From: Candidatus Multivorans sp.
GTDB taxonomy: Bacteria; Acidobacteriota; Thermoanaerobaculia; Multivoradales; Multivoraceae
Assembly (NCBI GenBank): GCA_965222875.1
Contig: CBDCVC010000001.1
Location: 117,264-181,263, forward strand
Reading direction: 5' to 3'
Length of the DNA: 64,000 nucleotides
The stretch's first letter is position 1. The number at the start of each line of letters is the position of its first letter. This document shows positions 1-64,000 of the stretch, piece after piece. Position numbers and translations under genes: made by a program. The notes below the pieces were generated by a model. It was not told the DNA's origin. It ran no database searches and was given only the letters and a program-made list of their open reading frames with translations.

Positions 1-98
1 GAATGGCAAAGCGACCATGGCCGCTTGCAGCGGTGAAAGCTGCGGCAGCCTACCGCAGCGGCGGCTGTGCGGCTGCCGCGTTGCTATGGTCCCCCGCC

Positions 99-1988
99 AT
101 GGACAGTGCTGAGGCACGAACCGAGAAGCCGCTCGCCCGGTTGCTCGCCTACATGCGCATGGCGCCCGGCGCCTACGTTCTGGGTGGCGTTCTCACGCTC
201 CTGTACGTTGCCTTCTTCCAGCTCATCCCGCTGGCGGTACGGAACATCGTCGCCGCGCTAGAAGGTCCTCCGGAGCTGCTTCAGCGCGGACTTCAGCGCG
301 GACTGTGGTTCCTCGTTCTGGCCGCCTGCGGTCTGGCCCTGTCGCGCCTGTTCTCGCGGACCGTGATGTTCAACATCGGCCGCCAGATCGAGTACCGCAT
401 CCGCAACGACTACTTCGCCCACCTCCAGAGCCTGCCGCAGTCGTTCTACCTTGCCCACCGCACCGGCGATCTGATGTCGCGGGCCGTGAACGACATCAAC
501 AGCATCCGCATGTTCCTGGGAATGGGTCTTCTGAACCTGCTCCAGACGCCGGTGCTGTTTCTCGGCGGCCTGGCGGTCATGCTGCGCGTCGACGCCGTGC
601 TGACCCTCTGGTCCATGGCTTCCTTCCCGATCTTCGTGCTCGTCACCCGCCACTACAGCCGGTACATGTTCCAGGCCAACCTGGCCGGCCAGGAGCAGCT
701 CGGCAAGGTCTCGACCGTCGTCCAGGAGAACGCCTCGGGCGCCCTGGTGGTCAAGGCCTACGACTTGCCGGACCTGGAGCGCGACCGCTTCGAGGACCAG
801 AACCAGGAGCTGTTCCGGCGCATGATGAAGGTCGGCGTCATGCAGACCACGATGTTCGCTTCCGTCGGTCTGGTGCCGTCCATTTCGGCCGCCCTGGTGC
901 TGTGGCTGGGTGGCCAGAGGGTGCAGGCGGGGCTGCTCGGAATCGAGGATCTGTGGCTGTTCTGGGGCTACATCTTGATGCTGACCTTCCCGACCATGAT
1001 GCTGGGCTTCGTCGTCTCGATCACCCAGCGCGGGCTGGCGGCGCTCGAGCGGTTGGGGGCGGTGCTGGACATCGTGCCCTCGATCCGCGACCGGGAGGAT
1101 GTCGCCGGGGTCTCGGAAGTTGCCGGCCGGGTCGAGTTCCGCAACCTGACGTTCACCTATCCGGGCAGCTACCTGCCGGCGCTTAGGGGGATCGACCTCG
1201 TCGTCGAAGCCGGCAGCACGGTCGGCATCGTGGGGCCGGTGGGGTCGGGCAAGACGACCCTGGTCAGCCTGGTGCCCAGGATCATGGAGGTCGACGACGG
1301 CGCGATCGAGATCGACGGCGTGGACCTGAACCGGATGCCGGTCCAGGTGCTGCGATCGAGCATCGCCATGGTTCCGCAGGACAGCTTCCTGTTCTCCGTC
1401 TCGGTGGCCGAGAACATCCGCTTCGGCGTTCCCGACACAGGCCTCGAGGAGGTGCATCGGGCCGCGGCGCGGGCCCAGGTCGAACGGGAGATCGAAGAGT
1501 TCGAGGACGGCTTCGACACCGTCGTCGGCGAACGCGGGGTCACCCTCTCGGGCGGCCAGCGCCAGCGGGTGGCCCTGGCCCGGGCGATGATCCTCCGCCC
1601 GTCGATCCTCATCCTCGACGACTCGCTGTCGAGCGTCGACCACGGCACCGAGGAGGCGATCCTGGGCGACATCGAGGGGAAGCGCCGGGGCCGCACCTGC
1701 TTCATCGTCGCGCACCGCATTTCGGCGGTGCGCAACGCCGACGAGATCGTCGTGCTCGAGAACGGCCGCATCACGGAGCGCGGGACGCATAGGGAGTTGG
1801 TCGAACGCGGCGGCTTCTACGCCCGCCTGCACCGGCGCCAGGAACTGCTGTCGGAGCTCGAACCCGGTTGGCGCGATCCCGCGCCAACCGCGAACCAGTC
1901 CGAGCGCCCGTCATCGGGCGCGCGGATGGCGCTGGGCGATGGCGGCGCCGGCGTGCCGCGGACTGGGCCCGGGGGAGAGTCGCGGTGA
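99..1988 (+). CDS. ABC exporter, fused permease/ATPase (MdlA/YheI-like half of a heterodimer)
   Basis: Hydrophobic N-terminal TM domain, Walker A GPVGSGKT, signature LSGGQRQR, degenerate Walker B ILDDSLS, H-loop IVAHR; ATG at 99 chosen as start. Confidence 0.9.
   Translation: MDSAEARTEKPLARLLAYMRMAPGAYVLGGVLTLLYVAFFQLIPLAVRNIVAALEGPPELLQRGLQRGLWFLVLAACGLALSRLFSRTVMFNIGRQIEYRIRNDYFAHLQSLPQSFYLAHRTGDLMSRAVNDINSIRMFLGMGLLNLLQTPVLFLGGLAVMLRVDAVLTLWSMASFPIFVLVTRHYSRYMFQANLAGQEQLGKVSTVVQENASGALVVKAYDLPDLERDRFEDQNQELFRRMMKVGVMQTTMFASVGLVPSISAALVLWLGGQRVQAGLLGIEDLWLFWGYILMLTFPTMMLGFVVSITQRGLAALERLGAVLDIVPSIRDREDVAGVSEVAGRVEFRNLTFTYPGSYLPALRGIDLVVEAGSTVGIVGPVGSGKTTLVSLVPRIMEVDDGAIEIDGVDLNRMPVQVLRSSIAMVPQDSFLFSVSVAENIRFGVPDTGLEEVHRAAARAQVEREIEEFEDGFDTVVGERGVTLSGGQRQRVALARAMILRPSILILDDSLSSVDHGTEEAILGDIEGKRRGRTCFIVAHRISAVRNADEIVVLENGRITERGTHRELVERGGFYARLHRRQELLSELEPGWRDPAPTANQSERPSSGARMALGDGGAGVPRTGPGGESR
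1863..1928. repeat. 66-bp double-hairpin palindromic element, in frame within the ABC gene C-terminus
   Basis: Reverse complement closely matches 50821-50886; hairpins CGGTTGGCGCG/CGCGCCAACCG and TCCGAGCGCCCG/CGGGCGCGCGGA. Confidence 0.75.
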
Positions 1989-3844
1989 GCGAGGAGCGCA
2001 GCGAAGCCGTCGGGCCGGGCCGCGAGCGCGACCTCGGCAAGGTCTACGACACCGAGCTGATCAAGCGGCTGTGGCCCTTCATGCGGCCCTATCGAGGCTG
2101 GATCGGCTTCAACTTCTCCCTCGTCCCGGTGCGCGCCGTGCTGGAGCTGATGCCGGCGCTGATCATGGGCGCGGCGCTCAACTACCTGACCGAGGGTGTC
2201 GCGACATCGGAGGTGGGGTGGATGGCGCCCTTCGTCGTGCCGCGGCTCGGCCTGCCGCCGCTGGCCTGGATGTTCATCCTGGTGCTCGGCATCTCGATGC
2301 TCACGCTGATCATGGAGTGGCTGCGTGCCTTCACCATGATCTCGCTCGGCCAGCGCACGATCCGCGACGTCCGGAGGACGCTGTTCGATCACGTCCAGCG
2401 TCTGCCGATGCGCTTCTTCGACCGCTACCCGGTGGGCCGCCTGGTGACGCGGCTCACGAACGATCTGGAGAACCTGGCGGAGATGTTCTCGGCCGGCGTG
2501 ATCGCGATGGTCTCGGACGTGTTCGTGATGGTCGTGATCCTCTCCATGCTGTTTTCGATGGATCCCCGCTTGGCATTGGCGGCCCTCGCCCTGGTGCCCT
2601 TCCTGGGGATTGCGGCGGCGATCTTCCGCTACAAGGTGCGCGAGGCCTTCCGGGAGGTCCGGGTCAAGATCGCGCGCCTCAACGCCCACCTGCAGGAAAC
2701 GATCACCGGCATGAAGGTGGTCCAGTTGTTCGCCCGCGAACGGCGCAACCAGAGAGACTTCGAGCGCGAGAACGCCTCCCACCGGGATTCCTGGCTGCGC
2801 TCGATCCGCTACGACGCCCTGCTGTTCTCGTCCGTCGACCTGGCGACCAACCTGACCCGGGCGCTGATCTTCTGGTACGGCGCCAAGCTGCTCGGCGCCG
2901 GTGAGATCACGCTCGGCACGATCTACGTCTTCACCGACTACATGGGCCGCTTCTTCCGGCCGCTGATGGACCTGTCGGCGAAGTACTCGGTGATGCAGTC
3001 CTCGATGGCGAGCGCCGAACGCGTGTTCCAGCTCCTCGACGAGCCGCGGGAGCCGGCGGGCCGGATCGAGTCGGCGGTCGAGGCTGCTGCCGGCCCGCAG
3101 CCCGGCGGCTGCGAGGTCGAGTTCGACGGCGTGACCTTCTCGTACGGCGCGGAGACGGTCCTGCGCGATGTCTCCTTCCGCGTCGCCGCCGGCGAGCGGG
3201 TGGCGATTGTCGGCCATACCGGCTCCGGCAAGACGACGACTCTCAAGCTGCTGGCGCGCCTCTACGAGTTGCAGGAGGGTTCGATCAAGGTCGACGGCCG
3301 GGACATCCGGGAAATCCCCAAGCCCGAACTGCGCCGCCGGATGGCCTTCGTGCTCCAGGATGTCTTCCTGTTCGACGGCGACCTGCGCTACAACGTCGTC
3401 CTCGGCCGGAACGTCGCCGACGACGTGGTCGAGGAAGCCGCACGCGCCACCCACGTCGACGCCCTGATCGAGCAGTTGCCGAACGGCTGGCAGCACAAGG
3501 TCAGCGAGCGCGGCGTCAACTTCTCTACCGGCCAGCGGCAGTTGCTCTCCTTTGCCCGGGCGCTGGCGCGCGAACCCCAGCTCCTGCTCCTCGACGAAGC
3601 GACCTCCAGCGTCGACACCGAGACCGAGGCCCTGATCCAGGACGCCCTGCATCACCTGATGGAGGGCAAGACCTCGATCGTCGTCGCCCACCGCCTGTCG
3701 ACGATCAAGGACGTCGACCGCATCTATGTCTTCCACCACGGCGCCATCTGCGAGCACGGCAGCCACGACGAACTCCTCGACCTCCGGGGCGTGTACTGGC
3801 GGCTGTACCAGTTGCAGTACGCGCAGCAGGAGACGGCGGCGTAG
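1985..3844 (+). CDS. ABC exporter, fused permease/ATPase (MdlB/YheH-like partner)
   Basis: GTG overlaps the upstream TGA; Walker A GHTGSGKT, FSTGQRQ, LLDEATS, VAHRLST. Confidence 0.9.
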   Translation: MSEERSEAVGPGRERDLGKVYDTELIKRLWPFMRPYRGWIGFNFSLVPVRAVLELMPALIMGAALNYLTEGVATSEVGWMAPFVVPRLGLPPLAWMFILVLGISMLTLIMEWLRAFTMISLGQRTIRDVRRTLFDHVQRLPMRFFDRYPVGRLVTRLTNDLENLAEMFSAGVIAMVSDVFVMVVILSMLFSMDPRLALAALALVPFLGIAAAIFRYKVREAFREVRVKIARLNAHLQETITGMKVVQLFARERRNQRDFERENASHRDSWLRSIRYDALLFSSVDLATNLTRALIFWYGAKLLGAGEITLGTIYVFTDYMGRFFRPLMDLSAKYSVMQSSMASAERVFQLLDEPREPAGRIESAVEAAAGPQPGGCEVEFDGVTFSYGAETVLRDVSFRVAAGERVAIVGHTGSGKTTTLKLLARLYELQEGSIKVDGRDIREIPKPELRRRMAFVLQDVFLFDGDLRYNVVLGRNVADDVVEEAARATHVDALIEQLPNGWQHKVSERGVNFSTGQRQLLSFARALAREPQLLLLDEATSSVDTETEALIQDALHHLMEGKTSIVVAHRLSTIKDVDRIYVFHHGAICEHGSHDELLDLRGVYWRLYQLQYAQQETAA

Positions 3845-3849
3845 GGGCC

Positions 3850-3874
3850 CTGGGAACGCGGGCGTCTCGCCCGC
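3850..3874 (+). repeat. REP-like palindrome CTGGGAACGCGGGCGTCTCGCCCGC
   Basis: Hairpin GCGGGCG/CGCCCGC between convergent genes; related copies at 29014-29038 and 38303-38328. Confidence 0.55.
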
Positions 3875-3917
3875 ATCCGGCGCGAAGCGCCGGTTCCGGT
3901 TCGGGTTAGCGGCTCCC

Positions 3918-4655
3918 CTAACGCGGTCTCGACCGATGCTGCGGCGCCTCCACCTCCGTCTGCAACCCACGGTCGCCCTGGTCCTCCATCCACGCCCGCA
4001 ACTGGCTGAGCATCGCCTCGATCCGCTCCCCGTACCCCGGCGCGTTCGCCAGGTTCGTCATCTCATACGGGTCAACCTCGAGGACGAAGTCGTTGATCAG
4101 ATCGGGTCCAAAGATGTCCTCGCCCCAGGTCTCCTTCTTGTCGTTCGTCACTAGGGCCGGCCCCCAGTAGCGCGAACCACGACCCTCCCGGCGGAGCTGC
4201 CACAGCCGGTGCTCGTCGAACCCCGCCTGCTGCGGCGACGTCCCCTCGTGGACCACGAACAGGTTGTTCGTCAACTGCCACTTGCCCGAGATCACCGTCC
4301 GGTAGCCCGCCTGCGCCAGCATGTGGGCGAAGGTCACGTCGCCCGTGTCGAGGTAGCTGAACTCCCGGTAGTTCCGGAAGTTGTGCAACCCCGTCATCAG
4401 CTTGACCCGCGTCGGCGTACACAGCGGCTGCGAATGCCCGTTCTCGAAGCGCATGCCCTCGGCGACGATCCGGTCCAACTCCGGCGTCTCGTACGACGAG
4501 CCGCCGTAGACGCCCAGCGTCTCGACCCCCAGGTCGTCGGCCAGGATGACGATGATGTTGGGTTGGTTCGGTTGCAGGGCGAAGGCTCTGCCGGCGGTCG
4601 AGAGCAGGGCCAAGCCGACCAGCAAGACGATTGCGAGGCGGGTCTTGGCTTGCAT
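3918..4655 (-). pseudogene. Secreted sulfatase with an in-frame internal deletion
   Basis: Signal peptide, PNIIVILADDLG, CTPTR formylglycine motif and GYRTVISGKWQL, then an abrupt jump to the C-terminal DPYEMTNLA motif; only 245 aa. Confidence 0.75.
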
Positions 4656-4782
4656 GGACGTCAAGTTACCAGCCCCGGCGCTGGTCTGACGGCCTGCGAC
4701 CGGCATGAAACCGGAGGCGGCGGCATACGGTTGCGCCGGTTCTGCCGTGGTAGCGTCCGAGCCGTACTTCGGGGGCGAGGCG

Positions 4783-4959
4783 ATGACCGTACCAGCGTTC
4801 TCCAAGCATCTGATGGAAGCGCCCCAGGACGACGAGGCCCTGAGTGAGAAAGGCAAGCGTCTTCTGGACGAAGGATACGAAGACCTCGACGCCGGGCGAA
4901 CTCACACTCTGGAGGAGGTAAAGCAGGAGCTTGACCTCGGTGCCGCTCATGAGGCCTGA
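4783..4959 (+). CDS. Small antitoxin-like protein, possibly an N-terminally truncated remnant
   Basis: C-terminus EGYEDLDAGRTHTLEEVKQEL resembles RelB/ParD-type antitoxin tails; no cognate toxin follows. Confidence 0.45.
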   Translation: MTVPAFSKHLMEAPQDDEALSEKGKRLLDEGYEDLDAGRTHTLEEVKQELDLGAAHEA

Positions 4960-4980
4960 TCGCTCGGGAAGAGGGCGAAC

Positions 4981-5226
4981 GTGACGCACACCGAACTACT
5001 CGCGCGCATTGCGGCTCGCCCGGATGTCTTCGGAGGCAAGCCGATCATCCGCAACATGCGGATCTCCGTGGAAGTCGTCCTCGGCCTCCTCGCGCAGGGG
5101 GTTACGGCCGAAGTGATCCTGAACGACTACCCTGGGTTGGAAGCGGCCGATATTCGAGCCTGCATCGCCTACGCCCACGCGGTCATCGCTCGTGACACGC
5201 TGTCCGCCGTATCTGTCGGAGAGTAG
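4981..5226 (+). CDS. DUF433 family antitoxin (VapB45-like)
   Basis: RPDVFGGKPIIRNMRISVE...EVILNDYPGLEAADIRACIAYA is the DUF433 pattern. Confidence 0.85.
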   Translation: MTHTELLARIAARPDVFGGKPIIRNMRISVEVVLGLLAQGVTAEVILNDYPGLEAADIRACIAYAHAVIARDTLSAVSVGE

Positions 5227-5340
5227 TGGTCTCTCAATCGACCGGCGCGGTGGATGCCGGTTCGCTTAGTGGCTGCGTTCTGAGGACCAGAGGACCTTGT
5301 TGGTAGTCGACGTTGATCTCGGCCAGACTGGGCACGATTA
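5226..5340 (+). pseudogene. Degenerate DUF5615/PIN toxin remnant downstream of DUF433
   Basis: Frame from 5237 reads IDRRGGCRFA*WLRSEDQRTLLVVDVDLG, resembling the start and the D-x-D-F-G motif of DUF5615 proteins; TAG at 5267. Confidence 0.4.
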
Positions 5341-5688
5341 CCCTGCTCGGTTTCTGTGTCGCAGAAACGCCTCAAGCGCGAAGAACACGGCTAGTACTAG
5401 TACTGCAGCCACGCCGAGAAGGAGATTCAATGACCGTTGGTCTACAGTCGACGTGATGTCGTACTTCGCCATCTCGACGTCTCGCTGGCTTGCCAAGTGG
5501 GCGGTGGCGGCATCCATAGCCTCGGTCAGCGCAGTTGCCTGTTGGGCAGTGAAGCCTCCTTGTTCCAACAGTTGGGCCGTCTCTAGCGTGTCAAACGCAG
5601 GAGGAGGGCCGAAGTCGGGACTCGGGGCACACGCTGAAGAGACCGCTAGCAACGCCACTCCCGCGACGAGCAACAAGTGACTACGCAT
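5338..5688 (-). CDS. DUF1640/CCDC90-like coiled-coil protein with lipoprotein-type signal and C-terminal TM helix
   Basis: FDTLETAQLLEQGGFTAQQATAL motif; N-terminal hydrophobic stretch ending VSSAC; C-terminal hydrophobic helix. Confidence 0.6.
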   Translation of the reverse strand: MRSHLLLVAGVALLAVSSACAPSPDFGPPPAFDTLETAQLLEQGGFTAQQATALTEAMDAATAHLASQRDVEMAKYDITSTVDQRSLNLLLGVAAVLVLAVFFALEAFLRHRNRAG

Positions 5689-5899
5689 ACGAGAACTTCC
5701 GAGGCCGACTGGCATTCGGGAACCCATGGCAGAATGCGACTATAGTGGCATGTATGGAGAGCCAATGCACCACTTCCGGCCGGTGTGCCGGATTTCGGCA
5801 GACCGAGCAAATCGCCACGAGTCGCGTACCGTACCATCGCTCAAGTGGCGACCGCCCGATGAAGTTGCCCCGGTTTCGTGGACGGTTTAGGTTTGGGGT

Positions 5900-6748
5900 T
5901 CAGGCGGCTTCGCGGTAGGCCCTTTCGAAGTTGATGGGCGACCGGTGTCCGATGCCTGAGTGGCGCCGATGCGGGTTGTACCAGCCCTCGATCCAACGGA
6001 AGAGCTCGGTCTTCGCTTCGGCGCGATTTCGGAAGGTCGTCCGGTCGAGCAGTTCGCACTCGAGGCTGGCGAAGAAGCTCTCGGCCATGGCGTTGTCGTA
6101 GCAATCTCCGACGGAACCCATCGAGAGCGCGATGCCTGCGTCTCGGCAGCGCTTCCCGAAGGCCAGGGAAGTGTACTGGCTGCCCTGATCGGAGTGATGG
6201 ATGACCTCCTCCGGCCGGCGCTGGTCGATGGCCATCTCCAGCGCACCGAGCACGAGCTCTGTCGCGAGAGACGAATCCATGGCCCAGCCGACGATTCGCC
6301 GACTGAATACGTCCAGGACGACGGCCAGGTAGAGGAAGCCCGATAGCGTCGGCACGTAGGTGATGTCGGCCAGCCATAGCCGGTCCGGCACCTCGGCCGC
6401 AAACTTCCGGTCGACGAGGTCCGGCGCCGGACGCGCCGAAGCGGCGCGGCGGGTTGTCGTCGGCCGCTTGCGCCGGCTGATGCCCGACAAGCCGGACTCT
6501 CGCATGAGTCTGGCGACCCGCTTGCGGCTTACCAGAACCCCGTCGTCGGCCAACTCGGCCTGAATGCGGGGAGCGCCGTAGGTGCCCCGGCTCCGCTTAT
6601 GGATCGCCCGCATCCGCTCGACGAGAGCAGTGTCCGACTTCTCCCTGGCCGACCGCGGTCGCTTCAACCAGGCGTAGTACCCGCTCGTGGAGACGCCGAG
6701 CACACGGGCCATTGTCGTGATCCGGAACTCGGCCTGGTGCGCCCTCAT
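5900..6748 (-). CDS. IS3 transposase OrfB (rve DDE)
   Basis: WLADITY, HHSDQGSQY, DNAMAESFF motifs. Confidence 0.95.
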   Translation of the reverse strand: MRAHQAEFRITTMARVLGVSTSGYYAWLKRPRSAREKSDTALVERMRAIHKRSRGTYGAPRIQAELADDGVLVSRKRVARLMRESGLSGISRRKRPTTTRRAASARPAPDLVDRKFAAEVPDRLWLADITYVPTLSGFLYLAVVLDVFSRRIVGWAMDSSLATELVLGALEMAIDQRRPEEVIHHSDQGSQYTSLAFGKRCRDAGIALSMGSVGDCYDNAMAESFFASLECELLDRTTFRNRAEAKTELFRWIEGWYNPHRRHSGIGHRSPINFERAYREAA

Positions 6749-7053
6749 GAACCTGAAGATCCCTTCGGTCCCGTCTCCCGGGCGAACCAGGCCGTTGCTT
6801 TTGCCAGGATCTCCCGCTCCTCGCGCAGCCGGCGATTGTCGCGGCGCAGGCGCCGCAGCTCTTTGCGCTCCGCCGTGGTCAGTCCGTCAGCGCGGCGGCC
6901 CTCGTCCCGGTCTGCCTGGGCCACCCAGTTACGGATCGACTGCGCTGAGGGCTCGAACTCGCGGGCTAGTTGGTCCGGGCTCCGCCCGGACCGGACCAGA
7001 TCCACCATCTGTTGCCGGTACTCTGCCGGGTACCGAGGTCTTGTTCTTGGCAT
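6745..7053 (-). CDS. IS3 transposase OrfA (HTH)
   Basis: YPAEYRQQMV...LRRDNRRLREEREIL; ATGA overlap with orfB. Confidence 0.9.
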   Translation of the reverse strand: MPRTRPRYPAEYRQQMVDLVRSGRSPDQLAREFEPSAQSIRNWVAQADRDEGRRADGLTTAERKELRRLRRDNRRLREEREILAKATAWFARETGPKGSSGS

Positions 7054-7107
7054 CGTGGGTACCTCCTCCTCCAAGGATGAAGTGTCCACGAAACCGGGGC
7101 AAGCTCA

Positions 7108-7682
7108 CGACTACTCGCACGTGTGGCAGCTTGCTGGCTGGTACCTTGGCTCTGCTCGCTGGTGGCTTCTTGGCGAGTTGCGACGTGACTAGGGACGACG
7201 CTCTTCCGCTCGTCGAATGGTGGATGCTCACGAGTGAGCGTGTCGTTGCGGCTGATGCCGTTGCCGACGTGGCGATCTTTGACGACGGCCGAGTGCGCTT
7301 CGGCCCGCGACTCGGGCGCGGGCAGGTGCGCTGGCACAGGCTTTCGCCGGGGGAGTTGGCTAGCCTCCGTCGAGCCGTCTTCGAGGACGGGGGGATTCTG
7401 GACATCGAGACTGAAACGCTCCTAGCCGCGGTGGGCGGTGCCGCGATGCGGCGTCATCTAGCGACTGCCTCCTCCGGAACGGTGGCAACAGGGGTGCCGT
7501 CTCTGGACGCCGGCACGACCGTTCTTCGCGTCGCTGCTGCAGGTGAAGTCCACGAAGTTCGGTACTACGACCTCGCCGGTGATACACACCGCTACAGTGG
7601 CGTCGACTCGCTGCAACGCGTCCGACGCGTCGAGCTGAGAATACTCGGCTTGATCGACGCTCTCCTTCCTAGCGCACGTTGA
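7108..7682 (+). CDS. Hypothetical lipoprotein whose 5' end is cut off by IS3 copy 1
   Basis: LLAGTLALLAGGFLASC lipobox right after the IS end; removing the IS gives an open frame back to ATG 5754. Confidence 0.5.
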
Positions 7683-7690
7683 GTGTCAGC

Positions 7691-8404
7691 CTACAGTCGA
7701 TTCGCTATAGCTGTCGGGGGTAGGACCACCGGCTGTACTCGCTCGATCCTGCAAGTGTCGATGTCGTGACGGTCGCCTAGCAGACCCAGCTCCGCAACAA
7801 CTCGCGCGCTTGGCAGGTTGTAGGGATCGGCCGCGTTTCTGTCCACCTGATAGCCCATGTCCTCGAACGCTGCGACCGACACTTTTGACAACGGTCGGGT
7901 CCGCCCACTGAGGAAGCCTGTGAGTAGTTCGTCGCCGAAGACCGCCTCGCGCCAATGGCCATCCCGAGTACCTGCCCCGCCGGTATTGGCGACGGGAACT
8001 GGCGCTGGGTCGGGCCGATTCGTTAGCCTACCGTACTCGGCCATGGCGTCGGCACCGATAAAGGTTGGGTTGATCGACCCAGAATCAGCGATGAGGCCCA
8101 TGCTCTCCCACAGCGTGCCGAAGCCGAGGACATGTGCCATTTCGTGGAGGATTACGTCCTCCAGAGTCCCATCCGATTCCATTCGGTCCAGGTCAGCCGT
8201 GTCGAAAGACATGATTCCCTTGACAGGGAGGCTAGAGATCGGACGGATGAAACGCGGACCAGCCTGGCCGAGGACTCCGCCTGGCCCGTCGATCGGTATT
8301 CCTTGGGCTTCGATAAGAACATCGTCGATCAACTCACCGTCGACGTACGCGGGAGGTACATCGCCGGTGATTACTTGCGACCAACGCGATGAGGCCTTTG
8401 CGAA
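7691..8404 (-). pseudogene. Leishmanolysin-like (M8-type) zinc metalloprotease, C-terminal part, split by the IS1595 element
   Basis: HEMAHVLGFG zinc motif, GHWRE third ligand; joins 12121-12629 in frame (EAFAK|ASSRWSQVITGD). Confidence 0.85.
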
Positions 8405-8434
8405 GGGGATTATGTCGAATAGTGCCCAAGCCGC

Positions 8435-8626
8435 TCACCGGCGCGGGCGGTTGATGTAACGGATCTCGACGGGCTGAAGCAATCGTCGCGCACCTTCGGC
8501 CAGCCGCTCCATCAACGGCAACTCGGCCAAGTCCGCCGGCGGCTCGACTTCCTCGCGCAACTCTGACCGCGAGGGCTGATACTCCGCCTTGACGATTTCG
8601 ATCTTTCGCTTCTTCTTGTCGGGCAC
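8435..8626 (-). CDS. Small hypothetical protein (YQPSRSELREE motif) at the end of the IS1595 element
   Basis: GTG start with GAGGGG RBS directly after the HNH gene; stop codon 3 bp from the IR. Confidence 0.55.
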   Translation of the reverse strand: MPDKKKRKIEIVKAEYQPSRSELREEVEPPADLAELPLMERLAEGARRLLQPVEIRYINRPRR

Positions 8627-8638
8627 GTTCGGATCCCC

Positions 8639-9727
8639 TCACTTGTTCGATTTCCTGCGGTTGCACGGTAGGCACAACACCTGACAGTTTTCGGGCACTG
8701 TCTTGCCGCCGTCTGACCACGGGTCGATGTGGTCAGCTTCCATGTTCGTGATGTCGAACGACTCGCCGCAGAGATTGCAGTTGCCGCCCTGGCGTCCGAA
8801 GGCCGCTTGTTTCATGGCGGGAGTGAAGGCCCGAAGGTTCAGGTGCTTCTCCTCGCCGGTGAGCAGATAGACGTAGATGCCTGGCTGCCGCTGCACTTCG
8901 TCGTCCATCATCAGGCGGGCGACATCGGATTCAAGGGCCGTCGGGTCCAAGCTCTCGTCTTTGAGGTGCTCGTACAGCCCGCCCCAATCGACCCCCTTCA
9001 TCGGCTTGCGGTAGACCGTAAAGACGGCTTTCACTCGGTCGATGACGGTACGGAAGTGGCTCCACAGCGCGGTTGCGGTCTGGGCGAACTGGTGTGCGGC
9101 CATGTACTCCTCGACCGTCTGATCGTCGTCCTTGGCCCACTTGATAGCGGTTTCGAGGTAGGTCTGGCGAATGGCAGACCCTCTCAAGTAGTCGCCCGCA
9201 ACCCCATCGGCGGCACCACCGGCACGGCTGAAGTACCGCTTGGCGTCCGTGACCCACGGACCCGCGTAGACAGCGTTTCGCAGCTCTTGCTTGGTCAACT
9301 CCTCGCCCGCGATGTTGACGATCTCGAACCACGCGAGTTTCTCGCTGTCGGTTCCCTCGCAGAAGTACACCTGCAACTCGTAGTCGAGAATCTTCTTCTG
9401 CTCGTCGTTCTGTAGGTTGTCGAAGAAGCGCCCGTTCACCGAGTAGTCGCCCGTGACGTACTGGGCGACCGAGATTGTCCGCTGCTGGCCGTCGATGATC
9501 TCGTAGGTGCCGTCTTCGCGCACCGCCCAGTACATGACGTTCAGCGGAAAGCCCTTGTTGATGGTTTCCACTACCGCGTTGCGCTGCTTGTCCTTGTAGA
9601 CGAACTCGCGCTGGTACGGCGGCCGAATGTCGAGATCGCCACCGTAGCCACGAACCCCACCTTCGCCGTTGTCGCGGTAGTCCTCTACAAGCTCGCGGAC
9701 AGTGACCTGCCTGGGTTCGATCTTCAT
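8639..9727 (-). CDS. DUF262 (GmrS/ParB-like) plus HNH endonuclease
   Basis: PPYQREFVY, IIDGQQR, FEIVNIAG motifs; C-terminal CNLC...EADHIDPWSDGG...NCQVLCLPCNRRKS. Confidence 0.9.
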   Translation of the reverse strand: MKIEPRQVTVRELVEDYRDNGEGGVRGYGGDLDIRPPYQREFVYKDKQRNAVVETINKGFPLNVMYWAVREDGTYEIIDGQQRTISVAQYVTGDYSVNGRFFDNLQNDEQKKILDYELQVYFCEGTDSEKLAWFEIVNIAGEELTKQELRNAVYAGPWVTDAKRYFSRAGGAADGVAGDYLRGSAIRQTYLETAIKWAKDDDQTVEEYMAAHQFAQTATALWSHFRTVIDRVKAVFTVYRKPMKGVDWGGLYEHLKDESLDPTALESDVARLMMDDEVQRQPGIYVYLLTGEEKHLNLRAFTPAMKQAAFGRQGGNCNLCGESFDITNMEADHIDPWSDGGKTVPENCQVLCLPCNRRKSNK

Positions 9728-10728
9728 GCGCCCATCCTCTTGCGGATAATAAGGCGGTTGTACAGCCTCCTGCCGTCGATGATTGTGTAACACTCGTGGC
9801 CAATCCATCTAGCGGAGTTCGCTATACCCAGGATCTCAAACTGATTTGGGTTGTACTTGTCCAGAAACGTGATCGGTACACCCATCGTGCCGTTCCAATC
9901 TTCTGGAATATCGGCTACTCGGTCCACGTTGATCGCGTCGTAGTTGTCGTACTGCGGGTACTCGTCCGGCGAGTAGCGCTTCCAGAGAATCAACTCCTCG
10001 TTGCGCTTGCCGTGTTCGAGGTTTGTGAACCACGCTGCGTTCCCGAGCCGCCCTTTCACGACCCCATCGACGATTCTGTAGGCGCTCCCCTCCTTGGCAG
10101 TCGAGAGGAGCGTTTTGGCGTAGTCGTCCGGGATTCCGAATAACATGTCCTGGCCGTCAGGAGTGATGCCTAGCCACAACCTGTCGTTCATCAGCAGCGG
10201 AAAGATGGCCTTGTACGTGACGGCGTTCTTGTTCCCGACGATAAGAAACTGCTTGTCGAACTCCATCAACTGTGCCACGTACTCGCGGAACAGCGAGAAC
10301 GGTGGATTCGTGACCACGATGTCGGCCTGCTCCAACAGCGCGATGCTCTCAGCGCTGCGGAAGTCCCCGTCGCCCCGAAACTCATGGACACCAATGTCGT
10401 CCGGTTCGGGAATCCTGCCGCCAGCACTGGCCCCGTCGTATTCGAGCCAGATACCGCGCTCGGTGTCGTGACGGCTGAACAGGTCGCGCTCTTGGTTCTG
10501 GTAGCAGGAAGCAATCAGCTTCTTCAGCCCCAAGCTCTCAAACTTGTGCGAGAAGAAGTGGAAGAAGCCGGACACGCGGGGGTCGTCGCAGTTGCAGTAG
10601 ACGGTCTTCCCGCGAAAGTGCTCTCTGTAGTGGCGCAACTCCTTCTCGATGTCGGGAAGCTGCGTGTAGAACTCGTCGTACTTTGACCGCTTGGCCGTGT
10701 GCAGGTTGTCGTTCAGGCCTTCCTTCAT
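9724..10728 (-). CDS. Adenine-specific DNA methyltransferase, EcoRI family
   Basis: AKRSKYDEFYT, VYCNCDDP, GDGDFRS, DIVVTNPPFSLFREY, MGVPITFLDKYNP. Confidence 0.92.
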   Translation of the reverse strand: MKEGLNDNLHTAKRSKYDEFYTQLPDIEKELRHYREHFRGKTVYCNCDDPRVSGFFHFFSHKFESLGLKKLIASCYQNQERDLFSRHDTERGIWLEYDGASAGGRIPEPDDIGVHEFRGDGDFRSAESIALLEQADIVVTNPPFSLFREYVAQLMEFDKQFLIVGNKNAVTYKAIFPLLMNDRLWLGITPDGQDMLFGIPDDYAKTLLSTAKEGSAYRIVDGVVKGRLGNAAWFTNLEHGKRNEELILWKRYSPDEYPQYDNYDAINVDRVADIPEDWNGTMGVPITFLDKYNPNQFEILGIANSARWIGHECYTIIDGRRLYNRLIIRKRMGA

Positions 10729-11714
10729 GCCGACCTCGCACCGGACGGCAGGCCGTTGCGGGCCGTCAGGTCACGGTAGCGGAGCCGCTTGCCGACCAGC
10801 CAGCCCGACACGACCGCCATCTGGTCGATGGTGTCGAACTCCCGAATGTTCTGCCGCCCCGCGAATTCATCGACATAGCGCTGTAGGTGCTTCGGCGAGA
10901 GCTTGTGGTACACGCCCTTGTGGGCGCGCTTGAGCATCGACCACAGCGACTCGATCGAGTTCGTGTGAATGTGGCCGTCCACGTACTCGCCGACCGAGTG
11001 ACGGACGGTGCCGCGCTCGTACTCGGTCAGACCGCTGTACGCCCCGGTATCGTCGCTGTACACCGTCGCGCCAGCTTCGACGTGCTCGCGCACGAAGCCT
11101 TGAAGCGTTTCGCCATCGGTGTTCCGCACGACCTTCGCCGCAACGTGCTTCGTCTCGCGGTCCTTGATGCCGACCACGGCGGTCTTGCCCACGGTGCCGC
11201 GGCCTTCAAGGGTCTTCCGCTTCTTGGCGTGCATGTTCTTCCGCAGACCGCCGATGTACGTCTCATCGACCTCTACGGGCCCCTCGAAGACGACCGCCGG
11301 CCCTGCGGACTCGAACGCCTTGCGGAGACGGTGAGCGAGGTGCCACGCGGTCTTCTGCGTCACGTCCAGGTCACGGTGCAGCTTCATGGACGAGACGCCC
11401 TTGAGACCCGTCAGTAGCAGGTAGAGCGCCATCGCCCAGACCTGGTAGCCGAGGTTGCTCGCTTCCATGACGGTGCCGGTCTTGAGGCTGAATCGCTTGC
11501 GGCACGTCCGGCAGCGGTACGGCATCGTCTTGTGCTTCGCGCCACTTTGGACGCTCTCGGAGCCGCAGTGCGGGCACGATGGACCTTCGGGCCAGCGGAT
11601 GCGCGTGAACCACGCTTCCGCCGCCGCATCGTCGGGGAACAGGCGGATCGCGTCGATCAGGCTCATTCCCTTCCGGTAGTGCTTACCGGGGGCGTCTTGC
11701 AGTGTCGTCGTCAT
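10725..11714 (-). CDS. IS1595-family transposase
   Basis: Zn ribbon CPHC...CRTC, HTH, VEVDETYIGG, VYSDD, HTNSIESLWS, YVDEF. Confidence 0.95.
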   Translation of the reverse strand: MTTTLQDAPGKHYRKGMSLIDAIRLFPDDAAAEAWFTRIRWPEGPSCPHCGSESVQSGAKHKTMPYRCRTCRKRFSLKTGTVMEASNLGYQVWAMALYLLLTGLKGVSSMKLHRDLDVTQKTAWHLAHRLRKAFESAGPAVVFEGPVEVDETYIGGLRKNMHAKKRKTLEGRGTVGKTAVVGIKDRETKHVAAKVVRNTDGETLQGFVREHVEAGATVYSDDTGAYSGLTEYERGTVRHSVGEYVDGHIHTNSIESLWSMLKRAHKGVYHKLSPKHLQRYVDEFAGRQNIREFDTIDQMAVVSGWLVGKRLRYRDLTARNGLPSGARSA

Positions 11715-11758
11715 GCCCAGAAGATTACAGGATAGTGCCCGTGCTGTCAAGTGCTAAG

Positions 11759-12088
11759 ATGGCCTCCATGTCGGACAGTGAACGCCTCGGCGACCTCATG
11801 CTGAAGCGGCGGCAAGCCGAGAATTCGGCAGCCTGCTACCGCACCAAGGCGAAGGGGATCGCTCGGTCTCTGACACAAGCCGCCGCGTCAATGCTGAGGG
11901 CCATCGGAGACGCGGATCAGAACATCCGAATGACTGGCGGCTTGCCGGTCGAGATGCAAGATGCGCGCTACGTGGACTACGCCGAAGCACTCCGCGCCAT
12001 AGAGCAGTACACGAAGAACCTTCAATCAGTCGCCGACATCGAAGGCGAGATTGAGGAACTGCTGCCGCCTCAGTGTAAAGCGACCTGA
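11759..12088 (+). CDS. Hypothetical helical passenger protein inside the IS1595 element
   Basis: Open frame divergent from the transposase, ending 5 bp before the IR; no recognisable motif. Confidence 0.5.
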   Translation: MASMSDSERLGDLMLKRRQAENSAACYRTKAKGIARSLTQAAASMLRAIGDADQNIRMTGGLPVEMQDARYVDYAEALRAIEQYTKNLQSVADIEGEIEELLPPQCKAT

Positions 12089-12120
12089 CTCGCGCTTGGG
12101 CACTATTCGACATAATCCCC

Positions 12121-12629
12121 TTTGCGAATGCCTCCTGCTGAGCGGGCGTGAGACCGCCGAGGAACCGGACTTCCACGTGGAAGGCTGACGGCTTGGTCTT
12201 GTCGGTTACTAGGCCGAGTGCCCACCGATTCAGCGCTCCAGCGTCTTGATGGCGTTCGCCGTCAAGGATGAGTGTCCACTCGCCCTGTGCGGCTTCTCCA
12301 TGTAGTGCGGCCAGCGGCTGTTGGGGACGGAAGATGCCGCGAAACGGTGCCTTGCCGGCGGATATCGGTGTCTGGGCTGTGTCCCGGAATACGGTGTGGC
12401 GCAGGTCGTCCTGCAACCCGCCCGCTGGCGAAAGCAGCACTTCGGAACCGTTCGGACTTCTCAGGGAAACGCGTAAGCGGTCGTCTTGGCTTTGAGTTAT
12501 GTCAAGAGCGACCTCGACATCCTGGATGGTGGCGTCCTCCAGGTCGGTGACGGTGACCTTCGACTGAACTGCGTCGCTCCGTTCCGGGGCGATGTAGACA
12601 GGCTGTTCGTTGACGAACGCATGACGCAT
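12121..12629 (-). pseudogene. N-terminal part (proprotein-convertase P-domain) of the split metalloprotease
   Basis: AGGAGG RBS and ATG at 12629; DVEVALDI...LRSPNG...GEWTLILD...LNRWAL P-domain pattern. Confidence 0.8.
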
Positions 12630-12701
12630 ATTGTCCTCCTTAGTGTCGTCGTTGCGCACTGGACACTCGGCTCCACATCCTCCGGCCGGTGCGCTAGCTA
12701 G

Positions 12702-14462
12702 TGTCTGCCAGAAAACCCCGTTCCGGGGGGATTCCGGAGCGAGTCTGAGGCTGTTTGCAGGCGCAAGAGACCGGCGCAATGGCCTTTGATCGGCGGTGCC
12801 GGAGCTTCTTGCGGGTTCTCGGCGGCGATTTCCGCCGAATGGCGCTCGTTCGGGCACGGCGGCGCCTCCGTCTCGACCGGGCGCGGAGTTCCGGTGACGG
12901 TCAGGCGGCCCGTCGTCGTTTGCGTTTTCGTTCGAGCGTGTGCAGCAGCCGACCGAGACGGTGCAGGTTGGCGGCGAGCACCGAGAGAGCGACGGTGCGC
13001 TCGAAGCCTTCAGCGCCGCGGCTTCGGACGCGATCGAGCCCACGATGCTCCAGAGCGTTGATGGCGGACTCGATCGCGGGATGCCTGCGCCGGGCCGAGG
13101 CGAAGTCCTCGCAGGCCTCCCGCTCCCGGTCGGCGACCGACATGTACCCCTTCTTCGGCAGCACATTGAGATCGAGCAGATCGTCGAGCCGGACCCGGTT
13201 GTCCCGGCTGTGAAAGTTGCGGTCGAAACTGCAGACTCGAAGGTCGCAGAACCGCTCCTGGGCGGCCACAACCATCGGCACCGCCGCCTTCACGTCGCTG
13301 CCGCTCCACAGCACCTCGTGATGGAGGATGAATCGATGCTGGTCCTCGATCAGAGCCACCGGAACGCCGAGTTCCACCGGCGTGCCCGCCTTGCCCTTCG
13401 ACACCCAGCGCGTGTGCGGCTCGAAGATCGAGAAGACCTTCTCCTCATGGGGAATCGTCTCGCCCAACAGCAGCCGACGCTCGACCTGGTCCATCTGACG
13501 CCGGGCATGAGCGATCAAGCCCTCGATCGCTTCGCAGGACGCGCCGTCGCCCGCAGACCGCAGCGCCTCCACAGTGATCTCGGCACGCGCCGCCAGCTGG
13601 CCGCACTGCAAGAGGTACGCCTTCACACGCGCCGGAGTCCGCTTCGCCCGCCTCGTACCGCGCACCTTGTTGAACAGCCTGCGCACCAGCCTCGACTGAT
13701 GACGCCACTGACGCCAGCCGGAGACCCCGTGCCTACCTGCCGCTCGGCCCGTCTCGCGCAGCAAACAACGCATCGCGTCCGACAGCAGGTTCACGTCCGT
13801 GGGGTAATGCACGTCGGTCTCGACCACGAAGGAGTCACACCGCCCGCGCAACGGCTCGCCAGGCTTTTTTCGCGCGACCGCATGGCCGCTTTCCACCACC
13901 AATCTGCCCACCGCCGACAACAACTCGGGCGTCAACAAGCTCACGTTGTCGACCACCGTCTGGCATTCGTAGTAGGTCTTGTCCCCGAACTCGCCGTGCC
14001 CCAGAAACGCCCGCAACGTCGCGTGATGGTTGGCCAGGTCGTGAAGCCGGTCGAAGTCGCAGCGAAGCCCCTGCTTCACCACCCCCAACACCAGAATCCG
14101 CCACAGATCCATGCCCGGACGACCCACCGTCCGGTCGGTCTCCGGCGAGACATGCTCGTCCAGAAGATCGAACACCCGATCCCGCAACTCCCGCTCGCAC
14201 CAGATGTACTGCAGACCCCTAAGAAGAGCCGGAGTGTCGTCCCTCGACTTCGGATCGAGCCGGATATCCCCGATCGGCACTTGACCGATCTTGAACTGCC
14301 GACTTTGCACCTCCCGCATCGCCATATCCTCCGAAGATCGACCGGAATCCGCCCAAAACACCCGATTCAGGCCCGGATCCTACGGCATCGACCACATCTT
14401 CCACCGCCGAATCGGCCGCAAACTCCCGTAGAATCAACGATTCCCGGGTTTCCTGGCAGACA
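12702..14462 (-). mobile_element. ISNCY-type (ISDol1-like) insertion sequence
   Basis: IRs TGTCTGCCAGAAAACCC / GGGTTTCCTGGCAGACA, flanked by CTAG on both sides. Confidence 0.85.
12901..14325 (-). CDS. DDE transposase (ISNCY/IS5-like)
   Basis: GRPGMDLWRILVLG, RCDSFVVETDVHYPTD, KVFSIFEPHT, SFDRNF, RHPAIESAINALE; GGAGG RBS. Confidence 0.9.
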   Translation of the reverse strand: MAMREVQSRQFKIGQVPIGDIRLDPKSRDDTPALLRGLQYIWCERELRDRVFDLLDEHVSPETDRTVGRPGMDLWRILVLGVVKQGLRCDFDRLHDLANHHATLRAFLGHGEFGDKTYYECQTVVDNVSLLTPELLSAVGRLVVESGHAVARKKPGEPLRGRCDSFVVETDVHYPTDVNLLSDAMRCLLRETGRAAGRHGVSGWRQWRHQSRLVRRLFNKVRGTRRAKRTPARVKAYLLQCGQLAARAEITVEALRSAGDGASCEAIEGLIAHARRQMDQVERRLLLGETIPHEEKVFSIFEPHTRWVSKGKAGTPVELGVPVALIEDQHRFILHHEVLWSGSDVKAAVPMVVAAQERFCDLRVCSFDRNFHSRDNRVRLDDLLDLNVLPKKGYMSVADREREACEDFASARRRHPAIESAINALEHRGLDRVRSRGAEGFERTVALSVLAANLHRLGRLLHTLERKRKRRRAA

Positions 14463-14606
14463 CTAGTTAAGTTATGGTAGCAGCGCGTGAGCGAGATGCT
14501 ACCTTGACTACAGGACCAGCTCGGGAGAGAGGCTCGGCCCTGCTCTAGCTGCTGGCGTCTGAATCGTCGCTAGGGCCAAGCGGCGGCTGTATTCCGGGGA
14601 TTTCGA

Positions 14607-14842
14607 CTAACGCCGGCCCTGAGCCAGCACGTCGACGAACTTGGCCAGGATGTCGACCTCTCCGGTTCCTCTGTCGTCTTCCGCGTCGAGCTCGATCGGC
14701 GCGAAGTCAGGGTTCAATGGTTCCAGCGTGATCCGTACATGCCGCCACGGTCCATCGGCCGTGGACCGCTTCTCGCTTCGGTACCGCTTCACGGTGAAGC
14801 GTTCTCCAGTTTCCGGGTCGGTGCGGTCCCGTAACCGCGCTA
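14607..14842 (-). pseudogene. Detached C-terminus (S24 peptidase-like, TVKRY) of the giant helicase
   Basis: Removing IS630 restores GRIVL|ARLRDRTDPETGERFTVKRY...LEPLNPDF in frame. Confidence 0.85.
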
Positions 14843-16061
14843 GTGTCGTGTCACTCGTCAAAAGTCGGATAGAGGCGCTTGAGTTTGACTCGTGCGTCGT
14901 CGGTGGTGAAGTGCCAGTTGACCTTGGCTTGGATCCGGTCTCTGGCGTCCTGCCAGGCGCCGACTTCGGCGCGTAGGGTGTCGATGGAGTCGATGCGGCG
15001 GTTGAGGCACTGTCGGATCATCACGCTGAGTTCGACCTCGGCGACGTTCAGCCAACTGCCGTGCTTGGGGGTATAGACGAACTCGAAGCGGTCCCACAGC
15101 GCCTTGGCCCGGGCCGGGTCGAAGGTCTCGTAGAGCGCGCCGGGGCGGTGGGTGTTGAGGTTGTCCATCACCAGCGTGATTCGGGTGGCGTCGGGATACT
15201 GCCCGGCGATGTCTTCCAGGAAACGCGCCCAGTCGGTCTTGGTCCTGCGCTCGGTGACCTTGGTCAGACGCCGCCCGGCCAGCGGTTCGGTCGCCATGAA
15301 CACGTTGCAGGTGCCGCAGCGTCGGTACTCGTAGTCTTCGCGGACCTCCCGTCCAGGGGCCTGCGGGATGGGCGCCCGTGTCTCGGCGATCAACTGCCGC
15401 GGCGTCTCGTCCATGCACACCACCGGGAAGTTCGCGTCGTGCGGACGCCGATAGACGTCGAGCACCCGCTCCATGTTCGCCGCGAAGTCGGCGTTGCATT
15501 GCGGCGGAATCACCCAGCCGACGCGGCGCCACGGTTTGAGAGCGTTTTTTTTAGCACCCGCCGCACCGTCTCGTGCGAGACGCTGTCGATATAGCCGAGC
15601 TCCACCGCACGGTCCGCCAACAGACGCAGAGACCACTGCGAACGCCCTTCGGGCGGCTCGCCGCAACTCAGCGCGACCAGCCGCGCCTCGAACTCGCCAT
15701 CCGCCTTGCGCAGGTACTTCGGACGACGCCCCTGCCGACTGCCGAGCGCCGCCTCCAGACCGTCCTCCACAAACCGCTTCTTCACACGATCCACCCTGCG
15801 CGCACTGATCCGCAAGACCCCGGCGATCGTCTCGCCGGTCGGCCGACGCCCGTTGAACTCGCCCTCGTCGCAGTTGAGCAGAATCAAGGCGTTGATCACC
15901 TTCTGCGACCGATGCGAACCCTTGCGCGTCATCGTCGCCAACGCCTCGCGCTCCTGCGCCTCCAACTCCACCACATACCGCTTCATGCCAGACTCCTTGC
16001 CGTTGTCGAACGGCAAGGAGCCTACTACGATTCATACGGCATAAGACGTGTGACATGACAC
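14843..16061 (-). mobile_element. IS630-family insertion sequence
   Basis: IRs GTGTCGTGTCAC / GTGACATGACAC; TA duplication within CTAG context. Confidence 0.92.
14851..15986 (-). CDS. IS630 transposase in two frames joined by a probable programmed frameshift
   Basis: HTH ORF 15510-15986; DDE part VVCMDE, LVMDNLNTH, SWLNVAEVE; A8 run at 15545-15552 where the frames overlap. Confidence 0.9.
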
Positions 16062-19000
16062 TAGGACGATCCGTCCGGTTCGGCTTCCGGCCACGCCTTT
16101 GCGGAAGAGGCAGATGGAGCCCTCCGGAATGCGCGGTTCCATCGACCGTCCGACCACCTTGGCCGCGAACATGTCGGGCGTGAGCTGACGCCTGGAGTCA
16201 ACTTCGATCCAGCGCGTCTCGGAATCCGCAACCTCTCCCAAGGCGCCATGGGGGTTACCGAAATCGCCTGCTGCGGCTTCGAGGTCTTCCAGTAACGGCA
16301 CGCAGTTCTTGTAGCGGTTCTCTGGCGTCGGCTCGACGAATCGGAGTACACCGGCCTGGGCTGGTTGCGTCTCTTCCGGTGGAGCAGCCGTAGCGGTTGG
16401 CGCTTCCGGTGTCGCCGCTTCGAACCACGCAGCGTCGGCGTCGACGGACTTCCGAACTTCATCGGCGCCGAGGTACATGGCGAGCCGGACGAAATGGCGC
16501 GCCATCGCTCCGGCGTCATCCAGGTCCGTCACGGTCATCTCGACCACCTCGTAACCTTGTTGGCGCAGCCAGTACCGGATCTCCCGGTCCTGCTCGGCCG
16601 TGCGGGGGTCGCCGTGCAAGTGCTCACTCAGGCCGTCGAGGTAGACGCACACATCGGGCATGCCGCTGTGGCCGCGGTAGATGACGTCGGGCGTCGTCGT
16701 GCCCAGACCCGGGCCGAGGTCGATCTGTTCGCCGCGAACGCCTTCGGCGAACCCCGCCGCCGCCAGCAGATGTCTGAGGCGGCGCTCGGCCTCGTTCACC
16801 GGCTGTGCGGTTGCCTCCTTTCCGGCGGGCGTGGCAGCGGGAACGGGATGTGAGAGGGACAGCTCGCGCCCCCATTGGCGCAGACACTCCAGCGCTGTCT
16901 TTCGATCGAGATGCTTGTGGTAGTAGCCGTTCCGGAAGGTCTGGAGGCAGTCGATGCACGAGTGTCCGCAGCCGGACGCGCAACCGTCGACAACGGCTTC
17001 CGCGGCCTGAGCGACCACTTCGAAGCGCTCGACGAGTTGATGGAGCAGACCCGAACCCCCCGGCATCGGGTCCCACAGCAGAGCGTCCACTTGGGGGCGG
17101 TCGACTTGGCCCACGACCAGGATCTGCAAGTCGTCCAGGTGCATGTCCAGCACCCCGGCGGCGCCGAACCGAAGTGCTTCCAGCACGCTATAGGCGGTCG
17201 CGGGCTCTGGCAGGCCCGGCAGGGAGAGGACGTCGGCAGTAACGTCGGCGTGAAAGCCGATCCGATCCACCGGGCGCCCGCACCGCTCCAGGTGCCCCTT
17301 GGCGAACTCCGTCTGTTGGCGCTCGGAGGACAGCGGTGAGACGCTTTGGCCGCAGACCGTACATACCGGGTATCCCAGACCTGAACCGTCGCCGATCGCG
17401 GTCGACGAGCCCACATTGACCAGGCGCAGCTCGACCCCATGACGTAGCAACGCCTCCTGCTCGCCCCAGCGGAAGGCGCGGCCGCCGCGGTGCCCGCCGC
17501 GTTCGACGCCGTGAACCGCAACCGCCATCTGAAAGCGGTAGTCCTCGTCGTCCGAGATCTGAGACTGATGGGCCAGGTCCACGTCACATACCGCGAGCGT
17601 GCGAAGCGCTCCGGCGCCGATCGTCGATGCGGGGGCGCCGGCGTCGCACTGCCGCACTGCCTGGTTCTCGGTCGAGACCTCGAACGCCGGCATCTCCTCC
17701 CGATCCTCGCCTGCCCCGCGCAGGAACCTCCTGGCCACGAAACGGTGTCCGTTGGCGTAGATCAGGTTGCCCGGGACGTACTCCCGCAGCGCGATTCCGG
17801 TCGGCCGGGGCAGGTTGAAGGCGAGCGCCCCGGAGTGCCAGACCGGTACCTCCGCCATCGCCTGGACGGACCCTGTCTCAAGCCCGTAGCCGGGGAGGAA
17901 GCCTTGCGCGGCCAACACGTTGAAGGTGTTCGCGTCGTGATGACCCTGGGCGTGGCGGCGGGTTGCGCGCGCCTGTCCCTTGAGCCGCTTGACCAGGCGG
18001 TCGCAGCGGTAGAAGAGAGCGTCGTCCTCCGGGTTGAGCGTGCCGTGCTGGCGGCGAGTCTCGTGCAGCCTCTCCATCTGCTCGAGCGCCCACTCCAGCC
18101 GGCGCCGCAGGGACCGCTCCGCTTCCTCGAGGCCGGCAGTGAAGGAGTCGACGCAGCGGCCCAGCGCCTCTGGCGTAACCGCCGCGGCGTCCGCTGCTGG
18201 CCAACCCTGGGCGAATGCCGCTTCGGCTTCGGCGAGAAGGGTCCCCCGGTGCCGGCGGATGACCTCGGCGAGGGGCCCGAAGTCGAACGGCGCCGTACGC
18301 ACGGAGTCGCCCTCGAACAGCCAGGACGAGACGCGGCGCGGCAGGCAGCGTTCGAGCGCCGTTCCGATCTCCTCCTTCTCGGCCGCGGGAGGTCCGCCCG
18401 GTGCGGCGGCGGCTCCACGACTGAGCCGCTGCAACCCGGTGAGGACGGACGCGTTCACATGCTTGCGGACCATCACGTCGTTGCTCAGGTTGAAGGCCGG
18501 CGGGTCGACCCGCCCGGCAAGCAGCTTCTCGGGCTGGGCGAAGTAGGCGCGGTCGTGAGACACAGGCCGGCAGTACGTGAGATCAACGGCCATCCGATGA
18601 CGTCGGCCGGCGCGGCCGGCTCGCTGCCAGTAGTTGGCGGGCAGGGGCGGTACGTTGCGCATCAGCACCGCATCCAGGGCGCCGATGTCGACCCCGAGTT
18701 CAAGGGTCGCGGTGCAGACGAAGCAGTTCACCGCGTCGCTTCGACCCTTGAACAGGTTCTCCAGCCGTTCCCGCTCCCGATTCGGAACCATCGCCGTGTG
18801 CTCCTCCGGCCGCAGCATGGAGTAGCCGCCGTCCAGGAGTTGCAGGTCGTAGTCATCCGGGTCTTCGCGCAGCCATTCCAGCGTGCCGTTGCACCGCCAG
18901 GCCGGGCAGCGGTCGTGCGGCGTCCGGCGGACGGTGCGGGCTCGGCAACTGCGGCAGCGGTAGACGCCGCGATGGGGCGACAGCTTGATCCGGTCGGCGT

Positions 19001-21917
19001 CGACCTGGTAGACGCCGCTGGCGTTTGGCATCGCGCGGCCGCGGGCGCCCAGAAGCTGCACCTGCTTCAGCAGGCCGCGCTCGGCCAGCATCTCAAACAA
19101 GCTCCGCAGCAGCTCCTCCGCCTTCTCCGGCTCGGCGCCCCACTTCGCGGCCATCTGCCTCATCGTCGTCTGGCCGCCCTCGCTCAGCCACTGCAGGACG
19201 CGGCTGGGATTGTCGCCGGGGCCGCGTTTCAACTTGACGCCCTTCGGTCCGCCGGACCGCCGAAGATAGCCCTGCTGGATCTCGAGGTCGCCGGCGAGGC
19301 GGTTCCGGGTGAAGGTCAGATACTCCGCGTCGTAGAGGACCTTCTGCCGGCGAACGTAGTCGAGTGCCGCGGCGACCCCCTCGCGCATGGATTCCGGCGC
19401 CAGCCCGAGCCGGTTGGCGTGGTCCTGGATCCACGGCAGCGAAGCGTCCAGGTCGGCGTAGTCGACCTTCATTCGCCCCCAAGGTTCCAATCCCAGGGGT
19501 TGCCGGGCGGACTCCGAGATCTCCCGCAGCACCTGCATGCGCAGGAACTTCCGCCGTTCGCCGCGGTGGCGGCGGCCGGCTGCCTCCCGCCGGGCGACGA
19601 CCCAGACCTCCGGAATCAGCGCGCGCGAGAGCGACTCGTCCTTCTCCAGAGCGTCTTCGAGGAACCAGGTCAGGTCGCCTATCGACCTGTGCCCGCTGCC
19701 CAGTCCGTCCGCCATCAACGACCGCAGGCGGAATCGGCGCGCGTGGTCCTTCATCCAGCCGGCCTGAAAGGCGGCGTCCTGGCGGTTGTCGCAGAACACG
19801 AGCAGCCGCGGCCGCTCCGAGTGATGGACCATGTCCTGAGCCAGAACGTGCACGTCGGCGGCGTTGCTGGCGCGCACGGGCCGCGCCGGTTCACGGTAGT
19901 GGCCGCCTCCGCCCCGGCCGCCCAATGCGCCGCACGAGAGGCAGCTCGTCAGGACGCCGGGCCTGTCCCGCTTCTGCTTGACTGCGTGAAGGCGGATTCG
20001 CGGGCCGGGCGCGCCGCAGGCGAGGCAGTCCCCGCCTGGTCGTTCATGCGCTGCGCCGCAATGCCGGCAGAGGTGGACCGGAGCGGTTCGCCGTTCGAGG
20101 ACGCTCGCGGCATCACTGTTCCCGTTGGGTCGTCCCTGGTCTGGACCGTCTTCGTCCTCCGCGTCGTGCTCGTCGCCGCCGATCAGGCGGTCCACCAGAA
20201 CCACTCGCTTCCCCTCCCGGGCCTCGTCGAGCTTTCGCCAGACGACACCGTCCCCATGCGGCTCGCCGCCGCCAGGGCGTTTGCCGGTGAATGAGAAGTC
20301 CTCGAGATGGGCCTCGTAGTAGTGCTGACCGCAGGTGGTGCAGGTGAGCACTGGCAGACGTGCCGACCGCGTTTCGCCTGACGGCTCGGTCTCCTCGGCC
20401 GCCGCCGTCCCGCCGTGCTCGATCTCGTCCTCCGCGGCCAGCCAGAGCCGAGGTTCGCCCGTCTCGTCCGGAAAGGACACCACCGCGCCGGGAATTCCGC
20501 GCACGAAGGCGTGGACCACCGGCCGCAGTAGAGGCCGGCCATCGCGCCGCGCCGCGGCGGCCAGGGTCAGCCACGCCAGGATCTCGGCCTCCGTGATCTC
20601 CCGGCCGATGGCTTCGTGGAGTTTCGACGGCAGTTCGTGCAGCGGCCGCGGCTCGTGCAGCGCTTCGTTCAGGCGATAGACGATCTCGCTCCGCGCCAGG
20701 GCTCGGTAGAGCGCTTCGGGCCAGGGCTCATCGTCGAGATCCCGGCCGGCGAGCGCCCGAAAGGACCGGCGGACGGCGTGCCCGGGTCCATCGGAGTCCT
20801 CGTCGACGGCCTTGACGCAGTCGGCCAGGAGTTGGGCAGTGTCTCCGTGTGGCGCCGCCGCTGGCAGCCACCTCTCTTCGCTCCAGACCTCCTCCTCGTA
20901 GTCCTCCGCGACCGTCTCGACGGACTCCTCCGGCACGCCGAAGAAGCGCGACGCGAAGGCGCGAGCCGCCTCCGGCCGCTCGCGGTCGACGATCGTCGCC
21001 GAGGTGGCGACGCAGACCGTGTCCGCGGCCTGCCGGCCGCAGAAGGCCCGCAGACGGCGGATGAGACACGCGGTCTCCGCGCCCATCGCTCCGGTAAAGG
21101 TGTGAGCCTCGTCGAACACGAGGTAGTCGAGCCGGGCGCCGTGGAACAGCTCGGCGTCCCGCTGGCGGGTGAGAAGCAGCTCCAGTTGCTTCACGTTGGT
21201 GAGCAGGATTCGCGGTTGCCCGCCGGTCGAACGCATCGCTTCCCGCGAGCACGCCTCTTCCGCCGGGAACACGCTCTCGCCGCTCTTGGCCGCTCGCACC
21301 GCCTCGAGCTGCGCCTCGTAGTCCGAGCGGGAAGACCCCGGAGGAAGCCTGACGCCGCCCACGTCGCCTTCCCTCTCCGGCATCTTGCCGACGTACATGC
21401 CGAACGAAACGCCCGTGCCCGCCAGCAGCGAGCGCAGCCGCATCAACTGATCCTCGGCCAGCGCGTTCATCGGATAGACGATCACGGCGCTGATGCCGGC
21501 CGCCGCACCCTCGTCCCGCAGCCGCAGGCAGCGACTGACGATCGGGTAGAGGAAGCACTCCGTCTTGCCGGAACCGGTGCCGGTCGAAACGAGCGTCGAG
21601 CGACCCCCGACGATCGCGCGGACCGCCTTCTCCTGGTGCCGGTAGAGCTGCGAGACGGTGCTCGGAATCCGCTGCTCCAGGTGTGGATGGAGCAGCCCTT
21701 CGACCGCCAGGTCCGCCACAACCGCGCCGCTGCTGAAGGGCCGCGAGAGGCTGACGAACGGCCCTTGCAGCAACGGCGACTCGCGCGCCTCGTCGAGCGA
21801 CAGCAGTTCACGCATCTGCCCATGCAGGCGCGGGTCCGCGAACGGATAGGCCCGCAACTGGTAACGGAGAAAGCTCTGGAGAACCTTCTCCGTGAAGACG
21901 ACCGGGTTCAGAGCCAT
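16062..21917 (-). CDS. Giant DEAD/DEAH helicase with DUF1998, a PD-(D/E)XK/DUF559-like nuclease and an S24-like tail (interrupted by IS630)
   Basis: TGTGSGKT, YPMNALAEDQ, DEAH, SAT, TATLELGVDIG, QRAGRAGR, several CxxC, DUF1998 C..GC..SCIDCL, TTPDVIY..VYLDG..H, AAAG and GRSMEP. Confidence 0.88.
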
Positions 21918-22078
21918 GGGGCCGGCAAGGCTACCGCTTCTGACGACAGCTTCTTGGCGCCCCGCTGTAGATTCCTGTCATGCCGACCGAACCCCAAGGT
22001 CACCATAGTCGCGGGGCCGCATGGGGGGCGGTCGGCCGGCGGGGCCGTGCCCGTTATCAAGGAGGAGGAACAGAACCG

Positions 22079-22300
22079 ATGAGAGCGCCGAAAGAGAAAC
22101 TACCCGTGTCGAAGCTTGATGATCCCGACATGCAGGCGGTGCCTGTGGCAATGGAGCGAGCCGTCCGACGTGCGCACAGGGATGCGCATCGGCACGGCAC
22201 CGGTGTTCTCGTGGTCGTGAACGGCAAGATGGTGGAGGTCTCCCCGGATCCGGCGCTGTACGAAGACGACTCGGTAGCGGAGCCGACGAAGCGCTCGTAG
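22079..22300 (+). CDS. Small hypothetical, antitoxin-like protein
   Basis: Strong AGGAGG RBS; AMERAVRRAHRDA...VVVNGKMVEV pattern seen in small TA-associated proteins. Confidence 0.55.
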   Translation: MRAPKEKLPVSKLDDPDMQAVPVAMERAVRRAHRDAHRHGTGVLVVVNGKMVEVSPDPALYEDDSVAEPTKRS

Positions 22301-22429
22301 CTGTCTTGAACAGGCAGACGCGCGGGGCGGCTTGAAGCGGCCGTCCCGGCTTTCGGTTGCACTCTCGGCATCCTGCCGGAACTGGCTACGTCTTGGCGGC
22401 CCCGCGTGGTCAGCTCCTCCGCCGTCGCG

Positions 22430-22927
22430 TCAGGAACGCGAGGACGGCAACCGCCGCGAGCAACGGCGCCTGTGGAGGAAGTCGTTGCGTGCCGGGCTCG
22501 GGAGCTTGATCGGCAACGCCCGGCGCCGGTAGCCCGGCGCCTTCGGCAGGATCGCCACGTCCTCAAAGTCGGCCGTCAGGTTCCCGTCCTTGACGACCAT
22601 CACTCTCGCATCAGAAGCGGCCGCTAGGGCGAGCATTTGCCTGTCGTTCTCCCCGGAGCGCGTCACGACGGATCGCAGCCGTTCCTCTTCCCGTTCAATA
22701 TCTTCGTCGGCTATTCGATTCGCCAGACCGCTCTGGCTGTAGCGCCGGACGAGTGCCCAGACCTTGTCGTCCCACTTGAGTTGCTTCCCGCAACGATCGT
22801 AGGTGGAGTATGCAACCCGCCCATGCCCCTCGCCTATCCAATGCCGGAGCTGCGCGCCGGCCGACGCCGGCGATTCCTCATTGACAACGTCGAACGCACT
22901 TGCGTCCAGCACTACCCGAGTACACAT
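22430..22927 (-). CDS. PIN-like domain protein (putative nuclease)
   Basis: VVLDAS start, NDRQMLALAAASDARVMVVKDGNLTADF acidic pattern; starts 9 bp after the ATPase stop. Confidence 0.6.
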   Translation of the reverse strand: MCTRVVLDASAFDVVNEESPASAGAQLRHWIGEGHGRVAYSTYDRCGKQLKWDDKVWALVRRYSQSGLANRIADEDIEREEERLRSVVTRSGENDRQMLALAAASDARVMVVKDGNLTADFEDVAILPKAPGYRRRALPIKLPSPARNDFLHRRRCSRRLPSSRS

Positions 22928-22936
22928 GGCCCAGCC

Positions 22937-24202
22937 CTACCGGCGGAAGCCGAGAAGCCGCTCGGTCTCGTCGACGAAGAACTCCCGGAAACCGCGCGGC
23001 GGGTCGACCAGATTCGCTTGATCGTCCAGTCGAATGTCGTGCAGGATCGTGGAGGCGCCGTCATCGCTGCGGTGGAAGTAGGCGATGCCCACGTCTTGCG
23101 GATCCACCTGCCCCGACATCGCGGCGATCCGGAACCAGTCCGGTACGTGGTCGCTGTGCGTTTCGACCAGGAGCCGACTGCCGCGCGACGCTACCGCGCG
23201 AACCAGCGCCGCTTGCGTTCGTGGGTGCAAATGAGCCTCGGGCTGTTGCAGGAGGAGGGTGGCCTCCCTTGGCGCGGAAGCGATGGCGTGGAGCATCGGC
23301 AACGCGCTCTGGACGCCGAAGCCGACGTCGACGAGGTTGCGACGGTCCCCGGAGGCGTCGACAAGCACTTCGTAGCCGCTTGGCTCGCGCCGGAGTTCGA
23401 GATCGGTGAAGAGGCCGAGCTCGCTGCCCAGTTCTCGAATCTTGACGAGCATCGCACTATCCATCGTTCGGCCGAACGGGTTCGTTGCGAACGACCGTTC
23501 GCGCAGCCAACCGACCGGGTCGTTGGCGGCAACCAGGAGCTTCTGCTCGGGCGTTGGGAAGAGGCCGCTCTGCCGAAAGAAGTTCACGAAACCCACGAAC
23601 GCCCGGTCCGCTTCCGGCGTCAGGTCGCCGGTTCGCCTACGTCTCAAGATCGGATTGCCGTCGTGCGGCAGGTTGCCCAGACGGACGGAGCGCGACAGCC
23701 ACGTACTGAACTGCCGGTGGGAAACAGAGGACTGTTCGAAGTCGAACTCGAAGTCTGGTCCGGCGACTCGCCACATCTCCCGGCGGGCATCGCCTGACGG
23801 GTCGAGCCGCGTAATGCCGAAGGCAGGTGCGTCGCGCCCCTTCGTGTTGAGCACGAAAACCAACTCCCGCTCGCGGGGTTCGCCGTCGGGACCTTGGTCG
23901 TAGACGACGCGCACGCGTTCGTAGCTGTGGCCCTCGAGTGTCGCTTCCAGGGCGAACGCCGCGGCGCCGGAACGGGCGATCGTGCTGAAGGGACCCATGT
24001 TGAACGGCGGCTGATCGAAGTGGTTCTCGTCGTTCAGGTCGTCGAGACTCGCCAGTTTGGCCATTCCGCGAAGGCAGCCCAGAAAGGTCGACTTCCCTGC
24101 GCTGTTCTCTCCCACCACCACCGCGATGCGGGGCAGTCCGACACGCTGGGTACCCTCGAAGCAGCGCACGTCCGTCAGAGCGAGGCTCGTGATGGCGCTC
24201 AT
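22937..24202 (-). CDS. ABC/AAA_21-type ATPase with DUF3696-like C-terminus
   Basis: GENSAGKS, VGFGVQSALP, LLLQQPEAHLHP, VETHSDH, LDDQANLVDPPRGFREFF. Confidence 0.88.
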   Translation of the reverse strand: MSAITSLALTDVRCFEGTQRVGLPRIAVVVGENSAGKSTFLGCLRGMAKLASLDDLNDENHFDQPPFNMGPFSTIARSGAAAFALEATLEGHSYERVRVVYDQGPDGEPRERELVFVLNTKGRDAPAFGITRLDPSGDARREMWRVAGPDFEFDFEQSSVSHRQFSTWLSRSVRLGNLPHDGNPILRRRRTGDLTPEADRAFVGFVNFFRQSGLFPTPEQKLLVAANDPVGWLRERSFATNPFGRTMDSAMLVKIRELGSELGLFTDLELRREPSGYEVLVDASGDRRNLVDVGFGVQSALPMLHAIASAPREATLLLQQPEAHLHPRTQAALVRAVASRGSRLLVETHSDHVPDWFRIAAMSGQVDPQDVGIAYFHRSDDGASTILHDIRLDDQANLVDPPRGFREFFVDETERLLGFRR

Positions 24203-25656
24203 GGGGCGCTCCTGCCCACGAGTTTCCGAAGCCAGCTTCGCAGTCGAGCCATCCGGCCGCGGCTGCCGAGAGGCGGTGCCGCATCGAGGAACGGATAGAC
24301 GACCCGATCTCCCTGCGCCGTCCGGGTCGCGACTTCACAGTGTTCGCGGCACGGCCGATCTTCCGTGCGGAGCACGTTCGGCACGTAGCTGTAGTCCAGC
24401 TTGCCGGCGTTCTGGGGCCACCATACGTCGCCGACGACCATGCGGAGCATCTCGAGCGTCATGAGACTGGCAAGATTGGCGCTGAACGGGAACACGTTCT
24501 GATTCGTGGGTCTGCCGCCGGCGAGCCTGGCGATGTAGTTCGGGTCGTCCAGGGAGCCGTCGCGCTCCATGGTGACGTCCGAGGTCGTGTACTGCCCGTC
24601 GCATCGCAGGCAGCGGCGCTCGGGCCCGGCGCGGACCACGCTCCAGGCCGCCTGGCCCAGGGTGCGGTCTCGCTTCGTGTCGACGAAGACGCCTCCAAAC
24701 ACGACGGGGATGCAGTGGGCGTAGGCGATGTGGTCCACAAGGTCCTTTGGAAGGGGTCGGTCGACGCAGGAGAACAGGACGTCGCAGTCGAGCGCGGCGA
24801 GATAGCAGTCGCGCTGCTGGAGCCAGCCGGCGTGGGTCTCGACCCCGAAGTCCGCTGCCGTCGCCGACCGGCGCAGATTCTCGGCTGCGAGTTCGACTTT
24901 GAGGCGGCCGATGTCGTTCTCGCCAGCGTACAGGAGACGGTCCAGGTTGTGGCGCTTCACTTGGTCCGCGTCCACGAGAACGATGTTCTCGACGCCGATG
25001 CGGGCGAGCGTCTCCGCAACGATGCACCCGACGCTCCCGAGACCCACGACGCCGATTCGCAGCCGGGCCAGATCTGCTTGGCGGGCGCGGCCCCAAGTAT
25101 CGGTCGTGCGCCGGAGGACCGCCCGCCGCCGAGGCGGCGGGACCAACTCGTCATTCCAGGTCAGCCGCAGGCAACGACCGACGACCCTCACCTTCCGGCA
25201 CCACGTTCGCTCGAATTCGCCGCCCTTGCGGTTCCAGAAACGCGCGCTCCACGATTCATCCGTTCCGAGTGTCAGCCCTACGAGCGGCAGGCCGGTGGCT
25301 CGGGCCGGCCCGCCGATGCGGTCCCGTTCGGCCTTGACATCCGCACTGCTCATGTCTTGCCAACCGGCTGTCGGATGGCTGTGCAGGAAGGCCAGACCTG
25401 CGTTCTTCTCGCGGGCGAGGCGAAGGGCCCGCGACAGGAAGTCCGGTTCGAAGCTCGCGCCGCCGTGCAGCGTGCGTTCCCCTTCCTCCGGCAGGACGAG
25501 TTCCGAGATCAGCGCGGTCGTCCGGCTAGCGCCGGTACTTGGCCGCCACAGCGCGAAGCAGAGGTCTTCCTGCCGTGTGCCCGAGCGCAGATGCGCCAGC
25601 AGGTGACGGCAAGCTGCATCGTGAGCGGACTCGACCAGCGCCGCCTCGAAGGTCAC
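24199..25656 (-). CDS. JAB/MPN-like peptidase fused to a ThiF/E1 adenylyltransferase
   Basis: QEDLCF...HSHPTAGWQDMSSAD JAMM-like motif; GVVGLGSVG, DADQVKRHNLDRL, SCVD, CLRC and CREHC zinc ligands; GTGA overlap with upstream gene. Confidence 0.88.
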   Translation of the reverse strand: MTFEAALVESAHDAACRHLLAHLRSGTRQEDLCFALWRPSTGASRTTALISELVLPEEGERTLHGGASFEPDFLSRALRLAREKNAGLAFLHSHPTAGWQDMSSADVKAERDRIGGPARATGLPLVGLTLGTDESWSARFWNRKGGEFERTWCRKVRVVGRCLRLTWNDELVPPPRRRAVLRRTTDTWGRARQADLARLRIGVVGLGSVGCIVAETLARIGVENIVLVDADQVKRHNLDRLLYAGENDIGRLKVELAAENLRRSATAADFGVETHAGWLQQRDCYLAALDCDVLFSCVDRPLPKDLVDHIAYAHCIPVVFGGVFVDTKRDRTLGQAAWSVVRAGPERRCLRCDGQYTTSDVTMERDGSLDDPNYIARLAGGRPTNQNVFPFSANLASLMTLEMLRMVVGDVWWPQNAGKLDYSYVPNVLRTEDRPCREHCEVATRTAQGDRVVYPFLDAAPPLGSRGRMARLRSWLRKLVGRSAP

Positions 25657-26033
25657 AGTTGCTCCAGGACGCGAAAGAGATGGCGCCGGACGTAAGTCCG
25701 CATGTTCTTGTCCGACGGCGCCAGACGGTCCCAGAAGTCGCTCGGAGGAAAGCTGAAGGCCCACCATTCGGTGCCTTCGAACTCGTGCTTCGAGTGCATC
25801 GTGAAGTGCGTGCCCTCGATTTCCGCTTGCCGAAAGTGGACGAAGTGCGGCGGATACTCGGGGTAGGCATCCTCCTGAAAGCTCAGACCAAGCTGCAGTA
25901 TCTTCCCCTTGAAGCGCCCGCTTGGCGCACGGAGCGGGAAGACGACGCCCGCGCCCCCCATACCGTTCCACGAAGGAACGACGCGGGCCTCGATCTCGAG
26001 TTCCCGCAGCTCTCGGGCGATGGTTTCGAGCAC
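25653..26033 (-). CDS. Putative E2/UBC-fold protein with no cysteine
   Basis: YPEYPPHF and WWAFS motifs; lies between the Ubl and E1 genes; zero Cys in 126 aa. Confidence 0.65.
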   Translation of the reverse strand: MLETIARELRELEIEARVVPSWNGMGGAGVVFPLRAPSGRFKGKILQLGLSFQEDAYPEYPPHFVHFRQAEIEGTHFTMHSKHEFEGTEWWAFSFPPSDFWDRLAPSDKNMRTYVRRHLFRVLEQL

Positions 26034-26037
26034 TGCG

Positions 26038-26493
26038 TCAGGCTACGGGCGTCGGTCCGGCGTAGAGCGCTACGAACTCGTCGCCGTCGACGATCGGCAC
26101 TTCATCGACGAGGTTCTCGTACCTCTCGGCCGTACGCACGTTGTCGAGGTAGTAGCTCTCCAGTTGATTCAGGTCGATTGCGGCGTCGGCACCCGCGTGG
26201 CGCAGGATCTCCTCCAGGGTGATCGGCGTCTTCGTTGTGACCTGCGGCTCTCCGTTCACTGTGTAGTGGATTCTCGACTCCGGAGGCGGCGGATCCCGAC
26301 GCGGCTTGACCTCGAACTTGTCCCCTTCGCGCAACTCGACCTCGGCGGACGGGTCGAACCACGTCTCGCCGGTGTCCTCGCGCACAAGCTCGGCGTCTTT
26401 GGGCCTCCACCCGATCTGCTTCAGGAGCCATTCGACGGAGACACGTTTCCGTGAAGACTCGAAGTTCTGGCCGTTGATGGTGAAGTGGATCAT
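26038..26493 (-). CDS. Multi-ubiquitin-domain protein with two beta-grasp repeats
   Basis: Repeats IHFTINGQ...VELREGDKFEV and IHYTVNGE...VPIVDGDEFVA linked by PPPP; ends YAGPTPVA. Confidence 0.8.
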   Translation of the reverse strand: MIHFTINGQNFESSRKRVSVEWLLKQIGWRPKDAELVREDTGETWFDPSAEVELREGDKFEVKPRRDPPPPESRIHYTVNGEPQVTTKTPITLEEILRHAGADAAIDLNQLESYYLDNVRTAERYENLVDEVPIVDGDEFVALYAGPTPVA

Positions 26494-26749
26494 GCTGCCG
26501 GTCTTCCTCTGTCGGGGCGCCGTCCCTTGCCGCTGGTGGAGACGGCTCTTGCGCAAGCCGGTATGTTGTGCGCCGGCTTTGGCCAACTATACCGTCGCTG
26601 GAGGTGGTTTCGGGTCGAGACGACACCGCTCCAGGCCTGACCCCGGGCGGCGGTGGGACGTGGTTGCCGAGCGCTAAGGAAGGCGGCCCCGAGGTACTCT
26701 GAAAGGCAACCTCGGAGACCCTCGCTCCACCCCTGATGGAGGCAAGACG

Positions 26750-27379
26750 GTGACGAAGATCGAGCGACGACAGCCCGCAGCCGACTGGCTTCAGATGAAG
26801 GTGTATCTCTCAGGCATCAAGCCGGAGATCTGGCGCCGATTCCTCGTTCCCGTGTCCTTCACGCTCCACGAACTCCACGCCGTGATTCAGGGCGCGATGG
26901 GCTGGGACGACAGCCACCTGTCCATGTTCGGCATCGGCGGCGTCTGGTTCGAGACGCCGAGCCCGTACTCCGCGGAAGAACCCGAACTTGGAGAAAACGC
27001 GCGGGACCATGTGTTGGCCGACGTCCTGCCCGTCGGCACGGGCTTCGTCTACGTGTACGACTTCGGCGACGACTGGCACCACGCGCTGACGGTGGAGAAG
27101 AGGGTCGCCCCTTCCGCAGGGGCGGTTCCGTCGCGTGGAATGGACCTGCCGCGCTGCATCGAAGGCGCCCGGGCCTGCCCGCCGGAGGACTGCGGCGGCG
27201 TCGGCGGATACTGGAACCTGGTGGAGGCGCTCGCCGATCCCGAACACGAAGACCACGAGCGCCTGTCTGAGTGGATCGGGACGTTCGAGGCGGAGGTCTT
27301 CAGCGTCGATCAGGCCAACGCGCTGATTTCGGGAAATTGCGCCCTGTACCGCGAGCGAGGATGGGGTTTCCTCGATTAG
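26750..27379 (+). CDS. pRiA4b ORF-3 family protein
   Basis: IWRRFLVP, LHAVIQGAMGWDDSHL, YVYDFGDDWHH, GARACPPEDCGG. Confidence 0.9.
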   Translation: MTKIERRQPAADWLQMKVYLSGIKPEIWRRFLVPVSFTLHELHAVIQGAMGWDDSHLSMFGIGGVWFETPSPYSAEEPELGENARDHVLADVLPVGTGFVYVYDFGDDWHHALTVEKRVAPSAGAVPSRGMDLPRCIEGARACPPEDCGGVGGYWNLVEALADPEHEDHERLSEWIGTFEAEVFSVDQANALISGNCALYRERGWGFLD

Positions 27380-27654
27380 GCGGCAGTGTGACGTGAACCC
27401 GAGGCACGAAGGAGGGTCGGCATGAATACCGGCTCGGGGCGGGTGCCGCACTCGCGGACCAGCATCTTTCGGACGCCTAGTCGGTATCCTTCGTCGATCG
27501 CTTCGCGGCGAGTCGGAAAGACGCCAACCAACTGTTGGCCGCAGATCAGGACGTACTGGTCCGGGAACCTGGTCGCGTACTCGTCGAAGTGCTCCTCGAA
27601 GAACTCCAGTTCGTCAGCGAGGAGCGGCTGCGTTTCGGCGTCTCTGTCTGGCAT
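27376..27654 (-). CDS. DUF5678-like small protein
   Basis: ELEFFEEH...FPDQYVLICGQQLVGVFPTRREAIDEGY pattern. Confidence 0.6.
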   Translation of the reverse strand: MPDRDAETQPLLADELEFFEEHFDEYATRFPDQYVLICGQQLVGVFPTRREAIDEGYRLGVRKMLVRECGTRPEPVFMPTLLRASGSRHTAA

Positions 27655-27877
27655 CGCGTCCCTTGCAAGCAGTGGGAGGGTGCGGTTCGTTGATGACCCT
27701 CTCGCTTCACCGTAGCATGAGCCCGAACCTATCCCCGTGTGGCGGCCCGACGTATGCCGCCCGCCACCGTCGCCCCGCCTGGGGCGGGATCGGCGCGTAC
27801 CGAACCAAGCACTTGACCAAGTTGGGCGTGGGGCCTAGCATCCCTTCAACTCAGGTTGAACGAGGAGCACGGAGAAC

Positions 27878-28120
27878 ATGACCCGTTACGTGAAGATCGG
27901 CGAGGCCAAGACGCACCTCTCGGCGCTGCTGGCGGATGTGGAGGCGGGCGAGGACTTGGTCATTTGCCGCGGCGCGACTCCGATTGCCCGCGTGACCCCG
28001 CACGTCGACGACCGGGACCATGCCGCGCTGTGCGCGACGTTGCGCCGGGAACGGGCGAAGCAGCGTGCCGTGACGACCCCGGAACTCCTGGCTTGGCGCC
28101 ACGAGGGGCACGCCCGCTGA
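27878..28120 (+). CDS. Phd/YefM family antitoxin
   Basis: IGEAKTHLSALLADVEAGEDLVICRGATPIARV; AGGAG/GGAG RBS. Confidence 0.9.
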   Translation: MTRYVKIGEAKTHLSALLADVEAGEDLVICRGATPIARVTPHVDDRDHAALCATLRRERAKQRAVTTPELLAWRHEGHAR

Positions 28121-28422
28121 TGGCGTTCGTTCCCGACGCCTCGGTCGCGGCCGCCTGGGTGCTGCCGGATGAGGAAGCGGCGCTGGCCGACCTGGCCTTG
28201 GACCGGCTCGGCGCCGAAACGGCCAAGGTCCCGGACGTCTTCTGGCACGAATTGCGGAATCTCCTGTTGTCGGCCGAGCGTCGGGGCCGCATTGACGACC
28301 GCCACGCCGACGTCTCCCTGTCACGGCTGCGCAGGCTTCCGATTCGCAGCGTCGTCGAAGCGGATACGCGGGAGCGTGGCGCTGACGCTTGCCCAGGACG
28401 CCTCCTTCAACGGGAAGGGTGA
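28120..28422 (+). pseudogene. vapC: VapC (PIN) toxin, C-terminally truncated
   Basis: FVPDASVAAAWVLPDE...FWHELRNLL present; the later YDAAY motif is absent and the frame runs into antisense SNF2 sequence. Confidence 0.8.
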
Positions 28423-31267
28423 TTGTCCGTACCCAGTGGTGGAAGGTTTCGCGGAGTTGGTTGACGGCGAGTTCTTCCAGGCTCAGCAGGATCAGGGCGT
28501 CGACGCCGCGGGGCACGCCGCCGCGCCGCACGGTCCAGCGGGCCGTCTCGGCGGGTCCCGGCAGGCGGCATTGGGTGAGCACCCGCAGCGCCCGCTCGAT
28601 CATCGGATGGGCCAAGTGGAGCAGAGCGACTTCGGGCCGTGGTGAGAACACCGCGCGGCCGCCCACCTGGCGCAGCAGGGAGTCAGGATCGAAGGCAAGA
28701 GACCGGATCCCGCCCTGAACGCCGTCGGTACGTTGCTGTCGCACGGACTCGTCGACTGTGTTGCGCCAGCCCGGGAGGTCGGGACGGAGGAGGCGCCAGA
28801 CGTCGTCTCCGGCTGGAGCAGAGCGGAGTTGCGGCCGGCCGCCGCCGTTCGCGGCCATGGCCGCTTCGAGCGTGAGCCGGAGCGCGGCGGCATCGAAGTC
28901 GATCTCGGTGGCCAGCGCGGCCAGACGCTTGGCCGGGTCCGCGTCGGCGAGGGCCCGGCCGCCGCGAACACGTAGCAGCTCCGCGTCGCCGAGTTCCTCC
29001 TGCGGGGCGGATCCGGGCAGGATGCCCGCGCTCCCGGGAGCGGCGCCGGACAGGCCCGGGATTCCCTGGCTTCGCAGCCGGTCGACTTGCTGCGTGAGCC
29101 CGTGGGTCAGGTCGAACTGGACTCTCGCCAGGTCCTCGCCCTTGATCAGCCGGCGGTGAGCGGCGACATCGAAGAGCTCGTTCACCGATCCAAGGTCTTC
29201 CCGGATCTCGTTCGCCTTGCGGATGACGTGGTCGAGGAACTTGAGATCCGGGTCGTCGTCGCTCAGGAAGTGGTGCACGGTCACGTCGCGAGCCTGGCCG
29301 TAGCGGTCGAGGCGGCCGTTTCGTTGCTCCAGGCGCGAGGGGTTCCACGGGCAGTCGTAGTGCAGCAGGTAGCGGGCGCTGCGATGCAGGTTCAGGCCTT
29401 CGGAGGCGGCGTCGGTGGCGATCAGGATGCGCACCTCGGAGTCCGGGTCGTTGAAGGCCTCCCGGACCCGGTTGCGGTCGGTGTCGTCCATGCCGCCGGC
29501 GCCGCCGGACCCGAAGAGAGTCAGCACGCGGGAGTCGTAGCGCTCTCGCAGTCGTCGTTCGAGGTAGTCGAGGGTCGTCTTGTACTCGGTGAAGACGACG
29601 AGGCGTTCGTCGTCCCTGAACGCAGGCGTCGCGTCGCTGCGGGCCGGAACGAGCAGAAGCTCCTCGATCAGGTCCGACAGGGCGTCGAAGCGTGCGTCGA
29701 CCTTGGGGGTCTGCTCGATTGTCGGCAGACCGTCCGAGGTGAAGCCGAGGGCTTCGAGGGCGTTGTCGATGGCCGTCATCTCGCCGGCCACCGAGTCCGC
29801 GACGTTGAGCAGCCAGGCGCCGACGACGCCGGCAGCCGTGCCCGTGCGCTCCTCGGTTTCCCGGTCGTCCGAGGTTTCGCGCTGGACCGAGCGTTGCGCC
29901 GCCGTCACGTCGGCGTCGGTGGCGGCTCGCGCGGCCTGCTCGGCTCGGGCGTAGCCGTCTCGGGCGCGGTACCAGGAGTCGGCGAAGGCGGTCGGGCAGG
30001 ACAGGAGGCGCTTGCCCAGGATCTCGATCGCGAAGGTCCCGGCCCGCTCGCGGGCCTGACCAGCCGCGATGGCGCCGTGCACGGCCTTGCGGAAGGCGTG
30101 AAAGGCCTCGGACAGGGCTTGCTCGCGCCGGCTGCGGTGGAGCAGGACGGGCTTGGGTGGTTTGCGTGTGCAGAACCTGGGCGCGGCGGACGCGCGGTTC
30201 AGGTCGCGTTTCAGGCGGCGGACCACCAACTGGCCGATGCGGTCCCGCGCGCGGTCGGTCAGTTCGTCGGTCTGGCTGACGCGCACCGGGTCGAGGATCT
30301 CCAGCAGACCGGTGAAGGAGCGGGTGTGGCCGTTGTGCGGCGTGGCGGAGAGGAACAGGCGGTGTTCGAAGCACGGAGCGATCTGGCGCAGCATCTGACA
30401 CAGCTCGCTGTCGTCGCCGAAGGGCGAGGGCATCAGGTTGTGGCATTCGTCGACGATCAGGAGGTCCCAGGCAAGCCGGGGCGACCCGTCGTGCGTCTGG
30501 CTGGCGGCAAGGAACTGCTCCTGGATGTCCGGCTGGCGAAGGTAGTGGTAGGAGGCGACGATGCGGCTGAACGAGCGCCAGGGGTTTGCGTCGATGCCGA
30601 GTTCGCGGCGCAGGCGCTCAGTGCGCTCGCGGTCGACCACCTCGAATGGCAGGGCGAACTTGGACTCGAGTTCGTCGCGCCACTGCAGGCGCAGGGCCGC
30701 TGGCACGAGGACGAGCACCCGGCGGATGCGCCGGCGCAGCAGGAGTTCCTTGAGGATCAGCCCTGCCTCGACGGTCTTGCCCAGGCCGACATCGTCGGCG
30801 ATGAGCAGGTTCACCCGCGGCATCTGCAGCGCGCGCAGCAGGGGGACGAGCTGGTAGTCCTCTACCCGGATGCCGCTGTGCAGCGGACTCGACACCGGCT
30901 GACGGTCGAGCGGGCCGGTGCCGTCCGGATCGAGGTACGGCATGAGCGCCGTCCAGCGGGCGGCGCGCAGCAGGGCGTCAAAGTCCTCGGCCGGCATCGG
31001 ACAGGTGTCGTGGACCCGGGGCAGCCGGTTCGGCTCGAGGAGTTCGCGCCCTGGTTCGAGCTCCCAGAGGAGGCGCTCGCTGTGCGGCGAGTCGTGGTCC
31101 TTGTACTCGACCTGCACCAGGTGCAGGACGCCGGTTTCGTTGTCGTCGTATGGTGCGACGCTGGCGACGATGCCGCGGCGGTTGCGGACCCGGGCGAGCA
31201 TGCCGACGCGGGGGATGGATGGCGGTGCTGGTGGCTGCATGACGGGTCTTGTCGCTACTGGTTCCAC
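28370..31267 (-). pseudogene. DISARM DrmD-like SNF2 helicase, 3' end lost
   Basis: GMLARVRNRRGIV N-terminus, IADDVGLGKT, VDECHN, LSATPHNG, TDAASEGLNL, WNPSRLEQRNGRLDR; frame continues through antisense vapBC to 27851. Confidence 0.78.
29014..29038 (-). repeat. REP-like palindrome inside the SNF2 coding sequence
   Basis: CGGGCAGGATGCCCGCGCTCCCGGG, translated as PGSAGILP; same family as 3850 and 38303. Confidence 0.55.
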
Positions 31268-31307
31268 GGTAGCGACTCAGGACCGGCCTGAGGCAGGCAG
31301 CCGCCGG

Positions 31308-34031
31308 TCAACTGTGAACCGCCTGCCTGCCGGCGTCCGCGGCGCGATGAACAGCCTCGATGATGCCGCTTTGGCCGCCGCTCCAGCAGAAACGCCACTG
31401 AATGTCGCGTCGGCCACACTCAGCGCGCACACTCCTCCCCAGTTGGGTTCGTATGAACCGGAGGATGACTAGTGCGTTGCAGCCGGCGTCCAACTTGCGC
31501 TTGACCTCCGCGAGGTGCTTGTTCCAGTTCGATGTCCATCCGGAATGGACGAACTCCAGGCTGACGGATGGGTCCTCTTGCCTTAGCTTCTGAACCACCC
31601 GTTCGGCGTCCCGGGACTGAATCTCGTTCCCGCCAACGACAAGGACCGTGACAGGCCCGGCCGCCGTTGATTCCGCTTGGCCCTCGGGCGCCAAGGGTTG
31701 CTGTTCGGCACGGATGGCTTTGTGGCGACGTTCCAAGTCGAGGGACCATCTCTCTGACAAGCCGTAGCCACGGATCCGCCCCAGGATTCCTGCGGCCGAG
31801 TCCAAGGCTTCGCGGTCACCGCTTTCGGCCTGCGTTGCGTAGCGATGGAAGAGATCCGTTAGTCCTGAAGCGGCCTCTTCGTAGTCGCCCCGGCTCGCCA
31901 GAACGTGTGCGGCGGCCACTGCGGCCTCTTCGGGTAGCCAAGGTAGCCGTCCGCAGTCCTCCGTCGCTAGGAGTGCGAGAAACTCATGGACTCCAGTGCC
32001 TTCCAGAGCGAGCTCCTCGAGGCGGTCGAGGGTCACCTCAGCATTCTCTTCCTCACCTACCGAAAGTTGGCATTCGAGCGCGGCCCGGTAGTCGGCAGCC
32101 TCTTCCTCTCTGCCCCGAGTAGGTCTCTTCGCCCGCGCCAAGAACTTCTTCGCCAGTGGTTTCAGGAGGGCAGGTTCCCTGGTTCCCCCAACCAATGTGT
32201 CGAGAAGGTGGTCGTCAGCCTCCTCCAGGAGGGCGAGCATGACCGGTTCGCTGCTCTTGCTAGGCGTGATGCTGAGATGTTCGCATACCTTCTCAACAAA
32301 GTACCGCGGGATTCTGGCACCCTCCTTGAGGCTGTCCGTGAGCAAATCCGCGGCGTGAACCAGTCGCTCGTCTGTCGTCGCCGCCAGGAGCTTGGCGACG
32401 CCCTCGTAAAGGCTGAGGCGGGCGAAGAACTCGGGGGGGTACGCGTCGGGCGAGAATCGGGCAGGGCTCCGTTGGAGAAGCCCTCGGGCTCTCCCGAAGT
32501 GACGGTCGGCGGCCTCATGATTGCCGGCAACCAACTCGAGGACACCAAGACAGTAGCGGCCGGGGCCGTGAACTCCGTCTTCGTTTGCTGACTCGAAGCG
32601 ACGCTTGCTGGCCCGCAGACGGTTGGCGAAGGAGTCCAGTTCGCTGGAATCGTGCGGCAGTTGAACGTCTGTTAGGGAGCGAAAAGCGCCCTCCACCAGG
32701 CCGAGGTCCGTTTCCAGGGCTGCCTTTCGGCCGTGGCGACCGTCTGCCGAACGAACGGCAATCTGTAGCCGGCGACGCGCCGCGTCGAACTCGCCAAGCT
32801 GCTGCAGACAACGCGCCGCACACTGATCAACCGCGAGGAACAAGTGGAAGTTCCTGGGCATGCCTTCAGATCTCCGAAGGAGTGAGCGCGACTGATCGAG
32901 AAGATCGCACAGTGGCCGAACACGTGAGGCGGCAACGCCGTCTCGCAGGAGAGCGGCGACCTTGCCCAGGACAAGACGGTACAACTCCAGGGTCACGCCC
33001 TGCGGTTGCAGGAAGACAGGAATATCTGGCCACCGTTCCTGCTGCTCGAGTGCGGCCACGATCTCGCGGGCGGCGACGGGTGACGGCGGGTTCCCACCGT
33101 CTCCCAGCTCCTTCACCGGGGACATTTCGTCGTAGACGCGGACGATCTCCTCAGAGGACCTGATTCGAGCGAGCCCTTGGATCGCTCCGTTCCAGTACCA
33201 GCGAAGTCGGGTAGCGTTCTCGGCAGGGATCTCCTCACCCAAGGGACGACCAAAGAGAGCGTCCCTGAAGCCTGCGTGGAAGTAGGAACGATGACGGCGG
33301 CCATTGAGTTGAATCAGTTCGCCGACTGCGTCGTCGATTGCATCCTCGGGCTCAGCTCCCAGAACCTCCTGTTTCGCATCCACGGCCGCCAGGATCAGGA
33401 GACGGTCAAGGGTGGTGAAGTCCTCCTGGCGATCGGGTTCCTGGACGATGTCTGGCGTTTCACTCTCGCCGGCGTCCTCTTCCGGCGCCTCCGCGGGCGC
33501 TTCGGATTCTGGGTCCTCCGGCGGGGCCTCGAAGTCAGCGAACCAGCCACGCAGGGCTCTCTCTAGCGGACGGTCGGACAGGCTGACTGTCCGGAGATAG
33601 ACGCCCGCGTCCCTCTCCCCGAACCGGTCGACGAGGTGGGTGGCCGTTTTGCGCGCTGCTTCGTCGGAAACTCCGCCGTCCTCGTTCCGAGCGATGCGCT
33701 CTTCGAACTCGCGATGCACTTCCGGGTAGGCGCCTTCACCAAGTGCGCGAAGCAGGCGGTTGGCCAGCGCGGCGTCGGCGAGCATGGGTGGGCGCACCTC
33801 ATTGGCGACCTTCTGGTCGGTCCACTTCTCGACCGTCTTGGGCCGGAAGTTCTTTGCTCTGGAAACGGTCCGGATCAGAGCCGCGCGATGGGCAGTCTCG
33901 TCCGATGCGAGAGCCACGCTTGCAGCTCTTGCGCGCTCGTCGCTCGTTAGAGCCCGCCAGAGCCTGAGAGGGGTCAGGCGCTCTGTTGGTCGAAGCAGTG
34001 GACCGATCGTGTCCGGGGGCTCGGTTGGCAT
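31308..34031 (-). CDS. Large helical/TPR-like protein with C-terminal DUF2325-like domain
   Basis: 907-aa ORF of helical repeats; C-terminal VLVVGGNE...LVILRFIRTQLGRSVRAEC Rossmann-like module; ends 40 bp before the SNF2 start. Confidence 0.6.
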   Translation of the reverse strand: MPTEPPDTIGPLLRPTERLTPLRLWRALTSDERARAASVALASDETAHRAALIRTVSRAKNFRPKTVEKWTDQKVANEVRPPMLADAALANRLLRALGEGAYPEVHREFEERIARNEDGGVSDEAARKTATHLVDRFGERDAGVYLRTVSLSDRPLERALRGWFADFEAPPEDPESEAPAEAPEEDAGESETPDIVQEPDRQEDFTTLDRLLILAAVDAKQEVLGAEPEDAIDDAVGELIQLNGRRHRSYFHAGFRDALFGRPLGEEIPAENATRLRWYWNGAIQGLARIRSSEEIVRVYDEMSPVKELGDGGNPPSPVAAREIVAALEQQERWPDIPVFLQPQGVTLELYRLVLGKVAALLRDGVAASRVRPLCDLLDQSRSLLRRSEGMPRNFHLFLAVDQCAARCLQQLGEFDAARRRLQIAVRSADGRHGRKAALETDLGLVEGAFRSLTDVQLPHDSSELDSFANRLRASKRRFESANEDGVHGPGRYCLGVLELVAGNHEAADRHFGRARGLLQRSPARFSPDAYPPEFFARLSLYEGVAKLLAATTDERLVHAADLLTDSLKEGARIPRYFVEKVCEHLSITPSKSSEPVMLALLEEADDHLLDTLVGGTREPALLKPLAKKFLARAKRPTRGREEEAADYRAALECQLSVGEEENAEVTLDRLEELALEGTGVHEFLALLATEDCGRLPWLPEEAAVAAAHVLASRGDYEEAASGLTDLFHRYATQAESGDREALDSAAGILGRIRGYGLSERWSLDLERRHKAIRAEQQPLAPEGQAESTAAGPVTVLVVGGNEIQSRDAERVVQKLRQEDPSVSLEFVHSGWTSNWNKHLAEVKRKLDAGCNALVILRFIRTQLGRSVRAECGRRDIQWRFCWSGGQSGIIEAVHRAADAGRQAVHS

Positions 34032-34053
34032 TCTGTGTTTCTCACGAGTTGGA

Positions 34054-34314
34054 CTACGGAAGAGGTTCGATTCTTCCCGGTGGCTGCAGCTGCTTCGCTT
34101 TCTTCCAGGCCTCTCGAAGTTCCACTTGGTGCAACAGCGCCCATTCGCGCACGAGGCTCTGTGCGCGAGATGGCAGGTTTCCGTGGATCACGGCCAGGGT
34201 CTCGATCGCCACGACGGCCTCGTCTCCGCCGTAGCTGGCGTGAAAGTGAGGCGGCGCGTGGTCGTCGAAGTACAGCCGGATAATGATCCCGTAGAAGCGA
34301 CAAAGCTCAGGCAT
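34054..34314 (-). CDS. DUF4160 family protein (putative toxin)
   Basis: MPELCRFYGIIIRLYFDDHAPPHFHA...EWALLHQVELREAW. Confidence 0.9.
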   Translation of the reverse strand: MPELCRFYGIIIRLYFDDHAPPHFHASYGGDEAVVAIETLAVIHGNLPSRAQSLVREWALLHQVELREAWKKAKQLQPPGRIEPLP

Positions 34315-34591
34315 CGTGCATGCGATGAGCGGCTCCAGGCATCAGGTCGTCCACGGCTTTGCCGGTGACTTGGAGGTAGAGCGCGTCGGGGCAGAGTTCC
34401 ACGTCATCCCCCCACACGACAGAGCCGTGCTCGGCTACACGAACCGCTTCGAAGGCGTCCGCGTTATCCCAGCAACGGAAGACTCCCCTGCCGGCAAGGC
34501 GGGAAAGGTCGACGACGCCCTCCGCGCCGTCGGAGAAGCGGAGCCAGAGCGTGAATCCGTTGCGCGGTTTGACTTCAGTTGGTCGAGTCAT
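34307..34591 (-). CDS. DUF2442 family protein (putative antitoxin)
   Basis: LWLRFSDGAEGVVDL...F..V......VVWGDDVELCPDALY. Confidence 0.9.
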   Translation of the reverse strand: MTRPTEVKPRNGFTLWLRFSDGAEGVVDLSRLAGRGVFRCWDNADAFEAVRVAEHGSVVWGDDVELCPDALYLQVTGKAVDDLMPGAAHRMHDA

Positions 34592-34637
34592 CGGTCGATC
34601 CGTCGCGATCCTATCCCGCATGTTCCGGCCGTCCGAC

Positions 34638-34715
34638 TCCGAGATTTCCGGCGTTCGGATCCGAGATTTCCCCTATCTCGTCTCCGAGATATCGACCGCC
34701 CGACTCCGAGATTTC
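34638..34715. repeat. Four direct repeats TCCGAGAT(T/A)TC with 22-23 bp period
   Basis: Copies start at 34638, 34660, 34683 and 34705. Confidence 0.8.
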
Positions 34716-36876
34716 AGGTCTCCACGGTCCTCCGACGGAACACGGCCGCTCCGACGACGAGCACCGCAGCCGCCGCGTACGGCAGCGCCAGCAGCCGAAG
34801 CGCAACCGGCACGTGAGCGAGGGAGTGCGCGAAGAAGACGGCGTACCAGGCCGGGACAGCCCACCCGGCGGCGAGGATGCCGGCCCAGCGCCAGGGGTCT
34901 TCGAGGGACCACCAGTGGCGGAGGACGTAGAGGGTGCCGGCGATCAGCGTGGCTGCCGTGACGACGATCAGGACGAGGGCCAGGACCCGTGAGCCGAGGC
35001 CGACGGTGCCGAGGTGGTCTCCGGCCCGATCGAGGAATCGTTCGATGGTGGGCCGGCTGGAGTAGAAGTGGTCGATGTCGGGGTGGATCGAGCTGCGGGG
35101 ATCGCCGTAGAGGCGGAAGGCGAGTTGGTCCCAGAACTTGAACAGCACGGGCTCGCGGAACACGAGTTCGGCGAGGAGGACCCGGAGCAGGAAGACGGCG
35201 GAGAGGCAGGCGATGTAGGCGCCGGCGCAGCGGATCAGCAATTGGCGGCGCCAGGTCCGCGGTTCGCCGAGGGAGTTGGTCAGTTCGGCGGACTGTCCCG
35301 TGGCCGGTGGAGGTGCGACGGCCAGCACCAGCAGCAGGACGACGAGTCCGATCAGGGCGCTGCCGAACAGGAGTTCGTGGTAGGCGATCAGCGCGCCGAA
35401 GGCGGCAAAGAGGACGACCTGGATGCTCGGCCGCCAGTGTGCGATACGGCGTCTCGGCACCGCGAGAAGCATGACGAACGTCAGCACGTTCGAGGCGCCG
35501 GTGGTGAAGCTGCCGGCTCGGTCGTCGAGGTCGAGGAAGAGCAGGAGGCTGGCGATGAGCGCGGCGAGCGCGACGGCCTGGAAGAGGGTCTGGCGTCTCA
35601 CCAACGGGTTCGGCGTCACACGTGGATCCGGCGGCAGGCCGAGCCTTCGCCTGAGGCTGGCTGGAAACCGGCGGGCCCGAGCCGGGGGCAGAGTCGCGAT
35701 GGCCGTCGCGAAGATCGTCGCCCCGACTAGCCCGAGGCCCAGCAGGCCGAAGGTCAGCACGCGGAGCAGATTCCGCAGCCCGTCGACGCCGATGCGCGGC
35801 AGCAGCCACTGCAGCATGACGCGCTGGCCGGCCCAGTACTGGTGGTAGAAGACGGTCAGGAAGTCCGAGTCGTCGACGGCGCCCTGGTCGAGACGCTGTT
35901 CGAGCGCGTCGCACGGTCGCTGCGGGCGCGTGTAGCGGTAGACGCGGCGCGGGGAGACGGTCCGTTCCCAGGTCGAACCGCCCCGGTCGAGCGCCATCAG
36001 ACTGAGCAGGCAGTCGTTGAAGCGCTCGGCCGAGTCTTCGAGGGTGCGCTCCGGGTGCGCGTAGGACGCGCGCAGCGCGTCGGCAACGGGTTCGGGGTCG
36101 GCGCGGACGGCGAGCCAGTTGAGGGCGAGAAAGAGGACGGTGGCGGCGAGCGTCACGGCGCCGACGAGGGCGGCGGCCCGGAGGGCGCCACCGGGGTTCC
36201 CAGGCGCCGTAGACGAGAACAGGAGCGTGCGCAGGATGCGGAAACCGTCGCGGAACGCCTTGAGTTTGCTCGCCGAGCCCTCTGGCCGGGCGAAGTAGGG
36301 GCACGGGGTCTCGTCCCAGGCGAGGTCTGAGGACGCGGCGAAGAGCGTCAGCTCGGTCTCGATCTCGAAGCCGTCGGAGCGGGCCGGGAAGCGTTCGACG
36401 AATCGACGCGAGAAGACCCGGTAGCCGGACAGGAGGTCGTGGACGCGGGGGCCGCAGCGCCAGCGGGCGAGGGCGCTGAACAGCCGGTTGCCCAGGCGGC
36501 GCAGCGGCGTGTAGGCGTGCGCGTCGGCGCGTTTGCGGGCGGCCACGAGCATGTCGAGGTCGCGCTCCTGGAGAGTCGAAACGAGGTGCCCGGCGCTGTC
36601 CGCGTCGTAGGTGCCGTCGCCGTCGGACATCAGGTAGATGTCGGCGTCCACCTCGCGGAACAGGCGGCGGATGGCCCGGCCCTTGCCGCGCCGGGGCTCG
36701 GCGATGACGGTGGCGCCCGCTGCTGCAGCGACATCGGCGGTACCGTCGTCGGACCCGTTGTCGCAGACGTAGACGGCCGCGGCGGGAAGAGCGCGCTGGA
36801 ACGCCGCGACGACATCGGCGATCGTTGCCTGCTCGTTGAGGCAGGGGAGAAGGACGGCGATGCGCGCGCTGGTCAG
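34714..36876 (-). CDS. GT2 glycosyltransferase fused to a multi-TM membrane domain
   Basis: AVLLPCLNE, DNGSDDGT, GKGRA, DGDGTY, DLLSGYR, FEIETE, then many hydrophobic helices; start codon uncertain. Confidence 0.8.
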   Translation of the reverse strand: MTSARIAVLLPCLNEQATIADVVAAFQRALPAAAVYVCDNGSDDGTADVAAAAGATVIAEPRRGKGRAIRRLFREVDADIYLMSDGDGTYDADSAGHLVSTLQERDLDMLVAARKRADAHAYTPLRRLGNRLFSALARWRCGPRVHDLLSGYRVFSRRFVERFPARSDGFEIETELTLFAASSDLAWDETPCPYFARPEGSASKLKAFRDGFRILRTLLFSSTAPGNPGGALRAAALVGAVTLAATVLFLALNWLAVRADPEPVADALRASYAHPERTLEDSAERFNDCLLSLMALDRGGSTWERTVSPRRVYRYTRPQRPCDALEQRLDQGAVDDSDFLTVFYHQYWAGQRVMLQWLLPRIGVDGLRNLLRVLTFGLLGLGLVGATIFATAIATLPPARARRFPASLRRRLGLPPDPRVTPNPLVRRQTLFQAVALAALIASLLLFLDLDDRAGSFTTGASNVLTFVMLLAVPRRRIAHWRPSIQVVLFAAFGALIAYHELLFGSALIGLVVLLLVLAVAPPPATGQSAELTNSLGEPRTWRRQLLIRCAGAYIACLSAVFLLRVLLAELVFREPVLFKFWDQLAFRLYGDPRSSIHPDIDHFYSSRPTIERFLDRAGDHLGTVGLGSRVLALVLIVVTAATLIAGTLYVLRHWWSLEDPWRWAGILAAGWAVPAWYAVFFAHSLAHVPVALRLLALPYAAAAVLVVGAAVFRRRTVET

Positions 36877-38246
36877 GGTGCGTCGCCGCCGGTCGAATCG
36901 GTCTCGCCGCCGGCCGGACCGAGCGCGAACAGGTGCTCGCGTCCGCGGACGTAGAGCCGGTCGCCGACGATTGCCGGGGTCGCCCAGACCGACTCGCCGA
37001 GCGAGAAGCTGCCGAGGACCTCGTGCTCTCGGCCGGCGCGCATGATCGCGGCGTCGCCGTCCGTGTTGACCATCAGGATCCGGCCGCCGCCGCCGACCAT
37101 GGAGGCGGAGTAGCGGCCGCGGATCGGCAGCCGGCCGCCCTCGTAGACCACTTCGCCGGTGCGCGCGTCGAGGCATGTGATCACGCCGCCGTCGTTGGTC
37201 AGGTAGAGCAGTCCGTCGTAGAGCAGGTTCGAGGGCACGTAGCCGGTGCCCTTGCGGTAGGTCCAGACGCGCGCGTCTCTGCCGGTCAGATCGCCGCGGC
37301 TGTCGAGGGGAATGGCGAAGACGACCTTGCCCGGGTAGCCCGAAGTGAACACGGCCAGGTCGCCGACGGTCATCGGCGTGTGGATCGCGTTGTTCTGGAG
37401 CCCCTTGGCGCGCCAGAGCTCGCGGCCGTCGGCGGGGTTGTAGGAGATGACGTACTCGTATCCGGTCGTCAGCAACTGCTTCTGGCCGTCGTGTTCGACC
37501 AGGACCGGCGTTGCCCAGCTCGCCTGAACGGGCCGCTTCCGCTTCCAGACCTCCTCGCCGGTAGCGGCGTCCAGCGCGACGATGAAGGAGTCGTCGCCGC
37601 TGTCCTCGTCGGCCAGGATGATCAGCAGGCCGCCTGTGAGCACCGGCGAGGTGCCGACGCCGAGGCCGACGGTCTTGATGTCGCCGATGTCGCGCTCCCA
37701 CACCGGCTCGCCGTCCCTCGTGTAGGCGTAGACGCCCTCGGAGCCGAAGTAGGCGTAGACCCGCTCGCCGTCGGTGACCGGGGTGGGCGAAGCGTAGGAC
37801 GACTCGGAGTGGCGGTCGTCGTAGACCCGGCCTTCGTAGGCCGTACGCGTCCACAGGATCTTCCCCGAGTCGGCGTCGAGCCCGATCACCTTCATCGTGT
37901 GGTGGCGGTTTCCGTCGGTGGCTTGCGGGTGGCGGAAGGGCTGTCCGCCGAAGGTGTGCTCGGGAGGGCCGGCGCCGGGAATCGGCTCGCCGACGATCGC
38001 CGTGGTCAGGAACACGCGGCCGTCCGCGATGACCGGCGACGAGTGGCCGCGGCCTTCCACCTTCGTCTTCCAGAGCAGGTTACGGTCGAGCGTGAGGTCG
38101 GCGGCCGGGCCGGGGCCGGAACGGGCGATGCCGCTGCCGTCGGCGCCGCGGAAGCCGGGCCAGTCGTTGGGGTCGCTGGCCGCGGCAGAAATCGCGGGCG
38201 CTGCTGCAAAGGTCGCGGCGAGGAGATAGTGGAGGCTTTTCGACAC
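36873..38246 (-). CDS. Secreted PQQ-binding-like beta-propeller protein
   Basis: Signal peptide, WPGFRG, repeated SSPV/TPV...ALDA.TG..W motifs. Confidence 0.88.
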   Translation of the reverse strand: MSKSLHYLLAATFAAAPAISAAASDPNDWPGFRGADGSGIARSGPGPAADLTLDRNLLWKTKVEGRGHSSPVIADGRVFLTTAIVGEPIPGAGPPEHTFGGQPFRHPQATDGNRHHTMKVIGLDADSGKILWTRTAYEGRVYDDRHSESSYASPTPVTDGERVYAYFGSEGVYAYTRDGEPVWERDIGDIKTVGLGVGTSPVLTGGLLIILADEDSGDDSFIVALDAATGEEVWKRKRPVQASWATPVLVEHDGQKQLLTTGYEYVISYNPADGRELWRAKGLQNNAIHTPMTVGDLAVFTSGYPGKVVFAIPLDSRGDLTGRDARVWTYRKGTGYVPSNLLYDGLLYLTNDGGVITCLDARTGEVVYEGGRLPIRGRYSASMVGGGGRILMVNTDGDAAIMRAGREHEVLGSFSLGESVWATPAIVGDRLYVRGREHLFALGPAGGETDSTGGDAP

Positions 38247-38302
38247 AGGTTCTCCTGAACGGGATTAGCTCGGGCTCGCCGCTTCGCGGCATCGCGCCTG
38301 GT

Positions 38303-38328
38303 GCCGGCGGGGACGCCGGCGCACCCAG
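38303..38328 (-). repeat. REP-like palindrome
   Basis: GCCGGCGGGGACGCCGGCGCACCCAG, intergenic, same family as 3850. Confidence 0.5.
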
Positions 38329-38354
38329 TGGCGGAGGCGTTTCGTTCGTGAATG

Positions 38355-41300
38355 CTATGGCGTCTTGATCGGGTCGGCGGGGCGGCCGGGCAGGGTGCGG
38401 GGGTCTTCGGCGAGCTTCTCGAGCAGCAGGTCTACGGCTCGCTCGAGTTGCGGGTCGCGGCCGTCGAGGATGTCGCGCGGCAGGTTGGTGACCTCGATGT
38501 CCGGGTCGACGCCGTAGCCCTCGATCACCCAGTTGCCTTCGGGGTCGGCGGCGCCGGCCTCGGGCACGTTGACCGAACCGCCGTCGATGAGCGGCGCCCG
38601 GCCGTAGATGCCGACCACGCCGCCCCAGCTCCGCTTGCCCACGATGGGCCCCAATCCGGCGCGGCGGAACTGGTAGGCGAACTGGTCGCCGTCCGAGGCG
38701 GTGTCCTCGTCGATCACGCAGACAAGGTGGCCGTGGAAGACGCCGCCGGGCGAAGTGTCGACGGAGTCCCGGTTGCGCTCGAAATCGAGCATCAGGGTCT
38801 CGCGGCGCAGGCGTTCGATGATCATCGGCGAGACGTTGCCGCCGCCGTTCGAGCGCACGTCGACGACAAGCGCCTCGGCGCGGATCTGGCCGTAGTACCA
38901 CTTGATCCACTCGCGGATGCCGGCGGCCGACATGTCGGGAATGTGGAGGTAGCCGATCCGGCCGCCGCCGCGCTCGGCGACGATCTTGCGGCTGCGCTCG
39001 GTCCAGGCCAGGTAGATCAGCGCGTCCTCGCTCGAGATCGGATCGACGAGGACGTTGCGCGCCTCGCCGCGGTCGGCGCTTGAACCGACGGTCAACTCGA
39101 GCGGCCCTCGCCCGGCCTCGCGCAGGAGCTGGAACGGATTCATCGCCGGGGTCAGTTCGCGGCCCTGGATCGCGAACAGGTAGTCGCCCTCGCCAACGCC
39201 GACGCCGATCTCGGTCAGCGGCGAGCGGTAGCGCGGCTCCTCGTTCTGTCCTTCGAAGATGCGGGCGATGCGGTAGCGCCCGGCCTCCTCGTCGAGCTCG
39301 AAGCGGGCGCCGAGCAGAGCCGCGCGCGGCCGGTCCGGGACCTCGTAGTCGCCGCCGGTGACGTACGCGTGGGAGACATTCAGCTCGGCGACCATCTCGC
39401 TCATCACGTAGTTCAGGTCGCTGCGGTGGCCGACGTGCGTCAGCAGGGGCCGGTACTGGTCGCGCAGGGCTTCCCAGTCGTAGCCGTGCATGTTCGGGGC
39501 ATAGAAGAAGTCACGGAACCGGCGCCAGACTTCGTCGAAGATCTGCGCCCACTCCTCGGTCGGTACGCGGTCGACGGTCAGACCGGCGAGGGACAGCGTC
39601 TTTGCCGGGCCGCCGCCGACATCGAGCAGACGGAAGGAGCGGCCCTCTCGCACCAGCAGTTTCTTACCGTCGCGGGACAGGACGAGGCCGCCGATGCCCT
39701 TGGCCAGGCTCTTGCCCTCGCGCTTCTCGAGGTCGTACGAGAAGACCTCGGTCTGGACGTCGGAGGAGCGTCCGAGGTACCCGGCGCCGCCACGAACGTA
39801 GAGGACCTTGCCTTCCGCGGCGCCGAGGCCGATGTAGTTGTCCGCCTCTACGGGTACGCGGGCGACTCGCCGCGCGAGACCGTCGAGGTCGATCCGGTCG
39901 CTGGGCGCCTCGTCTTCTTCTTCGTCGTCGTCGTCACCCGCGTGCTCGCCGTCCCCGTCGCCGTCCTCGTGTTCGCCGCTCCCGTCTTCGTCCGCCTCCC
40001 CCTCGTCCTCCTCGTCCACCTCGTCCTTCTCGTCCTCGATCTCGACCTCGTCGCTACGCGGTGGGAAGGGGTGGGGCGTGTCCTCGCGCAGGGCGAGCGC
40101 GTAGATGTAGGTCTCGCGGTCGGCGGCGTAGTTGTACTCGAAGCTCCCGATCTGCGGCTGGAACTGCCGGTCGGAGAAGAAGTAGAGGTAGTCGCCGCCC
40201 GGATCGAAGATGGGAAAGAAGTCGTTCCAGAGCTCGGACGTCACCCGGGTCAGGGTCCGGCTCGCGACCTCGAACAGGTGGATGGAGCTGAACTCGTTCG
40301 GGTCGCCGAGTTCGACCGCCAGGTAGTCGCCGTTCGGCGACCAGTCGTAGCCGGTACCGAAGGGCCTGGGATCGTCCGCGACTTCGATGATGTCGCGCGA
40401 TCCGGTCGCCGCGGCGTCGACGATGCCGAGCCGGCCCTGCTGGTCGACGAAGGCGATGCGGTCGCTCTTCGGCGACCAGAGCAGGTTGTTGTAGTGGCGG
40501 CCGACGCTGCCCTCGGTGAGCTGCTCCGGTTCGCTGCTGCCGTCCTGGCTGACCACCCAGATCTCGGTCTCTCCGCTGCGGTCCGACACGAAGGCAATCC
40601 GGCGGCCGTCGGGCGACCAGGCCGGATCGCGGTCGTTGGCGCCGGAACTGCGCGTCAGGTTGCGGGTCGGGCCGTGCTCCACGGGGACGGTGAAGATGTC
40701 GCCGCGGGCGGAGAAGGCGGCCCGCTGCGCCTTCGGGCTGAGGGAGAAACCGGACACTCGGTTCGCCGCCGAAACGCGGCTCGGCCGGCGGGCGAGCTGG
40801 TCCGTCGGCACGTGGATCGGGACCGGACGCGCCGCGCCGGAAGCCAGGTCGAAGATCTCGAGCGAACCAGCCTTCTCGTACACGATGCGCCGGCTCGCCT
40901 TGTCGGCGCTCGGCCAGCGCACGTCCCACCGGTCCTCCTGCGTGAGCTGCGCGAGATCGCCGGAACCTGTTTCGTAGGCGTACAGGTTCAGGATGCCGTC
41001 GCGGTCGGAGGAGAAGTAGATCGCTTCGTCGATCCACATCGGGTCGCGGTCCGAGCGGCGATGGTTCGTGACCTGGATCGACTCCAGGCTGTCCAGGTCC
41101 AGGATCCACAGGTCCTGCGCCCAGCCGCCCTCGTAGCGCTTCCAGTGCCGGAAGTCGCGGGTCACCGGCGAGTAGACGACGCGCCGGGCGTCGGGCGAGA
41201 GATCGCCGCCGCCGGACTCGGGCATCGGCAGCGCCCGCGGCAGACCGCCGGAGGTGTTGACCAGGAAGAGCTTCGTATCGCCCAGGTCCCAGCCGTCGCG

Positions 41301-41738
41301 AAGCGACCGGAACAGCACGGACCTGCCGTCGGGGGACCAGCCGTAGACCTGGTAGTCGTAGCCCCAGCGCGGCGCCAGCGGCCCGGCAGCCGGGTAGAAG
41401 GTCAACTGCCGGGGCGCGCCGCCCGCGGTCGGCACGACGTAGACCTGCTCGTCGCCGTCGTACTGGCCGGTGAACGCGATCTGCGAACCGTCGGGCGAGA
41501 ACTTCGCGAACAGCTCGAGGCCGGGATGAGAGGTGAGCCGTGTCGCTGTGCCCCCGTCCGCCGAAGCGAGCCAGATGTCCCCCGCGTAGGTAAACGCGAT
41601 CCGGTCGCCGGAGAGGTCCGGGAAGCGGAGCAGCCTGGTCGGTTCGCCGGTCTGCGCGACAACGGGCGCGGGCAGCGCGGCGACGGCCAGGGCCATGGCG
41701 TACAGCATGGCGCGCGAAACGTGACAGGGATCGATCAT
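38355..41738 (-). CDS. Tricorn protease (S41 family) with PD40 propellers and PDZ
   Basis: WKRYEGG, PD40 repeats, [22 protein letters not shown] catalytic Ser, [12 protein letters not shown]; GGAGG RBS. Confidence 0.93.
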
Positions 41739-41952
41739 GGGGAACCTCCGGTCGCGAAACCGCGCTTCGGAGCGGCGGCGCGGGCGGCATTGTCTCACGT
41801 TCGGTTGCGGAATCCCTCAGGCCGCCCGGAACCCTGGGTTGCATCCGGTAAGCTGCCGCCGCTTCGCTGGGCGGGGGTACTGGCCGGCCAGGGGGCGGCA
41901 CCAGACAACGAATCGAGACGCCGGCCGCGAGCCGGCCGCGGGAGACGGCAGC

Positions 41953-43524
41953 ATGAGTGGGATCGAGATCACGGGAGCACGCGACTTCGAAGCGGCGGAG
42001 CACATTCTGACCGCGGAGGCGCTCGAGTTCGCGGGCGACCTGTGCCGGCAATTCGAAGAGCGCCGGGTGCAGTTGCTCCAGGACCGGGTCGATCGCCACG
42101 CCCGCATCGAGGCCGGCGAGGATCCGACCTTCCCGCGTGAGACCCAGAAAGTCCGGGACGCGGATTGGAAGGTGGCCCCGACGCCCGCGGACCTCAACTG
42201 CCGTTGGGCCGAGATCACGGGCCCCGTTGACCGCAAGATGATGATCAACGCCCTCAACTCGGGCGCCAAGGTCTTCATGGCCGACCTCGAGGACGCGCTC
42301 AGCCCGAGCTGGCGCAACGTGATCGAGGGCCAGCAGAACCTCTACGACGCGGTGCGCCGCCAGTTGGAGTTCACGAACCCGGGCAACGGCAAGGAGTACC
42401 GTCTCAAGGACGAGATCGCGACCCTGCTGGTGCGTCCTCGCGGCTGGCACCTGATCGAGAAGAATGTCTTGCTCGACGGCAAGCCCGTCTCGGCCGGCAT
42501 CTTCGACTTCGGCCTCTTCTTCTTCCACAACGCCAAGGAAGCGCTCAGCCGCGGCAGCGGGCCGTACTTCTACCTGCCGAAGCTGGAGAACCGGCACGAG
42601 GCTCGGCTCTGGAACGACATCTTCGTCGCCGCCCAGGACGCGCTCGGCGTGCCTCAGGGCAGCGTCCGCGCAACCGTGCTGATCGAGACCATCCTCGCCG
42701 CCTTCGAGATGGAGGAGATCCTCTACGAGTTGCGCGACCACTCGGCGGGCCTGAACGCGGGTCGATGGGACTACATCTTCAGCGCGATCAAGAAGTTCGC
42801 GTTCCGCGAGGACATGGTGCTGCCTGATCGCGGCCAGATCACGATGACGGTTCCCTTCATGCGCTCCTACACCGAGCTGCTGGTTCGCACCTGCCACAGC
42901 CGCGGCGCGCACGCGATCGGCGGCATGGCCGCCTTCATTCCCAGCCGGCGGGATGCTGAGGTCAACGCGACGGCGCTCGCCGCGGTCCGCGCCGACAAGG
43001 AGCGCGAGGCCGGCGACGGCTTCGACGGAAGCTGGGTCGCCCATCCGGACCTGGTGCCGATCGCCCTGGAGGTGTTCTCGACCAAGATGGAAGGCCGTCC
43101 GAACCAGAAGGAACGGCTGCGCCAGGACGTGTCGGTGGAACCCGGCAGCCTGATCGACCTGAACGTCCCCGGCGGCACGCTGACCGAGCAGGGTCTGCGC
43201 AACAACGTCTCGGTTGGGCTCCAGTACATGAACTCCTGGCTCAACGGCAACGGCGCCGCGGCGATCAACAACCTGATGGAGGACGCGGCGACCGCCGAGA
43301 TCGCCCGCGCCCAGCTCTGGCAGTGGGTCCACCGCAATGCCCGGATGGACAACGGCGCGCGGGTTACCGCCGAGCTCTACGAGCAGGTTCGGGACGAGGA
43401 GCTGAGCCAGCTCGGGGGCCGGTCCGCGAGCCGTTACGGTCTCGCCGTCGAGTTGCTCGACGACCTGGTGCTCGGTTCCGAGTTCCAGGAGTTCCTGACG
43501 CTGCAGGCGTACCAGCACATCTGA
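41953..43524 (+). CDS. aceB: Malate synthase A
   Basis: [46 protein letters not shown]. Confidence 0.96.
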
Positions 43525-43538
43525 GTTAGCATCAGGGC

Positions 43539-43775
43539 GTGAGCACTCTGGCGATAGCGCGAGCCCTGCGTGAAGCGGGAATCGACCCTGACCATGCGAC
43601 TGCGGTTGCCGAAGCCGTTGGCGAAACCATCGCCGAGACCGCCGCGACGCGAGCGGATCTGGCCGCGGTAGAGCTCCGCCTGAGCGACAAGATCACAGCG
43701 GCGTCCTGGCGGGTAATCGGAGTAGTGCTGGGTGGCGTAGGCGGTCTGCTGGCGCTGTTCCGGTTACTCGCGTAG
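43539..43775 (+). CDS. DUF1640/CCDC90-like small membrane protein
   Basis: TLAIARALREAGI...AATRADL plus C-terminal TM helix. Confidence 0.7.
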   Translation: MSTLAIARALREAGIDPDHATAVAEAVGETIAETAATRADLAAVELRLSDKITAASWRVIGVVLGGVGGLLALFRLLA

Positions 43776-43794
43776 CGGTTCGCTCACTGCCGGC

Positions 43795-45081
43795 GTGCAG
43801 CACGCGATCGAACTGGACGCGCTGCGAAGCGAGGTCGGCGACTCGGCCTCGGCGATGGCCAACGCGGTTTCGGCCTGTGTCCACTGCGGCTTCTGCCTGC
43901 CGACGTGCCCGACCTACGTCGAACTCGGGGAGGAGATGGACTCGCCGCGCGGCCGCATCGTGCTGATGAAGGAGGTGCTCGAGGGCGGCCTCGACCTGGA
44001 AGAGGCGCTGGAACACATCGACCCCTGCCTGGGCTGCATGGCGTGCGTCACCGCCTGTCCGTCGGGCGTCGAGTACGGCGAACTGCTGATGCCGTTCCGG
44101 GAACTGGCGGAGGCCGGCCGGCGGCGCTCCCCGTTTGACCGCTGGTGGCGCGGCCTGATGCTGGACACGCTGGCTCGCCCCGCGCGCCTGCGGTGGATGC
44201 TGCGGCTGGGTCGTCTGGCGGCGCCATTCCGCGCGCTGCTGCCGGCGCGTCTGGCCGCACCGCTCGATCTGCTGCCCAGGACCGCGGACCGCGCGCAAGT
44301 CGGCTTCGGCGTGTTCCCCGCGGCCTCCGAGCGGTGCGCCCGGGTGGCGCTCCTCGCCGGTTGCGCGCAGCAGGTGCTGGCGCCACGGATCCACCGCGCG
44401 ACGATCGAAGTGCTGACCCGCCGGGGAGTCGAGGTCATCGTCCCGAAGGAAGAGGTGTGCTGCGGTTCGCTGGCTTTTCACGCCGGTGACGCGCCGCGGG
44501 CCCGCGCCGCCGCCGGTTCCCTGCTGCGGGTCCTCGGGCCCGAGGGTCTCCTGGCCGACGTCGACGCGGTGCTGACCAACGCGGCCGGCTGCGGTTCAGG
44601 CCTCAAGGAGTACGGCCTGCTGTTCGCGGGGCGGCCCGAGGAGGCAGCGGCCCGCGCTCTGGCCGCCAAGGTGCGGGACGTCTCGACGTTCCTGGCCGCG
44701 CTCGAGACGGAGGCGCCGCCGCCGCTGCCGCAGCCGCTGCGCGTCGCCTACCACGACGCCTGCCACCTGGCCCACGCCCAATCGGAGCGGGCAGGGCCCC
44801 GGCAGTTGCTGGCCCAGGTGCGGGGCGTGACCCTGGTGGAACCGCGCGACTGGCAGATCTGCTGCGGTTCGGCGGGCATCTACAACCTGGAGGAGCCCGA
44901 GCTTGCGGCCCGCCTGGGGCGCAAGAAGGCGGAGGCTCTGCTTGAGGGCGAACCGGACGTGATCGCCACCGGCAACATTGGCTGCCTGACCCAGATCGAG
45001 AGCCACGTGCATCGTCTGGGCTCGCCGATTCCCGTGCGGCACACGATGGAGATCCTGGCCTCGGCGCACGGCGCCGACTGA
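43795..45081 (+). CDS. glcF: Glycolate oxidase iron-sulfur subunit
   Basis: CVHCGFCLPTCPTY, MDSPRGRI, CLGCMACVTACPSGV, two CCG domains. Confidence 0.88.
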   Translation: MQHAIELDALRSEVGDSASAMANAVSACVHCGFCLPTCPTYVELGEEMDSPRGRIVLMKEVLEGGLDLEEALEHIDPCLGCMACVTACPSGVEYGELLMPFRELAEAGRRRSPFDRWWRGLMLDTLARPARLRWMLRLGRLAAPFRALLPARLAAPLDLLPRTADRAQVGFGVFPAASERCARVALLAGCAQQVLAPRIHRATIEVLTRRGVEVIVPKEEVCCGSLAFHAGDAPRARAAAGSLLRVLGPEGLLADVDAVLTNAAGCGSGLKEYGLLFAGRPEEAAARALAAKVRDVSTFLAALETEAPPPLPQPLRVAYHDACHLAHAQSERAGPRQLLAQVRGVTLVEPRDWQICCGSAGIYNLEEPELAARLGRKKAEALLEGEPDVIATGNIGCLTQIESHVHRLGSPIPVRHTMEILASAHGAD

Positions 45082-45197
45082 GCCCGATCGTCCGTCCTGA
45101 GGAGACTTCGGGCTCTACACGGACACCGGTCCAAACGTCCGCTATCCTCCGCGCGGTCGACCACCTTCTCTTCCACATCTTCCGCCTTCGCACTCAT

Positions 45198-46238
45198 ATG
45201 ACGACACCGACTCGCATTGGCATCATGGGCTTCGGCCTTCTCGGTCGAAGCCTGTTCCGCCTCTCTCTTGACCGGCCCGAAATCGAGGTTGCCGGCGTGG
45301 CCGACACCGCCGATCCCGAGATGCTGCGCTACCTGCTGCGCTTCTCGACCCTGCCGTGGCCGCTCGACGCGGATGTCGCGCTCGAGAACGGCAGCCTGTG
45401 CGTCGACGGCTCGTGCGCCAGCGTGGTGCGCGTCGGCAGCGCCGGCGAGGCGCCCTGGGGCGACCTCGGGGTCACGACCGTGGTCGACTTCCGGGACACG
45501 CAGCCGACGCGGAGCGAGCTCGAGGGTCACCTTGAGGCCGGCGCCGAGCGCGTGGTGCTCTGCGCGCCCCCGGGCGGGGAACTGGACCGGACGGTCGTGG
45601 TCGGCTTGAACGAGGACCGGATCGAGCCTTCCGACCGAATCCTGTCCGCCGGCTCGTTCACCGCGCATTGCGCCGGACCGCTGCTGCGCATCCTCGACGG
45701 GGCCTTCGGCGTCGAGCAGGCGTTCATCAGTTCCGTGCGTGCCTACGGCGCCGGTTCGCGGCTTGCCGACGTGCCGGCGCCCGAACTCCGCTCCGGCCGG
45801 GCCGCGGGCGAGAACATCATTCCCTCGGTGACGGAAGCCGCGTCGGAACTCGAGACCGTTTTGCCCGATCTCGGCGGCAAGCTCTCGGCTTCGGCGATGA
45901 ACGTGCCGGTCGCGAACGGCTCCGTGGTCGACCTGGTCTGCTGGCACCGCGACGCCGTGAGCGTTGCCGGGGTCAACGAAGCGGTGGCCGGGGCCGCCGA
46001 CGGCGAATGGAGCGGCCGGCTGCGCTTCGAGCGCGAGGCGATCGTCTCGGCCGACACTGTGGGCAGCCGGGCGACCTGCATCTTCGATTCACAGGGAACG
46101 ATGACCCTGGGCGATCACGTCTCGAAGACGATCGCCTGGTTCGACAACGGCTGGGGCTACCTGCACCGGCTCTTGGAACTTCTCGCCACGCTCGATGGCA
46201 CGCCGGCGGCGGCGGGTGCTGAAGGGGGTGCCTCATGA
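45198..46238 (+). CDS. GAPDH-fold paralogue lacking the catalytic Cys and His
   Basis: Full-length similarity to the neighbouring Gap, but SAGSFTAHC replaces SNASCTTNC and SVRAY replaces TIHAY. Confidence 0.85.
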   Translation: MTTPTRIGIMGFGLLGRSLFRLSLDRPEIEVAGVADTADPEMLRYLLRFSTLPWPLDADVALENGSLCVDGSCASVVRVGSAGEAPWGDLGVTTVVDFRDTQPTRSELEGHLEAGAERVVLCAPPGGELDRTVVVGLNEDRIEPSDRILSAGSFTAHCAGPLLRILDGAFGVEQAFISSVRAYGAGSRLADVPAPELRSGRAAGENIIPSVTEAASELETVLPDLGGKLSASAMNVPVANGSVVDLVCWHRDAVSVAGVNEAVAGAADGEWSGRLRFEREAIVSADTVGSRATCIFDSQGTMTLGDHVSKTIAWFDNGWGYLHRLLELLATLDGTPAAAGAEGGAS

Positions 46239-47251
46239 TCCGCGTCGGGATAAACGGCTTCGGTCGCATCGGCCGCAGCGTCTTCCGCATCCTCGCCAGC
46301 CGCCCCGACGTGCAGGTCGTCGGCATCAACGACCTGTTCGACGCGGAGCGCCTGGCCTACCTGCTGCGCTACGACACGGTGCAGGGAGTCTTCGACCAGG
46401 AGGTCGAGGTGACCGGCAACGGCCTGCGCGTCGGCGGCCGCCAGATCCGGCTCAGTGCGGAGCGGGATCCGTCCCAGCTCCCCTGGAGTGAACTCGGGGT
46501 CGACATCGCCGTCGAGTCGACGGGCGTGTTCAGGACCTGCGCCCAGGTGGCGCAGCACCTCGAAGCCGGCGCCTCGCGGGTGGTGCTCACGGTACCGGCC
46601 AAGGACGAGATCGACGCCATGATCGTCCTCGGGGTCAACGACGGCGATCTCGGTCCGGAGCATCGCGTGGTCTCCAACGCCTCCTGCACCACGAACTGTC
46701 TGGCGCCCCTGGCCAAGACGCTCGACGACGCGTTCGGTTTCGAGGAGGGGTTCATCACCACCATCCACGCGTACACCAACGGCCAGCGCCTGGTCGACTC
46801 ACCGCACAGCGACCCGCGGCGCAGCCGCTCGGCGACCGCCAACATCATCCCCACCACGACGGGCGCCGCGCGCGCCGTCGGCAAGGTGCTGCCGCACCTG
46901 AACGGCCGCCTCGACGGCATGGCGATGCGGGTGCCCGTGGCGGACGGTTCGATCGTCGATCTGACCTGCAGGCTCCGCGGCGATGCCTCGGCGGAGGACG
47001 TGAACGGGGCGGCTTCGGCGGCGGCTGAGTCGAACCTGGCGGGCATCCTCCAGTACTCCGAAGACCCTCTGGTTTCGAGCGACATCCTCGGCAATCCCCA
47101 TTCGTCGATCTTCGACGCGCCGCTGACCCGGGTCACACCGGCCGAGGGCGGCGGCGTGTACGCCCGCGTCGTGTCGTGGTATGACAACGAGTGGGGCTAC
47201 TCGAACCGGGTCGCGGATCTGATCGAGCGGCTGGCGCAGCTCGGGCCCTGA
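46235..47251 (+). CDS. gap: Type I glyceraldehyde-3-phosphate dehydrogenase
   Basis: GINGFGRIGR, SNASCTTNCLAP, TIHAYT, SWYDNEWGY. Confidence 0.96.
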   Translation: MIRVGINGFGRIGRSVFRILASRPDVQVVGINDLFDAERLAYLLRYDTVQGVFDQEVEVTGNGLRVGGRQIRLSAERDPSQLPWSELGVDIAVESTGVFRTCAQVAQHLEAGASRVVLTVPAKDEIDAMIVLGVNDGDLGPEHRVVSNASCTTNCLAPLAKTLDDAFGFEEGFITTIHAYTNGQRLVDSPHSDPRRSRSATANIIPTTTGAARAVGKVLPHLNGRLDGMAMRVPVADGSIVDLTCRLRGDASAEDVNGAASAAAESNLAGILQYSEDPLVSSDILGNPHSSIFDAPLTRVTPAEGGGVYARVVSWYDNEWGYSNRVADLIERLAQLGP

Positions 47252-47308
47252 CCCTGAGTTCGTACCGCCCCGTCCGGGGCCGCCCGCCTCGCTTTCAGCT
47301 TCGGTTCG

Positions 47309-47971
47309 ATGGATATTCGTTCCCTACTTGTTTCGGCGCCCATCCTGCCCCTGCTCCGGATCGAGCGGGAGGAAGATGCGGTGCCTCTGGCCGGCGCCCT
47401 GCTCGACGGCGGCATCGTGGTGCAGGAGGTGGCGCTTCGCACTCCGGCCGCCTTGCCGGCAATCGCCCGCATCGCGAACGAACTCCCCGAGGTCATCATC
47501 GGCGCGGGAACGGTGCGCAGGGCGGATGACGTGTACGCGGCGCGCGACGCCGGCGCCCGTTTCGGGGTCAGTCCGGGGATCACCCCCGAGATCGCGATGG
47601 CCGTGCACGAGGCCCTGATGCCCTTCCTGCCCGGCGTGGCGACGCCGTCCGAGATTCAGGGCGCGGTGGCCCTGGGTTTCTCAACCTGCAAGTTCTTCCC
47701 GGCGCCTGCCAGCGGCGGCCTGACCTTCCTGCGGGCTGTCCACGGCCCGTTCCCCGAGGTCGCCTTCTGCCCGACGGGCAACCTCGACCGCACCAACTAC
47801 CGGCGCTACCTCGCCGAACCGAATGTCGTCTCGGTCGGGGTTTCGTGGATCACGCCGCCCGAGGCCTTCGCGGCCCGGGCCTGGAGCCGTGTCGCTGAAC
47901 TGGCCCGGGCGACGGTCGAGGAAGTCCACGGCGTGGCCGGCGCCGTGCCGGCGGCCGCGGCCGGATCGTAG
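47309..47971 (+). CDS. eda: KDPG/KHG aldolase
   Basis: IGAGTV, VSPG, PGVATPSE, KFFPA, FCPTG. Confidence 0.9.
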   Translation: MDIRSLLVSAPILPLLRIEREEDAVPLAGALLDGGIVVQEVALRTPAALPAIARIANELPEVIIGAGTVRRADDVYAARDAGARFGVSPGITPEIAMAVHEALMPFLPGVATPSEIQGAVALGFSTCKFFPAPASGGLTFLRAVHGPFPEVAFCPTGNLDRTNYRRYLAEPNVVSVGVSWITPPEAFAARAWSRVAELARATVEEVHGVAGAVPAAAAGS

Positions 47972-47990
47972 CCGGGAGACCGAGGCAACC

Positions 47991-49442
47991 GTGCAGCGCC
48001 GAGCCAAGATCGTCGCCACGATTGGCCCGGCGAGCTCGAATCCCAAGACCCTCGCGCGGCTGATCCGCGCCGGCGTCAACGTCGTCCGGCTGAACCAGTC
48101 GCACGGCACCCGGGAGGAGCATCGCCGGCTCATCCGGCTGGTGCGGCAGGTCAGCGAGAAGGCGGGACGGTCGGTCGGCGTGATGGTCGACCTGATGGGG
48201 CCGCGGCACCGGCTCGATCACTTCGAGGGCGCGCGAATGCTCAAGCGGGGCGACATCGTTGCCCTGGGCGCGGGCGCCGGCGCGGATCTGGCGCTCGACC
48301 GCGACATGGTCAAGCACGTCCAACCGGGCGAACAGATCCTGATCGACGACGGCAGGGTGCAGTTGGAGGTGCGGTCGAAGGACGAGGAGAAGATCGAGGC
48401 GGAGGTCATCATCGGCGGCGCCGTGTCGAGCCGCAAGGGCGTGAACCTGCCCGACAGCCATCTTCCGTTTCGCATCTCGGACAAGGATCTGGCCGACATC
48501 CGGATGGCGGTCGAGGAAGACGCCGACTTTCTCGCGGCCAGCTACATCGGCACCCCGGTAGACATGGTTCAGGTGCGGGAAGCGTCGCGCGAGGCGGGCC
48601 GCAGCCTGCAGGTCATCGCCAAGCTGGAGCGTCGGCGGGCGCTGGAGCACCTCGACGAGATCGTGCTCGAGTCCGACGGCGTGATGGTGGCGCGGGGCGA
48701 CCTGGGGGTCGAGATTCCGTTGCACCAGGTGCCCGTGGTGCAGAAGCAGATCATCGAGAGCGGCTGGCGACACGTGCGTCCGGTGATCGTGGCGACCCAG
48801 ATGCTGGAATCGATGATCGAGCATCCGCGGCCCACGCGGGCCGAGTCCTCGGACGTGGCGAACGCCGTGTTCGACGGCGCCGACGCCATGATGCTCTCCG
48901 GCGAGAGCGCTGCCGGCCGCTATCCCCTGGAAGCGGTGCAGACGATGCACCGGATCATCGCCGAGTCGGAGCGTTACCAGCTCTCGAAGCACACCTCCCA
49001 GCCGGTTGGATTCCACACGATGGAGGTCGGCCCCTACGACATCGAACCGCCGAATCGGCTGGGCGCGCTGGAGATCCCGGAGACGATCTCGGCCGCGGCC
49101 ATCCTGTCGGCCCGTCATCTGAGCGCGCAGGGGATCGTGGTCCTCAGCCAGGGCGGTTTCACGGCCCGCCAGGTCGCCTGCCGCCGCCCGTCGACGCCGG
49201 TGCTGGCCTTTACCCGCGAGCCGCGGACCATGCGCGAGCTCCAGCTCGTGTGGGGCGTCCATTCCGTGCGGATGGACCAGGAGGTGTACCACCACGACGA
49301 GGTCGTCGCGATGGTGGACCGGCAGCTCCTCGCCGGCAACCTCGCCCTGCCCGGCGACACGATCGTGCTGCTGATGGGCGACCCGATCCAGGATCGTCCG
49401 CCGACGAACCTGGTGCGGATTCACCGCGTCCGCCCACAGTAG
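47991..49442 (+). CDS. pyk: Pyruvate kinase
   Basis: KIVATIGPAS, IAKLER, GVMVARGDLGVE, ATQMLESM, MLSGESA. Confidence 0.96.
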   Translation: MQRRAKIVATIGPASSNPKTLARLIRAGVNVVRLNQSHGTREEHRRLIRLVRQVSEKAGRSVGVMVDLMGPRHRLDHFEGARMLKRGDIVALGAGAGADLALDRDMVKHVQPGEQILIDDGRVQLEVRSKDEEKIEAEVIIGGAVSSRKGVNLPDSHLPFRISDKDLADIRMAVEEDADFLAASYIGTPVDMVQVREASREAGRSLQVIAKLERRRALEHLDEIVLESDGVMVARGDLGVEIPLHQVPVVQKQIIESGWRHVRPVIVATQMLESMIEHPRPTRAESSDVANAVFDGADAMMLSGESAAGRYPLEAVQTMHRIIAESERYQLSKHTSQPVGFHTMEVGPYDIEPPNRLGALEIPETISAAAILSARHLSAQGIVVLSQGGFTARQVACRRPSTPVLAFTREPRTMRELQLVWGVHSVRMDQEVYHHDEVVAMVDRQLLAGNLALPGDTIVLLMGDPIQDRPPTNLVRIHRVRPQ

Positions 49443-49509
49443 GACCGCCGGTCCGGCATCGGGGCGTCGGGCCGCATCCCGGCCCGCCGCTCCGGTACGA
49501 TCAGCCGCC

Positions 49510-50688
49510 ATGACCGACAGCGATCTTCAAATCTCCATCGAGCAGGACTACCCCTACCTCCGGGATCCGGTGCGCCGGATCTGCGAGCAGTTCCCGGGCG
49601 AGTACTGGCGGCGTCTGGATGCCGCGGCGGAGTATCCGACCGAGTTCGTGCAGGCGCTGACCGAGCACGAGTACCTCGGCTGCCTGATTCCCGAGGAGTA
49701 CGGCGGGTCCGGTCTGCCGCTGCGCGCCGCGTCCGTCGTCCTGGAGACGATCCACTCCTCCGGCTGCAACGCCGCCGCGTGCCACGCCCAGATGTACACG
49801 ATGGGCACGGTGCTGCGCCACGGCAGCGACGAGCAGAAGCAGGAGTACCTGCCGAAGATCGCCAGCGGCGAGCTGCGGCTGCAGGCGTTCGGCGTCACCG
49901 AACCGGTGACCGGCTCCGACACCACCCAGTTGCGGACCACGGCCGTCCGCGACGGCGACACCTACGTTGTCAACGGCCAGAAGATCTGGACCAGCCGGGC
50001 GCTCCACTCGGACCTGATGATCCTGCTCGCCCGCACGACGCCGGCGGACCAGGTCGAGAAGCGGTCGCGCGGCCTGTCCGTGTTCCTCGTCGACCTACGC
50101 GAGGCGCGCGGCAACGGCCTGGAGATCCAGCCGATCGAGACGATGATCAACCACGGCACCACCCAGGTCTTCTTCGACAACCTGCGCATCCCGGTCAGCA
50201 GCCGGATCGGCGACGAGGGCCACGGCTTCAAGTACATCCTGAGCGGCATGAACGCCGAGCGCATCCTGCTCGCCTCCGAGGCCATCGGCGACGCCCGCTA
50301 CTTCATCCGCCGGGCCGTCGAATACGCCAACGAGCGCGAGGTCTTCGGCCGCCCGATCGGCCAGAACCAGGGCATCCAGTTCCCGATCGCCCGCGCCCAC
50401 GCCGAGACCGACGCCGCCGAGATGATCGTCCGCAAGGCCGCCGCCCTCTACGACGCCGGCCGCGAATGCGGCGCCGAAGCGAACAGCGCCAAGCTCCTCG
50501 CCTCCGAAGCCGCCTGGAACGCCGGCGACACCTGCTTCCAGACCTTCGGCGGCTTCGCCTTCGCCACCGAATACGACATCGAACGCAAGTGGCGCGAGTG
50601 CCGCCTCTTCCAGACCGCGCCCATCTCGACAAACCTCGTGCTCACGTACCTGGCCCAGCACGTACTGGGCCTGCCGCGCAGCTACTGA
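49510..50688 (+). CDS. Acyl-CoA dehydrogenase
   Basis: IPEEYGGSG, GVTEPVTGSD, NGQKIWTS, REVFGRPIGQNQ, QTFGGFAF. Confidence 0.93.
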   Translation: MTDSDLQISIEQDYPYLRDPVRRICEQFPGEYWRRLDAAAEYPTEFVQALTEHEYLGCLIPEEYGGSGLPLRAASVVLETIHSSGCNAAACHAQMYTMGTVLRHGSDEQKQEYLPKIASGELRLQAFGVTEPVTGSDTTQLRTTAVRDGDTYVVNGQKIWTSRALHSDLMILLARTTPADQVEKRSRGLSVFLVDLREARGNGLEIQPIETMINHGTTQVFFDNLRIPVSSRIGDEGHGFKYILSGMNAERILLASEAIGDARYFIRRAVEYANEREVFGRPIGQNQGIQFPIARAHAETDAAEMIVRKAAALYDAGRECGAEANSAKLLASEAAWNAGDTCFQTFGGFAFATEYDIERKWRECRLFQTAPISTNLVLTYLAQHVLGLPRSY

Positions 50689-50764
50689 GCCCGGCCGCAG
50701 CCGGCCGGCTGCCAGGTGCGACGCGGCTGCGCCGCGTCGCGGGGGTCGGCGGCTGGCGTGGCGG

Positions 50765-51035
50765 CGTCGGTTGCACCCGCCTTCTCCGGGCCCGAAGGGG
50801 TAAGGTCCCAGCGGAGGCGCCATCCGTGGGCCCGATGACGGGCGCACGGACTGGTTCACGGGTGGCGCGGATCGCGCCACCCGGGTTCGCACTTATCGGA
50901 TGGTTGAAAGGGTAGTGCTCGCTGCGGTCGGCTGCGCTCCGGTTGGGCGTCGGTTACTGGAGGGGCACGGGCCGTCGCTTGCCGACAGCCTCGCTGGGAC
51001 CTGACCCCTTCGGCCCCTGCGCCGGCTGGAGGGCG
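50765..51035. repeat. Long self-complementary repeat, copy 1, with a nested 66-bp palindrome at 50821-50886
   Basis: Aligns with 53148-53347 and the IS-split copy 3; stem 50792-50813 pairs with 50992-51013. Confidence 0.85.
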
Positions 51036-51078
51036 CCGGGCCGGGCCAGGCAGTCGTCCATGGGCCATCGTGGCGAGG

Positions 51079-51957
51079 TCAGTGCTTCGCCCAGTCGGTT
51101 TCCCGGGTACCAGGAAGTCCCGCCTTCTCTCTGAGGCGGTCGATCTCCGCGGCGAGAGCTTCGTACTCCTTTGCAAGCCTGCTGGCTTGGCGGTCCTTGG
51201 TGAAGATCGTCTGGTTGAGGAGCGAGAGGCTGTCGTTTCGGTGGATAAGGAGGGGAGGGTTGGTGAAACCGAGATCGGTCTGGAAGTTCGAGAGCATCTG
51301 GTGGAGCGCGGGGTCTTCGTCGTCGAGGTCCGGCACATTGGAGAGGACGAAGTGGAGATCGATGTGCTGCCGGCGGGGACCCGTTCCCTCCGCCCTGATG
51401 TCGCGGACGATCTTGGTCAAGCCGCGCAGGTTCTGCTGGTTCGGGAAGAAGAAGACGGCGACCGCATTCGGAAGGTGCCGGGTGCAGATCCCGCCGATAT
51501 CGGTGTACCCGGTTCGGCAGTCGATCAGTACATGGTCAGGTTCGATCTCGGCCTGCCATTGGAGCTTCAGGTCCTCGAACAGGAGGTAGCCGTCTTGGTT
51601 CTCGTAGAGGTCGTTCCAGTCGACCGAGGCAAGTCGGGAGGCGTAGCCGCGGTCCTGGGAACCTGAGGGCATGATCCATAGCCCGTCGCCGTTGTTTGCA
51701 AGGTCGGCGGACTTTAGCAGGAAGTGCGCGGCGTCCGGCGCCATGCCGGTGTCCAGGTACTCACGAACGAAGTCGACCATGCCGAGGGTCGATTCGGCCG
51801 GTCGCCCGAGCTCAAAGGTGTCGAGAGCCGGCGCCTCGAGATCGAAGTCCACGATCAGCACCCGCTTGCCCCGGTTCGCAAGGTCGACCGCGACGTTGAC
51901 CAGGGCCATCGTCCGGCCTACGCCGCCCTTGAAGGAGTAGAAGGTCGTGATGTACAT
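51079..51957 (-). CDS. ParA/MinD-like ATPase (KGGVGR variant)
   Basis: TFYSFKGGVGRTMALVNVA, VDFDLEAP, VLIDCRTG. Confidence 0.85.
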   Translation of the reverse strand: MYITTFYSFKGGVGRTMALVNVAVDLANRGKRVLIVDFDLEAPALDTFELGRPAESTLGMVDFVREYLDTGMAPDAAHFLLKSADLANNGDGLWIMPSGSQDRGYASRLASVDWNDLYENQDGYLLFEDLKLQWQAEIEPDHVLIDCRTGYTDIGGICTRHLPNAVAVFFFPNQQNLRGLTKIVRDIRAEGTGPRRQHIDLHFVLSNVPDLDDEDPALHQMLSNFQTDLGFTNPPLLIHRNDSLSLLNQTIFTKDRQASRLAKEYEALAAEIDRLREKAGLPGTRETDWAKH

Positions 51958-51964
51958 CAGGGCC

Positions 51965-52531
51965 CTAGGCGGCTGGCTCCAGGTTGAAGTCGCCCTGCTG
52001 CTGGCGGAGGGCGGCCGTAGCTTCCAGTCTGCGGAATGGACCGGGTGTGTTCACTCCGGGCTCGCGGGCTGGTGCCTGTTCGGAGGCGCCAGGTGTTGCG
52101 AGGCGAACCAATTGAGACCAGCCGGCGGGCGTGCCGAGCAGACGGAGGTACCTGTCGTTCGCCGGGTTCTGGACGACAGTGCCATTCTCCCAGCGGTTCA
52201 GGGTGGCCTCGCCGAGACCGGTTAGTTGGGCGAAGGCGGCGCGTGTGAGCCCGTGGTGCTCGCGAATGCTGCGAACCTCGCTGGGCGCGAGCACGCCGAG
52301 ATGGCGGCAGACGGCGTCGTGCTTGATTCTCTCCGCCTCGTGGTCGAGAAACTGGAACTCACACGCGGTGCAGCGACGAACTGGAAGTTCGACGTGCAAC
52401 TTGACGGCGGTCTCGCCGGAGCCGTAGTTGAAGCCGTGTTCGTGCCGGTAGGTGACGACGGACGGTTCGTCGCATCGTGGGCAGGACGGATCGAAATCGA
52501 CGGTTGCAGTTGATCCGGATTTGGGTCTCAT
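51965..52531 (-). CDS. MqsA-family antitoxin (Zn ribbon plus Xre HTH)
   Basis: CPRC...CTAC, IREHHGLTRAAFAQLTGLGEATLNRWENG. Confidence 0.88.
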   Translation of the reverse strand: MRPKSGSTATVDFDPSCPRCDEPSVVTYRHEHGFNYGSGETAVKLHVELPVRRCTACEFQFLDHEAERIKHDAVCRHLGVLAPSEVRSIREHHGLTRAAFAQLTGLGEATLNRWENGTVVQNPANDRYLRLLGTPAGWSQLVRLATPGASEQAPAREPGVNTPGPFRRLEATAALRQQQGDFNLEPAA

Positions 52532-52547
52532 GGTCGTCGTTGGTCCC

Positions 52548-52931
52548 TCAGTCGTGTTCCGAGTAATGGAAGCTGCGCCCGATGACCTTCCTGGGAGCCA
52601 GTTCGAGCTTCACGTAGAGCTTGGGTGCATCTGGCTCCAGATCGATCTTCATGACATATCCCATGGCGCCCTTGGGTTGTCGCAGCCGGACGATCTCGAT
52701 TGGCTCGCCCTGCTCGATCCGGTCGGCAATCAGCCTCCAGGCGGAGTCCTCCTCGAAGTGCGTGTCGAACTCGGCCCCAGGCCTCCTCACGTCCTCCGGT
52801 CGCCAGTCGATCGGGCGGTCCGGTGTGAAGGAAGACACCCGAGTTCGACGCCGGCGGGCGAGCGCGGCCAGTCTCCCTCTCGTCGACTCGCTGAGACCGG
52901 CGGGTTTTTCCGGGCCATGGCTGGGCGTCAT
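52548..52931 (-). CDS. Putative MqsR-like toxin
   Basis: C-terminal LYVKLEL...GRSFH; directly upstream of the MqsA-like gene. Confidence 0.6.
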   Translation of the reverse strand: MTPSHGPEKPAGLSESTRGRLAALARRRRTRVSSFTPDRPIDWRPEDVRRPGAEFDTHFEEDSAWRLIADRIEQGEPIEIVRLRQPKGAMGYVMKIDLEPDAPKLYVKLELAPRKVIGRSFHYSEHD

Positions 52932-53147
52932 TCACACCGTCCACGATCATATGGTCAGGGACGCCGCCGTTCAACCGACGCAGTCGATCATGTGATTGCC
53001 CGAGGAGCCGCGCTGGGCACCCGAACAAGGCGGCTATGGACATGGACGAAAGGAGACCCACCTACTTAGTCCAGCACATGCTGGGACTGCCGAGGAGCTA
53101 GTGAGCCGGGCGGACGGCAGCCGGCGCGGCGTCGGCCGGCGCGGTGT

Positions 53148-53347
53148 CGTCGGCTGCACCCGCCTTCTCCGGGCCCGAAGGGGAGGGTCCCAGCGGGCGC
53201 TCGCGCTTGCCGGATGAATGGGAGGTTGGCGCTCGCTGCGGTCGGCTGCGCTCCGGTTGGTCGTCGGACGATGAGATACGCAGGCCGTCGCTTGCCGACA
53301 GCCTCGCTGGGATCCTCCCCTTCGGACCCTGCGCCGGCTGGAGGGCG
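53148..53347. repeat. Long self-complementary repeat, copy 2 (about 200 bp)
   Basis: Stem 53175-53195 pairs with 53305-53325; internal hairpin GGCCGTCG-CTTGC-CGACAGCC. Confidence 0.85.
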
Positions 53348-53425
53348 TTGGGCACGAGGCATTCCCACACGGTCTACGTAGAGATCGTCTCTACGTCGAG
53401 TGGTTCCGGCGCGTTGCTCCTGCAG

Positions 53426-53905
53426 CTACGCCACGGGATCGAGCTTCGTTTTCTGGGAGACGACCAACCGCTTGAGAACGGACCAACAGGAGTCGTCATT
53501 GAGCAGCCGCAGATAGCGGTCGTTCGCGCGGTTCTGCGTGATGGCGCCAGTCTCCCAGCGCTTGATGGTCGCGTCTCCCAGGCCAGTGATCTCAGCGAAC
53601 GCGGCGCGGCTCAACCTGTGGCGTTCGCGAATCGCTCGAATCTCCCAAGGAGTCAGCAAGCCGTGGTGGCGGTAGACCGCCTCGGTCCGGATGCGCTCGC
53701 CGACGTGATCGATGAAGTGGAAGTCGCAGGCCTCGCAGTGTCTCACCGGAAGGCGGACGTGGAGTTCCACCGCATCTTCGCCTGAGCCGTAGGTGAGCGT
53801 GTCGTCTACGAGTGTCGTGGTGGCCGACTCCTCACAGTACGGGCAGGCCGGCTCCTCGAGGGCGGAGAAGTCCATCGGGTCTTTAGTGCCGCTCGGCTTG
53901 TTCAT
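53426..53905 (-). CDS. Second MqsA-family antitoxin, no adjacent toxin
   Basis: CPYC...CEAC plus HTH; clear paralogue of 51965-52531. Confidence 0.85.
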   Translation of the reverse strand: MNKPSGTKDPMDFSALEEPACPYCEESATTTLVDDTLTYGSGEDAVELHVRLPVRHCEACDFHFIDHVGERIRTEAVYRHHGLLTPWEIRAIRERHRLSRAAFAEITGLGDATIKRWETGAITQNRANDRYLRLLNDDSCWSVLKRLVVSQKTKLDPVA

Positions 53906-54078
53906 GGATCGGTCCCTTCGCTCGTGTCGTCGTCGATTCCCCTTGGCTTCCGTGCGCCAGCCATCACTCTCCTTCAGGCCAGCGTCTTTGGGGATCGTAT
54001 GATCCCTTGTTCGTGTCCGGCAAAGACGGTGTGATGGCAGCCGGTGCGCCGGTCGAGTCGCTTGCGCCGGGTTGCCGA

Positions 54079-54681
54079 TCAGGCGAGCCGAGTCAGATGT
54101 TTGTTGCATTCGGCTTCGCCGTCCGGGATGGGGATCCCGGCGTAGAGCGCCCGGGCACGTCGCCACAGGTGCCCTGCCTCGTCGGTCCGGCCCTGCATCT
54201 CCTTGAGAAGCGCCAGAGGACGGAGGGCGTTCGCGTAGTCGAGCGCCGGGGGCTCGTCTTCTGCGGCGTACAGGGCCAGCGCCTCGTCGTAGCATGTCTC
54301 GGCCTCGGCCAGTCTCCCGGTGCTGCGATGCGCGTCAGCGAGGTGCCGGACGGCGTGGGCGAGGAGCATCGAGTCGGCTGCCGCCCGCGCGACCGCGACC
54401 GCTTCCTCGTAGCGCGCGACGGCGTCCGCGCGGCGGCCGGCGTCGTGCTCCACGTGACCCAGCCTTCCGAGCGCCGTGACGAGCGCGCGAGGGTCGCCGG
54501 CCCTGCGACACAGGGCCACGGCTTGAGTGAGCCTTCGTCGGATGAGGTCGGCGGCTTGGTCGAACTCGGCTTCGGTGGCCGGCTGCTCCGCCAGAGTCAT
54601 CCGCCGCAGCGTCCAAGCCGCATTCATCAGCTCGTGCGCCTCATCCAGGGGCGAGTTCCGAGTGGGATCGTCATCGCTCAT
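54079..54681 (-). CDS. Tetratricopeptide-repeat protein
   Basis: Repeated AL..LG.......G....A...YEEA motifs. Confidence 0.8.
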   Translation of the reverse strand: MSDDDPTRNSPLDEAHELMNAAWTLRRMTLAEQPATEAEFDQAADLIRRRLTQAVALCRRAGDPRALVTALGRLGHVEHDAGRRADAVARYEEAVAVARAAADSMLLAHAVRHLADAHRSTGRLAEAETCYDEALALYAAEDEPPALDYANALRPLALLKEMQGRTDEAGHLWRRARALYAGIPIPDGEAECNKHLTRLA

Positions 54682-54726
54682 TTTGGGGACCCAGAGTATC
54701 GGGAACTGGCAGAGCCACAGCCCGCT

Positions 54727-56181
54727 CGTCGGTTGCTCCCGTCTTCTTCGGGCCCGAAGGGAGACGGTCCCAGCGGACGCTCGCGCCTGTCGGATGCTTG
54801 GAGGGTAAGCTCTCTGAGCTTGCCCCGGTTTCGTGGACACTTCATCCTTGGAGGAGGAGGTACCCACGATGCCAAGAACAAGACCTCGGTACCCGGCAGA
54901 GTACCGGCAACAGATGGTGGATCTGGTCCGGTCCGGGCGGAGCCCGGACCAACTAGCCCGCGAGTTCGAGCCCTCAGCGCAGTCGATCCGTAACTGGGTG
55001 GCCCAGGCAGACCGGGACGAGGGCCGCCGCGCTGACGGACTGACCACGGCGGAGCGCAAAGAGCTGCGGCGCCTGCGCCGCGACAATCGCCGGCTGCGCG
55101 AGGAGCGGGAGATCCTGGCAAAAGCAACGGCCTGGTTCGCCCGGGAGACGGGACCGAAGGGATCTTCAGGTTCATGAGGGCGCACCAGGCCGAGTTCCGG
55201 ATCACGACAATGGCCCGTGTGCTCGGCGTCTCCACGAGCGGGTACTACGCCTGGTTGAAGCGACCGCGGTCGGCCAGGGAGAAGTCGGACACTGCTCTCG
55301 TCGAGCGGATGCGGGCGATCCATAAGCGGAGCCGGGGCACCTACGGCGCTCCCCGCATTCAGGCCGAGTTGGCCGACGACGGGGTTCTGGTAAGCCGCAA
55401 GCGGGTCGCCAGACTCATGCGAGAGTCCGGCTTGTCGGGCATCAGCCGGCGCAAGCGGCCGACGACAACCCGCCGCGCCGCTTCGGCGCGTCCGGCGCCG
55501 GACCTCGTCGACCGGAAGTTTGCGGCCGAGGTGCCGGACCGGCTATGGCTGGCCGACATCACCTACGTGCCGACGCTATCGGGCTTCCTCTACCTGGCCG
55601 TCGTCCTGGACGTATTCAGTCGGCGAATCGTCGGCTGGGCCATGGATTCGTCTCTCGCGACAGAGCTCGTGCTCGGTGCGCTGGAGATGGCCATCGACCA
55701 GCGCCGGCCGGAGGAGGTCATCCATCACTCCGATCAGGGCAGCCAGTACACTTCCCTGGCCTTCGGGAAGCGCTGCCGAGACGCAGGCATCGCGCTCTCG
55801 ATGGGTTCCGTCGGAGATTGCTACGACAACGCCATGGCCGAGAGCTTCTTCGCCAGCCTCGAGTGCGAACTGCTCGACCGGACGACCTTCCGAAATCGCG
55901 CCGAAGCGAAGACCGAGCTCTTCCGTTGGATCGAGGGCTGGTACAACCCGCATCGGCGCCACTCAGGCATCGGACACCGGTCGCCCATCAACTTCGAAAG
56001 GGCCTACCGCGAAGCCGCCTGAACCCCAAACCTAAACCGTCCACGAAACCGGGGCAACTTCACTCGCTGCGGTCGGCTGCGCTTCGGTTCAATGTCGGCT
56101 TCTATGGGAAGGCAGGTGCCGTCGGTTGCCGACAGCCTCGCTTGGGCCCTTCGCATCCGATCCTGCGCAGGCTGGAGGGCG
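54727..56181. repeat. Long self-complementary repeat, copy 3, split by IS3 (54727-54814 and 56063-56181)
   Basis: Both halves align to copy 2 once the IS is removed. Confidence 0.8.
54815..56062 (+). mobile_element. IS3-family insertion sequence, copy 2 (orfA 54869-55177, orfB 55174-56022)
   Basis: Same IRs, 1248-bp length and translated ORFs as copy 1; 3-bp DR CTC. Confidence 0.95.
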
Positions 56182-56458
56182 TCGTCGCTTTGCGGGCGCT
56201 TTCGTGGCGCTGCCTGTCCCTTACAGGTGAATGCTCGGAGGGTCCAGCGGAGGGACTTGGGTAGCTTGTATCTAGACAAAGGATTCCCCTTATCCCGCAA
56301 CGAGATCCCGCTAGCGGTGTCGCTTCCGGTCCATGCCGAGCGTTACAACTGCCATCAGTTTTCAGCGTGTCCAGATCCCGGATGTTAGGCCAGGCAGCAA
56401 ACTCGTTCCCGCGCCGGTGCAGGTTGCGGCGGGCGGAGCCAGCTATTCGGACGCTGCC

Positions 56459-56701
56459 TCAGTCTCCTTCCGTTGTGGCGACAGACTCAGCAACGTCGGT
56501 CTCAGGTGGAGCGGTTTCGTCATGCTCGATCGCTATAGTCCTGCTGTACATGAAGACGCCACCTGTAGGTCCTTTCTTCGAAGTCTTGGTGTACATGAAC
56601 TCCTCACCTGTTGGTCCTCCTGCCTTCTTTGGGTCGGAAGTATCGCCCTCGTTTCGCGGGGAGCGGGGTTCCGGGGTGGTTTGGTTTTTCTCTTTGGTCA
56701 T
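56459..56701 (-). CDS. Small hydrophilic hypothetical protein with an internal repeat
   Basis: 80-aa ORF; GPTGEEFMYTKT / GPTGGVFMYSRT duplication; lies 55 bp downstream of the membrane gene. Confidence 0.5.
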   Translation of the reverse strand: MTKEKNQTTPEPRSPRNEGDTSDPKKAGGPTGEEFMYTKTSKKGPTGGVFMYSRTIAIEHDETAPPETDVAESVATTEGD

Positions 56702-56976
56702 GGAGCTATCCTCTGACGTGTTGTCGTGGGGAAGCTAAGAGCGCTCTAAGGCCACCTTAGCGAAGGATACCTAGTATTGCGGCGACAAGAAGGGGCAAGA
56801 TCAGAGTTAGCAGCCAGCCAGTCCCGAGTGCCAAGTGCTTCATTCGGACATCGTTGCGCTGCCGATTGTGATCGGCGCACTCACAGTATTGCAGCTTGAG
56901 CCACCGGGCACGCTCCTTAAGAGCCTTCTTGACAGGCTCTTCCGGGTTCATGGTGGATCTGGCGTAGATTGGGCGT

Positions 56977-59468
56977 ATGCGTGACACAGACTGAAGTTGC
57001 CCCGGTTTCGTGGACGGTTTAGGTTTGGGGTTCAGGCGGCTTCGCGGTAGGCCCTTTCGAAGTTGATGGGCGACCGGTGTCCGATGCCTGAGTGGCGCCG
57101 ATGCGGGTTGTACCAGCCCTCGATCCAACGGAAGAGCTCGGTCTTCGCTTCGGCGCGATTTCGGAAGGTCGTCCGGTCGAGCAGTTCGCACTCGAGGCTG
57201 GCGAAGAAGCTCTCGGCCATGGCGTTGTCGTAGCAATCTCCGACGGAACCCATCGAGAGCGCGATGCCTGCGTCTCGGCAGCGCTTCCCGAAGGCCAGGG
57301 AAGTGTACTGGCTGCCCTGATCGGAGTGATGGATGACCTCCTCCGGCCGGCGCTGGTCGATGGCCATCTCCAGCGCACCGAGCACGAGCTCTGTCGCGAG
57401 AGACGAATCCATGGCCCAGCCGACGATTCGCCGACTGAATACGTCCAGGACGACGGCCAGGTAGAGGAAGCCCGATAGCGTCGGCACGTAGGTGATGTCG
57501 GCCAGCCATAGCCGGTCCGGCACCTCGGCCGCAAACTTCCGGTCGACGAGGTCCGGCGCCGGACGCGCCGAAGCGGCGCGGCGGGTTGTCGTCGGCCGCT
57601 TGCGCCGGCTGATGCCCGACAAGCCGGACTCTCGCATGAGTCTGGCGACCCGCTTGCGGCTTACCAGAACCCCGTCGTCGGCCAACTCGGCCTGAATGCG
57701 GGGAGCGCCGTAGGTGCCCCGGCTCCGCTTATGGATCGCCCGCATCCGCTCGACGAGAGCAGTGTCCGACTTCTCCCTGGCCGACCGCGGTCGCTTCAAC
57801 CAGGCGTAGTACCCGCTCGTGGAGACGCCGAGCACACGGGCCATTGTCGTGATCCGGAACTCGGCCTGGTGCGCCCTCATGAACCTGAAGATCCCTTCGG
57901 TCCCGTCTCCCGGGCGAACCAGGCCGTTGCTTTTGCCAGGATCTCCCGCTCCTCGCGCAGCCGGCGATTGTCGCGGCGCAGGCGCCGCAGCTCTTTGCGC
58001 TCCGCCGTGGTCAGTCCGTCAGCGCGGCGGCCCTCGTCCCGGTCTGCCTGGGCCACCCAGTTACGGATCGACTGCGCTGAGGGCTCGAACTCGCGGGCTA
58101 GTTGGTCCGGGCTCCGCCCGGACCGGACCAGATCCACCATCTGTTGCCGGTACTCTGCCGGGTACCGAGGTCTTGTTCTTGGCATCGTGGGTACCTCCTC
58201 CTCCAAGGATGAAGTGTCCACGAAACCGGGGCAAGCTCAGACTTGTACGGTCGGATTCTGGGCATCGAGAGTCCATGGGATGTGACAGGCGTCGAGCTTC
58301 GGCTTGAGGCCGGCGAGGTGGAAGTGTTCGTGGCTCGCGGTCGTGGCGAGTCGTACCGTTGTCCGGAGTGCGGCGGCGCGGCGACCCGGCACGACTCCCG
58401 TCGTCGGCGCTGGAGGCATCTGCCGACGTGCCAGTACCGGACGATTCTGACGGCGGACGTTCCTCGCGTGCGTTGTTCGGAGCACGGCGTGCGGACGATC
58501 AGCGTGCCGTGGTCGGACGCGGGCTCACGTTTCACGGCGTTGTTCGAGGCTCTGGTGATCGACTGGCTGGGCTCGGCGAGCATCTCGGCGGTGGCTCGGC
58601 TGCTGGACCTGAGTTGGGATCAGGTGTCCGGAGTGATGAAGCGCGGGTTGGAGCGGCGCGGTTCGGCGCCGGCATCGAGGGTTCTCGGCGTGGACGAGAC
58701 GTCGTTTCAGAAGCGCCACGAGTACGTGACGGTGGTGGCGGACATCGAGGGCGCGCCGCGTGTGCATCACGTGGCGGACGGTCGGGGCAAGGACGCTCTG
58801 TCTTCGTACTTCGAGTCGTTGTCGGAGGCTGAGCGGTCGAAGATCGAGACGGTGGCGATGGACATGTGGCCGGCGTACATTTCGGCGACGGTGTCCTGCC
58901 TGCCGGACGGCGCCGAGAAGATCGCGTACGACAAGTTCCACCTCGCGGCTCATCTCGGCGACGCCGTGGACGAGGTGCGCCGGGAGGAGCACCGGCAGTT
59001 GCGCAGCCTGGGCGCCGAAGGCCTGACGGACACGCGCTACCTGTGGCTGTACCACCCGGACCGGGTGCCGGAGCGCTCCTGGGGCCGCTTCAAGGAGTTG
59101 ATCGACGGCACGTCGAAGACGGCTTGCTGCTGGCACCTCAAAGAGGTGGCGATGATGATGTGGGAGACACGGGACCGCGCCGAGGCGCTGGCTACGTTCA
59201 GGGGCTGGTACTCGTGGGCGATCCGCAGCCGGCTCGAGCCGATGAAGCGCGTCGCGCGAATGACCAAGGCACATCTCGACGGCCTACTCAACGCGATCGA
59301 ACGAGGCGTCACCAACGCCCGCCTCGAAGGCATCAACTCCGTCATTCAGTGGCTCAAGAAATCAGCCCGAGGCTACCGAAACCGAGACCGCTTCCGCACA
59401 GCCATCTACTTCCATCTCGGCGGCTCGACCTCCACCCCCATTCACTCATATTCCACACGAAACCCTGA
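56977..59468 (+). pseudogene. ISL3 transposase, split after codon 5 and frameshifted near the C-terminus
   Basis: MRDTD|LYGRILG; CPEC, LGVDETS, VAMDMW, YDKFH, TNARLEGINS; native tail LDLHP..HTKP is in another frame from about 59424. Confidence 0.88.
56992..58239 (-). mobile_element. IS3-family insertion sequence, copy 3 (orfB 57032-57880, orfA 57877-58185)
   Basis: Same IRs, length and ORFs; 3-bp DR GAC. Confidence 0.95.
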
Positions 59469-59785
59469 AGAGCCTCTTGACATTTTGTTCCGGCGGGTAG
59501 GCTTCAAGGTCGGTAAGGAGAGGGATGTACCGGTAGGGCTGACCGACCAAGGCCCGCACCAGATAGTACGCGGCTACAGCAAGAGGTACGGATGAGGCAG
59601 CTAGGAGGCTTGCGACAAGTGTTTCGTAGGAGTCCAAGGGCACGGTGAGGTCGCGGAATGCAAGAGGGGTAAGGCCCACCAAGAGAACTAGAAAGCCGAG
59701 CAGTGCTCGGGCCTTTGACACGAGACTATCGATGACGCCAATTTGATGGTAGTACTCTTGTCGGTATGAGGCAAAGAGACGCTCG

Positions 59786-60694
59786 TCATTCATGGGTGGC
59801 GGTTGGTGCCGGTGTTTGGTCTCTTAGGAGTGCAGGCGGCCTTGGAAGAGCCCGATCCCGCGCCGCGGCCAGGGCCCGCTTGCCGTAGACCTTGCCGACG
59901 TGGACGCGGTAGTCGCCGGAGGCGAAGATGTCGCCGATGGGGTCTTCGGTGTCGAGGCCGGAGGCTGCTGCGGCGATGGCGTCGTCGGAGAGGTCGCTGC
60001 CGACGAGTGATGACACGTCGACTGCGGTCGGCACGGCGCCGACACCGCCGACGACGAGGCCGGCTGCGGTGCAGCGGCCGTGATGGACGGTGACCGATGC
60101 CGCGGCGCCGACGACGGCGTAGCCGGAGGCCGGGTGCTCGAACTTGAGGTAGGCCGAGCCAGTGCCGGCGCCTGGAGCGGGGATGTCGACGTGGGTGAGG
60201 ATCTCGTCCTCGCCGACATCGGTCATCAGCAGGTCCTGGAAGAAGTCGCCCGCGGCGACCGAGCGGGTGCCGGACGGGGACTGGAGGTGGACCGAGGCGC
60301 CCAGCAGGACGAGCACGGGCGGCAGATCCGAGCCGGGGTCGGCGTGGGCGATGTTGCCGCCGATGGTGCCGCGGTTGCGGACCTGGGCGTCGCCGATGTG
60401 GCCGGCCGCTTCGGCGAGAACCGGGCAACGGGCGGCGAGCAGGTCCGAGGCCGCGATCTCGGCGTGGGTGGTCAGGGCGCCGACCCGGACTGAGCCGCCG
60501 GCATCGGAGATGCCCTTCAGTTCGTCGAGGCGGCCGATGTCGATGACCACGGGCGGCTGCGCGAGGCGCAGCTTCATCATCGGGATCAGGCTGTGGCCGC
60601 CGGCCATCAGCTTGGCGTCTTCGTGCTCCTGCAGCAGGCCGAGCGCTTCATCGACCGATCCGGCGCGGCGGTAATCGAACTGGGCTGGGTACAT
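59786..60694 (-). CDS. coxM: Xanthine dehydrogenase/CoxM-family FAD subunit
   Basis: MYPAQFDY, AGGHSLIPMMKLRLA, QVRNRGTIGGN, ASGDYR. Confidence 0.88.
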   Translation of the reverse strand: MYPAQFDYRRAGSVDEALGLLQEHEDAKLMAGGHSLIPMMKLRLAQPPVVIDIGRLDELKGISDAGGSVRVGALTTHAEIAASDLLAARCPVLAEAAGHIGDAQVRNRGTIGGNIAHADPGSDLPPVLVLLGASVHLQSPSGTRSVAAGDFFQDLLMTDVGEDEILTHVDIPAPGAGTGSAYLKFEHPASGYAVVGAAASVTVHHGRCTAAGLVVGGVGAVPTAVDVSSLVGSDLSDDAIAAAASGLDTEDPIGDIFASGDYRVHVGKVYGKRALAAARDRALPRPPALLRDQTPAPTATHE

Positions 60695-60756
60695 ATCGGT
60701 GCTCCTGATTCGGCGGCTTTGCTTGTTTGGCTGGGAGATTGTAGACGGTTTGAGGA

Positions 60757-63111
60757 CTATTCGGCGTTCACGGCACGCCACACCTTCTCGGGCGTGAGCG
60801 GCATGTCGATGTGAGTGACGCCGAACGGCGCCAGCGCGTCGACGACGGCGTTGACGACGGCCGGCGGCGAAGCGATCGCGCCGGCTTCGCCGACGCCCTT
60901 GACCCCCAGCGGATTGTGCGGGCAGGGCGTCGTCGTGCGGTCCAGTTCGAACGGGATCAGGTTGTGGATCTTGGGCAGCGCGTAGTCCATCAACGAGCCC
61001 GTCACCAACTGTCCGCTGTCGTCGTAGACCGCGTTCTCCCACAGCGCCTGACCGATCCCCTGCGCCAGACCCCCGTGGAGTTGGCCGTCGACGATCATCG
61101 GGTTGATCACGTTGCCGACATCGTCGACCGCGGCGTAGCGCAGCAGTTCGATGGCGCCGGTCTCCGTGTCGATCTCGACCACGCAGATGTGGGTGCCGAA
61201 CGGATAGGTGAAGTTGGCGGGGTCGTAGAACGTGGTGGCGGAGAGGCCCGGCTCCAGGTCGTCAGGGTAGTTGTGCGCCAGGTACGCCTGGAGGGCCACG
61301 TCGCCGAGCCCGAGCGCGCGGTCCGGCGAGCCGGCTACGCGGAAGCTGCCGTCCTCGTACTCGATGTCCTCGGCGGAGGCCTCGAGCAGGTGGGCGGCGA
61401 TCTTCTTGCCCTTCTCGATGATCTTGTCGACGCTTTCCGCGATCGCCGAACCGCCGACGGCGGCGCTGCGGCTGCCGTAGGTGCCCATGCCGAACTGGAC
61501 CAGGTCGGTGTCGCCGTGGATCACCTCGACCGCCTCCGGAGCGACGCCGAGCCGGTCGGCGACGATCTGGGAGAAGGTCGTCTCGTGGCCCTGGCCGTGG
61601 GAGGAGGAGCCGGTGTAGACGGTGACGGAACCGGTGGGGTGGACGCGCACGTCGGCGCTCTCCCACAGCCCGGCCTGGGCGCCCAGCGAGCCGACGACCG
61701 CCGACGGGGCCAGACCGCAGGCCTCGATGTAGGACGAGAAACCGATCCCGAGCTGCCGGCGGCCGTTGCCGTTGGCGCGGCGGGACGCCTGCTCGCGGCG
61801 CAGGTCGTCGTAGCCGACCATCTCGAGCGCGCGGTCCATCGCCGGCGCGTAGTTGCCCGAGTCGTACGCGAGCGCGACCTGGGTCTGGTACGGGAAGGCG
61901 TCCGGCGGGACGAAGTTCCGCTTGCGAACTTCGATCGGTCCGAGTCCGGTCGCGTCGCCGGCGAGATGCATCAGCCGCTCGATGACGAAGGTCGCCTCCG
62001 GGCGTCCGGCGCCGCGGTAGGCGTCGACGGGCGCGGTGTGGGTGAAGACGCCGGTCACGTGGCAGTGGATCGCCGGGATGTCGTACTGGCCGGACATCAG
62101 CGTGCCGTAGAGGTAGGTCGGCACCGCCGGCGCGAAGGTCGAGAGGTAGGCGCCCATGGCGGCCTTGGTGTCGACCCGCAGGCCGATGATGCGTCCGTCG
62201 CCGTCAAACGCCATCGCGCAGTGCGTCGAGTGGTCGCGCCCGTGGGCGTCGGTGAGGTTCGTCTCCGTGCGCGTCGCGGCCCACTTGACCGGCCGGTCTA
62301 GCTTCATCGAGCACAGGCCCACGATCGCCTCGTCGGCGTAGTGGTGGATCTTGCTGCCGAAGCCGCCGCCGACCTCGGGCGCGACGATCCGCACCTTGTG
62401 CTCGGGCATGCCGAGCGACGCGAGCGTCATCAGCAGGCGATGGACGTGCGGATTCTGGGTCGTCATGTGGATCGTCATGTCGCCGGTCGACGAGTCGTAG
62501 GACGCGAGCACCGCGCGCGCTTCGATGGCGTGCGGGATGAGGCGGTTGTTGCGGAGATCGAGCTCCACCGTCTGGGCGGCCTGCGCGAAGGCGGCGTCGA
62601 CCGCGTCTTGGTCGCCGATCTCCCAGTCGAAGGCGACGTTGCCGGGCGCGTCTTCGTGGACCGTGGGCGCGCCGTCCTCGAGCGCTGCGACTACGTCGGC
62701 GACCGCGTCGAGCGGTTCGTAGTCGACCGCGACCCGTTCCGCGGCGTCGCGGGCGACGTAGCGGTCCTCGGCGACTACGACCGCCACCGCGTCGCCGACG
62801 TGGCGGACGGTGTCGGCGGCGATCATGGGGTGGGCCGGCGTCTTGAGGCCGGGCAGCAGCCAGCCCACGGGCACCACGCCGGGAATGCCGGCCGCCGCGA
62901 CGTCGCGCGCCGTGAGCACGGCGAGGACGCCGGGCAGCGCCTCGGCAGCGGAGGTGTCGATGCCGCGGATGCGGGCGTGGGCGTAGGGGCTGCGCACCAT
63001 CGCGGCGTGCGTCATGCCTTCGACCTTCAGGTCGTCGGTGTACTTGCCGCGGCCGGTGATGAGGGCCGGGTCCTCCCGGCGCTTGATCGAGGTGCCGAGT
63101 ACGCGCGCCAT
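60757..63111 (-). CDS. coxL: Molybdopterin large subunit, form II CoxL-like
   Basis: [32 protein letters not shown]. Confidence 0.85.
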
Positions 63112-63112
63112 C

Positions 63113-63580
63113 TCAGTTCATCCTTTCGGCGGCGTACTTCACGGCCTCCACGATGTTGTGGTAGCCGGTGCATCGGCAGATGTTGCCCTTCAGCCCCTCG
63201 CGGATCTCCTCGTCGCTCGGGTTCGGGTTCTGCGCCAGCAGGTAGTTCGCGGACAGGATCATGCCCGGTGTGCAGTAGCCGCACTGCAGGCCGTGCTTCT
63301 CCCAGAAGGCGTCCTGCAGGGGATGCAGCTCGCCGTTCTGGGCCAGGCCCTCGATTGTCTGGACCGCCGCGCCGTCCGCCTGCACCGCAAGCACGGTGCA
63401 GGACTTGACCGCCTGGCCGTCGACCAGAATCGTGCAGGCGCCGCAGAGACTGGTCTCGCAGCCGATGTTGGCGCCCGTGAGGCCCAGATCTTCCCGCAGG
63501 AAGTGGACCAGCAGGCGCCGCGGCTCGACCTCGGCCTGTACCGCCTTGCCGTTGACTTCGAGTTGTATGGACACGGTCAT
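63113..63580 (-). CDS. coxS: 2Fe-2S small subunit
   Basis: [27 protein letters not shown]. Confidence 0.9.
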
Positions 63581-63609
63581 TTCTGGAGTGTCTCCTTTCT
63601 ATTGGCGAT

Positions 63610-64000
63610 CTACGAGCAAGCGCGAAGTGAAATGGCGATGGCGGCAAGAACGACCAGGGCGCCGCCGGCAAGGTAGGGCCAGAGTTCCTTGGCCAGACCG
63701 GCAGCGAACCGGCCGGCGAAGGCGGCCTGGGACGGCGCTTCGGCGCCGGCAGTAGCCGCCGCTGCAGCCGCCCGCGCCTCAAGCTGCTTGTCCAGGCCCT
63801 GGAGGCCCTGACGGGTCAGCACCTTGGCCGAGCTGTCGAGTAGCCGCTGGCCGACGGCGGCGATGCGGCCGCCGACTCGGGCGTCGATGTCGTAGTGCAG
63901 CAATGTGCCGCCGTCGTCCGCCTCCTCGAGGCGAATGGAGCCGGTACCGTTGACGAAGCCGGGCGCCCCCTTGCCGTCCATCTTCAGGTTGTAGCCGTTC
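63610..64000 (-). CDS. coxG: CoxG/SRPBCC protein, 5' end outside the window
   Basis: [10 protein letters not shown]...[16 protein letters not shown] plus C-terminal TM helix. Confidence 0.85.

Follow-up and report, generated by a model that had tools for sequence, protein, structure and literature searches.

The ubiquitin-like protein (Ubl) encoded in the window, by which we mean the whole 64,000-nucleotide stretch of DNA that was analysed, is probably the modifier of a BubE-less, cysteine-free conjugation cassette of the Bub type, and its mature reactive end would be the encoded Ala151, carried by way of Tyr374 to Ser94. From sequence comparison, we put the probability of this reading at about two in three. 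The Ubl appears to belong to a large, so far undescribed branch of cysteine-free Bub systems with Val-Ala or Val-Ser ends. Direct support comes from the conservation of the terminus, the pattern at the junctions with extra sequence, the homology of three enzymes to Bub components, the lack of a conserved catalytic-type cysteine and the absence of BubE; from these we infer every chemical step, the role of the JAB domain and the biological role.

The cassette appears to consist of genes for the Ubl, an E2-like protein, a JAB-E1 fusion, an ABC-type ATPase and a 165-aa protein (Table 1). The original prediction had placed the Ubl in the company of an E2 and a JAB-E1, and had described a tail of AGPTPVA before the stop in which the only glycine is followed by proline. 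Profile matches of the neighbours bore out the gene context, and the 151-residue translation confirmed the tail. The translation ends in EFVALYAGPTPVA-stop (ORF 26038-26493, minus strand), and the end of the ORF, read over its tail, is GDEFVALYAGPTPVA followed by the stop. After the last hydrophobic stretch the sole glycine is G146, next to P147, and the last residue is A151. The start is the ATG at 26493, and homologues open with MIHF; a longer ORF of 182 aa from the TTG at 26586 was rejected, as the homologues give it no support.

Table 1. Coordinates of the cassette genes and of the features at the C-terminus of the Ubl.
Feature	Position	Strand	Description
Ubl gene	26038..26493	minus	151 aa + TGA stop; two beta-grasp (Multi_ubiq-type) domains predicted
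Ubl stop codon	26038-26040	minus	directly after the A151 codon, 26041-26043
Codons of C-terminal heptapeptide A145-G-P-T-P-V-A151	26041..26061	minus	A151 is the proposed reactive terminus
E2-like gene	25653..26033	minus	126 aa; GTG start 4 nt after the Ubl stop, in a different frame
JAB/JAMM peptidase-E1 (ThiF-type) fusion	24199..25656	minus	485 aa; GTG start overlaps the E2 stop (GTGA)
AAA_21-type (ABC/OLD-like) ATPase	22937..24202	minus	421 aa; ATG overlaps the JAB-E1 stop (ATGA)
165-aa protein, family unassigned	22430..22927	minus	last cassette gene; invariant D8, E80, D95, D114 (alignment A6)

A beta-grasp fold for the window Ubl is supported indirectly. Its match to the Pfam family Multi_ubiq (PF14452) scored 16.8 bits, below the cut-off of 24.5, and the close homologue P0010 carries a precomputed match to the same family. 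The profile of the single-domain members of the Ubl family matched the solved Methylobacterium Ubl-BilA (8u38, E 1.8e-5) and also 9d5b, a 'Multi-ubiquitin domain-containing protein'. With hhalign this family profile matched Type II BubA at 97.9% probability, over the first and not the last beta-grasp domain, which makes the match uninformative on the equivalents of the terminal residue. The nearest neighbours of the ESM Atlas model of P0016, a 68% identical homologue, were Multiubiquitin clusters (feature score 0.91, TM 0.50), and a Rad60/SUMO-like cluster gave a TM of 0.49. A PDB sequence search returned no significant match for Ubl alignment A1 or for the Ubl-E2 fusion P0180.

No part of the Ubl is more conserved than its tail. 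Homologues numbered 48, with a mean column identity of 54%, and all 48 keep G146, T148, V150 and A151 unchanged. Three Bdellovibrionales Ubl genes, which are just 34-39% identical, also end in SSGPTPVA-stop. The wider family, with 199 cluster representatives at E <= 1e-3 and, from metagenomes, 238 confirmed stretches, spans Acidobacteriota, Gemmatimonadota and Bdellovibrionota; more distant relatives of the JAB-E1 lie on Rhodococcus, mycobacterial and haloarchaeal plasmids. Alignment of the C-termini of homologues, which had been proposed along with the prediction, revealed a conserved T-P-V-[A/S]-stop, with 145 of 196 Ubl family proteins stopping exactly after the motif (Ala 100, Ser 45, Gly 0). 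Within these 145, the residues kept were T(-4) in 139, P(-3) in 135, V(-2) in 128 and G(-6) in 131. An independent, E1-led sample of 80 metagenome loci, with JAB-E1 proteins 43-76% identical, contained a Ubl upstream in 72. These 72 Ubls end in Ser (65) or Ala (7) and never in Gly, and V(-2) is kept in 70 of them and G(-6) in only 51. Had homologues mostly ended in glycine, the alanine would have looked like a point mutation; as no glycine end occurs in the 145 family proteins or the 72 metagenome Ubls, the odd Ala tail appears to be a working end and not a mutant one.

The position of additional sequence in relatives is consistent with this. The motif is the very end in 44 of the 72 metagenome Ubls; in 12 it is followed by 1-8 non-conserved residues, and the remaining 16 are fused to an E2. 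Extensions and fusions in this sample all continue directly after Ala/Ser, and in P0075, P0079, P0092, P0169 and P0180 the extra sequence likewise begins right after this residue. Such placement is what a mature reactive terminus would show.

The JAB-E1 fusion has as its closest solved relative the Citrobacter BubCD (9ea4, E 1.2e-20), over both domains. It matched Pfam ThiF at 1.5e-31, and its E1 matched PADLOC CBASS 'E1-E2' models at up to 3.7e-17. The start codon is conserved, being GTG in 11 loci and ATG in the three Bdellovibrionales loci. The JAMM residues E30, H92-S-H94, S103 and D106 are invariant, as are the adenylation residues G205/G207/G210, D229, R240 and D299. BubCD has a single invariant crossover-loop tyrosine, Tyr370, which is essential (Ye et al., 10.1101/2024.11.21.623953); here the crossover-loop Y374 is kept in 95 of 95 JAB-E1 sequences, including three that are BubE-linked. 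The only conserved cysteines are C349/C352/C436/C440, two C-x-C pairs that are read as a putative zinc site, and neither the JAB-E1 nor the E2 appears to have a catalytic cysteine. In the E1 tree, all 84 T-P-V-[A/S] systems fell into one clade (SH-aLRT 100) that excludes the Gly-type and Type II systems, and the end type (Ala/Ser) needs only four changes on this tree; the tree came from a quick search and has long branches, and related sequences share labels, so that clustering by end type is not independent evidence.

The E2-like protein contains no cysteine at all. When compared by hhalign with a Prok-E2_E-type alignment, whose first sequence (L049) matches Pfam Prok-E2_E at 6.4e-36, it gave a probability of 99% (E 9.5e-18), with S94 aligned to the serine of W-S-R. 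S94 is unchanged in 16 of 16 E2 sequences and stands among the invariant residues Y57, P58, P61, P62, H63, H66, W90, S94, P96, P97, D99 and W101. Its equivalence to S333 of BubB was drawn from the S-x-H spacing in L049 and L046 together with the text of Ye et al., and not from direct alignment with BubB. In Type I BubB, H335, two residues past the serine, and D299 are both invariant (Ye et al., 10.1101/2024.11.21.623953). The window E2 has neither, as P96 is found at +2 and H63 occupies the position of the 'PPD' Asp in the canonical L049 E2; with these replacements, catalysis by Ser94 is not assured. The S-K-H at residues 81-83 was considered as the Ser-x-His of BubB and was rejected, as Bdellovibrionales and the fused relatives do not conserve it. 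The window E2 sequence gave no Pfam, PADLOC, NCBIfam or PDB sequence match.

The ATPase gene appears, from its overlap, to be translationally coupled to the operon. Its product matched Pfam AAA_21 (5.7e-18) and PADLOC NsnB (2.9e-36), and also the AriA and GajA models. Of 14 related genome loci, 13 have its gene next to JAB-E1, with an inversion in L004; only one of the 80 more distant metagenome loci does. The 165-aa gene is present in 10 of the 14 related loci and is absent after the ATPase in L012. Searches of Pfam, PADLOC, NCBIfam and PDB profiles returned no match for its product, whose four invariant acidic residues give the impression of a PIN-like protein. BubE/DUF6527 (PF20137) had no match at E <= 1 in the genome of the window, which is 98.62% complete. 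For comparison, BubE was found in 17 of 401 genomes of the phylum, and our own BubE HMM detected it in just 1 of 80 related loci. The cassette sits in a defence island, a setting that suggests anti-phage defence. A sigma-70 promoter and terminator scan of 21900-27900 yielded nothing above shuffled expectation, and no tRNA was found in the 64,000 nt of the window. A second, glycine-type Bub-like cassette is present in the same genome, at C2:1143555-1145421.

In the proposed pathway the E1 domain would adenylate the carboxylate of Ala151. The acyl group would then move to the crossover-loop Tyr374 and on to Ser94 of the E2, as oxyesters and not thioesters, and the last step would be transfer to a target amine. 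The Ubl of this clade would need no trimming, and where a relative carries a fused E2 or an extension of 1-8 residues, the JAB domain would cut directly after Ala/Ser. Since the clade has no BubE, we infer that the invariant JAB site may serve in de-conjugation. It counts against the scheme that this site is invariant even though the Ubl here would need no trimming, and so does the argument of Ye et al. that precursor cleavage may be the main or sole activity of the JAB of BubCD (10.1101/2024.11.21.623953).

The original prediction offered two explanations for the tail, activation of a C-terminal alanine by the E1 or a JAB cut at the Gly-Pro bond. Alanine activation is favoured, given a family-wide V-[A/S]-COOH and extensions that begin after Ala/Ser, while the Gly-Pro cut is unlikely. 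The full scheme built on that cut, in which the JAB domain cleaves between Gly146 and Pro147, removes PTPVA as a pro-peptide and exposes a canonical glycine for the E1, is highly improbable. Cleavage by the JAB enzyme does expose a glycine in Bil and in Type I Bub systems, the JAB domain here has an intact active site and is fused to the E1, and Gly(-6) is conserved well enough (48/48 close homologues, 131/145 family proteins, 51/72 metagenome Ubls) to imply some role for it. That glycine is nevertheless missing from 14 of the 145 motif-ending proteins and 21 of the 72 metagenome loci, whereas the T-P-V-[A/S] beyond it has a fixed length and is conserved at least as well. In BilA, the residues that come after the conserved glycine and are taken off by the JAB enzyme are reported to be non-conserved (10.1101/2023.09.26.559546). 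Extensions and E2 fusions start after Ala/Ser and not after Gly, and a Rhodococcus plasmid relative with the tail AGPVA has its glycine at another distance from the strand. The geometry of the strand and the end is also weakly in favour of A151, which lies 11 residues past the conserved last-strand Phe; an end at G146 would lie just six past it, while the comparator ends taken as reactive lie at 8 (9cd2), 10 (L046 and L049) and about 9 (the genome's own ThiS).

Two further schemes dispense with conjugation through Ala151. The E2 could be a dead, RWD-like adaptor and the Ubl a scaffold or regulator, for instance adenylated only or filament-forming, with its tail a binding epitope for the E1, E2 and JAB or for the ATPase. 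This is rather unlikely, even though the E2 has no cysteine and has neither the His nor the Asp reported beside the serine of Type I BubB. The Bdellovibrionales E2 gave a weak RWD match (E 0.013), Iyer et al. (2006) read E2 class 6e as inactive and RWD-like, and the preprint of Gong et al. describes filaments of three-beta-grasp Bub/Bil Ubls. Set against these points, cysteine-free Bub E1/E2 pairs conjugate via Tyr and Ser (Ye et al.), Y374 (95/95) and S94 are invariant here, and the adenylation residues are all intact. A free carboxylate placed exactly on a small residue, with JAB-removable extensions in relatives, also has the look of an E1 substrate. It is barely credible that the Ubl is a carrier of the ThiS/MoaD kind, thiocarboxylated by the ThiF-like domain for biosynthesis. 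The E1 does match ThiF/MoeB models, but below their cut-offs (TIGR02356 at 1.4e-19, 70 against 275 bits), and the tail ends in TPVA with no Gly-Gly. The genome already has a ThiS of its own that ends in Gly-Gly, plus three further ThiS-family matches elsewhere, and the partners of the Ubl are an E2-like protein and a JAB domain in a defence island, with no biosynthetic family among the scanned cassette and flanking proteins.

The known systems that stand closest to the cassette are Bub, Type II CBASS and Bil. With Type I Bub (formerly 6E.1; BubAB + BubCD + BubE of Citrobacter sp. RHBSTW-00271, 9ea4 and related entries) the cassette shares a BubCD-homologous JAB-E1, the invariant crossover-loop Tyr in an E1 with no catalytic Cys, an E2 of Prok-E2_E lineage with its serine in place, a predicted multi-beta-grasp Ubl and a mobile or defence-island setting. 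It differs in that the Ubl and E2, fused as BubAB in Type I, are separate genes here (fused in 16/72 relatives), and in that the conserved Gly end reported for 107 BubAB proteins (Ye et al.) is replaced by Val-Ala/Ser. Type I Bub has BubE and this genome has none; according to the preprint, bubE is found in every Bub operon (Ye et al., 10.1101/2024.11.21.623953). In addition, the E2 has Pro and His where Type I BubB has His335 and Asp299, the operon has a coupled ATPase gene, and the E1 domains form a separate clade.

Type II Bub (6E.2; BubA + BubBD + BubE, E. coli ZDHYS365) is likewise cysteine-free, with a multi-beta-grasp Ubl, as predicted here, and a non-glycine end. The chain of its BubA in PDB 9cd2 ends in QTDKS, six Type II BubA genes of the phylum studied here have a Ser end, and in both Type II BubA and the window family a Thr stands three residues ahead of the terminal small residue. 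Unlike the present cassette, Type II Bub fuses its E2 to the E1, lacks a JAB domain and invariably includes BubE; its tail is T-x-[K/R/E]-S as against T-P-V-[A/S], and the E1 clades are distant. Conjugation of E. coli BubA was observed in vitro and depended on ATP (Ye et al., 10.1101/2024.11.21.623953). In Type II CBASS, one report describes a conserved C-terminal Gly or Ala in CD-NTases, and a G432A change that lowered conjugation and did not abolish it (PMC10449767). Cap2/Cap3 of that system resemble the enzymes here in combining an E1-type adenylation domain, a JAB peptidase and a substrate whose end may be Ala as well as Gly; however, the CBASS substrate is a cyclase and not a beta-grasp Ubl, and Cap2 is an E2-E1 fusion that uses cysteine thioesters. 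No CD-NTase family was found among the scanned cassette and flanking proteins. With such precedents for non-glycine ends, the conjugated Ser end of 9cd2 and the Gly/Ala ends of CD-NTases, the description of alanine activation as non-canonical Ubl chemistry was in one respect overstated, while activation of the alanine itself remains the favoured route.

Bil (BilABCD, types I and II) also encodes a Ubl, E2, JAB and E1 together, and its Ubl is distantly related (the 8u38 match). Its E1 has a separate catalytic-cysteine domain, its E2 has a catalytic cysteine and its JAB stands alone, in contrast to the Cys-free E2 and E1-fused JAB found here; and BilA has a universally conserved Gly with non-conserved residues after it in place of an Ala/Ser end. 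The main text of Ye et al. mentions no C-terminal serine, and alanine for mutants only, and the preprint of Gong et al. mentions neither alanine nor a C-terminal glycine; supplementary tables, figures and alignments may show such termini. Literature searches on a C-terminal alanine with Ubl returned CBASS, Bil and UFM1 work only, and those on Bub returned the Bub preprints and CapK/CapS work only.

A broader picture can be drawn, which we regard as doubtful and offer tentatively. Val-Ala/Ser-COOH would be a second 'terminal code', read by a dedicated, cysteine-free E1/E2 clade in which the E2 site has been rebuilt, with Ser94 and His63/His66 in place of Ser-x-His and Asp, and insulated from the glycine-type cassette of the same genome. 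De-conjugation would fall to the JAB domain in this BubE-less clade, and the ATPase and the 165-aa protein with its acidic quartet would form the sensing or effector arm of a so far undescribed anti-phage system of four to five genes.

The textbook E1 enzyme activates a C-terminal glycine. The statements that all Bub operons encode BubE and that BubA ends in glycine fail for a major sister branch, which operon searches seeded with DUF6527 would by construction miss. The Ubl-E2-JAB/E1 genes with the ATPase are a candidate defence module for which PADLOC 2.0 and NCBIfam have no model. A large natural family in which Val-Ala or Val-Ser is fixed provides a ready test of the tolerance of the E1 pocket, and of whether the terminal residue sets the specificity of the pathway.

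The tail of the Ubl is real and is the best-conserved portion of the protein. A search of a 90%-clustered protein collection returned 48 proteins, in whose alignment G146, T148, V150 and A151 were invariant despite a mean column identity of 54%. All stopped at Ala except P0049, which carried one additional residue. The gene was present in 14 species-genome loci from Thermoanaerobaculia, Candidatus Multivorans, Gemmatimonadota and Bdellovibrionales; the three Bdellovibrionales proteins, just 34–39% identical, keep the end ...SSGPTPVA-stop. Searched with a profile, 1.84 billion cluster representatives yielded 199 proteins at E ≤ 1e-3. We inspected 196 proteins, namely the 48 together with the new ones from the best 150 of the profile search. 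The stop fell exactly at the motif end in 145 of the 196 (Ala 100, Ser 45, Gly 0), while 20 had 1–8 extra non-conserved residues beyond the motif and 10 had longer extensions, including five Ubl–E2 fusions and two false regular-expression matches. The motif was not matched by the pattern in the remaining 21, which were fragments, N-terminal pieces or missed variants such as ...HHPVA and ...GPAPVS. Homologues ending mostly in Gly, one of the two grounds on which the observation was to be refuted, are therefore not what these samples show. The other ground was lack of a beta-grasp fold; such a fold is probable, with indirect support.

Two readings of the tail had been proposed: a JAB cut at Gly146–Pro147, or activation of the C-terminal Ala by the E1. 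An independent sample, for which the enzyme and not the Ubl was the starting point, comprised 80 metagenome loci with a JAB-E1 43–76% identical to that of the window. An upstream Ubl was present in 72. The last motif residue was Ser in 65 and Ala in seven, never Gly, and Val at −2 was retained in 70. Gly at −6 was retained in just 51 of the 72, being replaced by Lys, Ala, Thr or Glu elsewhere, which argues against the Gly-Pro cut. Forty-four of these Ubls end at the motif, 12 carry 1–8 unrelated residues and 16 are continuous with an E2 domain; in every extended or fused protein the added sequence starts directly beyond the Ser/Ala. In BilA, a universally conserved Gly precedes as many as nine non-conserved residues, which are cut off by the JAB enzyme (Chambers et al. 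preprint, 10.1101/2023.09.26.559546). By analogy, variable and removable sequence beyond a conserved end places the probable mature terminus at Ala151 rather than Gly146, so that of the two readings Ala as the working end is retained. Tail length is a weaker argument that would also favour Ala151: the conserved Phe in the last strand is 11 residues away from Ala151 but only six from G146. In the comparators the distance is 8–10, namely 8 for the Ser of E. coli BubA, 10 for the Gly of two BubE-linked Type I Ubls and about nine for the Gly-Gly of ThiS from the genome of the window.

Genes of the Ubl cassette and its surroundings in the window
Feature	Coordinates	Strand	Description
Type II restriction enzyme and type II methyltransferase pair	8639-10728	-	PADLOC REase_II 2.4e-134; methyltransferase 9e-114
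DruE-like helicase (cassette flank)	16032-21917	-	1961 aa; PADLOC DruE 1.2e-115
165-residue protein	22430-22927	-	downstream of ATPase; last gene of cassette
AAA_21 ATPase	22937-24202	-	421 residues; ATG overlapped by JAB-E1 stop
JAB-E1 fusion	24199-25656	-	485 residues; GTG start overlapped by E2 TGA
E2-like	25653-26033	-	126 residues, no cysteine; start 4 nt past Ubl stop, different frame
Ubl	26038-26493	-	151 residues, C-terminus ...GDEFVALYAGPTPVA, stop TGA
PRiA4_ORF3-family	26750-27379	+	Pfam 3.9e-53; divergent from Ubl gene
ORF without family	27376-27654	-	92 aa; also adjoins cassette in L003 and L004, 85-88% identity
DrmD-like SNF2 protein (cassette flank)	27851-31267		PADLOC 1.2e-184

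The closest solved relative of the JAB-E1 is Citrobacter BubCD (E 1.2e-20, both domains covered). At the start codon of the JAB-E1 gene, 11 related loci have GTG and three low-GC ones have ATG. Among 14 orthologues, the JAMM residues E30, H92, H94, S103 and D106 and the adenylation residues G205/G207/G210, D229, R240 and D299 are seen to be invariant; the only conserved cysteines form two C-x-C pairs, read as a predicted zinc site. Crossover-loop Tyr374 is invariant in an alignment of 95 sequences, three BubE-linked proteins included, while Tyr356 is not (89/95). This matches the Citrobacter Type I BubCD, in which Tyr370 is the sole invariant crossover-loop residue and conjugation is lost in the Y370F mutant (Ye et al., 10.1101/2024.11.21.623953).

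The E2 had no sequence match in Pfam, PADLOC, NCBIfam or PDB. Its family profile matched a Prok-E2_E-type profile (99% probability, E 9.5e-18), the lead sequence of which hits Pfam Prok-E2_E at 6.4e-36 and carries the Ser-x-His arrangement described for BubB (Ye et al.). Invariant Ser94, the putative catalytic residue, aligns with the W-S-R serine of that profile. Unlike the canonical Bub E2, the protein has Pro96 in place of His, and His63 (P-P-H) occupies the position of the P-P-D Asp. A further invariant residue of the family is His66. As there is no catalytic Cys and Ser94 has altered surroundings, the pathway resembles Bub in seeming to be cysteine-free, but its E2 active site looks rebuilt.

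Type I Bub is defined by BubAB, a Ubl–E2 fusion cut past a conserved Gly, with BubCD and BubE/DUF6527, and bubE is stated to belong to all Bub operons (Ye et al.). [quoted passage not shown] Of 401 genomes sampled across the phylum, 17 carried the domain, one of them from the same genus, and 12 of the BubE-bearing loci were retrieved. Six were Type II, and all six BubA proteins end in Ser (...TDRS in one, ...TDKS in two, ...TNRS in one, ...TGES in two). These loci, L039-L042, L047 and L048, share the pattern T-x-[K/R/E]-S. Two unfused Type I Ubls from BubE loci end in ...TEG and in ...NPG plus nine residues. In a further canonical Bub locus with BubE, L044, an E2-like region, JAB and E1 seemingly share one 485-aa frame (4148-5605), an apparent triple fusion, with no Ubl ORF of at least 70 aa upstream on the same strand.

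One Type II BubA of the phylum matches PDB 9cd2, "ZDHYS365 multi-ubiquitin domain protein" (E 3.1e-13). This chain, the crystallised E. coli ZDHYS365 BubA, terminates in ...QTDKS with Ser last. E. coli BubA conjugates in vitro in a manner dependent on ATP, Tyr342 and Ser106 (Ye et al.), and the tags of the companion constructs are N-terminal (Gong et al. preprint). A Ser-ended BubA was thus conjugated in vitro, an experimental precedent for the use of a non-glycine end by a Bub E1. The main text of Ye et al. speaks of a C-terminal glycine only, and for Type I only; its main-text sections and term searches gave no remark on the non-glycine BubA end. Type II CBASS is a second precedent: its CD-NTases terminate in Gly or Ala, and conjugation is reduced rather than abolished by G432A (PMC10449767).

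A quick maximum-likelihood analysis of 94 E1 domains placed all 84 T-P-V-[A/S] systems in a single clade (SH-aLRT 100), with the Gly-type Type I-like systems and Type II both outside it, and end type changed just four times on the tree. Because branches are long and labels are common to related sequences, the tree indicates clustering of end types, not independent co-evolution. BubE was found in only one of the 80 related loci, and no other shared fourth gene occurred downstream in more than five of 56. In that locus, metagenome contig L090, a BubE-like DUF6527-type gene (7145-7624) lies about 0.8 kb downstream of JAB-E1 and the Ubl ends in ...GPTPVS; a Ser-ended T-P-V-S tag and BubE are thus able to co-occur.

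The ATPase gene adjoins JAB-E1 in 13 of the 14 genome loci, the exception being L010, whose contig ends inside E1; it is inverted in L004. The gene for the 165-residue protein occurs in 10 of the 14 and is missing past the ATPase in the Bdellovibrionales locus L012. Only one of the 80 wider-family loci has both, so the core comprises three genes, with the ATPase arm a feature of the clade of the window. The ATPase resembles defence ATPases (PADLOC NsnB 2.9e-36, also AriA and GajA). The 165-residue protein had no match in Pfam, PADLOC, NCBIfam or a PDB-profile search; its invariant D8, E80, D95 and D114, by eye, recall a PIN-type nuclease.

The cassette surroundings are a defence island. The restriction enzyme, in the pair upstream of the DruE-like gene, also matches NsnA (4.1e-28). 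The DruE-like helicase has DEAD, Helicase_C and MrfA Zn-binding domains, and a sub-threshold Peptidase_S24 (LexA-like) match at its extreme C-terminus (residues 1908-1956, 22.2 bits against a cut-off of 23.3). It is this genomic context that suggests an anti-phage role; for canonical Bub itself, Ye et al. (section 12) found no phage protection.

If the homologous systems of Citrobacter and E. coli are a guide, the E1 domain would adenylate Ala151, and the acyl group would then pass through Tyr374 and E2 Ser94, as oxyesters, onto a target amine. The JAB domain would trim extensions or E2 fusions in relatives that carry them and, in the clade of the window, which lacks BubE, would probably reverse conjugation. 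As for the ATPase arm, it could be a sensor of infection or an effector.

Plasmid records matching at E ≤ 1e-20 numbered 19, including Mycobacteroides, Mycobacterium, Clavibacter and haloarchaeal plasmids. The three-gene core also occurs in a cultured actinobacterium, on the Rhodococcus sp. NBC_00294 plasmid NZ_CP108044.1 (88678-96015), where the annotation is "hypothetical protein" for both the Ubl (end ...AGPVA) and the E2, and no more than "ThiF family adenylyltransferase" for the JAB-E1; the core is flanked by an ImmA/IrrE peptidase gene on the upstream side and by a PIN-domain gene and an HTH gene downstream. Iyer et al. 2006 list the class as row 6e and call its E2 "inactive". No reference to Bub-type Ubls with an Ala or Ser end turned up in the consulted text of that paper, in wider literature searches, or in the main text of two Corbett-lab preprints, whose supplements may show termini.

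The genome also carries a second, glycine-type Ubl-E2-E1 cassette outside the window (G000:C2:1143555-1145421; L021, L132). Its Ubl ends in ...DQTDG followed by QR, the E2 (133 aa) carries the canonical W-S-R-H motif, and an E1 homologue follows (E 2.4e-22 to profile A2); DUF6527 being absent from the genome, this cassette likewise lacks it. Two Bub-like systems with different terminal residues are therefore present in a single cell.
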